From an uncultured Methanosarcinales archaeon (GTDB lineage: Archaea > Nanobdellota > Nanobdellia > Woesearchaeales > CAZKBD01): 36,784 bases of DNA. Each line of letters opens with the position of its first letter. Position 1 is the stretch's first letter. The stretch is from NCBI GenBank assembly GCA_964550945.1, contig CAZKBD010000008.1:1-36784 (forward strand). Reading direction: 5' to 3'. The notes under the pieces were generated by a model. It made no database searches, had not been told where the DNA came from, and worked only from the letters and a program-made list of their open reading frames with translations. This document shows positions 1 through 36,784 of this stretch, one piece after another. Position numbers and translations under genes: made by a program.

Positions 1-1039
1 AAATAAATTCTGATTCCTTAGTTGCCTTGTCCTTATTTAGTTCATCTGTCTGCTTTGCTAGGACATTCTTGAAATGAATGATAATCTCTTCAAATTGTTC
101 TTCAAATCCTATGTTAGGAATTGCATCATCAAGATTAATTTTCTCCCAAATCTTTAGATAGTGCTTTTCTTCTTTTGGCAAAACAATGTTCAATAGGGTG
201 GTTATTGTGTTGAAAGATTCTTGCATTTGATTGATGATGCCTTGTGCAGTCGCTACATTTTGACTATACTCTTTGTTATCGGTTCGTACCTTTCTTTCTG
301 CTTTGGTTGATTTCTTATCCAGTTCTTCCAATTTTTCTTGAACGTGTTTGCATCTCTCCCTGTATTGATGATAGAACATATGGTAGGTATATGCTTGCAA
401 AGATTTCAATTTTTCTCCGAGACCTTTGATTGTCTGGGTAGTTAAGTCAGATTCTTTCTTGGTTTCTTCAAGCTGGTTGGTTAGATCAGTTATTCTAACC
501 GGGTCTCTCCTACTTCTTATTTCAGTGATTGTTCTACGTACATTTTCTCTTAGTCCACCAACAAAATTCCCATACCTTGTTTGGGCACCCTTAATATCAT
601 CTATAAGTTGGTTCAGCCTTTGAGTAGGATTGTCAGGAATATCATAAATTAGGTTGTAATCCCTTTGAAAGGCCTCTTCCCGCAGTAACCTTTCCTTCTT
701 GTTGATTTCTTTTACTATAATTTCTGGTTTGTCTAAGGACGGTTTCTCACTAATCAACTGTAAGCTTCTATCTTTGCTAGTGATTTTTATGGTAAACGAT
801 AGTTTTTGATGACTTGAACTCATCAAACTTTTCAGTTTATCCTTCAATGCTGGATTCAATCTACTATTTTCAAGTCCATAAAATCCAAGCGCCATTATAT
901 TCAGTAGAGTGCTCTTTCCTGAAGAATTAGGACCTTCAATATAGGTAAGATTATCCAGTTTCTTGGGTATCTTTTCAGGTTTGAACTTCCTAATCTCATC
1001 TCCAGTATCCCTTTCTAGAAGATAATTGTACTCTATCAT
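1..1039 (-). CDS. SMC/Rad50-like ABC ATPase, N-terminal part (runs off window start)
   Basis: Absent from the ORF track. Manual translation from ATG 1039 gives MIEYNYLLERDTGDEIRKFKPEKIPKKLDNLTYIEGPNSSGKSTLLNIMALGFYG..., with an SMC/Rad50-type Walker A (GPNSSGKST) followed by charged helical sequence. GGTGA SD upstream. I read the frame as open down to about position 480. Confidence 0.8.
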   Translation of the reverse strand, partial: MIEYNYLLERDTGDEIRKFKPEKIPKKLDNLTYIEGPNSSGKSTLLNIMALGFYGLENSRLNPALKDKLKSLMSSSHQKLSFTIKITSKDRSLQLISEKPSLDKPEIIVKEINKKERLLREEAFQRDYNLIYDIPDNPTQRLNQLIDDIKGAQTRYGNFVGGLRENVRRTITEIRSRRDPVRITDLTNQLEETKKESDLTTQTIKGLGEKLKSLQAYTYHMFYHQYRERCKHVQEKLEELDKKSTKAERKVRTDNKEYSQNVATAQGIINQMQESFNTITTLLNIVLPKEEKHYLKIWEKINLDDAIPNIGFEEQFEEIIIHFKNVLAKQTDELNKDKATKESEFI

Positions 1040-1040
1040 C

Positions 1041-1184
1041 TTACTCACCTTTCCTTGAACTCACAAGGGTTTCTACGATCTCATCAGCGTCTTTGCCTTC
1101 GATAATTAGGTTCATAATCTTCTTTTCAGTTTTGTCATTAAACAGTGTTTCAAAAAAAACCTCTATCGATGATTCCTCACTCAT
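1041..1184 (-). CDS. Small acidic hypothetical protein (47 aa)
   Basis: Manual translation MSEESSIEVFFETLFNDKTEKKIMNLIIEGKDADEIVETLVSSRKGE*. GGAGG SD before the ATG; fills the gap between herA and the SMC-like gene. Confidence 0.75.
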   Translation of the reverse strand: MSEESSIEVFFETLFNDKTEKKIMNLIIEGKDADEIVETLVSSRKGE

Positions 1185-1195
1185 TTTTATCCTCC

Positions 1196-2764
1196 TCACT
1201 CCAACACTCCCGCAAAAGAGAGCGGGAATTTAATAATCTTTGCCTGTGGCAGATCATGGATTGAGACTGCAGCAAAACCAGTCTTTAAACTTTCCATTTC
1301 TTGCGCAGTTATTGATATTCCATGCGACCTCGCAGCACTTGAATCTGATTTAAAGAATATTTTTGTGTTTATGACACTCGACAATCCCTTTGAAATATCA
1401 TCCGGGTTTTGTGAGGCAAAGATTACTCCAATCTTCATACTCCTTCCTATTCTACAGATTAGGTCTAACACTCCCAATGCACTTTCCATAGCATCGGTGC
1501 TATAAAACGAATGGACTTCATCAATAATTATCAGGATAGGTGCATCAGACCTGTTCTCACTTTTCGCTGTAACAATTTTCTGAAGTAAGTCCCTAAGCAG
1601 AATTGCACCAAACTGCTTTCCATTCTTAACGGCTACATCAATTACTGATATCTTTCCAGGAACTAGGATATCTGCTTCTGTAAGAGAATCTGCTGATTCA
1701 TTGTCAAAAAATTCAGCAGCAGTATCAAAATTTCTTCTTATATTTTCAAAAGTTCCTCTTGGTAATTTAATAAAACTCTCGTCACCACGAGAATTTAAGG
1801 TTTCAAATTCAAGAGTTTCCTCTCCATTATTAAAATAATTTATAAATTCGCTGAAAGTTACACAATCTGCGTCTTTCTTCTTTTTTTGTTTGTTTAACCA
1901 AGCACGAAAAATATTTGGCAGAGTTTGAGCAGCAACATCAGATACATTCTGCAAAAGGCCACTTAAGGCGTCTGGATCTATTTCCGCAACATTAAGCGTA
2001 ATTTTTTTGGTAAAATCAAAATCAACTTTCTTTGTTGTCATTATCTCAACGTTTGCAGGATAATAAACTACAAAGTTATCGATGCCATGCGGTTCCTCGC
2101 CTAATACCTCCCATTCTTTTTTAATTTGTTTATTACTAGTATTTGAAGCTTTATTCATTTGCAGCAAATCAGATTCCTTTACATTCACTGCAAGTACAGC
2201 ACCCTCAAATTTTTCAATAAAATACTGTGCAAGACCTTTCATGGCGACTGTCTTACCACTACCAACTTTACCACAAATTAGCATCTGATGAAAAAACATT
2301 TCATCAGGCAAGTTTGTTGTGATAAATTTTCCACCCTCATCTATTAATAGCTGATTCTGACTTGCATGAACAGTTCCAAGAAAAACCTTAGGTCCATTTT
2401 TATTCCCACTCATTGCTAAATCAACTTCTTTTTGTGTTGATCTTCTTGCCTCAGACTGCGGTTCTATATAATCAATAAGGCCATCTTCACGGTTAGTTAT
2501 ATCCTTAACCCTGTACGCATAAATTATATTTTTGCACTTTTGGTCCTGTAGTAATGGACTAAGATCCATATCCACTACCATGGGGGAAGGATTATAAGGT
2601 TCTGTCTGTTCTGTGTCATCCACACGCAAAATAAATTTAGAATTGCCTTTTTCCAAAGTAAGGTAAGATCCTTTTGGTAAAATTCCACTTACATTCGCTT
2701 TTGAAACCAGTTTAATTTTTCCTTTTTCTTCACCAACTACTATCCAGTTCATTTTTTTCACCAC
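1196..2764 (-). CDS. herA: HerA/FtsK-family ATPase (DUF87 type) with N-terminal HAS-barrel-like region
   Basis: Walker A GKVGSGKT, Walker B IIIDEVH, FASQNP motif; start overlaps the end of the nurA-like gene. Confidence 0.85.
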   Translation of the reverse strand: MVKKMNWIVVGEEKGKIKLVSKANVSGILPKGSYLTLEKGNSKFILRVDDTEQTEPYNPSPMVVDMDLSPLLQDQKCKNIIYAYRVKDITNREDGLIDYIEPQSEARRSTQKEVDLAMSGNKNGPKVFLGTVHASQNQLLIDEGGKFITTNLPDEMFFHQMLICGKVGSGKTVAMKGLAQYFIEKFEGAVLAVNVKESDLLQMNKASNTSNKQIKKEWEVLGEEPHGIDNFVVYYPANVEIMTTKKVDFDFTKKITLNVAEIDPDALSGLLQNVSDVAAQTLPNIFRAWLNKQKKKKDADCVTFSEFINYFNNGEETLEFETLNSRGDESFIKLPRGTFENIRRNFDTAAEFFDNESADSLTEADILVPGKISVIDVAVKNGKQFGAILLRDLLQKIVTAKSENRSDAPILIIIDEVHSFYSTDAMESALGVLDLICRIGRSMKIGVIFASQNPDDISKGLSSVINTKIFFKSDSSAARSHGISITAQEMESLKTGFAAVSIHDLPQAKIIKFPLSFAGVLE

Positions 2765-3786
2765 GCAAACCTAGTTTGATTCATTGTAGGGACTATTCCC
2801 GCATGATACATCAATTTATTAAAATCAATCATTTTCAGGGTTTCCCTCGCATATTTCTCAGCTATCGCAATAGGCCTTATCTGAGGATTTTTTTTGTCCC
2901 CTTGCACAATCATAAGATAATATATCATATCCATAAGGTTTGGGATCACATCCTTAAATTTCTCAAAGGTTGCTACATGAAATTCGATCCTTTGAGGGCT
3001 TATATTAAATCCCTTGAAATAACAGAATATCTTTGCGTTCTTAGGATTTTTCTTGTCAGCATACAAAAAGAAATTCGTCCTTTGCCCAGGCTTCAAAAAT
3101 TTGTAGGCCCAATGTATATCAGAGTTGAACTTGCCACTCAAAGCAGGAATATTGTCTGTAACGAGGTTGCTTGAACTGTTCTTGACGAAGAACGCGGGCA
3201 ATATTTTCTTTTCAAGGAATCTATTTATCGCACCTATCATAATAGTGTATACGTCACCGCCAATTAGTGGACCATCAATAAGTAATATACATCCTTCAGG
3301 TGTATTTTCTTCCAAGAACCCTATCTTATCTCTTATGAAGTCCTTTTTTGAGTCTATATCTGGGTCGATAGAGTATTTGATGTAGGATACTTTTTGGGTT
3401 ATAGATTTGGAACGTGTATAAAAATACAAGGTTAGTAAATTTACTGGGAGAAAATCATTAGTCCCTAATAACACCAAGGAATGGGAAGTAAAATATGCAT
3501 CTCCCTCAAGACTAGAAAATCTATTTATAGACTCGTCGTAGGCAGCAATAGGTCCATGTTCTGCTGCAACACGCTGCCCATTCTTTGCATCTAAATCATA
3601 TGGTGCTAGATTTTCTACTGTAGTCACCAACTGACCGTTGGGTGGAAAAATGTAGTTCTGTAGCTCTAGAGTAACATGTGCCGAAACTGGCGGCAGCGCT
3701 ATATCCTTACTTTTAATCTCTTTGACTGTACCCTTGAAATTAGGGTGAACTAGCAACCGATTGAAATTTGAATTTTTTGTTTCCAT
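2758..3786 (-). CDS. nurA: NurA-family nuclease
   Basis: Acidic motifs AAYDES and LLIDGPL, FVKNS, C-terminal RPIAIAEKYA; adjacent to herA; GGAGG SD. Confidence 0.75.
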   Translation of the reverse strand: METKNSNFNRLLVHPNFKGTVKEIKSKDIALPPVSAHVTLELQNYIFPPNGQLVTTVENLAPYDLDAKNGQRVAAEHGPIAAYDESINRFSSLEGDAYFTSHSLVLLGTNDFLPVNLLTLYFYTRSKSITQKVSYIKYSIDPDIDSKKDFIRDKIGFLEENTPEGCILLIDGPLIGGDVYTIMIGAINRFLEKKILPAFFVKNSSSNLVTDNIPALSGKFNSDIHWAYKFLKPGQRTNFFLYADKKNPKNAKIFCYFKGFNISPQRIEFHVATFEKFKDVIPNLMDMIYYLMIVQGDKKNPQIRPIAIAEKYARETLKMIDFNKLMYHAGIVPTMNQTRFAW

Positions 3787-3818
3787 TACAATTCCTCCTT
3801 TAGGGGTATTACCCTCAT

Positions 3819-3826
3819 TATTTAAA
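3819..3826 (-). promoter_or_regulatory. TATA box of the nurA-herA operon
   Basis: TTTAAATA preceded by an A-rich BRE-like stretch, upstream of the SD and ATG at 3786. Confidence 0.5.
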
Positions 3827-3879
3827 TTTTGTTGATGTTTTCATCACTTTTTACTTCAAACTCTCATATTTATTTTTAA

Positions 3880-4275
3880 TTAACCTATATATGCTAAATT
3901 TTCTAAGTTACTATCTTTGAAGTTGTTTATTTTACTTGTACTTCTATGCCTATGGTCCACTATTTGCTCTTCTAGTACACTACACGCTATTTTTCTGAAT
4001 AACTTTTTGTTTTTATCTAAAAACTTAATATATTTAGTTGCTTTCTTAAGATTATGCACAAAAAAATATATTGTCTTTTTTATCTCCGTATAATCATTTG
4101 GATCTTTACATATTACATTTCTTAATACCCCTATCTTTTTTTTGAAGTTTTTTATGTCTTCCTTGACTTCTCTTGCCCTTACATCAGAAAGGTCTTCAAA
4201 ATATTCCCGCATATCCTTTATTTCATTTATATTTAGGTTTACCATTTTATTCATACAATCTAAATTTGGCTCCAT
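3880..4275 (-). CDS. Hypothetical basic helical protein
   Basis: 131-aa ORF rich in K/I/N; no recognisable motif. Confidence 0.5.
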   Translation of the reverse strand: MEPNLDCMNKMVNLNINEIKDMREYFEDLSDVRAREVKEDIKNFKKKIGVLRNVICKDPNDYTEIKKTIYFFVHNLKKATKYIKFLDKNKKLFRKIACSVLEEQIVDHRHRSTSKINNFKDSNLENLAYIG

Positions 4276-5075
4276 CTTCCTTAAAGGCTCTTTTCTTAGA
4301 GCTATTGAGTTTCATTTCCTTACCCTTTCATTTTTTACCCCATTTATTTTTTTAATTTTCATATTCATCTTTTCTTTTTTTATTATTTAATTCTTCTTCT
4401 TTCATGTTCCTTTTCTAACCTTTTCTTATGAAGGAAAAGTCCTTTTATCTTCCTGAAAGGTGCTTTAGGTTTTTTAAACTAAAACCTAATCACTTCTACT
4501 AAGAGAAGGATGAAATTTCATTATTCATTTTTTTCTGTTTTTCCTTTTCTTTTTTTCATCACCTTTTCAATTTTTTATATGTGTTGCTCAACCCCTTGAG
4601 GGGTTATTTGACACCATTAATTAACGAGACACATAACATCTCGTTTGATAAATGGGAATATTAACTAATATAACAATTTTTCGGTTTAAGCATTATTATT
4701 GACGACAAATTTTTCTATTTTCTTTTTATTACCTTCCTACATTAATTATTGTATGTAGCGACCTTGCGCATCGCTACGCGGTTTTTATGTACCTATTATA
4801 AAAACAAACTGCTTTTTTTGTAAGTAATTGGGGTAGTATATATTTTTTATGAATTTCGAATTCACATAATTTAAATATCAAGATTTTTATAGTCTTTTTG
4901 AAAATCGGTTTATTTCTTTTGACTTAATTTTGAAGCTCAAGGAGTTGGATAATTCAAAAACAAGCTTTAAGTTCATATAATTGTTTTAATATCTTTGTGC
5001 CCCCTTCGGCACAATTTTAGACCTAAAGCCCCCCCAGTCCTTTCTATTTTTAGAATAATCAAATAACCTTTTAAA

Positions 5076-5228
5076 TTTTATCGACGAGAATAGACCATTA
5101 ATTGTTTTATTTGTCGTCTAATATATTGTTTTATCGACGAGAATAGACCATTAATTGTTTTATTTGTCGTCTAATATATTGTTTTATCGACGAGAATAGA
5201 CCATTAATTGTTTTATTTGTCGTCTAAT
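5076..5228. repeat. Tandem repeat, 53-bp unit x ~2.9
   Basis: Unit TTTTATCGACGAGAATAGACCATTAATTGTTTTATTTGTCGTCTAATATATTG; TCGACGAG recurs at 5081, 5134 and 5187; copies identical. Confidence 0.95.
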
Positions 5229-5317
5229 CAAGTCTTTGGATTAATTTATCCAAAAAATTTCTAGAAAAAACGACCTAAAGGTCGGGGAATTAAACCCAAG
5301 TGCCAGCTACGCTGGCA

Positions 5318-7696
5318 TTAAATCCTTTCTTTATTTTTTATTATTAAGATAACCAAAAGTGTAACGAATAAAGTTATCATAAAATAAGGAATCAATTTTT
5401 TTGCTTTTGTATCTGTTGATTCATAAACCAGTTGCTCTTTTGCGCTTAACATTGTTGATTGGCCTTGCATTCCCGAATTAAATGTTGATGCTGCTGCAAT
5501 CTTTTCAGTTGATTCTGTCGCTCTTTTATTTTCCAGCGTGATCTCTTTGGTTATTTCCTTTTCTGTTTTTTGGTCTTCTCTTTTTATCCTTACTTTTAGT
5601 TTATATTGGCCTGGCTCTGCATTCTTAACAAGATTTGATAAGCTAAATTCCTTTGTTTCTCCTGATTTTACCAGAACTTTCTTTTTATTGGCTTCTTTGG
5701 AAATGCTGTAAAATTTTGAGCCGCGATAGACATAGCTGTACAAATCTACAACATGGTCTATGCCATCATTATTAGTTAACTCAACCATTATCTGAAACTC
5801 CTCGCCAATCTCTGCTGATTCAGGATATTCTATAAGGTTGTATTCCAATACTCCCTTTGTAGGCGGTTTTTCCACATATATTTTATCGCAATTATCCATA
5901 TTTATTCCATTGACCTCAATTTTAAATTCATCAGCAATTTCAGATTCAGAAGTCCACCCCAATTTCACATAATAACGGCCATTGTCAAATTTCTCATTGC
6001 AGTTAGGGTATATTTGCAGAGGTAAAGTTAGCGAATAATTAGTGAACTTATCTTCCAGTGATGCTTGGGTTATTTTTGTTATACGGTCTTTGCTGTCCTC
6101 TATATACATTTTAATGCTTTTTTTGTTGGTATCCCCCTTGTAAACATGGAATTTAACTTTGACTATATCTCCAAATTTGGCTTCATCATCTGAACCGAGA
6201 TCTTCTATCTTTTCTATACTAAACCAGGATTCCATCTCTGGCTCATCTTCAAAGTTCGCTTTGTTTGGAGTAGGCAGCCTATATTGCCAATATTCCTCAA
6301 CTAAAGACCATGACAAGCCCTCTTTGGATTCAGCATAGCTCAATTTATCAATAAGATTTCCTTCAGGATCGTATAATCTTATTTCTTCAAAGCCTTCATT
6401 ATTCAAAAATCCTGAAATGCCATTTGTATATGCTGCTAGGTAGCCTTCGGCTTTTATTATTGTGCTGTTTAATGTGGAAGTATCTGCAATAAACAAGCTG
6501 TGGTTAAAACTGTCTTTCAGATAATATCCTGCTATATCAGCACTGTTATTGCCTTTGTTATGCAACTCAATGAATTCTCCATCTGGCATTGGAGCTATAT
6601 CATCTCCTATAGGATTAGGCAGAAATTCATTAATAGATAAGAGGTTATAGTCCTGGCTTCTATTGCTGTTCGGCTTTCCAGGAGTACCCCCTAAATAAAA
6701 GCTGCAAAAAAAGTTTCCGTTAAAATATTCAAGAGAGTAACCGCTTTCGCAATCATCTTTATAAGACATGTTGTCTAATAATGTGCCGTTCTTGTAATAG
6801 AGGTACAAAGAATCCTCAGTATTGAGGTTGTTTCCTATTGTTGACCCTGCTGAATAGACAGATGCTTCAATGCCTGAAAGGTTAAATCCTTCTTCAGTTA
6901 TTAGATAATAATGTGAATCTTGGTGCTGCAATAATGTTAAGGAATCATTTGAACTAGAGTCTCCAATTATAAAATCAGATAGATCAATCTCATCATCTGA
7001 GTATATCTCAATAAATTCCTTATTATTGTCTGTTCCTTCAGGATCATACATTACCTCATTTATTTTGATGCTTGTATAGTCTATTGTATCATTTTGAGGA
7101 TTTGGCGGTGTATGGCCATCGGTAGTATTATCTGCTATGCCTGTTCCATTTTTTGCAGTATGATTGGTTTCATACCCTGGTGTGCCTCCGATAATAGGGC
7201 TCTCATACCAGTTTCCATTATAAATTTCTAAAGTGTGCCCATTGCCATCAGCTCCTAAGCTGTTAGAGTAATCTACCGAGACCATAACCTCTCCCAGATC
7301 GTTTTTAAGGATTATAGTATCCTCTCCACTATTCTTCATGCTAAAATAACCGTCTGCTGCATTATATGCTCCGTCATCAGAATTCCAAGCCGAATTATTG
7401 TTTCCCCAATAAGCTTCGAAACTTTTTCCGCCATTTAAGTCTATTAACTCCCTTGCCAAAATCAAATATCCATTAGGTAAGATAATTGCATCTTCAAAAA
7501 TATGGTCATCAATTTTCCAACCGCTTAGATTAACAATATCATCTCCATCATTGTGCAGCTCAATCCATTCGCAATTGGTGTCAGGGCATTGAGAAGAATC
7601 ATCTGGATTATACATCACCTCAGTTATGATTATATCTGCTGAGGCTAATCTCACATATGCTAAAATCAAAACCATTATCAAAAATTTCCTCATCAA
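5318..7696 (-). CDS. Secreted, membrane-anchored protein with three lamin-tail domains
   Basis: N-terminal signal peptide; three units ITEVMYNP..EWIELHN, INEVMYDP..EFIEIYS, INEFLPNP..EFIELHN, each ending in TPG/TPN; beta-rich region; C-terminal TM helix with basic tail. Confidence 0.85.
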   Translation of the reverse strand: MMRKFLIMVLILAYVRLASADIIITEVMYNPDDSSQCPDTNCEWIELHNDGDDIVNLSGWKIDDHIFEDAIILPNGYLILARELIDLNGGKSFEAYWGNNNSAWNSDDGAYNAADGYFSMKNSGEDTIILKNDLGEVMVSVDYSNSLGADGNGHTLEIYNGNWYESPIIGGTPGYETNHTAKNGTGIADNTTDGHTPPNPQNDTIDYTSIKINEVMYDPEGTDNNKEFIEIYSDDEIDLSDFIIGDSSSNDSLTLLQHQDSHYYLITEEGFNLSGIEASVYSAGSTIGNNLNTEDSLYLYYKNGTLLDNMSYKDDCESGYSLEYFNGNFFCSFYLGGTPGKPNSNRSQDYNLLSINEFLPNPIGDDIAPMPDGEFIELHNKGNNSADIAGYYLKDSFNHSLFIADTSTLNSTIIKAEGYLAAYTNGISGFLNNEGFEEIRLYDPEGNLIDKLSYAESKEGLSWSLVEEYWQYRLPTPNKANFEDEPEMESWFSIEKIEDLGSDDEAKFGDIVKVKFHVYKGDTNKKSIKMYIEDSKDRITKITQASLEDKFTNYSLTLPLQIYPNCNEKFDNGRYYVKLGWTSESEIADEFKIEVNGINMDNCDKIYVEKPPTKGVLEYNLIEYPESAEIGEEFQIMVELTNNDGIDHVVDLYSYVYRGSKFYSISKEANKKKVLVKSGETKEFSLSNLVKNAEPGQYKLKVRIKREDQKTEKEITKEITLENKRATESTEKIAAASTFNSGMQGQSTMLSAKEQLVYESTDTKAKKLIPYFMITLFVTLLVILIIKNKERI

Positions 7697-7747
7697 CCCA
7701 TATTAAAAGAAATAATCTTTTAAATCTATCTCAAAATTGTATAGTAA

Positions 7748-8512
7748 CTACTCAGTGTCTATCTCTCTGACTATGGCAGATATTTCATCATTAGTTAAAG
7801 AGTTCACAAGTTCGAATCTCACTTTGGGCTTGTCAAGGCTAAAGAAAAGATTCAGCTTTTTTGATTCCCTTATCCATTCATCTTTGCCCAGCATTTTCTC
7901 TGAATAAAATCCAAGCCTTGTATCATGATCAGCATCAGCCCAGCTTCCGCTGTAGAAATATATCTTTATCCTTGGCTCTAATTTTTTATCCCCTCTGTTG
8001 ATTACTGTATAATCAAGCGTTTTTATTCTTCCCGTGGTTTTATTTTCAAAGTCTATAACCCAGTCATCAATCGAGAATGTTACATTATTAGCGGTCTCAA
8101 CAAAAGAAGATTTAATCTCTGGCAACAAGGTTTTGCAGTCTTCGCTTTTGTTTACAATTTGGCCGCTTCCCTCGCAGACATAAAAGAACTTGTTTACATC
8201 TACCTCTTTAACAACCTCTGTTGTGCAATTGAGCTCATCACATGTTGGTTTGGGAGGCGTTAAGCAAATAGGGCATTCTTGGCATGTTGTATTCTGCTTG
8301 CATTCTAAACCAATAGCAGCTCCTGTTATTGAAGGATATTTAGAATAGATTGTTCCAGCAACCACAATCCCCACAAGGATAATGATGACAAGAAGATTTA
8401 CCCTAAAGCTTTTTATTAATATATTCTTAAAAGATTTCAATAGGGTTAGAATGTCATGCCCAATACCTTTCTCCTCTGCTTTGCTCGGACCGAATAGATC
8501 GTCTGTTGCCAT
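7748..8512 (-). CDS. Single-TM hypothetical protein with Cys-rich linker
   Basis: One TM helix, SITGAAI motif, CQECPIC-containing segment, beta-rich C-terminal domain. Confidence 0.7.
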   Translation of the reverse strand: MATDDLFGPSKAEEKGIGHDILTLLKSFKNILIKSFRVNLLVIIILVGIVVAGTIYSKYPSITGAAIGLECKQNTTCQECPICLTPPKPTCDELNCTTEVVKEVDVNKFFYVCEGSGQIVNKSEDCKTLLPEIKSSFVETANNVTFSIDDWVIDFENKTTGRIKTLDYTVINRGDKKLEPRIKIYFYSGSWADADHDTRLGFYSEKMLGKDEWIRESKKLNLFFSLDKPKVRFELVNSLTNDEISAIVREIDTE

Positions 8513-8546
8513 TCAAAAATGATATACAAGCGGTTATATTTAAAGT

Positions 8547-9554
8547 TTATTGTGATGAAAACAATCCATCTATCTTATTGCCGCAGCTGCATTTTCCTTT
8601 TTTGATATTATTTTGCATCACTGAAAAACCGCTTCTTTCTATTAGCAATCTCTTGCATTTAGGGCAGTATGTGTTGTTTGCTTCATCAGCATAAACATTC
8701 CCAACATAAACATATTTTATCCCTGCTTTTAGCGCTATGCCCCTGGCCTTGAGCAGCATTTCTGTTGATGTTGGAGGTGTATTATTTAGTTTGTAAGTTG
8801 GATAGAACGCTGTAAAATGCAATGGATATGAAACACCAATATTATCTGTAATCCATTTGCACATTTTCTCAATCATTTTTGGTTTATCGTTTAAAGCAGG
8901 GATTATCAGATTGGTTATTTCAAGCCAAACCTTTTTTTTGTGCAATGTTTTTATTGTTTCTAGAATAGGATCCAGCCAAGCAGTTGTCATTTCCCTATAA
9001 ATGGCATCATCAAAGAACTTTAGGTCTATGTTGGCAGCGTCTATATACTTGCACCATTCAACTAATGGCTCTGGGTTTATAAATCCATTACTGACGATTA
9101 CATTTTTTATGCCTTTTTTCTTTGCCAGTTTTGCTGTGTCCAAAACATACTCATAGAATATTGTCGGCTCTGTGTATGTGTAAGATATGCTCTTGTAATT
9201 TCCCTTGACCGCCATATTGACTATCTGCTCTGGCATTAGCTCTCTTGATGGAAATGAGCCAGGGTTTGCTTGGGATATCTCCCAATTCTGGCAGTGCTTG
9301 CATGCCATATTGCAGCCAACAGTCGCTACGGATAAAGATCTATGCGATGGGTAAAAATGGTACAAAGGCTTTTTTTCTATCGGATCCAGATTGATAGAAC
9401 AGGGCCTAGCATACACCAGGGAGTAAAGTTTATTCTTTATGTTTTCTCTTGCTCTACAAAAACCCCTTTGTCCTTCTAGGATAATGCAGTTTCTAGGGCA
9501 GATACGGCATTGCACTTTGTCCGTTAGGTTAATATAAAACAAAGCTTCTTTCAT
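8547..9554 (-). CDS. amrS: AmmeMemoRadiSam-system radical SAM enzyme (PFL-activase-like)
   Basis: CRICPRNC N-terminus, DPIEKKPLYHF, CNMACKHC (CX3CX2C), YTYTEP, C-terminal CPKC..CSCG. Confidence 0.9.
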   Translation of the reverse strand: MKEALFYINLTDKVQCRICPRNCIILEGQRGFCRARENIKNKLYSLVYARPCSINLDPIEKKPLYHFYPSHRSLSVATVGCNMACKHCQNWEISQANPGSFPSRELMPEQIVNMAVKGNYKSISYTYTEPTIFYEYVLDTAKLAKKKGIKNVIVSNGFINPEPLVEWCKYIDAANIDLKFFDDAIYREMTTAWLDPILETIKTLHKKKVWLEITNLIIPALNDKPKMIEKMCKWITDNIGVSYPLHFTAFYPTYKLNNTPPTSTEMLLKARGIALKAGIKYVYVGNVYADEANNTYCPKCKRLLIERSGFSVMQNNIKKGKCSCGNKIDGLFSSQ

Positions 9555-9608
9555 CTATGTTAAACCTCGCAATCATAACAATCGAGTTTACTTTGCAGTT
9601 TTTAAATG

Positions 9609-9815
9609 TTGTCAAAAACCATATATCTTAGATTGGTGGCATGTTTGAAGCCACCTTGATTTTATGGTGGTTTTTGAGCATGCTCAGAAATATACCATGA
9701 ACACAAAGAGTGTTGGAATTTGTCCATCAGTCAGATATGTCAGAAATCAAAGCTTTCTGAGCATATTAGAACTCTCTGATTTTTAAGAGACTGATGGTAT
9801 ATTTCTGACATATTA
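9609..9815. repeat. Palindromic REP/MITE-like element, expanded nested copy
   Basis: Skeleton TTGTCAAAAACC..GGTTTTTGAGCATGCTCAGAAA..TTTCTGACATATTA is shared with 30775-30833; the loops contain additional hairpins. Confidence 0.75.
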
Positions 9816-9900
9816 GTATCCAGTTACTATTATAAAATGCTACCAAAAGTTTTAATAAGGATAAGAGTTATATTAAAATATTAAATGGAGGTGGTAGAGA

Positions 9901-10377
9901 ATGGGTTTTTTGAGATTTATGAAGAAGGATAAGCTAGATTTGCCTCCTGCTCCCCCTATTGGCGATTTGCCCAGCTTGGAAAGAGAGTTTCCTTCTTTGC
10001 CAGAGATGCCATCTATACCCTCATTTAGTTCTGAAGAATTGCCTGAGCCGCCAAGAATGAGTTTGCCTAATCGTTTGCCTAATCCAGAACCAGTAGTTGA
10101 GGAGCCAGAGATGCCCAAGCCAAAAATTGAAAAGCCATTGTCTCCAAAGAAAGAAAGCAATTTTTCTCCTATTTATATGGAAGTTGATAAATATAGGGAT
10201 ATTTTGGAAGAGATGAGTTCTATCAAGGACTCCATAAAAGCTGCTGATAATGCCCTGCAAAAGTTATATGAGCTAAAGGACAATAGGGACAAAGAGATTG
10301 GAAGATGGCATGCTAGGATGGAAGATATCCAGAGAAAACTCAATTTTTTGGATAAAAGCTTGTTCGAAGGAAAATGA
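9901..10377 (+). CDS. Hypothetical protein: Pro-rich N-terminus plus coiled coil
   Basis: GGAGGTGG SD; Pro/Glu-rich low-complexity half followed by PIYMEVDKY and heptad repeats. Confidence 0.8.
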   Translation: MGFLRFMKKDKLDLPPAPPIGDLPSLEREFPSLPEMPSIPSFSSEELPEPPRMSLPNRLPNPEPVVEEPEMPKPKIEKPLSPKKESNFSPIYMEVDKYRDILEEMSSIKDSIKAADNALQKLYELKDNRDKEIGRWHARMEDIQRKLNFLDKSLFEGK

Positions 10378-10598
10378 GTGGCACAAGGGTGTTTGTTAAG
10401 ATTGAAAATTATGGAGATGTTATAGATATAATCGGGTTAATCAAAGAGAAGATAGGCGAATCAAGAGATGTCTTGGCGCGATTAGAGGAGTTGAAAAACC
10501 AGGAGGATTCTGAACTGGACATATGGAACAACACACTTGAAAACATCAAAAACAGGGTAGATTATATTGATAATGTTTTATTCCAGGAAAATATCTGA
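10374..10598 (+). CDS. Small coiled-coil hypothetical protein
   Basis: ATGA overlap with the previous gene; VFVKIENY followed by heptads. Confidence 0.8.
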   Translation: MSGTRVFVKIENYGDVIDIIGLIKEKIGESRDVLARLEELKNQEDSELDIWNNTLENIKNRVDYIDNVLFQENI

Positions 10599-10600
10599 AA

Positions 10601-10972
10601 ATGAAAGAGGATAACGAGCTTTTTTTTGTAGGGATTGATAATAATGCTGAGTTAAGGAGGAATATCCTCGAATCAGTAAAATTCTCCATTGAAAATTTAC
10701 AGAGCTATGAGAAATTAAAGGGTATCGGAGATGAAAAGATCAAGAACACAGCTAGATTAAGAAGCCTGTTAAGGGAAATTTCTAGCCTTGTCAATGACAT
10801 GAAAGATGAGCTGCCAAAAACAGGCCTTAAAGCTAAGCCAAAACCTAAAGAAGTGAGATTAGTAAAGCAAGTTGAAAAAAAGGTGGTTGTCAAGGCTGAA
10901 ACCGCTAGCGAGCTTGACAAATTGGATAAAGAGCTAAGGGATATCGAAAGCAAATTAAACAGCATTGTATAA
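10601..10972 (+). CDS. Coiled-coil hypothetical protein
   Basis: Starts 2 nt after the previous stop; FFVGIDNN followed by heptads. Confidence 0.8.
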   Translation: MKEDNELFFVGIDNNAELRRNILESVKFSIENLQSYEKLKGIGDEKIKNTARLRSLLREISSLVNDMKDELPKTGLKAKPKPKEVRLVKQVEKKVVVKAETASELDKLDKELRDIESKLNSIV

Positions 10973-10975
10973 AAG

Positions 10976-10983
10976 TTTAAATA
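10976..10983 (+). promoter_or_regulatory. TATA box of tRNA-Leu
   Basis: AAAAG-TTTAAATA about 30 nt upstream of the tRNA 5' end. Confidence 0.6.
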
Positions 10984-11010
10984 TAACTAACTAATTCTAA
11001 AGGTTTTTAT

Positions 11011-11177
11011 GCGAGGATGCCGGAGCGGCCAAACGGGATAGACTCAAGGCATTTGAAGATTGAGTGCTCATATAGGGTGCGATGAAAAGATCATTTGTAA
11101 GTCATCTATTGGCTTAGTGCCTACGGGGGATATTGCAACATAAGTTCAATACCCGAATTCAAATCCTCCTCCTCGCA
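11011..11177 (+). tRNA. tRNA-Leu(CAA) with two introns (37/38: 11049-11103; 53/54: 11130-11157)
   Basis: Acceptor stem GCGAGGA/TCCTCGC plus discriminator A; anticodon stem ATAGA/TCTAT with CAA at 11045-11047; long variable arm TGGCTTAGTGCCTAC; T arm GGGGG-TTCAAAT-CCTCC after removing the second intron; CCA not encoded. Confidence 0.9.
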
Positions 11178-11184
11178 CTTATTC

Positions 11185-12180
11185 TCACAAAATAAATAAG
11201 TCAAAGAAAGAATATGTCGCAGCGCCAGCTATTGCTGAAAAAGGGATTGTGATAATCCACGCCCACATTATGTTTCTGGCGATATGCCATCTTATTGATT
11301 TTGCCCTTTTTACTAATCCAACTCCTACTATTGAGCCAGAGATAACATGGGTGGTTGATACAGGTATGCCTAACAACGAACAGAACACTACAGTTAGCAT
11401 GCCGGATGTTTCGGCGCAAAAGCCATTTACCGGCTTTAATTTTGTAAGCCTTAATCCCATGGTTTTAATAACCTTTCTCCCCCCCATCAGCGTGCCTAAT
11501 CCAATTGTAAGATAACTTATTATGATTGCCCAATAAGGAACATCGAATGTTTTTAAAAAACCGCCACTAAACAATAAAAGAGTGATGATGCCTATTGTCT
11601 TTTGGGCGTCATTTGCTCCGTGGCTTAAGCTAAAAAGCGATGCTGAAACTAATTGCAGTTTTTTAAAATGTTTATTAAGCTTATGTGGATTTTTTTTCTT
11701 GAACATCCATAACACAAAAAGTGAGAATAAAGTTGCTCCGATAAGTCCTATGATCGGCGCAGCGAAAATAAATATTAAAACAATAATAACCCCGCTTAGG
11801 ATCACAACCTTAATGCCCCCAACTAGTACTGCAGCTCCAATAAAACCCCCTATCAAGGCATGAGAAGCTGATATTGGCAACCCAAGAAAAGTAGCAAGAT
11901 ACACCCATGCTATTGCTCCAACCATTCCTGACAAAATTATCGGAACAGTCACAAAACTTGGGTCTATCAGCCCAGTCCCAATTGTTTTGGCAACTGCAGT
12001 TGTGAAGAAAAAAGCCGCTACAAAATTGAAAGAAGCTGATAACAATGCTGCTGCTCTGAATGATAGTACTTTTGTGGCAACAACTGTGGATATTGCATTT
12101 GCAGCGTCATTTAACCCATTTCCAAAATCAAATAATAATGCGATTATTATTCCTATTATCACTAACCCTAGATCACCCAT
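11185..12180 (-). CDS. pit: PiT-family inorganic phosphate transporter
   Basis: GLNDAANAI and HGANDAQK signatures, PISASHA and PVSTTH; multi-TM. Confidence 0.95.
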   Translation of the reverse strand: MGDLGLVIIGIIIALLFDFGNGLNDAANAISTVVATKVLSFRAAALLSASFNFVAAFFFTTAVAKTIGTGLIDPSFVTVPIILSGMVGAIAWVYLATFLGLPISASHALIGGFIGAAVLVGGIKVVILSGVIIVLIFIFAAPIIGLIGATLFSLFVLWMFKKKNPHKLNKHFKKLQLVSASLFSLSHGANDAQKTIGIITLLLFSGGFLKTFDVPYWAIIISYLTIGLGTLMGGRKVIKTMGLRLTKLKPVNGFCAETSGMLTVVFCSLLGIPVSTTHVISGSIVGVGLVKRAKSIRWHIARNIMWAWIITIPFSAIAGAATYSFFDLFIL

Positions 12181-12814
12181 GTTTGACCACTATTGACTGC
12201 AGTATTATTGAAACATCTTTGCATCTGTCTGTTATTGATTCCATATACTCGTAAATCTCTTTTGTTTTGAACAAGAGTATCGGGTCTTTAATATTTTGGA
12301 ATATGGTTTTGAACCCATTAGATAATATCCTGTCTGCCTGATTCTCCAGCATATCTATCTTTACGCAATGGGCTTTGATATCTTTCAATCTTTTTAAGTC
12401 TCTGATAGCTAAGTTTACCTCTTCTATTGATTCAAACACAATCTTATTAAGCTCCAAGATTATGTTATCTGTCTTGTTGAGATTATACACTACCATCCTT
12501 CTGAAGGTTGTATCAACTGAATCAATTATGTCATCAAGAAGCACAGTCAACTCATGGATATCCTCCCTATCAAAAGGCGTGATAAAATCCTTGTCTATCT
12601 GCTCAATGATCTGCTTAGAAAGCTTATCGCCTTTTTCCTCTGTATCTTTCATCTTTTTCTGGTGCTCTTCTCTCTCTTCATGCGTCAACTGGGTATACCC
12701 ATTAACCGAATCCAAAAAAAGTTTTCCTCCTTCTAATATATTATCGGATTGCCTGTTAAGCATCATAAAGAATTTAGTCTCATTTGGCAACAAAAATTTC
12801 AATATATTTGGCAT
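12173..12814 (-). CDS. DUF47 PhoU-like phosphate transport regulator
   Basis: FITPFDREDI, LDDIID, ENQADR; overlaps the pit start. Confidence 0.92.
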   Translation of the reverse strand: MPNILKFLLPNETKFFMMLNRQSDNILEGGKLFLDSVNGYTQLTHEEREEHQKKMKDTEEKGDKLSKQIIEQIDKDFITPFDREDIHELTVLLDDIIDSVDTTFRRMVVYNLNKTDNIILELNKIVFESIEEVNLAIRDLKRLKDIKAHCVKIDMLENQADRILSNGFKTIFQNIKDPILLFKTKEIYEYMESITDRCKDVSIILQSIVVKHG

Positions 12815-12950
12815 AAAACATGGCCAGTGAGTGGTATTTTATAACTTTTTATGTTTTGTGTATTATATATCCCATATTGTATATTATTTTGAATGGATTA
12901 TAACAACAAGATTGGTAAACTATTTAAACTAATTAGTTTATTGTTTGTTA

Positions 12951-14285
12951 ATGATTGAAATTTGCGCTATCGGCGGTTATAATGAAGTCGGCAAGAATAT
13001 GACCGCTGTCAAGGTAGACGACGATGTGATAATTCTAGATATGGGCTTGCATCTCGACAGCTATATAAGGTATACAGATGACGAGGATGTCCATAATGTC
13101 TCGGCAAAAGAGTTATTAAGAGTAGGGGCAGTACCAGATGACTCAGTTATAGAGGGATGGAGAGGCAATGTTAGGGCGATTATACCAACTCATGCTCATT
13201 TAGATCATGTTGGCGCTTTGGTTTTCTTGGCTAAGAAGTATGATGCTCCTATTCTAGCTACTCCTTTCACAGTAGAGGTTGTAAAGTCTATCAGCAGGGA
13301 TGATAAAATAACAATAAAGAATGAGATTAAAACCCTATGCGCAAATTCTGTTTACCATGTTAACGAAAGTTTAAAGATTGAGTTTATTAACATGACTCAT
13401 TCCACGCCTCAGACAGTTATGGTTGCTCTTCATACAAAGTACGGCATTATTATGTATGCAAATGATTTTAAGTTTGACAACCATCCTGTAATTGGCAAAA
13501 AGCCAAACTACCATAAATTAGAAGAGCTGGGCAAGCAAGGGGTGACTGCATTAATCTGTGATTGCACAAGAGCCAAGAATCCGATTAAAACCCCCAGTGA
13601 GACTGTAGCCAGGGAGATGTTAAGAGATGTTCTTCTAGGCACTGATTCAAGCGGTAAAGCTGTTATTGTTACGACTTTTTCATCTCATTTGGCCCGTTTG
13701 AAATCAATAATCGAATTTGGAAAGAAGATGAACCGCAAGATAGTCTTTCTTGGAAGAAGCTTGGCTAAATATGTTGCTGCCGGTGAGGCTATAGGGCTGG
13801 TTGATTTCTCAAGCCAGGTTGAAATCGTTAAATATGGAAGTAAGATAAAAAAGAAGCTAAAGGATATTGAAAGAAAAGGCAAAGAAAAATATCTGCTGGT
13901 GGTTACAGGGCATCAAGGAGAGCCAAAATCGACTTTGGCAAAGATGGTTGATAAGCAGCTTCCATTCAGATTTTCACCAGAGGATAACATAATTTTCTCA
14001 TGCACTATCATTCCAAGTCCAGTTAATTTGGAGAACAGAAAATTGCTTGAAGATAAGCTCAAGAAATTCAAAGTGAGGATTTTTCTTGACATTCATCAAT
14101 CAGGCCATGCTGCAAGGGAGGATTTAAGGGATCTGATAAATATGGTAAAGCCTAAACATATCATCCCAGCTCATGGCGATGACAGCATGAAAGGAGCATT
14201 AGTTGATCTGGCCATTGAGAAAGGGTATAAATTGGATGAAGATGTGCATGTGATGCATGACGGCGACAGGCTGAAGATTGGTTAG
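12951..14285 (+). CDS. rnj: Ribonuclease J (beta-CASP), archaeal type
   Basis: GGYNEVGKNM, THAHLDH, THSTP, TGHQGEP, HQSGHA, PAHG; ATG at 12951 preferred as start. Confidence 0.93.
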   Translation: MIEICAIGGYNEVGKNMTAVKVDDDVIILDMGLHLDSYIRYTDDEDVHNVSAKELLRVGAVPDDSVIEGWRGNVRAIIPTHAHLDHVGALVFLAKKYDAPILATPFTVEVVKSISRDDKITIKNEIKTLCANSVYHVNESLKIEFINMTHSTPQTVMVALHTKYGIIMYANDFKFDNHPVIGKKPNYHKLEELGKQGVTALICDCTRAKNPIKTPSETVAREMLRDVLLGTDSSGKAVIVTTFSSHLARLKSIIEFGKKMNRKIVFLGRSLAKYVAAGEAIGLVDFSSQVEIVKYGSKIKKKLKDIERKGKEKYLLVVTGHQGEPKSTLAKMVDKQLPFRFSPEDNIIFSCTIIPSPVNLENRKLLEDKLKKFKVRIFLDIHQSGHAAREDLRDLINMVKPKHIIPAHGDDSMKGALVDLAIEKGYKLDEDVHVMHDGDRLKIG

Positions 14286-14368
14286 CCGATTTATTCCTAT
14301 TTGTATAATAAAGAACAACAAACTATTTAAATAGGGGTATAATACTCGAGCATAGTGGGGGTGTTTTT

Positions 14369-15115
14369 ATGAAACTAACTTTAGCTGAACCTAAATATCT
14401 TAAGGACAGTATTTCTATTATTTCTGATCTTGTCAACGAAGCAAGGTTTAAAATTAATAAAGATGCTATCGAGTTAGTAGCTATGGACCCTGCTAATGTT
14501 GCAATGGTCATTTTTAGGCTGTTTAGCTCATGTTTTACAGAGTATGACGTTAAAAAAGATGTTGAGATCGGAATCAATTTAAGCAACCTAAAGCAGATAT
14601 TAAGAAGGGCTAACCCAAATGATATGTTAAGCCTTGAGCTGGATCCTAACAATAAGCTAAAAATAACCCTAAAGGGAATTTCAAACAGGGCTTTCAGCCT
14701 TCCAATAATCGAATTAGAAGAAAAAGAACAAAAGATTCCTGATTTAAAGTTCCCAGTTACAATTAAAACTAATCCCGGATTGTTTAACGAAGCAATTGAA
14801 GATGCGGATATTGTTGCTGAGAGTGTTAGTTTTATTGGAGAGCCTAACAAGTTCACTATCCGTGCTGAAGGAGATTTAAGCCAGGCAAAGATAGATATTA
14901 ATGAAAGCGACTCAACAAAGATAAATGTTGATGGCCAAGACCCTATTAAATCAAAATACAGCATTGAATATCTGAAAAAGATGATAAATTCAAGCAAATT
15001 AGCAGATGACTTGACAATACAATTCAACAAGGATTATCCTTTAAAGCTTGAATACAAAACAATAGACAAAGTTACGATGAGTTTTATTTTGGCTCCAAGG
15101 GTAGAGAACGACTAG
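14369..15115 (+). CDS. pcn: DNA polymerase sliding clamp PCNA
   Basis: AMDPANVAM, YSIEYLKK, DYPLKLEY, FILAPR. Confidence 0.97.
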   Translation: MKLTLAEPKYLKDSISIISDLVNEARFKINKDAIELVAMDPANVAMVIFRLFSSCFTEYDVKKDVEIGINLSNLKQILRRANPNDMLSLELDPNNKLKITLKGISNRAFSLPIIELEEKEQKIPDLKFPVTIKTNPGLFNEAIEDADIVAESVSFIGEPNKFTIRAEGDLSQAKIDINESDSTKINVDGQDPIKSKYSIEYLKKMINSSKLADDLTIQFNKDYPLKLEYKTIDKVTMSFILAPRVEND

Positions 15116-15128
15116 TTTCATACAAACT

Positions 15129-15605
15129 TCATATAAATAAATTAATCTTGCTTTTTGTTGCGTTATCTAGGAAGTCTGATATGTCTGCTATTTCTGAGAC
15201 CTCATCAATAAAGTCTTCCTTTTTCAGCCCCATCAATACCATTGATGTATCGCAAGCTTGAAATGTCGCTCCCAATTGTTTTAGTGTTTTTATCATTTCT
15301 GGGATATCCCTGATATTGTATTTTTTCATTAAACCCTTTATCAATCCTTTGCCTGCACCACAAAAATTGAACTTTGAAAGCTTTAAGTGATTTGAGCCTC
15401 CGCGATTTATAAAGCCAAACATTCTTTGGACAAAATTTTTTCCAACAAAAAGCTTGTCTTTTCTTATAATATTAAGGCCCCAGAATGTAAAAAATAGTTT
15501 TACATCCATTCCCTTTGCAGCAGCCCCTAAAGCTATTATCATGCCAGCAAGCGCTCTATCTAGGTCTCCGCTAAAAAAAACTATAGTTGCTTTTTCTTTT
15601 GCCAT
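15129..15605 (-). CDS. DsrE/DsrF-like (DrsE_2) sulfur-carrier protein
   Basis: FSGDLDRA, FFTFWGL, ACDTSM with conserved Cys; start at 15605 just after the E1 stop. Confidence 0.88.
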   Translation of the reverse strand: MAKEKATIVFFSGDLDRALAGMIIALGAAAKGMDVKLFFTFWGLNIIRKDKLFVGKNFVQRMFGFINRGGSNHLKLSKFNFCGAGKGLIKGLMKKYNIRDIPEMIKTLKQLGATFQACDTSMVLMGLKKEDFIDEVSEIADISDFLDNATKSKINLFI

Positions 15606-15606
15606 T

Positions 15607-16419
15607 TTATATGCCAGAACAGAAATGTTCGTAATCAATTAGGTCTTTAATTTTTGGGTTCTTACCGCATAAAGGGCAATTGGGATCTTTATTTAACTTT
15701 ACTTCTTTAAAGGACATAGCTAAAGCATCATACAATAACAGTCTTCCTTTTAATGGATTTCCTAATCCGAGTATTAGTTTTATTGTTTCTGTTGCCTGTA
15801 TAAGCCCTATAAGGCCAGGTAACACGCCTAAAACACCAGCTTCCTGGCAGCTTGGGACCTCTCCAGGAGGTGGGGGAAATGGATGCAAGCAGCGGTAACA
15901 AGGGCCATTATCTGGTATGAAAACAGTAGCCCTGCCTTCAAATTGAAATACAGAGCCATAAACATTGGGCTTTTTATCAAAGTAGCATGCATCATTTACT
16001 AAATATCTTGTGGCAAAGTTATCACAGCCGTCAACAACAATATCAAAGTTTTTTATTATATCCTTAACATTCTTTGAAGTTAACTTTTCTGCATAAGTAA
16101 TTATTTTCACATCAGGGTTAATAGACTCTAAAGTTTCCTTAGCTGATTCTACTTTTAACTTTCCAATATCCCTGCAGGAATGAAGAATCTGCCTTTGGAG
16201 ATTGCTTACATCAACCTTATCCATGTCTATTATGCCGATAGTGCCAACGCCTGCTGCAGCTAGATAGAACGCAACAGGAGAGCCTAAACCGCCAGCTCCA
16301 ACACACAATACCTTGGCTTTCTGCAGCTTTTTTTGTCCTCTGCCACCTACTTCGGGCAGTATTATATGGCGGCTGTATCTCTTGATCTGCTCATCATTAA
16401 ATCCAAAATTGTCTGTCAT
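15607..16419 (-). CDS. moeB: MoeB/ThiF-family E1-like adenylyltransferase
   Basis: RYSRHI, GAGGLGS, SNLQRQ, CYRC, SCQEAGVLG, CPLC; no rhodanese domain. Confidence 0.93.
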   Translation of the reverse strand: MTDNFGFNDEQIKRYSRHIILPEVGGRGQKKLQKAKVLCVGAGGLGSPVAFYLAAAGVGTIGIIDMDKVDVSNLQRQILHSCRDIGKLKVESAKETLESINPDVKIITYAEKLTSKNVKDIIKNFDIVVDGCDNFATRYLVNDACYFDKKPNVYGSVFQFEGRATVFIPDNGPCYRCLHPFPPPPGEVPSCQEAGVLGVLPGLIGLIQATETIKLILGLGNPLKGRLLLYDALAMSFKEVKLNKDPNCPLCGKNPKIKDLIDYEHFCSGI

Positions 16420-16427
16420 TTTAGTTT

Positions 16428-16664
16428 TTAGTTCTGTTGCGCTTCTATATCCTCCACTATTATTCCAAAATCTTTTAGATATTTCTCTCCTTTTTGTATT
16501 TCTTCAATATCACCATTCAGCTCTATCAACACCCAGCCATAATCATTTGTCACATTTGCTTTTCTTATATTAGTAACCACCTTAAATTTATGGCCTAGAT
16601 TATAGATTAATGGTTCTTTTACCAGCTTTTTTGGGAATGTTAGATTTAAGACTTTTGTTGCCAT
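16428..16664 (-). CDS. Stand-alone NIL-domain protein
   Basis: LTFPKKLVKEPLIY...TNIRKANV...GWVLIELNG pattern; ATG at 16664 just after the carrier stop. Confidence 0.8.
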   Translation of the reverse strand: MATKVLNLTFPKKLVKEPLIYNLGHKFKVVTNIRKANVTNDYGWVLIELNGDIEEIQKGEKYLKDFGIIVEDIEAQQN

Positions 16665-16665
16665 T

Positions 16666-16935
16666 TTAGCCTCCAGCAATGGAAGGAACGATTGTAACTT
16701 CCTTGCCTTCTGTTTTAGTCTGCTCTTTCTGCAAAAACCTGATGTCCTCATCGCCAACATACACATTGATAAATTTCCTTATTTTCCCTGACTCGTCTAA
16801 AAGCCTTTTCTTTATGCCGGGATATGTTTTATCCAGATTTTCAATTGCATCTATAACAGTGCTGCCCTCTACTTCTACCTCTGATTTTTGGCCAGTAAGT
16901 TTCCTTAATGGAGTGGGTATTTTTATATTAACCAT
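16666..16935 (-). CDS. Ubiquitin-like sulfur carrier (MoaD/ThiS/CysO/SAMP family)
   Basis: IPTPLR, FINVYVGDEDIR, C-terminal IAGG; GGAGG SD. Confidence 0.93.
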   Translation of the reverse strand: MVNIKIPTPLRKLTGQKSEVEVEGSTVIDAIENLDKTYPGIKKRLLDESGKIRKFINVYVGDEDIRFLQKEQTKTEGKEVTIVPSIAGG

Positions 16936-16963
16936 TTTGCACCTCCTATGCTAAGTTTCTATG

Positions 16964-17182
16964 CTAGGTTTTACACACTCTTCCATAGCTTATTTTATTC
17001 CACGCTCTTTCATGAATGTAGTAGCTAAATAGCTTAATTATAGCATCAGTAAATCCAATACCAAGTGATAAAACTATTTGTCCAGTAAACAAAAAGGCCA
17101 CTATTGCAGTAATAAATGTCGCAACAATCCGCCAAGTTATTGTTTTGGCTATGCTTCTTTTATGGCTTTCCAAAATAATCAC
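16964..17182 (-). CDS. DUF2061 small membrane protein
   Basis: ESHKRSIAKTITWR...YYIHERAW. Confidence 0.88.
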   Translation of the reverse strand: MIILESHKRSIAKTITWRIVATFITAIVAFLFTGQIVLSLGIGFTDAIIKLFSYYIHERAWNKISYGRVCKT

Positions 17183-18504
17183 CTAACCTCATTCAAAAGC
17201 CTCCCAGCCTCTTTTTCAAACCCGTATTCTTTTGAAGCTTTTATCAAATCATCCTCTATTCTTCCTATTCCTGTACCAGTTATATTGGCTACAACAACAT
17301 CATTTTCACTGAAGATTCCTAATTTAGCTGCCTTTATTATTCCGGCTATTGCCACGCCTCCAACAAATTGAGCAAATATCCCTTCTTTGAAGTATAAGTC
17401 AATTGTTGCCTTTACTATCTCCTTTTCAGCTACTTTAAAGCCTCCTCCTTTGCTTTCCGCTATCACGTCTAATGCTTGGTGTCCAGAGCCGGGTTTTCCA
17501 ATTGCTATTGACTTAGCAATGGTATTTGGGTTTTTGATAGGATGGATATCCTCTTTTCCAATTGCATCAATTATTGGAGAGCATTGTTCTGGCTGTACAC
17601 CCCACATTTTTATTGGATTATGAAAAAGATTAATGGTCTTCAGCTCATTAATGCCTTTATATGCTGAACAAAATAATGCGCCTGATCCTAAAGGATAAAA
17701 TATGTTTACTGTTTTATCTCTATTAATAAGTTTTTTTAACTGCAGGGCTATTTCTGTGCCAGATGTCTTAGATCCTTCTTTGTAATACGGCCTAAAACTG
17801 TTATTTGGAACAAAATTTGTCTTTTTCCCAGTAGTTTTTATCTCTTCTTCATTTGCCTTGTCACAATCATTCATTGCTTTTATGTTGCAATCATCATAGC
17901 TTAAGTCAAGCTCTTTTAAGTCATCTGGGCTTGGAAGGTATTGCCTTATTGCATCTTTTTTAATCTCTCCTAAACTTTTTGGCACATAAATAAAAGGCTT
18001 TATTCCTGTTTTCTCTGCAAAATAAGCAGAGGATATTGCTAAATTTCCTGTCGAAGCAACATACACCCTATTATAGCCTGATTCTAAGGCTTTGTTAAAT
18101 GCTAATGTCACTGGCCTATCTTTAAATGACCTTGTTGGGAGCGCTTCTGTGCAATCCAGTTTTAGGAATAACTTAATTCCAAGCTCTTTTCCAATGGATT
18201 TGGACTCAATAAGGGGGGTAAATGGCTGGTCTTGTGAAATTTTTATTTCATCAATTGGCAATAGCTCTTTTAATTTCCAGAAGGTATCTGGCCGCTTATT
18301 TAACTCTTGCTCTGTTAATATGCCTTTTAGTTTTTCATAATCATATTTAACATCTAAAGGGCCAAAACAAACATCATAACAGACATTAACTAAGATAGTC
18401 CCTTGCTCTTCCTTCAGCCTTTCAAGCGTATAAACCTCACCGCAGCTTAAGCATTGCAAATGCTTTACAAGCCCAAGTTTCGTTTTTGTTTTATCAAAGC
18501 CCAT
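17179..18504 (-). CDS. Threonine-synthase-like PLP enzyme (divergent)
   Basis: N-terminal CLSC..C..C, SFKDR (PLP Lys), ASTGN, EGSKT, PLGSG, SIAIGKP, NITGTG; start 18504 chosen from TATA spacing. Confidence 0.8.
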   Translation of the reverse strand: MGFDKTKTKLGLVKHLQCLSCGEVYTLERLKEEQGTILVNVCYDVCFGPLDVKYDYEKLKGILTEQELNKRPDTFWKLKELLPIDEIKISQDQPFTPLIESKSIGKELGIKLFLKLDCTEALPTRSFKDRPVTLAFNKALESGYNRVYVASTGNLAISSAYFAEKTGIKPFIYVPKSLGEIKKDAIRQYLPSPDDLKELDLSYDDCNIKAMNDCDKANEEEIKTTGKKTNFVPNNSFRPYYKEGSKTSGTEIALQLKKLINRDKTVNIFYPLGSGALFCSAYKGINELKTINLFHNPIKMWGVQPEQCSPIIDAIGKEDIHPIKNPNTIAKSIAIGKPGSGHQALDVIAESKGGGFKVAEKEIVKATIDLYFKEGIFAQFVGGVAIAGIIKAAKLGIFSENDVVVANITGTGIGRIEDDLIKASKEYGFEKEAGRLLNEVR

Positions 18505-18567
18505 TTTAAGTGTAAGCCCCATATTATTTATATACATTACTGACGCTAATATTCTTATTGGAATAAT

Positions 18568-20043
18568 CTACTTCTTAATTAATATCTTAACATAATTATC
18601 AACTTTTTCGAAATTAAACTTCAAATCATGTTTAAAGCAAAAACTGCCAATGGTTTCAACAGCAGGTAAATGATCAATTAATATTTCCAGGATTTGGCCT
18701 CTTTTTACCTTATCGATTACAGATTTTGAATGTTCTAAGGTAAAAGGGCAAATCTCACCCCTCAGATCTTCTCTTATAACGCCAGAATCCACACTCTCAA
18801 CAACCTGTGTTATGATTCCGCCGCCGGCAATATCATAATTATCAACTATAACAAATCTTCCTGTCACTTCATGATCAGCTGCAAGATCAAAGGCTATATC
18901 CTTTTTACAATAGATAATGCACTCTGCTACGTCATTTCTTTCAACCTGTTCTTTGCATGTAGCATTCAAATTAGTTGAATCTAATACTTTCAGTATTTTG
19001 TGAATTGAAATAGTGACTTCAAATGTAGTTAACTTAAGTTTGTATTCTTTATCTGTGGTCATGGGGTTTTTACCCATCCAAAATATATTTGCCTTGAATT
19101 CAGAACCAACGTAAGGCAGTTTTTCATAAACCTTACACATGATATCTCCTCTTTTAACATAAATCTGCTCCTTTAATGTGAATCCTGTAGAATGGCCGGC
19201 AGAAATGGTTTTTCTTGGCTTGATGTTAAATCCTTCTATTGAATTTATTTCAGACTCTTTTTTTGATGGCAGGAAAACAACTTTATCTCCAACATTTATT
19301 GATCCGGATTCAACTCTTCCAGCTATAATGCGCCTGTCATCATTAAACGCCGTAAACTTGTAAACCTCTTGTACTGGCAAGCGAAAATTTTGTTTTTCTA
19401 AAGATTCTGCTTTTTCAAAAGAGTCTAGTACAGATAATACCGTAAGGCCCTTAAACCACTCAAGATTACTTGAATGTTTTACAATATTGTCTCCTTCACG
19501 AGCTGAAATAGGGATAAATGCTTTTGGCACAATATTTATCTGATTAAGGAATTCTATATACTCTGTTTTTATTTTATTAAAGACTTTTTCATCATAATCA
19601 ACCAAATCCATCTTGTTTACACAAACCGCAACCTGTTTTATTCTGAGCATTGACAGCATATAGCCGTGCCTTTTTGAATTTTCTTTTATGCCTTCATTAG
19701 CATCAATAACAAGCAATGCTGCTTCTGCTCTTGCTGCCCCAGATATCATATTCTTCAAAAATTCAATATGCCCTGGCGCATCAATTATTATATACCCTCT
19801 TTTTTTACTCTTAAAAAAACATCTGGCTGTATCTATAGTAATGCCCTGGCTTTGTTCATCCTTTAAAGCATCAAGCAAATACGCATATTCAAAAGGCCTT
19901 GAATTTTTTTTACAATATTCTTTAACTTGCTCAAGCTTCCCTTTAGGTAAAGAGCCTGTATCAGCCAACAATCTGCCTATTACAGTGCTTTTACCATGGT
20001 CTACATGGCCAACAATAACAATATTCATATTTTGTTCCATCAC
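18568..20043 (-). CDS. cysN: Sulfate adenylyltransferase GTPase subunit with C-terminal TusA domain
   Basis: [32 protein letters not shown]-terminal DLRGEICPF TusA motif. Confidence 0.92.
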
Positions 20044-20921
20044 ATATACCCCTCCCTTCTTAGGGTTTCTAGGCCACCATTGTCTTCTTTATCCTGGTCT
20101 CTGCCAGATCGTTCTGCAATATTTGAAAATTTTCCGCTTTTTAATTCTTTAATAATCTCTTTTACAGTTTTAGCTGTTGATTCAACTGGTTTTGTACAAG
20201 GATAGCAGCCCAATGATCTGTATCTTAGGCCTTTGCCTTGGTCAAAATAAAGTTGGGTGATCGGAATATTTTCTCGTTCAATATATTCCCATATATCCAG
20301 TTCAGTCCAGTCTAACAAAGGATGCACCCTTATATGCGTTCCAGGAGCAAAATCTGTTTTAAATTGGTTCCATAGTTCAGGTGGCTGGTCAGACACGTCC
20401 CAGTCGCTGTGTTTGTCTCTCGGAGAGAAGTATCTCTCTTTAGATCTGCTGCCTTCTTCATCAGCCCTTGCGCCAACAATAACGCCAGTATAGGGCTCTT
20501 TATTCTCGTCTATTTCATACTTCTTAGTTTTATGATTAAACCTATACCTAGGCCATTCTCCTGATAATGTTTTTTTCAAAGCCTCTGTTTTTAATAATTT
20601 GCAGCAGGTTATTCTGTCTACCTTGCCATCTGGGAATGTTCGTTTCTGATTTAGAGCTTCTGCATTTTCTCCATAGATTATATTTAAGCCCAAATTCGCA
20701 GCCAATTCATCTCTAAATTTTATCATCTCCGGAATTTTGTAATGGGTATCAATATGAACTAATGGAAATGGGACATGGCCAAAAAAAGCTTTTCTTGCAA
20801 GCCACAGTAAAACAGTGCTATCCTTGCCAATGCTCCATAACATAACTAGATTCTTAAACTTACTATAAGCTTCTCTCAATATATATGCGCTTTGTTGTTC
20901 TAATTCTTCCAGATGATCCAT
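20040..20921 (-). CDS. cysD: Sulfate adenylyltransferase subunit 2
   Basis: [34 protein letters not shown], terminal EGYM. Confidence 0.95.
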
Positions 20922-20922
20922 T

Positions 20923-21638
20923 TTAGTGTTTTACGTGCAATCCGCACTCCCTTTGTTCAGGATTTTCCCACCACCACCTGCCTGATCTAAAATCTTCACT
21001 TTCTTTAACAGCCCTGGTACAAGGCTCACATCCAATAGAGGGATACCCTTTATCATGCAGCTTGTTATAAGGGATATTATTTTTTTTGATGTAATCCCAG
21101 ACCTGATTATGATTCCAGTCTGCCAGTGGATTAAATTTGATAATTTTGTTTGTATCGTCAATTTCTATTTTATGTATATTTTTTCTTGTGACAACCTGCT
21201 CTTGTCTTAACCCGGTTATCCATGCCTTAAAGCCTAATAAGGCTCTTTTTAATGGCTCTACTTTTCTTATATTGCAGCATTCCTTCCTATTTTCAATGCT
21301 CTCCCTAAATGAAAAAAAGCCCTTTTCGCGCTCTAATTTTTCAACATCCTCTTTTTTTGGAAAATATGTGTTAATTTTTACGCCATATTTTTCTCTTATT
21401 TCTTCCATGACTTGGTAAGTTTCTTCATGTAATCTGCCTGTATCAATTGTAAAAACCGCTATAGCNNNNNNNNNNTAAATATTAAATCAATTAAAACAAC
21501 ATCCTCTGCTCCAAAACTTGATGCTAGCGCTATTTTGCCTTTGAAATTGTTTGATGCGAATTTTAGCACTTCGTCTGCTGGCTTATTATCAAATTCTTCC
21601 TGATCTATGGACTTTCCTTTTATTGTTATGCATCCCAT
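20923..21638 (-). CDS. cysH: APS/PAPS reductase, [4Fe-4S] APS-reductase type; interrupted by an assembly gap
   Basis: [42 protein letters not shown]; the two ORF-track pieces lie on either side of 10 Ns. Confidence 0.9.
21466..21475. other. Scaffold gap (10 N)
   Basis: Run of n in the sequence. Confidence 1.
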
Positions 21639-21704
21639 TTTTATTACTATTAATGAGGGCATTTTATAAAGCTTTTTGATTAGAATATTCTTATCGGAAT
21701 AATC

Positions 21705-22949
21705 CTAGAACATATTTATTACTCTGGATGTTTTTTTAAGCTCGTTTAAGGAGTGGGCTTTAGAAATAAAGCATGCCTCAAACTGGGATGGTGGGAAATA
21801 AACGCCACTTTGGAGCAAGCGCTTATGCAGCATGGCAAATTGCTTTGTATCAGATTGCAGCGCTTTTTTGCAGTTATCAATTTTTTTATTTTTATTAAAA
21901 AATAAGGTGAACATAGATGCAATATTGTTTATTTTGATTTTATTATTGTTGATGGAGTTTACGAAGCGGTCAGTATTGTTTTCGAGTTTTCTATAAATCG
22001 ATTTATTTTTTAGCAGTTTTAATGTTTCAATGCCTGCAGTAGTTGCAACCGGGTTGCCTGATAAGGTGCCTGCTTGATAAACGGGGCCATCTGGAGCTAG
22101 TAACTCCATGATCTCTTTTTTGCCGCCAAAGGCCCCTATTGGAAATCCCCCCCCGATTATCTTGCCTAGAATTGTTAAATCCGGTTTTAATCGGTAATAT
22201 TTCTGAGCTCCTCCATAACTGACTCTAAATCCTGTGATTACTTCATCAAAAATTAGGATAATATTATTATCTTGCGTAATTTCTCTAAGCCCCTGCAAAA
22301 AATTGGCTTCTGGCAAGACAACCCCTATATTTGCCGGTATAGGCTCTATTATTAATGCTGCTATATCATTTTGTTTTTTAATTATTTTTTTTAGTGAATT
22401 TAGGTTATTGTATTCTGCTACTAAAGTGTCTTTTCTTAAGGAATGGCTGATGCCTGCAGAACTGGCAATGCCAAATGTAGCCAGCCCAGAGCCAGATTTT
22501 ACCAACAAGCTGTCAACATGGCCATGGTAGCATCCATCAAACTTGATTACCTTATCTTTTTTTGCAAAGCCCCTTGCAAGCCTTAAAGCTGACATAACCG
22601 CTTCTGTTCCTGAATTAACAAGCCTTACTTTTTGTATTGAAGGAATAGCACCTACAATTTGTTTTGCTAATCTTGTTTCCTGTAATGTCGGCGCTCCAAA
22701 GCTTGTTCCATTTTGCACGGCTTTTTTAACTGATTTTATTATTCTAGGATGGGCGTGGCCTAAAATTAAAGGGCCAAAGGACATGCAGTAGTCTATAAAC
22801 TTTTTACCTCTAATATCATAAATCTTAGAGCCCATGCCTTTCTTAATAAACAAGGGCGTTCCATCTACTGCTTTAAATGCCCTTACCGGGCTGTTAACTC
22901 CGCCAGGGATATATTTTTTTGCTTCAATAAAATCTTTTGAGCTCATCAT
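21705..22949 (-). CDS. hemL: Glutamate-1-semialdehyde 2,1-aminomutase
   Basis: PGGVNSPVRAF, SGTEA, FDEVITGFR, GKIIGGG, YQAGTLSGNP. Confidence 0.97.
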   Translation of the reverse strand: MMSSKDFIEAKKYIPGGVNSPVRAFKAVDGTPLFIKKGMGSKIYDIRGKKFIDYCMSFGPLILGHAHPRIIKSVKKAVQNGTSFGAPTLQETRLAKQIVGAIPSIQKVRLVNSGTEAVMSALRLARGFAKKDKVIKFDGCYHGHVDSLLVKSGSGLATFGIASSAGISHSLRKDTLVAEYNNLNSLKKIIKKQNDIAALIIEPIPANIGVVLPEANFLQGLREITQDNNIILIFDEVITGFRVSYGGAQKYYRLKPDLTILGKIIGGGFPIGAFGGKKEIMELLAPDGPVYQAGTLSGNPVATTAGIETLKLLKNKSIYRKLENNTDRFVNSINNNKIKINNIASMFTLFFNKNKKIDNCKKALQSDTKQFAMLHKRLLQSGVYFPPSQFEACFISKAHSLNELKKTSRVINMF

Positions 22950-23808
22950 CGATTATTCTTTCAACCTTTTTTATTTCCGCTTTTTTCTTTTTTTTATTCT
23001 CATTAATTATTTTTTTAAAATAATCCAACCTTATTACTGTAATATTGTTCATATTATCAATGGATTCTTCAACATCTGGTGGCATAGCTAAATCAACTAT
23101 AACAAGCTTTTTGCTCGGGATGATATCTTTTTGGTATAACACATAGGTAGGGCACGCTGTTGCGCAAAAAACAATATGCGTTTTTTTTAGTAGATTTCGG
23201 ATAGCATCAAGCTTGGCTGCCTTTCCATCAACTTTTTTTGCTAAATCTTTTGCCCTCTTGTAATGCCTGTTTGAGACTATTATCTCATCAATTTTTTTTC
23301 TGTAAAATGCTTTGGCTATCTTGCCAGCCAGCATTCCAGAACCAATAATCAGCACTTTTTTGGGATTGTGCTCTTTGATTACAAACGCAACAGCAATTGA
23401 AGGGAGGGAGGTTTTGCCATGATTTATTTTCGTCTCTGATCTTGCCTTCTTTGCCAGCTTTAATGCCCTGTCAAATGCGAATTTTAGCTCTTTGTTGCAC
23501 CGGCTTTCTTTTATTGCTGCTTCAAGAGCATTTTTAACTTGTAATGCAATCTCGTTCTCCCCGATTATCATTGAATCAATACCGCAAGCTACCTTAAACA
23601 AGTGCCTTAAGGCTTCTTTATTTTTTCTTATTCTGCACAAGTTAAGTCTGATTGGCCTGTCCGAGTAAATTTCCGCCCTGTTGCAGGTTATTACAGATAC
23701 AAAATTTTGGTTTTTTATATTAGGAATCTCCCTGGCTATATCATTTATAGCTCTAGCTAAACTATCCGCTCCGATTTCTTTAAAACTTGTGCCTGTCTGG
23801 TATATCAT
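22924..23808 (-). CDS. hemA: Glutamyl-tRNA reductase (short form)
   Basis: TCNRAEIY, GIDSMIIGENEI, Rossmann IIGSG, DLAMPPDV; only 294 aa. Confidence 0.88.
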   Translation of the reverse strand: MIYQTGTSFKEIGADSLARAINDIAREIPNIKNQNFVSVITCNRAEIYSDRPIRLNLCRIRKNKEALRHLFKVACGIDSMIIGENEIALQVKNALEAAIKESRCNKELKFAFDRALKLAKKARSETKINHGKTSLPSIAVAFVIKEHNPKKVLIIGSGMLAGKIAKAFYRKKIDEIIVSNRHYKRAKDLAKKVDGKAAKLDAIRNLLKKTHIVFCATACPTYVLYQKDIIPSKKLVIVDLAMPPDVEESIDNMNNITVIRLDYFKKIINENKKKKKAEIKKVERIIDDELKRFY

Positions 23809-25115
23809 CTTAGTTTGTTTAGTTCGCCAATATCCGGCTTTTCAAGCATGAGGTCAACATGAATGCCAAGTTTTTTTGCTTCAATAGCAACTTTAGGGCC
23901 AATAATAACAATTGATTTTTTATTTAATTTATTTATCGGAACAATTCCAGATAGGTGATTTAGTATTTCTGAGCTTGTAGGAAAGACTATGTCCGCCCTA
24001 TCTACACAGTTTCTAATTGATTTGTTCTTTAAATAAATAGCGTCATAGCATAATATTTTCCTAAATCCTTTTATATTAGACTCTCTTGAACAAAAAACAA
24101 TAACATCTTTTTTGTTATACCTCTTAAGATGGCCCATTAACCCGCCAGACGTCTGCATTGCTGGAACAATTGCTTTTTTTCCATATAGTTCAATTGTTTT
24201 TCTTGTTATGTCCCCTATAGCGATGAATCTTCCTTGTAGGTTTAATTGAGAAAAAACAGATTTTACAGCATTAGGCGATGTAAAAGCATATATCTTATTT
24301 TGTGGGGCATCTTTTAGTTTTCTATATCTTATTTTTATTAATGGGATGTTAACAACTTCGAATTTGTTTAACCTTTTCTTAGTTTCTTTCTCATTCTCCT
24401 TCTGCCTAAACAATAATATCGTTTTTCCATCCAAATACCGTTTAATCTTTCCAATAACTAATAAAGATGGGGCTTCTATTTGCGCTTCTTCGGCTAATTG
24501 CAGGATGTTACCTATCTTTCCATTTATTACCCTATAGTTTTCCTTAAATGCATTCTCTATCAAGATAAAATCAGAATGGATATGCTTATTTTTTTGTTTT
24601 AATCTTTTTATTATTTTCTCTAATCTTGAAACAGGCATATAAAAAACCAGCGTATCTGAGCAGATTCCAGGATAATGTGATGTGTCATCTGTCCTGCTTC
24701 CGGTTATTAATGCTACAGAAGATGATGTTTTTCTGTATGTTAGGGGTATCTTTAATTTATCTAGAACCTGGAACGCGCTTATGCCTGGCATTACTTCAAC
24801 ATTAATTCGGTTATTTCTTAAAAACAAATATTCTTCATAACCTCTGCCAAAGATAAAGGGGTCTCCGCAATGCAGCCTTGCGATTTTTTTGTTTTTATAC
24901 CTAAGGAATAGTCTGTTTATTCTTTCCTGTTTTGAGCTTTCTCCTGGTTTTTTTCCAACATATATCTTTTTGGCTTTTTTGCTTATTTTTAGAATATCTT
25001 TATCGATTAATCTATCGTAGAGTATTATGTCTGCTTGTGTTATAGCAGTTATTGCTTCTAAAGTCAGATGTTCTTTACTGATTCCACAGCCAACTAGATA
25101 TACTTTGTTTTCCAT
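23805..25115 (-). CDS. cobA: Uroporphyrinogen-III C-methyltransferase fused to a HemD-like domain
   Basis: VYLVGCG, YDRL, GDPFIFGRG, PGISA; C-terminal FTSPNAV, AIG..T, IGP. Confidence 0.88.
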   Translation of the reverse strand: MENKVYLVGCGISKEHLTLEAITAITQADIILYDRLIDKDILKISKKAKKIYVGKKPGESSKQERINRLFLRYKNKKIARLHCGDPFIFGRGYEEYLFLRNNRINVEVMPGISAFQVLDKLKIPLTYRKTSSSVALITGSRTDDTSHYPGICSDTLVFYMPVSRLEKIIKRLKQKNKHIHSDFILIENAFKENYRVINGKIGNILQLAEEAQIEAPSLLVIGKIKRYLDGKTILLFRQKENEKETKKRLNKFEVVNIPLIKIRYRKLKDAPQNKIYAFTSPNAVKSVFSQLNLQGRFIAIGDITRKTIELYGKKAIVPAMQTSGGLMGHLKRYNKKDVIVFCSRESNIKGFRKILCYDAIYLKNKSIRNCVDRADIVFPTSSEILNHLSGIVPINKLNKKSIVIIGPKVAIEAKKLGIHVDLMLEKPDIGELNKLR

Positions 25116-25909
25116 TTTTTAATATCTTTTATAACTGAATCTTTATCTCCTGAAAAATTGGCTAATACCCGTTTATTATTTTGGTATACCAGGCCAACAA
25201 GATTAAATTTATGATTATATTCATCGTTATACCCGCAATACGCACCAACTGGTTTTTTACAGCCACCTAGATATTTAATAAATTCTCTTTCAAGCATACA
25301 GCAATCATACAATTTGTCTTTTTTGAACTTAATTTTGTCTTTTTTTCTCTTGACAACTGCAATAGCTCCTTGGCCTGCTGCTGGAACCATGTCCTTTATT
25401 GGAAATATTCTATTTTTTATTTTAATATTTAACCTATCTAAGGCGCATTTCGCGGTTATTATTGCATCATATTCCTTATTTTTTAGTTTTTTAATCCTTG
25501 TTGGGATATTCCCCCGTAGGGATTTAAATTTTACATTGGGATGTAAATGTTTTAACTCGTATTGCCTTCTTATACTGTCTGTTCCGATAAGTGCGTCTGG
25601 TTTTAGTTTACCTATCAAGCAATCTCTTGGATCATCTCTTCTAACAATTGAGGCGATCTCTAGATTCTTTGGGAAGCCATCTACAGGGATATCTTTTAGT
25701 GAATGGATAGCAACATCAATTTTTTTATTTAATAAGGCGTTGTCAAGTTCTTTGGTGAATATTGCAGTTCCGATCTTTTGCAGCGGTTTTTTTATGGTGC
25801 CCCCTTTTGTTTTTATTATCTTTATTTTGTAATTTTTTAATCTAAACCCATCAATAAACAATTCAACTTGCTTTAATGCTAATTTAGAGCCTCTAGTGCC
25901 TATTATCAT
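25094..25909 (-). CDS. hemC: Hydroxymethylbilane synthase
   Basis: IGTRGSKLA, HSLKD, LRGNIPTR, PAAGQG, GGCKKP cofactor Cys. Confidence 0.93.
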   Translation of the reverse strand: MIIGTRGSKLALKQVELFIDGFRLKNYKIKIIKTKGGTIKKPLQKIGTAIFTKELDNALLNKKIDVAIHSLKDIPVDGFPKNLEIASIVRRDDPRDCLIGKLKPDALIGTDSIRRQYELKHLHPNVKFKSLRGNIPTRIKKLKNKEYDAIITAKCALDRLNIKIKNRIFPIKDMVPAAGQGAIAVVKRKKDKIKFKKDKLYDCCMLEREFIKYLGGCKKPVGAYCGYNDEYNHKFNLVGLVYQNNKRVLANFSGDKDSVIKDIKKWKTKYI

Positions 25910-26831
25910 TCAACCACCTTAAAATCTCAAATGCGCCGTAACTAATAATAATATCAGCCCCTGCCCTTTTTATTCCGATTAGCGCTTCGTACAACAAATC
26001 CATGCCTTGATGTCTTAACATTACATATTCTCCACTGACATTGTATGCTGCTAAAGGGACATTAAATTTTTCTCTTGCTTTTGAGATAATGTCTAAATAG
26101 GCTAATGCTGGCTTTATCATGACAATATCCGCGCCCTCTTTGATATCAATCTCAATCTCTCTCAAAGCTTGCCTGCTGTTCCTAAAGTCCATCTGGTATG
26201 TCTTGCGGTCTTTTGGCCCATCCCTAGGTGTGGATTCTACAGCATCCCTAAATGGTCCGTAGAAGTTTGATGCAAATTTAGCTGAATATGACATTATTTT
26301 TGTTTTTTTGAACTCTGCTTTGTTTAGGGCTTCTCTAATTGATTTTACCTGGAAGTCCATCATTGCAGAAGGGCACACATAATCCGCACCTGCTTTGGCG
26401 TGGCTTACAGCAATTTTATTCAGCAGAGCTAAAGTTTCGTTGTTGTCGACATTATTGTTTTTTAAAACTCCACAATGCCCATGAGAAGTATATTGGCATA
26501 AGCAAACATCAGTATAAATTGGAATTTTAGAGATTGACTTTATTTTTTTTATTGTTTTTTGTATTATTCCAGTATCGCTGTAAGCTTCAGTGCCAAGATA
26601 ATCTTTTTTTGAGGGAATTCCAAACAATAAAATTCCTTTTAGATGTTTACATTCTTTTATTATCTCATGAATATCGTTTAGTGAATATCTAAATTGTCCT
26701 GGTAAGCTTGATATTGGCTCTTTTTTGCTTATATTTTCTTTAATAAAAATAGGATAGATGAAATCTTCAGGTTTAAGGGCTGTCTCACTAACCTTATCCC
26801 TGATTTCCTGGTTTTTTCTTAACTCCCTCAT
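25893..26831 (-). CDS. hemB: Porphobilinogen synthase (Zn type)
   Basis: DVCLCQYTSHGHCG, PSAMMD, YGPFRDA, MIKPA, YNVSGEY. Confidence 0.97.
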   Translation of the reverse strand: MRELRKNQEIRDKVSETALKPEDFIYPIFIKENISKKEPISSLPGQFRYSLNDIHEIIKECKHLKGILLFGIPSKKDYLGTEAYSDTGIIQKTIKKIKSISKIPIYTDVCLCQYTSHGHCGVLKNNNVDNNETLALLNKIAVSHAKAGADYVCPSAMMDFQVKSIREALNKAEFKKTKIMSYSAKFASNFYGPFRDAVESTPRDGPKDRKTYQMDFRNSRQALREIEIDIKEGADIVMIKPALAYLDIISKAREKFNVPLAAYNVSGEYVMLRHQGMDLLYEALIGIKRAGADIIISYGAFEILRWLNDNRH

Positions 26832-27253
26832 TTTATCATCGATTTAAGTTTTTTAACAACACTAGTTTTTTTGCCAAAAGAAGTAATCCCAATCCCTTTC
26901 TTTTTAACATAAGCTGGAAAAATGACATTTCCTTTAGAATGTTTGTCTGCTCTGCAAACCAGGCTGTTATTCTTTATTGATTTGGTTAATCTCTCATTGG
27001 TTTTTTTATCATTGGTTGCAATAATCACTAAAAAATAATCTTTGAAATTTATTTTTAGTTTATTGATATCTTTTTTTATTAATTTTAGATTTTTATTTTT
27101 TATTGGCCCCAATTTTTTATCAAAATCCATAGAAATGACTATGATTGTAGCTCCAGCTTTAAGCAAATATAAAGCCCGTCTAGAGCCTACTTTGCCACCC
27201 CCGATTATAAGGATTTTTTTATTCTTTAAATTTACAAATAAGGGATAGTACAT
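26828..27253 (-). CDS. sirC: Precorrin-2 dehydrogenase (SirC/CysG N-terminal type), short
   Basis: YPLFVNL, IGGGKVG, IATND, ADK..GNVIFPA. Confidence 0.82.
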   Translation of the reverse strand: MYYPLFVNLKNKKILIIGGGKVGSRRALYLLKAGATIIVISMDFDKKLGPIKNKNLKLIKKDINKLKINFKDYFLVIIATNDKKTNERLTKSIKNNSLVCRADKHSKGNVIFPAYVKKKGIGITSFGKKTSVVKKLKSMIK

Positions 27254-27489
27254 TATAATTTTGTGACAACAAACTCAAAAACTTCTTTACCTTCTTGCTC
27301 TTTTCTATTGAATTCAATAATCTTAGAGTTGGATCCTTTTACAACCATAGGTATAGATTCACAGCTTCTTTTGTCATCTGCAAGAATCCTCACTATATCG
27401 CCCTTTTTCAATTGTTCAAGTTTTTCCCTGGACTTTGCTTCAGGAATAGGGCATCTTGTTCCGATTAAATCTAGTGTTTGTTCGCTCAT
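27253..27489 (-). CDS. TusA/SirA-family sulfurtransferase
   Basis: LDLIGTRCPIP, ILADD. Confidence 0.88.
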   Translation of the reverse strand: MSEQTLDLIGTRCPIPEAKSREKLEQLKKGDIVRILADDKRSCESIPMVVKGSNSKIIEFNRKEQEGKEVFEFVVTKL

Positions 27490-28424
27490 TTTATTATGTT
27501 CTTTAGCTTTATGCCTTTTAACGCGTGTTTTTTGAATTCTTCTAAACCAACCTCCTCTATCATCTTGCCTACCCTAACTTTGGTTGGATACTTATTGAAA
27601 TATTCAAGAGTATTATCGAGAATCTTGAATGCTTCATCTTCTGTAACAAATTCTGCTATTTTATTTGCAAATCTTGGGAATTTTCCAACATTTCCGCCAA
27701 CATGAATGTTGTATCCATTCGCTCTCTCTCCAATAGCATCCAAGGGGCAGCATCTTAAGCAGACTCCGCAGTCAATGCATCTGCTGTAATCTATTACTGC
27801 TAGCTTATCTTCATTTATGGTTATACATTCAACTGGGCAGGCCTTTACGCAAACTTCACATCCAGTGCAATTCTCTAAAATATCTGGCCTAATAACTGCC
27901 ATAAGACCAAAATCTCTTATCTGGGGGAATACACATGAATTTGGACAGCCTGCAACTGAAGTCTTGAATTTATGTCTTGTGAATGTTCCAAAATATTTCT
28001 TATCAATCTTTCTTGCAAGTTTTTGAGTATCTGAATTGCCGTATATGCACTCGGGTATGGCAGGACATGCTGTAACATTTCTAAATGTTGCTGAGCATGA
28101 CCCAGGAGGCATGTTAATTTTTTCTAGCTCTTTGGTTATTGCCTCTTTATCTTTCCATTCAATATATGGAATTTGGAAATCCTGAACAGTGGTTAGTTTT
28201 ACCTTGACATAAGCATTTGGCGCATCTACTTCGTCTGCTTTTGAGTATTTTTCAGTTATTCTTGCTAATTCCCTAAGCTGATCCGGAGTTGCTTCTCCGC
28301 CAGGTAATCTTGTCCTTAGTGTGAAATATTTTGGGTCTCGCTGAACAAGATAGCCTTTTTTCTTAAAGCCTGCAAAATCATCTGACTTCAGCGTATCTAA
28401 TTTGACCCTATCTTTTTTTGCCAT
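27486..28424 (-). CDS. Small siroheme sulfite/nitrite reductase with 2[4Fe-4S] ferredoxin insert (Dsr-like/AsrC-like)
   Basis: RTRLPGG, RNVTACPAIPEC (CX5C), GCPNSC, CTGCEVCVKACP, CIDCGVCLRCCP; GGTGG SD before 28424. Confidence 0.85.
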   Translation of the reverse strand: MAKKDRVKLDTLKSDDFAGFKKKGYLVQRDPKYFTLRTRLPGGEATPDQLRELARITEKYSKADEVDAPNAYVKVKLTTVQDFQIPYIEWKDKEAITKELEKINMPPGSCSATFRNVTACPAIPECIYGNSDTQKLARKIDKKYFGTFTRHKFKTSVAGCPNSCVFPQIRDFGLMAVIRPDILENCTGCEVCVKACPVECITINEDKLAVIDYSRCIDCGVCLRCCPLDAIGERANGYNIHVGGNVGKFPRFANKIAEFVTEDEAFKILDNTLEYFNKYPTKVRVGKMIEEVGLEEFKKHALKGIKLKNIIK

Positions 28425-28433
28425 AAAAACCAC

Positions 28434-28979
28434 CTATGACTTATATTTTGGAACTTTTTTGTCTTTTATTTCATCATAAATTTTTTTAGGAACGCTAATA
28501 ATTAGCTCATCATCCTTGAATTTTCCATAAATGCGGGCGCCGCCACATAACAAAGTCAGATTAGGTTTTTGCTCATTATATACTTTTGCAATTGCTTCTC
28601 CAGATATTGCGGCTTCACACTTAAACTCTGGATTTAACACCTTAAGCAAAAAGGTCAACCTCATCCCTTGTTCTGGATTAACAATAAGGAGTACAACATC
28701 AGCACATTCAACAGGCCCGATCTTAACTGATTTTATTTTCTTTTTAATCCTTGGCTCATAATCTTTAATATATCTCGGCTCTTCAAAACCCAAAGAAACA
28801 TGAGAGTATGGATCTGTTAATGTGTCGCTTGTAACAATGAATGTTTTTCCTGTAGTGGCAGATTCTCTGACTAATTTATCAAAATACTCGGGTTTTTCTA
28901 TAGGCTTGCCTAGTAATTTCTCTGATAGGGTTATTCCTACTGGATTTAGTTTTAAACCTAATTCTTTTTTAAGTGGCAT
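28434..28979 (-). CDS. DUF169-like protein
   Basis: LGLKLNPVGI, DVVLLIVNPEQ, LLCGGAR, DDELIISVP. Confidence 0.7.
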   Translation of the reverse strand: MPLKKELGLKLNPVGITLSEKLLGKPIEKPEYFDKLVRESATTGKTFIVTSDTLTDPYSHVSLGFEEPRYIKDYEPRIKKKIKSVKIGPVECADVVLLIVNPEQGMRLTFLLKVLNPEFKCEAAISGEAIAKVYNEQKPNLTLLCGGARIYGKFKDDELIISVPKKIYDEIKDKKVPKYKS

Positions 28980-28980
28980 G

Positions 28981-29310
28981 TTATATTTTCTTTAATGACT
29001 TTTTGATTTTTTCTTTCAGGTCTTCTCCTGTGATTTCTCCTGTGAACCTTTCAATTTCCTTTCCTCTGTTGAAGATTACTATCGTCGGAACGCTTCTTAT
29101 CTCTAATTTTATTGCTGTAACTCTTTCATCTTCATCTATGTTGTACTTGGCAAAATCCAGCTCTTTAATTTCATTAGATGCTTTCTCAAATGTTGGAGCA
29201 AACCTTTTGCATGGAGCACACCAGCTGCCATAAAAGTCAATGATTATCGGCTTAGGATTATCTTTGCTGATTTTGTTTCTTATTGATTCTTTAGTTAGTT
29301 CTTCTACCAT
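28981..29310 (-). CDS. trxA: Thioredoxin
   Basis: WCAPC, IRSVPT. Confidence 0.93.
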   Translation of the reverse strand: MVEELTKESIRNKISKDNPKPIIIDFYGSWCAPCKRFAPTFEKASNEIKELDFAKYNIDEDERVTAIKLEIRSVPTIVIFNRGKEIERFTGEITGEDLKEKIKKSLKKI

Positions 29311-29363
29311 CTTATAGCCTAGTATTGAAGTACTTTTTATAAATATTGTTGTCTCTAATATTC

Positions 29364-30758
29364 TTATAGGAATTGTGGCATTTTTATTGCATGCCCCTCT
29401 TTTCTGTCCTCTAAAGCATATCCTTCATCTTCAATTTTTCTCCTTATTGTGTCAGCTTTATTCCAATCTTTTTGTTTTCTTGCCTCTTCTCTTTCTTCAG
29501 CCAGCTTTAAAATAGATTCTGGAATCTCCCGCTTTTTAAAGTCCATAACACCCAAAACAGAATCGAACTTCTTCATCAGCTTTAGAACATTCTCGGCGTT
29601 TTTTTTGCTTAGCCTTGTTTTGTTCACATCATTAATAAAATCAAAAATAACAGCCAAGGCTGCAGAGATGTTTATATCATTATCCATCTTTGCTTCAAAT
29701 TCTTTTTCGGCTTTATCTATAAGTTCGATAATTGCTGCATTATCTTCTTTGCTTTGCTCATTCATCATATTGAAGACAAAATTTTGCAGCCTTTCTACTG
29801 CGTTATTTGCAGCTTCTAACGCTTTAAATGTAAAGTTAAGTTTTTGCCTGTAATGGCAGGAAATCAACAGATATCTAATGGGCTTAGATTTGTAACCCTT
29901 AATAAAAAGATCCCTTAGAGTGTAATAATTAGCGAAACTTTTAGCCATTTTCTTATTATCAAACAATAAAAGCCCATTATGAAACCACAGACTGACAACT
30001 CTGTTTCCTGTTGCTGCTTCTGATTGTGCTATCTCATTTTCATGGTGGGGAAAAATCAAATCAACGCCTCCTGCATGGATATCGAATGTCTCTCCTAGAT
30101 ATTTTAACGACATTGCAGAGCATTCTATATGCCAACTTGGCCTTCCTTTACCCAACTCGGTTTCCCAGAAAACATCTCCGTCATTTTCTGTGTAGCCTTT
30201 CCACAAAGCAAAGTCCTTTGCATCTTTTTTATCATAAGAGTCTTGCCTTATTCTAGCACCATTTTTAAGGCCCTTAGTATTTGTGCCGCTCAGCTTCCCA
30301 TACCCCTTAAATTTAGAAATGTCATAGTAAATTGATCCATCTTTTGCCTTATAGGCATAGCCTTTATCAATTAAATTTTTTATTAAAGATGCCATTTCTT
30401 CAATGTTTTCTGTTGCTTTAGGGTATGCATCTGCTTCTTGAATGCCTAAGGATTTAATATCCTCAAAAAACGCCTTTGTATACCTAGCAGTATACTTTTT
30501 TAGAGAAATGCCTTCTTTTTGCGAAGCTGCTATTGTTTTATCGTCTATATCAGTTATATTCATGATGTGTTTTACCTTGAAACCCCCATATTTTAAATAT
30601 CTTTTAAGAATATCAATGCATAAATATGCTCTGCAATTACCAATATGAGCAAAATCATAGACAGTTGGACCGCAAGAATAGATTCTAACTAAGCTGTCTT
30701 TTAATGGCTTAAACACTTCTTTTCTTTTTGTTAATGTGTTATATAATTTTAATGCCAT
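29364..30758 (-). CDS. cysS: Cysteinyl-tRNA synthetase
   Basis: SCGPTVY, HIGN, DFALWK, WHIECSAM, FPHHENE, KMAKS. Confidence 0.95.
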   Translation of the reverse strand: MALKLYNTLTKRKEVFKPLKDSLVRIYSCGPTVYDFAHIGNCRAYLCIDILKRYLKYGGFKVKHIMNITDIDDKTIAASQKEGISLKKYTARYTKAFFEDIKSLGIQEADAYPKATENIEEMASLIKNLIDKGYAYKAKDGSIYYDISKFKGYGKLSGTNTKGLKNGARIRQDSYDKKDAKDFALWKGYTENDGDVFWETELGKGRPSWHIECSAMSLKYLGETFDIHAGGVDLIFPHHENEIAQSEAATGNRVVSLWFHNGLLLFDNKKMAKSFANYYTLRDLFIKGYKSKPIRYLLISCHYRQKLNFTFKALEAANNAVERLQNFVFNMMNEQSKEDNAAIIELIDKAEKEFEAKMDNDINISAALAVIFDFINDVNKTRLSKKNAENVLKLMKKFDSVLGVMDFKKREIPESILKLAEEREEARKQKDWNKADTIRRKIEDEGYALEDRKEGHAIKMPQFL

Positions 30759-30774
30759 TATCCCTTGATTGGTT

Positions 30775-30833
30775 TTGTCAAAAACCAGAGGTTTTTGAGC
30801 ATGCTCAGAAACGCTTGCGTTTCTGACATATTA
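30775..30833. repeat. Palindromic REP-like element, compact copy, overlapping the cysM-JAMM 3' end
   Basis: TTGTCAAAAACC-AGA-GGTTTTTGA-GCATGC-TCAGAAACGC-TT-GCGTTTCTGACATATTA: two perfect hairpins. Confidence 0.8.
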
Positions 30834-32139
30834 ATTCCTCTTTGAACTCTTTTCCAGAGTCATTTAGTTGGTATGACCTTATTGCCATTACGCTTCCTTT
30901 ATAAATGTTAACTATTATGTAGGATATAACTGGCTGCGCTATATTTAAATCTGTGCCAGATGGTCTTGGCGGATGGTCTGGGTGAGAATGGTAAACACCA
31001 ATAATATCCAAGCCTTTCTTTCTAGCATAATCGTCAATCTTTTTATATTCTTTAGGGTCAATTTCAAATCTATCAACCGCTCTTTCTTTAATAATATTTT
31101 TAGCATCAATAACCTCTTTTATATATTTTTTTTCATTCTTTATATTTCCCAATAATAAGCCACAACCTTCATTTGGATAGGTCTTCTTTAAATGTTTGAC
31201 CATTTTATCAATATCTTCTTGGTTGATAAAAACACCGGAATATTCATCCCCCCAAAAATCCTTGCTGATGTATCTATCGCCATGGTCAGGAAAAACCGTT
31301 ACAACTACCCCTTTTTTCAAGCTATTTGCAACTTGTAAAGCGCCAGCAGCAGCAGCCCCAGAACTTAATCCCACAAATAAGCCCTCTTCTTTAGCAATCC
31401 TTTTTACCATATTATAGGCATCCTCTGTTTTTACCTTGATTTTTTTGTCCAGATACTCCTGCTCATATATTTTAGGGACTATGGAGCTTTCAATGTGCTT
31501 TAAGCCTTCCAGACCGTGCATCTCTTCTGCAGGCTCTATAGCAATTACTTTAATGCCCATATTAAGATGTTTTAGCCTTCTTCCTGCACCAATTAAAGTT
31601 CCGCCTGTCCCAACTCCGGTCACAAAATGAGTGATTTTGCCGTTAGTTTGATTCCATATCTCAACTCCAGTTCCCAAGAAATGCGCCCTGCTGTTTGAAA
31701 GGTTTGTGTACTGATCAGGTTTAAAATAAATATCAGGATGTTTTTTATATTCTTTCTGGCATTCTATCATCGCTCCATCCGAACCGTCTAATGGGCTAGT
31801 GAAGACAACATCTGCGCCAAACTCCTTAATAATATTCTTTCTTTCTTCACTAACGTTTAAAGGCATAAACAATTTGACTCTATATCCCTTTAGTTTACCA
31901 ATAACAGCCAAAGCAATTCCAGTGTTGCCTGAAGTTGATTCGAGAATAATCTTGTCTTTTTTTAATTTTCCTAATCTTTCACCATCAGCCACCATTTGAT
32001 ACGCTGCTCTATCCTTAACTGAGCCGCTTAAATTAAACCACTCTGCTTTTGCAAATACCTTAACCTTCTTGTTTTTATTTAAGTTCTTTAATTCAATTAA
32101 AGGCGTGTTTCCTATTAACCTAAATATATCTTTATTCAT
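30805..32139 (-). CDS. cysM: Cysteine synthase (CysM/O-phosphoserine sulfhydrylase type) fused to a JAMM/Mec+ metallopeptidase
   Basis: IGNTPL, SGSVKDR, TSGNTG, GTGGT, PDHGDRY; C-terminal PNEGCG...YHSHPDHPPRPSGTD. Start 32139 has an ATGA overlap with the tusA stop. Confidence 0.92.
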   Translation of the reverse strand: MNKDIFRLIGNTPLIELKNLNKNKKVKVFAKAEWFNLSGSVKDRAAYQMVADGERLGKLKKDKIILESTSGNTGIALAVIGKLKGYRVKLFMPLNVSEERKNIIKEFGADVVFTSPLDGSDGAMIECQKEYKKHPDIYFKPDQYTNLSNSRAHFLGTGVEIWNQTNGKITHFVTGVGTGGTLIGAGRRLKHLNMGIKVIAIEPAEEMHGLEGLKHIESSIVPKIYEQEYLDKKIKVKTEDAYNMVKRIAKEEGLFVGLSSGAAAAGALQVANSLKKGVVVTVFPDHGDRYISKDFWGDEYSGVFINQEDIDKMVKHLKKTYPNEGCGLLLGNIKNEKKYIKEVIDAKNIIKERAVDRFEIDPKEYKKIDDYARKKGLDIIGVYHSHPDHPPRPSGTDLNIAQPVISYIIVNIYKGSVMAIRSYQLNDSGKEFKEELICQKRKRF

Positions 32140-32366
32140 CTTTTTTTGATAAGGATTCTCCAATCTGTATTATTCAATTTTTTAACTTCTAAGATTTTGT
32201 TTCCTTCATTGCTCATGCTTCTTGGCACGTTTTCTGTTGCTGGTTGATGATCTAGTATGATCTCTAGTATCTGCCCGGATTTTAGCTCTTCTATAGCTAA
32301 TTTTGATTTTACAAATGTATATGGGCATATTTCGCCTTTAATGTTGATTGTTTTGTCAAACTTCAT
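32136..32366 (-). CDS. TusA-family sulfurtransferase
   Basis: INIKGEICPYT, LDHQPA; GGAG SD before ATG 32366. Confidence 0.9.
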   Translation of the reverse strand: MKFDKTINIKGEICPYTFVKSKLAIEELKSGQILEIILDHQPATENVPRSMSNEGNKILEVKKLNNTDWRILIKKR

Positions 32367-32417
32367 TTTTTCTCCAAATATGGTCTTTAAATAGAAAATC
32401 AAAAGTAAGATATAAAC

Positions 32418-32495
32418 TTATTGGCAATGAGGTGCATTACAGCAACAGCTACAACAAGAAGGAATACAAGCATGATTATTTTGCTGTTTACTCAT
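32418..32495 (-). CDS. Cys-rich 25-aa leader ORF (candidate attenuator peptide)
   Basis: Manual translation MSKQQNNHACIPSCCSCCCNAPHCQ*; 7 Cys, 5 of them within 6 codons; ATG 32 nt from the TATA box start. Confidence 0.75.
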   Translation of the reverse strand: MSKQQNNHACIPSCCSCCCNAPHCQ

Positions 32496-32517
32496 AGTTA
32501 GTTTATGGTTACGAACT

Positions 32518-32527
32518 TATTTATAAA
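32518..32527 (-). promoter_or_regulatory. BRE-TATA promoter of the leader-tusA-cysM unit
   Basis: Minus strand reads ACAAAAAA-TTTATAAATA. Similar TATA-to-ATG spacing (30-33 nt) occurs at trxA (29336-29343), cysH (21663-21670) and the thrC-like gene (18527-18534). Confidence 0.7.
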
Positions 32528-32601
32528 TTTTTTGTTTCTATTATTCTTTTTGGAATATGCTACCGATAAATATAAAAATAGGCCAGGATTACCTTATTGA
32601 G

Positions 32602-33189
32602 ATGGAATACTCGCTAAGGCATAAAACATTATATGAATCATTTTTTAGAAGAAAGAATGTTTTTCTTGATATATCTATGATGCTAATGGCAGTCGTATTC
32701 CTTGCATTCTTATCAAATCTTTACATCCCGCTATGGCCTGTGCCAATTACTGGCCAGACATTTGGCATATTCCTTATAGCTTTTTGGTTCGGCTCAAGAA
32801 AGGGATTAGCTTCAATTGCGCTTTATGTATTGGCTGGGCTAATAGGATTTGGTGTTTTTGCGCAGCATTCATTTGGCATCAAAGTCATTTTAGGGCCCAC
32901 AGGAGGATATATCCTAGGATTCCTTGCATCTGTATTTCTTGTTGGCTACTTGATTGAAAAGGGATATGGAAGGACAAAAACATCTGTTTTGTATTGTGTT
33001 GCTATTGGAAGTGGCATAATATACATTTTCGGCCTTATTGGATTGTGGATATATTTCGGGAATGTAGGATTATGGAAGATCCTGACAATGGGGCTTTTCC
33101 CTTTCCTGATTGGGGATGCTATCAAGGCTGTGGCAGCTGTTGCCTTATTCCCTTATTTATGGAAGGGCAGCGAGAAGATTTCTAAGTAG
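32602..33189 (+). CDS. bioY: Biotin transporter S-component BioY
   Basis: PVPITGQTF, GPTGGYILGF, PFLIGD. Confidence 0.9.
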   Translation: MEYSLRHKTLYESFFRRKNVFLDISMMLMAVVFLAFLSNLYIPLWPVPITGQTFGIFLIAFWFGSRKGLASIALYVLAGLIGFGVFAQHSFGIKVILGPTGGYILGFLASVFLVGYLIEKGYGRTKTSVLYCVAIGSGIIYIFGLIGLWIYFGNVGLWKILTMGLFPFLIGDAIKAVAAVALFPYLWKGSEKISK

Positions 33190-33197
33190 GCCTTAAC

Positions 33198-33569
33198 ATG
33201 GGCACTGCCAATATCAGAGCGCACCATTTATTATGCATGAAATATTTTAAAGGTAAAGGGTATAACAAGGAGTTTGTACTCAACTTTTCTAAAATAATTG
33301 ATGAGCTGGATGATGATTCAAAGATAAGAGTAACCCATGCTAGTGATGTTATCTGCAGCTCATGCCCGCATAACTCTAACAGCAAGTGTGTTAAAAGGCC
33401 CACTTCTGATATTGATGTAAGAAAGAAAGATAACTCAGCAATGAGGATTTTAGGAATAAAAATGAATCAAGAGTTAAGGGTAGCTGATGCTGAGAAGCTG
33501 GTGAATTCAAGGCTAAGCGAGCTTAAAGTGATATGTGAGGATTGTGAGTGGCAGAAATATTGCAATTAA
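33198..33569 (+). CDS. DUF1284 Cys-rich protein
   Basis: RAHHLLC...GKGY...DVICSSCP...CEDCEW..YC. Confidence 0.88.
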   Translation: MGTANIRAHHLLCMKYFKGKGYNKEFVLNFSKIIDELDDDSKIRVTHASDVICSSCPHNSNSKCVKRPTSDIDVRKKDNSAMRILGIKMNQELRVADAEKLVNSRLSELKVICEDCEWQKYCN

Positions 33570-33673
33570 AAAAATCCAACCGAAAAGTATTGTCCCAATA
33601 CTTTACGCTTTTTCGCTATGCTCAAATTGCCCCAATTCCTCAAGCATAGCTTGAGAAAACCGAAAGGTATTTA

Positions 33674-33697
33674 AACATTAGCTTATTCTAATATGTT
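33674..33697 (+). promoter_or_regulatory. Putative ArsR operator
   Basis: Imperfect inverted repeat AACATTAG-cttatt-CTAATATGTT between the TATA (TATTTAAA) and the arsR ATG. Confidence 0.5.
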
Positions 33698-33700
33698 AAT

Positions 33701-34015
33701 ATGAAGGAATTATATAATATGCATGCTGAAATGTGCAAGGTGTTCTCAAACCCAACTAGATTGGAGATCTTGAATTTGCTGAGGGATAAGGAAATGTCAG
33801 TAACAGGTTTAATAGAAAAAACAAACTTGAGCCAGGCAAATATTTCCCAGCACTTGTCAATCATGAGGTCTAAAAGTGTGGTTATATCAAACAGAAAAGG
33901 CAAGAATATCTATTACAAGCTTACAAACCCAAAAATTATCGCGGCGTTTGATACAATAAGAGGGATTTTGGCTGAAAGATTAAAGAAAAACGGAAAAAGC
34001 GTCACGAAGGTATAG
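33701..34015 (+). CDS. ArsR/SmtB-family transcriptional regulator
   Basis: KVFSNPTRLEIL, SQANISQHL, RKGKNIYY. Confidence 0.93.
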   Translation: MKELYNMHAEMCKVFSNPTRLEILNLLRDKEMSVTGLIEKTNLSQANISQHLSIMRSKSVVISNRKGKNIYYKLTNPKIIAAFDTIRGILAERLKKNGKSVTKV

Positions 34016-34023
34016 GTGAAAAC

Positions 34024-34572
34024 ATGAAAAAAGAATTACTCATTATTGGGATTTTACTCTTGACGATGGGTTTAGCTAAGGCAGTCAGCCAAGAAGAGCT
34101 GAACGAAGCTAAAATCTGGATAGATTCAAAGATAGCTTGCGATAAATTAACTGATGAACAGCTCGAAGAGATTGGAGAATATTATATGGAACAGATGATG
34201 CCAGGAGAAGCTCATAAAAGGGCGCATGAAATGATGGGGCTAACTGAAGGTTCTAATGCAGAAGAGCAGTTTCATATAGATCTAGCAAGAAGGTCTTATT
34301 GCGGTGAAACTGCGGCAGGATTTGGCATGATGGGCAGAGGGATGATGGGAAACTATCCGCAATATTACAATTATGGTTATGGCAGTTTCTGGAATGGGCT
34401 CTGGATAATTTTTCTAATAGGGGCTATAATCTTCGTGATTTGGATTATTTATGCATTCACAAGAAAAGCAAAAGAGCCAGAAACGCCGATTAATATCTTG
34501 CAGAAAAGGTATGCTAAAGGCGAGATAAGCAAAAAACAATTTGAAGATATGAAAAAAGAGATAGGAGAGTGA
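34024..34572 (+). CDS. SHOCT-domain membrane protein with His/Met-rich extracellular part
   Basis: Signal peptide, HKRAHEMMG, GMMGRGMMG, TM helix, ILQKRYAKGEISKKQF. Confidence 0.85.
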   Translation: MKKELLIIGILLLTMGLAKAVSQEELNEAKIWIDSKIACDKLTDEQLEEIGEYYMEQMMPGEAHKRAHEMMGLTEGSNAEEQFHIDLARRSYCGETAAGFGMMGRGMMGNYPQYYNYGYGSFWNGLWIIFLIGAIIFVIWIIYAFTRKAKEPETPINILQKRYAKGEISKKQFEDMKKEIGE

Positions 34573-34877
34573 AAAATATGGAAAAAGATAAAAATGCCTT
34601 GATATGGATTGTAATTGCTGTTATTGCAGCAATCTTTATTCTAGGGAGCCTTGGAATGGGGGGCTATGGCATGATGGGATTTGGCATGGGCTTTGGATTT
34701 ATTTTTATGCTGCTTTTCTTGGGGCTTATTGTCTGGCTGATAGTCACTCTGGTTAATGCAAGCCAATCAAATAAGAAAGAAAGCGAGGATTCACTAACAA
34801 TCCTAAAGAAGAGATACGCCTCTGGTGAAATCACGAAAAAGCAATATGAAGAGATGAGAAAAGAGCTTTTAAAGTGA
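34569..34877 (+). CDS. SHOCT-domain membrane protein
   Basis: Two TM helices with a GMGGYGMMG loop; ILKKRYASGEITKKQY. Confidence 0.85.
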   Translation: MKNMEKDKNALIWIVIAVIAAIFILGSLGMGGYGMMGFGMGFGFIFMLLFLGLIVWLIVTLVNASQSNKKESEDSLTILKKRYASGEITKKQYEEMRKELLK

Positions 34878-35491
34878 ACACAAGCAAAGAGAAGTATAAT
34901 CGTCTGGCAGGATTCTATGATCTACATAGTAAATTTGCTGAGAAGTTATGGTTTATTAAATGGAGAAAAAAGTTTTTCGCTCCGCTAAAAGGAAATATCC
35001 TGGATGTAGGAATAGGGACAGGAAAAAACATTGAATTTTATGATAAAGAAGCTAAAGTTATAGGAATTGATTTTTCAGAAAAGATGTTAGAAAAAGCCAA
35101 AGAAAAATTGATTAAAACGGATACGAAAAATATTACTCTAAAACATATGGATGCTGAAAATCTTCATTTTAAAGACAATTCATTTGACTATGTTGTAACA
35201 AGTTGTGTTTTTTGTTCGGTTCCAAACCCGATAAAAGGCTTAAAAGAAATAAGAAGAGTTCTAAAACCAACAGGTAGATTAATCATGATTGAACATGTGT
35301 TAAGCAAAAACCCAGTAATAGCATTGATTGAACACGTCATTAATCCGCTAACAAGATTGATTATGGGTGCAAACATTAATAGAAACACTAAACAAAACAT
35401 AATCAAATCAGGCATGAAAATTGTAGAAGATAGAAATCTAGCGTTATTTGATGTGTTTAGATTATTTATAGCAAAAAAATCATCAAAATAG
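34874..35491 (+). CDS. Class I SAM-dependent methyltransferase
   Basis: LDVGIGTG, GIDFSEKM, FCSVP, RVLKP. Confidence 0.9.
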   Translation: MNTSKEKYNRLAGFYDLHSKFAEKLWFIKWRKKFFAPLKGNILDVGIGTGKNIEFYDKEAKVIGIDFSEKMLEKAKEKLIKTDTKNITLKHMDAENLHFKDNSFDYVVTSCVFCSVPNPIKGLKEIRRVLKPTGRLIMIEHVLSKNPVIALIEHVINPLTRLIMGANINRNTKQNIIKSGMKIVEDRNLALFDVFRLFIAKKSSK

Positions 35492-35498
35492 GTATAAA

Positions 35499-36179
35499 AT
35501 GAAAATTACCTTCATAGAAGGCTGGAAAAGAAATTTGATCTTAATAGTGCTTATGGGAATATTTCTTTCTCTAACAGTGTCTGCAAAAACAGATAAAAAC
35601 CCGGTTGTTGGGTTAATAACGCTATTGCATATAATAAGTGCGATCTTTATGGCTTGGCCTCTTTATGCACTCATAACTGTAAATGAGAGGCCAAAAGTTG
35701 GTGCAGTGGTGGGTGATAAGGTTGATGATTTTATGGAAAGTATAATAAAAAAGCAAAGTGGAAGGTGTTATATATTCCAAATTACTGCTCTTATTACTGG
35801 TTTTTATCTTTGGTCTCGCGGTGATTTTGGATTTACATTATCGGTGCCAAATTTACTAATGCTATGTAAGCTTTTAGGCTTGTTTATTCTTATGGTATTG
35901 CTTTCTTATGTGGCATTTGTCATTCAGCCGAAGATAGACGCTCTTTTCGCATTACTGAAAAATGGGAATGATGAGAAAGTTGCCAATAAAATAAATAGTT
36001 TGAGGTTAAAGAGGAAAAAATTTGCAGCAACATGCCTTTTTATCCTGCTAATAATCATTATCTTTGCAGTTCAAATTAGCAAGCCGTTATCATTGTTAAT
36101 AAATGTTGTTTTGTTAGTCTTGGCTGCACTTTTTTCATATAGGGTGTATAAATCCAATATCCCCTATGGGTGGGTGTAA
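35499..36179 (+). CDS. Multi-TM membrane protein of unknown function
   Basis: About 6 hydrophobic helices; LLHII motif. Confidence 0.7.
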   Translation: MKITFIEGWKRNLILIVLMGIFLSLTVSAKTDKNPVVGLITLLHIISAIFMAWPLYALITVNERPKVGAVVGDKVDDFMESIIKKQSGRCYIFQITALITGFYLWSRGDFGFTLSVPNLLMLCKLLGLFILMVLLSYVAFVIQPKIDALFALLKNGNDEKVANKINSLRLKRKKFAATCLFILLIIIIFAVQISKPLSLLINVVLLVLAALFSYRVYKSNIPYGWV

Positions 36180-36190
36180 GGAGAATTAAA

Positions 36191-36646
36191 ATGGTTAATT
36201 CATTAGTCACAGTGCATGCCGTAACAGGCATACTATCAATATTTGCATTTTTGCTGGTATTTGTAGAATTGTTAAGTCCTACAGAAAAAACAATCAAAAG
36301 AATACAGATTTTTGCATACATGGGAACAATTTTGATATTTATCTCTTGGATTGCAGGAGGATATTACTATGTAAATTATTATGGCCCTGATGTTAAACCA
36401 CTAATAAACCAAGGCTCAACTCCATGGGTACACAGTGTTATTATGGAGACGAAGGAGCATGTCTTTCTGTTTTTGCCTTTTTTGGCAATTCTTACAATGG
36501 GAATTATCTTTAGTTATCCCGATCTGCTTAAAAATCATAAAGCAAAATCATCAGTATTGATATTAAGTGCATTGATTATTTTAATAGGATTAGCAATAGC
36601 TGGAATGGGTTATCTAATTTCAACTGGTGCCAGAGGGGGTGGATAA
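36191..36646 (+). CDS. Four-TM membrane protein with His motifs
   Basis: AGGAG SD before ATG 36191; VHAVTG, WVHSVIMETKEH. Confidence 0.75.
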   Translation: MVNSLVTVHAVTGILSIFAFLLVFVELLSPTEKTIKRIQIFAYMGTILIFISWIAGGYYYVNYYGPDVKPLINQGSTPWVHSVIMETKEHVFLFLPFLAILTMGIIFSYPDLLKNHKAKSSVLILSALIILIGLAIAGMGYLISTGARGGG

Positions 36647-36647
36647 G

Positions 36648-36784
36648 ATGAAGTTTAATATTAAATCACTAAATTATTCCACAATTTTAACAATCTGTTT
36701 GATAGTTATGCTTACAATTTTGGGAGAGCTGTCAAAATCTTTCAAAACATTTCTCACTAGTATAACTGGGCATCATTGGGTTAC
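36648..36784 (+). CDS. Membrane protein, partial (runs off window end)
   Basis: MKFNIKSLNYSTILTICLIVMLTILGELSKSFKTFLTSITGHHWV...; starts 1 nt after the previous stop. Confidence 0.7.
   Translation, partial: MKFNIKSLNYSTILTICLIVMLTILGELSKSFKTFLTSITGHHWV

What the first reader, a model, noticed from the sequence alone, without database searches (positions are those of the whole stretch)
32367..32527. Leaderless poly-cysteine small ORF heading the cysteine operon: candidate cysteine-sensing attenuator in an archaeon
Seen: directly after a TATA box lies a 25-aa ORF, below the ORF-track cutoff, MSKQQNNHACIPSCCSCCCNAPHCQ*. It has 7 Cys, including TGT TGT AGC TGT TGC TGT. Its TATA-to-ATG spacing matches other apparently leaderless genes here. 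A 51-nt spacer with U-tracts (UCUUACUUUUGAUUUUCUAUUU) follows, then tusA-cysM/JAMM-cysS. The Cys codons can pair alternatively: ACAGCAA with UUGCUGU, or GUAAUG with CAUUGC. Established: cognate-amino-acid leader peptides drive attenuation in bacteria, leaderless poly-Cys sORFs act as cysteine-responsive attenuators in mycobacteria, and archaea couple translation to transcription and terminate at U-tracts. Inference: ribosome stalling when Cys-tRNA is scarce controls read-through into the Cys synthesis genes. I know of no characterised archaeal example. Alternative: a micro-metallothionein or sulfur-storage peptide.
Basis: partly seen in the sequence, partly recalled or inferred. Interest (0 to 1): 0.9.

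Follow-up and report, generated by a model that had tools for sequence, protein, structure and literature searches.

The report
Cysteine-sensing leader mini-gene in Woesearchaeota
A 25-codon mini-gene packed with cysteine codons heads the cysteine-supply operon of a tiny groundwater archaeon, and similar mini-genes precede the cysteine enzymes, the cysteine tRNA ligase and the cysteine tRNA gene itself across its relatives, so it most likely lets the ribosome gauge cysteine supply, a control published so far only for bacteria.

Summary
A TATA box (32520-32527) lies 24 nt before the ATG of a 25-codon ORF (32418-32495) with 7 Cys. A 51-nt U-rich spacer follows, then tusA-cysM/JAB-cysS.

It is not chance. 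A strict definition (TATA, leaderless spacing, in-frame CCC, stop) hits only twice in the 1.97-Mb genome. The second hit (MMVNCICCC*) precedes the only detectable tRNA-Cys and a second cysS.

I collected 34 such leaders from relatives and metagenomes. All 31 with enough downstream DNA precede cysM/K, cysE, cysS or tRNA-Cys.

Only the Cys run is conserved in the peptide. It nearly always ends at the stop, and a dedicated box (UUCUUUCAUUGUUUU) follows.

Best reading: a Cys-tRNA-sensing leader ORF. The mechanism is unresolved:
- Stable alternative hairpins are not supported.
- SD sequestration, the mycobacterial mechanism, is not supported either.
- tRNA targets and a fixed distance from stop to U-tract point to ribosome-gated premature termination. 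This is inference.

This is a new archaeal variant of a kind known in bacteria. The scan noted a similar element before on other DNA (e1-6949080).

The parts
32520..32527 (-). TATA box TTTATAAA, 24 nt upstream of the sORF's ATG (leaderless promoter)
   Evidence: Sequence read. The spacing equals the genome-wide leaderless peak of 22-24 nt. The box is conserved in orthologous leaders.
32418..32495 (-). Leader sORF, 25 codons plus stop: MSKQQNNHACIPSCCSCCCNAPHCQ*
   Evidence: It is one of only 2 strict hits in the genome. Orthologues are L087 MNIKQQNKECICFCCSCSCC*, L074 and L077.
32439..32456 (-). Cys-codon run TGT TGT AGC TGT TGC TGT, the presumed sensing (stall) site
   Evidence: The run is identical at the nucleotide level in L074 and L077, and one base differs in L087.
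32425..32431 (-). CTCATTG, remnant of the conserved post-stop box. In this genome it is read as codons (P)HC, because the stop that follows the Cys run in relatives is missing.
   Evidence: CAT lies 5-10 nt after the stop in 31 of 34 leaders. In the window it lies 6 nt after the position where relatives have their stop.
32367..32417 (-). 51-nt U-rich spacer (63% U in its first 30 nt) with U4 tracts at 32401-32404 and 32395-32398, and SD GGAGA at 32371-32375
   Evidence: The first U4 ends 17 nt after the stop, as in 18 of 34 leaders, against 7.6% of long-ORF stops in this genome.
32136..32366 (-). tusA-like sulfurtransferase gene (76 aa), first SD-led gene of the unit
   Evidence: Pfam PF01206, 3.2e-22.
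30805..32163 (-). cysM (PLP cysteine synthase) fused to a JAB/MPN domain. The likely start is the ATG at 32139, which overlaps the tusA stop (ATGA).
   Evidence: PALP 3.3e-65 and Prok-JAB 2.2e-25. TIGR01138 3e-104. Sequence read.
29364..30758 (-). cysS, cysteine--tRNA ligase (464 aa)
   Evidence: TIGR00435, 8.4e-146, above cut-off.

Best explanation
The sORF is the sensing part of a conserved cis-acting leader of Woesearchaeota-type archaea.

Proposed working:
1. Transcription starts at or next to its ATG (leaderless).
2. A ribosome loads on the 5' end and must decode a run of Cys codons placed at the very end of the mini-ORF.
3. When Cys-tRNA(Cys) is scarce, the ribosome dwells there.
4. That dwell raises expression of what follows: tusA-cysM/JAB-cysS here, and cysM/K, cysE, cysS and the tRNA-Cys gene elsewhere.

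Shown: the element, its leaderless architecture, its exclusive linkage to Cys-supply genes, and a dedicated conserved box after the stop.

Inferred: sensing by stalling, about 0.7 on its own, and the direction (stall means ON).

Inferred with less confidence (about 0.4 given sensing): the output step acts on the transcript, not on the next gene's ribosome-binding site. In this view a ribosome on the last codons or the stop gates hairpin-independent premature termination at the U-rich box, whose U4 tract ends 16-19 nt after the stop. The termination would be either intrinsic or by aCPSF1/FttA, which cuts 22 nt behind the RNA 3' end. With the polymerase at that U4, the cut would fall in the last Cys or stop codon.
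For: Specificity within the genome
- There are 2 strict hits in 1.97 Mb. One heads tusA-cysM/JAB-cysS. The other heads tRNA-Cys(GCA)-cysS2.

Linkage to Cys genes
- Of 34 leaders collected, all 31 with at least 398 nt of downstream DNA are followed on the same strand by cysM/K, cysE or cysS.
- 13 have tRNA-Cys directly after the leader. Nine were called by ARAGORN. Four carry insertions and were identified by alignment.

Anchored count
- 10 of 16 cysM/K loci of relatives with at least 500 nt upstream carry a TATA-plus-poly-Cys sORF within 1 kb.

Anchor-free counts
- Of 13 in-frame hits from the listed rows with usable downstream DNA, 10 precede Cys genes.
- The exact 20-nt box occurs 24 times in 185,579 species. 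All 9 archaeal copies directly follow Cys codons plus a stop, against 0 of 15 bacterial copies.

Peptide
- Only the Cys run is conserved. Length varies from 7 to 29 aa and the N-termini differ, with indels between orthologues.

Output level
- tRNA targets with only 24-32 nt between stop and tRNA leave no room for a separate promoter and cannot be regulated through an SD.
- A simulated stall does not free the SD consistently. In the window the unpaired probability stays at 0.31.
- The first U4 ends 15-22 nt after the stop in 18 of 34 leaders, against 7.6% of long-ORF stops. The window keeps +17 even though its stop has moved 18 nt.
- The genome encodes aCPSF1/FttA (TIGR03675, 904 bits).
- FttA binds U-rich RNA and cuts 22 nt from the 3' end (PMC11616081, abstract and opening text). 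aCPSF1 binds U4 tracts (PMC8716108, abstract).
Against: - There is no expression, TSS, 3'-end or ribosome data of any kind.
- The direction of control is assumed from physiology.
- The leaders are not more structured than shuffles (z mostly 0 to +1.8), so there is no classical terminator/antiterminator pair.
- U4 tracts are absent or far away in several leaders. L075, L077, L012, L027 and L009 have no T4 within 60 nt, and L005 has its first at +60. A U-tract cannot be the whole story.
- The conserved CAU and pyrimidine part of the box remains unexplained.
- In G000 contig C66 the tRNA-Cys also has its own TATA-like box 24 nt upstream (read), so there the leader may not be the only route to the tRNA.
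- The window's leader is atypical. It has lost the stop after the Cys run and lacks the stop-spanning hairpin of its orthologues. It could be partly decayed.
- Kin are not independent, so counts overstate the number of independent events.
Confidence: 0.65

Rival explanations
1. Translational attenuation of the mycobacterial type. The Cys tract, or the RNA next to it, pairs with the SD of the next gene, and a stalled ribosome frees that SD.
For: The closest characterised system works this way (bioRxiv 10.1101/834739; abstract, discussion and passages read). Most downstream protein genes here are SD-led. In 4-5 of 18 leaders a simulated stall raises SD accessibility (L009, L084, L006, L070). In L009 the stop lies only 16 nt before the cysM-cysS start.
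Against: It cannot explain the 13 leaders that are followed directly by a tRNA gene. There is no consistent effect across the 18 leaders tested. The window stays at 0.31, and accessibility falls in 3. The leaders are not stably folded.
Confidence: 0.12
2. Control of RNA lifetime. A ribosome parked near the 5' end of a leaderless transcript shields it from 5'-to-3' decay or from cleavage at the box. Transcription termination would not be involved.
For: The sORF starts at the very 5' end. The box is specific to these leaders and could be a cleavage site. The precedent of ermC mRNA stabilisation by a stalled ribosome is recalled, not looked up.
Against: For pre-tRNA targets, trimming the 5' leader would not lower tRNA output. 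Nothing in the sequence points to a nuclease site. This was not testable here.
Confidence: 0.1
3. The product is a working Cys-rich micro-peptide, for example a metal or sulfur binder or carrier, co-expressed with sulfur genes.
For: There are 7 Cys in 25 residues. Neighbours include TusA, thioredoxin and a sulfite reductase.
Against: Homologous positions hold peptides as short as MTECCCC* and as different as MMVNCICCC*. No Cys spacing is fixed. Orthologues differ by indels, and the window's C-terminal NAPHCQ is absent from its closest relative. The sequence conserved outside the run is non-coding and lies after the stop. Linkage extends to tRNA-Cys and cysS, which a sulfur-storage peptide would not explain.
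Confidence: 0.05
4. An untranslated RNA or DNA element. The UGU repeats and the box would be bound by a protein or an sRNA, and the ORF would be incidental.
For: The Cys-run nucleotides are identical in the window, L074 and L077, including synonymous sites. A conserved non-coding box follows.
Against: In the motif-only search, all 9 archaeal hits also have an in-frame ATG at leaderless distance from a TATA box, no internal stop, and a stop right after the run. TGT and TGC alternate freely across leaders. An RNA repeat would not need an ORF frame.
Confidence: 0.05

Closest known systems
Mycobacterial polycysteine leaderless sORFs (Ms5788A type, 'Cys ribulon'; Canestrari et al., bioRxiv 10.1101/834739; abstract, discussion and passages read)
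   Same: A leaderless first ORF with consecutive Cys codons at its 3' end. It heads cysteine-metabolic operons, and several loci per genome share the design (2 in this genome).
   Different: The domain of life and the promoter type (TATA box) differ, so this is convergent, not homologous. The SD-sequestering duplex that defines the mycobacterial mechanism was not found here. Targets here include tRNA-Cys and cysS. A dedicated conserved box follows the stop.
Cys leader peptides predicted in Actinobacteria (Seliverstov et al. 2005, PMC1262725; passages read)
   Same: Runs of Cys codons near the stop, no conserved terminator hairpins, and factor-dependent termination (Rho, as at tna) proposed as the output.
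   Different: Those are bacterial and SD-led. They are predictions for cys and cbs operons only, with no tRNA or aaRS targets.
Classical leader-peptide attenuators (trp, his, pheST; recalled, and summarised in 10.1101/834739)
   Same: A short ORF enriched in the cognate codon upstream of biosynthetic and synthetase genes, using ribosome position as the sensor.
   Different: No terminator/antiterminator hairpin pair was found. No bacterial-type terminator was found. Archaeal polymerase terminates without hairpins.
T-box leaders of cysS/cysE in Firmicutes (recalled)
   Same: The same physiological logic: tRNA-Cys charging controls the synthetase and biosynthesis genes.
   Different: A T-box binds tRNA directly without a ribosome. 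No Rfam family matches here, even at E <= 1.
Earlier finding of this scan, e1-6949080 (another genome; AI note)
   Same: A Cys-packed 22-codon mini-gene before archaeal cysK that ends inside a conserved hairpin. This matches my 'class B' leaders, where 6 of 6 have a stop-spanning hairpin.
   Different: It lies on other DNA, and a sequence look-up with L012 found no overlap. The window's own leader lacks that hairpin. The tRNA-Cys-linked hairpin-less class and the post-stop box are added here.

Membership tests
Ribosome-mediated amino-acid-sensing leader ORFs (functional class) | Short ORF enriched in codons of the cognate amino acid | tested here: met
   7 of 25 codons are Cys. A CCC-type run is present in all 34 leaders except L087 (CCSCSCC) and L136 (CCR).
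Ribosome-mediated amino-acid-sensing leader ORFs (functional class) | Sits at the head of the cognate biosynthesis or aminoacyl-tRNA synthetase operon, and is conserved in position | tested here: met
   31 of 31 leaders with enough downstream DNA. 10 of 16 cysM/K loci of relatives.
Ribosome-mediated amino-acid-sensing leader ORFs (functional class) | Expression of downstream genes responds to charged-tRNA level | not testable with these tools
   No RNA runs are listed for this DNA. The organism is uncultured.
Classical transcription attenuator (trp/his type) | Mutually exclusive terminator and antiterminator hairpins after the leader ORF | tested here: not met
   MFE z-scores are about 0 to +1.8 for 27 of 28 leaders, and the window's is +0.40. 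No hairpin-plus-T-run was found.
Mycobacterial poly-Cys LL-sORF attenuator (Ms5788A type) | Leaderless start of the sORF | tested here: met
   Inferred from sequence only. The 24-nt distance from TATA to ATG equals the genome's leaderless peak, and there is no SD. No TSS data exist.
Mycobacterial poly-Cys LL-sORF attenuator (Ms5788A type) | Cys tract base-pairs with the SD region of the next gene, and stalling frees it | tested here: not met
   Constraint folding in the window: 0.31 to 0.31. Accessibility rises in 4-5 of 18 leaders and falls in 3 of 18.
T-box / known RNA families | Match to a curated covariance model | tested here: not met
   0 Rfam matches at gathering score and at E <= 1 on 32200-32650.
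tna-type control (ribosome at the leader's end masks a termination-factor site next to the stop) | Factor entry or cleavage site adjacent to the leader's stop codon, occluded by the stalled ribosome | tested here: inconclusive
   A conserved box starts 1-2 nt after the stop, with CAU at +5 to +10 in 31 of 34 leaders. U4 ends at +16 to +19 in 17 of 34. An FttA gene is present. Binding and cleavage are untested.

The most novel reading that the evidence does not exclude
This is an archaeal attenuator that needs no RNA switch. The ribosome sitting on the last Cys codons of a leaderless mini-ORF would physically gate factor-dependent (aCPSF1/FttA) or intrinsic termination at a U-tract a fixed 16-19 nt beyond the stop. 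In its commonest form the mini-ORF lies inside the 5' leader of the pre-tRNA-Cys itself. The cell's only detectable tRNA-Cys would then control its own synthesis, and that of CysM and CysRS, by being needed to translate its own precursor.
Probability: 0.3. Interest if true: 0.92.

Novelty: new variant of a known kind. Interest (0 to 1): 0.82.

Why it matters
Transcription and translation are coupled in archaea. Even so, my three literature searches found no described archaeal case in which a leader ORF senses an amino acid.

This element offers a compact, sequence-defined candidate of about 110 nt, with dozens of natural variants. It could be moved into a genetically tractable archaeon. There it could test whether ribosome position controls archaeal termination, and whether FttA/aCPSF1 is subject to translation-dependent control in the way Rho is.

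It also shows that some DPANN archaea with small genomes keep a complete sulfate-to-cysteine-to-Cys-tRNA supply line and regulate it in cis. A protein-coding mini-gene can sit in the 5' leader of a tRNA precursor. Such sORFs fall below every gene-caller cut-off, so they are invisible in current annotations.

Tried and rejected
- **RNA evidence.** No RNA holder is listed for window 31900-32700. All 14 listed runs are DNA metagenomes.
- **Rfam.** No match. The Rfam tRNA model also misses the four intron-bearing tRNA-Cys genes. I identified those by alignment to L075's tRNA instead.
- **Sigma-70 and hairpin-terminator scan.** Nothing above shuffles. That tool does not model archaeal signals.
- **Whole-leader folding.** No excess stability.
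- **5'-end to post-stop pairing.**
  - Cognate duplexes are on average 1.1 kcal/mol better than non-cognate ones (permutation p = 0.0019, 28 leaders).
  - The window ranks 13th among the 28 candidate partners.
  - Kinship and shared base composition could produce the effect, and position +4 does not covary with the base before CAU.
  - I kept this as a weak lead only.
- **SD-sequestration model.** Not supported.
- **First order-wide pattern.** It hit 264 of 401 genomes, but most hits are out-of-frame Leu-rich N-termini of leaderless genes. I therefore used only in-frame hits from the roughly 150 listed rows. Another 395 matches were not listed and were not examined.
- **Probable chance hits from that list.** L078, L080 and L083 overlap larger ORFs, lack the box and precede no Cys gene. 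L069 is unclear. L068, L073 and L081 are too short downstream to judge.
- **Phylum pattern.** My TRR also admitted TGG. Of the 30 loci returned, only L130 is a real leader, and none of the 12 loci from other orders (83 genomes) is one. That pattern depends on the box, so leaders without it would be missed.
- **cysE in this genome.** Not found with two tblastn queries. The genome is 92% complete.
- **Look-ups of earlier findings.** Two were unanswered because the tool was busy. One was repeated and found nothing.

Full report
**What is there**

The feature lies on the minus strand.
- TTTATAAA sits at 32527-32520, followed by 24 nt.
- ATG follows at 32495. The ORF 32418-32495 encodes MSKQQNNHACIPSCCSCCCNAPHCQ*.
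- The core is TGT TGT AGC TGT TGC TGT (32456-32439).
- A 51-nt spacer follows, 63% U in its first 30 nt, with U4 tracts at 32404-32401 and 32398-32395.
- Next come an SD (GGAGA) and tusA (32136-32366).
- A cysM+JAB fusion follows. It is listed from 32163, but its likely ATG at 32139 overlaps the tusA stop.
- cysS lies at 29364-30758.

The same strand continues with more genes:
- thioredoxin, DUF169, a sirohaem-type sulfite reductase and a second tusA;
- sirohaem and haem-precursor genes (NAD_binding_7, hemB, hemC, cobA/hemD, hemA, hemL);
- two PAPS-reductase-family genes, a cysN::TusA fusion and another PLP enzyme.

The leader therefore heads a co-directional sulfate-to-cysteine-to-Cys-tRNA cluster of about 15 kb.

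The genome (1.97 Mb, 36.6% GC, 92% complete) is archaeal: it has two TBP genes and an archaeal SSU rRNA. Earlier notes of this scan call it Woesearchaeota/DPANN. Record titles of relatives carrying the same element read Woesearchaeota or Nanoarchaeia. Six TPA bins are instead titled 'uncultured Methanosarcinales'.

**Is it leaderless, and is it chance?**

In this genome the distance from the TTTAWWWA box to the ATG of long ORFs has a sharp peak at 22-24 nt. That peak holds 181 of 1415 ORFs, and 244 fall within 20-27 nt. Those genes almost never have an SD (5 of 244).

Of 31,748 ATG-sORFs of 5-60 aa in the genome, 40 are Cys-dense. Only 3 of those lie outside larger ORFs. The strict definition (box, 20-27 nt, ATG, at most 40 codons containing CCC, stop) gives exactly two hits on both strands. 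One is the window's sORF. The other is MMVNCICCC* on contig C66.

The C66 sORF is followed by tRNA-Cys(GCA) and a second cysS that is 67% identical to the window's. That tRNA is the only tRNA-Cys-like sequence I can find in the assembly. ARAGORN finds only 12 tRNAs in total, so sensitivity is poor.

**Relatives**

I gathered 34 leaders by three routes:
- cysM-anchored loci of 60 relatives;
- in-frame hits among the listed rows of an order-wide pattern scan;
- metagenome and species-collection scans.

All 31 leaders with at least 398 nt downstream are followed on the same strand by cysM/K, cysE or cysS. cysE was confirmed by NCBIfam for L072, L074 and L077. Thirteen leaders have tRNA-Cys as the very next feature.

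Counts by route:
- Anchored: 10 of 16 cysM/K loci with upstream DNA have a TATA-plus-poly-Cys sORF within 1 kb, and an 11th lacks the strict box.
- Anchor-free: 10 of 13 usable in-frame pattern hits precede Cys genes. The other three (L078, L080, L083) overlap larger ORFs and look like chance.

The leaders come from at least 18 of the tool's families within the order.

The window's closest relative is L087, whose CysM-JAB is 80% identical. It has the same unit: MNIKQQNKECICFCCSCSCC*, then tusA, cysM/JAB and cysS. Three other close relatives (77-78% identical) have MNICICCCC* or MKTCICCCCR* about 40 nt before cysM/JAB and no tusA.

**What is conserved**

The peptide is not conserved. Lengths run from 7 to 29 aa, the N-termini are unrelated, and orthologues differ by indels.

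Five things are conserved:
1. the box-to-ATG spacing;
2. the in-frame Cys run;
3. its position at the very end of the ORF, with the stop directly after the run in nearly all leaders;
4. a box after the stop with consensus (A)AUUCUUUCAUUGUUUUAGUU, in which CAU lies 5-10 nt after the stop in 31 of 34 leaders;
5. a first U4 tract ending 15-22 nt after the stop in 18 of 34 leaders, against 7.6% of long-ORF stops in this genome.

The box is dedicated to these leaders. In G000 only the C66 copy matches it within 2 mismatches. Across 185,579 species the exact 20-mer occurs 24 times. All 9 archaeal copies directly follow Cys codons plus a stop, and none of the 15 bacterial copies does.

There are two sub-types.
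- Class B contains the window's orthologues L087, L074 and L077, plus L012, L017 and L027. It has a 5-8 bp hairpin made of the last Cys codons and an ACA(R)C box, with the stop in the loop. The hairpin is present in 6 of 6, at -3.8 to -7.8 kcal/mol, and 0 of 2000 shuffles reach that mean.
- Class A, mostly tRNA-linked, has no such hairpin.

The window itself is a deviant class-B member. The stop after the run is gone, so the ORF reads on through the box (CCU CAU UGC) to a TAA 18 nt later. Even so, the first U4 again ends 17 nt after the new stop, and a Cys codon lies two codons before it.

**Mechanism**

I commit to a Cys-tRNA-sensing leader ORF. No other reading explains an ORF-shaped, Cys-run-terminated, leaderless element that is exclusively tied to cysM, cysE, cysS and tRNA-Cys. 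How the signal is passed on is inferred, not shown.

Classical hairpin competition is not supported. Leaders fold no better than shuffles, and the window's z is +0.40. The mycobacterial SD-sequestration design is not supported either, and it cannot act on a tRNA gene.

In eight loci only 24-32 nt separate the stop from the tRNA's 5' end. There the mini-ORF lies inside the pre-tRNA leader with no room for a second promoter. That points to control of the transcript itself.

The fixed distance from stop to U-tract fits this view, as do three further points:
- an aCPSF1/FttA gene is present;
- aCPSF1 binds U4 tracts (PMC8716108, abstract);
- FttA cuts 22 nt behind the RNA 3' end (PMC11616081, abstract and opening text).

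Together these suggest a geometric model. With the polymerase at the end of the U4, the cut site falls in the last Cys or stop codon, exactly where a stalled ribosome sits. Stalling would therefore block termination.

I give this step about 0.4 given sensing. Several leaders lack a nearby U4. The conserved CAU and pyrimidine part is unexplained. The timing requires a polymerase pause that I cannot show.

A weak tendency of the 5' 15 nt to pair with the cognate post-stop region (p = 0.0019) may hint at an additional closing helix. It does not hold for the window.

**Known relatives and novelty**

The nearest characterised system is the mycobacterial poly-Cys leaderless sORF (10.1101/834739). 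Actinobacterial Cys leaders with runs near the stop and no hairpins were predicted in 2005, with Rho proposed as the output (PMC1262725).

Searches for an archaeal leader-peptide attenuator found none. Haloferax ribosome profiling reports uORFs but no attenuation (PMC7261190, passages). These searches cover only open-access papers and bioRxiv.

The scan itself noted a similar 22-codon element before cysK in another archaeal genome (e1-6949080).

I file this as a new variant of a known kind. The sensing logic is shared with bacteria. The domain of life, the conserved post-stop box, the hairpin-less class and the tRNA-Cys/cysS targets are new.

Noticed in passing
L074 (G258:C20), L077, L072, L012, between the poly-Cys leader and cysE or DUF2061-cysM: A second, SD-led small ORF of 18-20 codons is conserved at the peptide level across families. 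Examples are MIQVTIINTNDIFEEFNEK*, MNITIINTNDPYEEFKEK*, MQTNYQTVNPEDKAEEFRDK* and MQKMISITADDRSVDFEEK*. In L074 its stop overlaps the cysE start (ATGA). It could be a relay ORF or an arrest-type peptide. It is absent from the window.
   Followed up: partly
L009 1320-3734 (G040:C89): An 804-aa fusion of cysteine synthase (PALP) and cysteinyl-tRNA ligase in one ORF. It starts 16 nt after a poly-Cys leader.
   Followed up: partly
L076, L082, L005, L141, downstream of their leaders: These tRNA-Cys genes are interrupted by one or two insertions at non-canonical positions (D-loop, near the anticodon, T-loop). ARAGORN and the Rfam tRNA model missed or mis-called them. They were recognised only by alignment to an intron-less tRNA-Cys.
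   Followed up: partly
L088 385-640 and L089 (metagenome contigs; CysM 45-47% identical, JAB as a separate gene): Longer leaders with 9 or 6 consecutive Cys (MTRKINIKCCCCCCCCCTGPPGRRNGI*). A perfect 19-bp hairpin follows, and its 5' arm (AACAACAAAAG...) is complementary to the Cys run (z = -2.7). A second Cys-run sORF lies further upstream. This looks more like a classical switch.
   Followed up: partly
window 17179-29310, minus strand: A DPANN-type genome carries a contiguous assimilatory sulfate reduction, sirohaem and cysteine cluster. It includes a cysN::TusA fusion (18568-20043), two TusA genes and a CysM::JAB fusion. That combination suggests a sulfur-carrier-protein route like mycobacterial CysO/CysM/Mec (recalled). 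No cysE was found in the assembly.
   Followed up: partly
G000 contig C66 9228-10457 and window 29364-30758: The genome has two cysS paralogues, 67% identical. Each lies behind its own poly-Cys leader.
   Followed up: partly
L087 about 2700-2760, between the leader and tusA: The 190-nt spacer of the window's closest relative holds an extra GC-richer stem-loop (GGGGTAC...GTACCTC). It is absent from the window and may be one of the mobile hairpin repeats noted earlier in this genome (e1-3787860).
   Followed up: no
L132, L138, L139, L142, L144, L155: Six MAG records titled 'uncultured Methanosarcinales archaeon' carry the Woesearchaeota-type leader. The titles look like mislabels.
   Followed up: no
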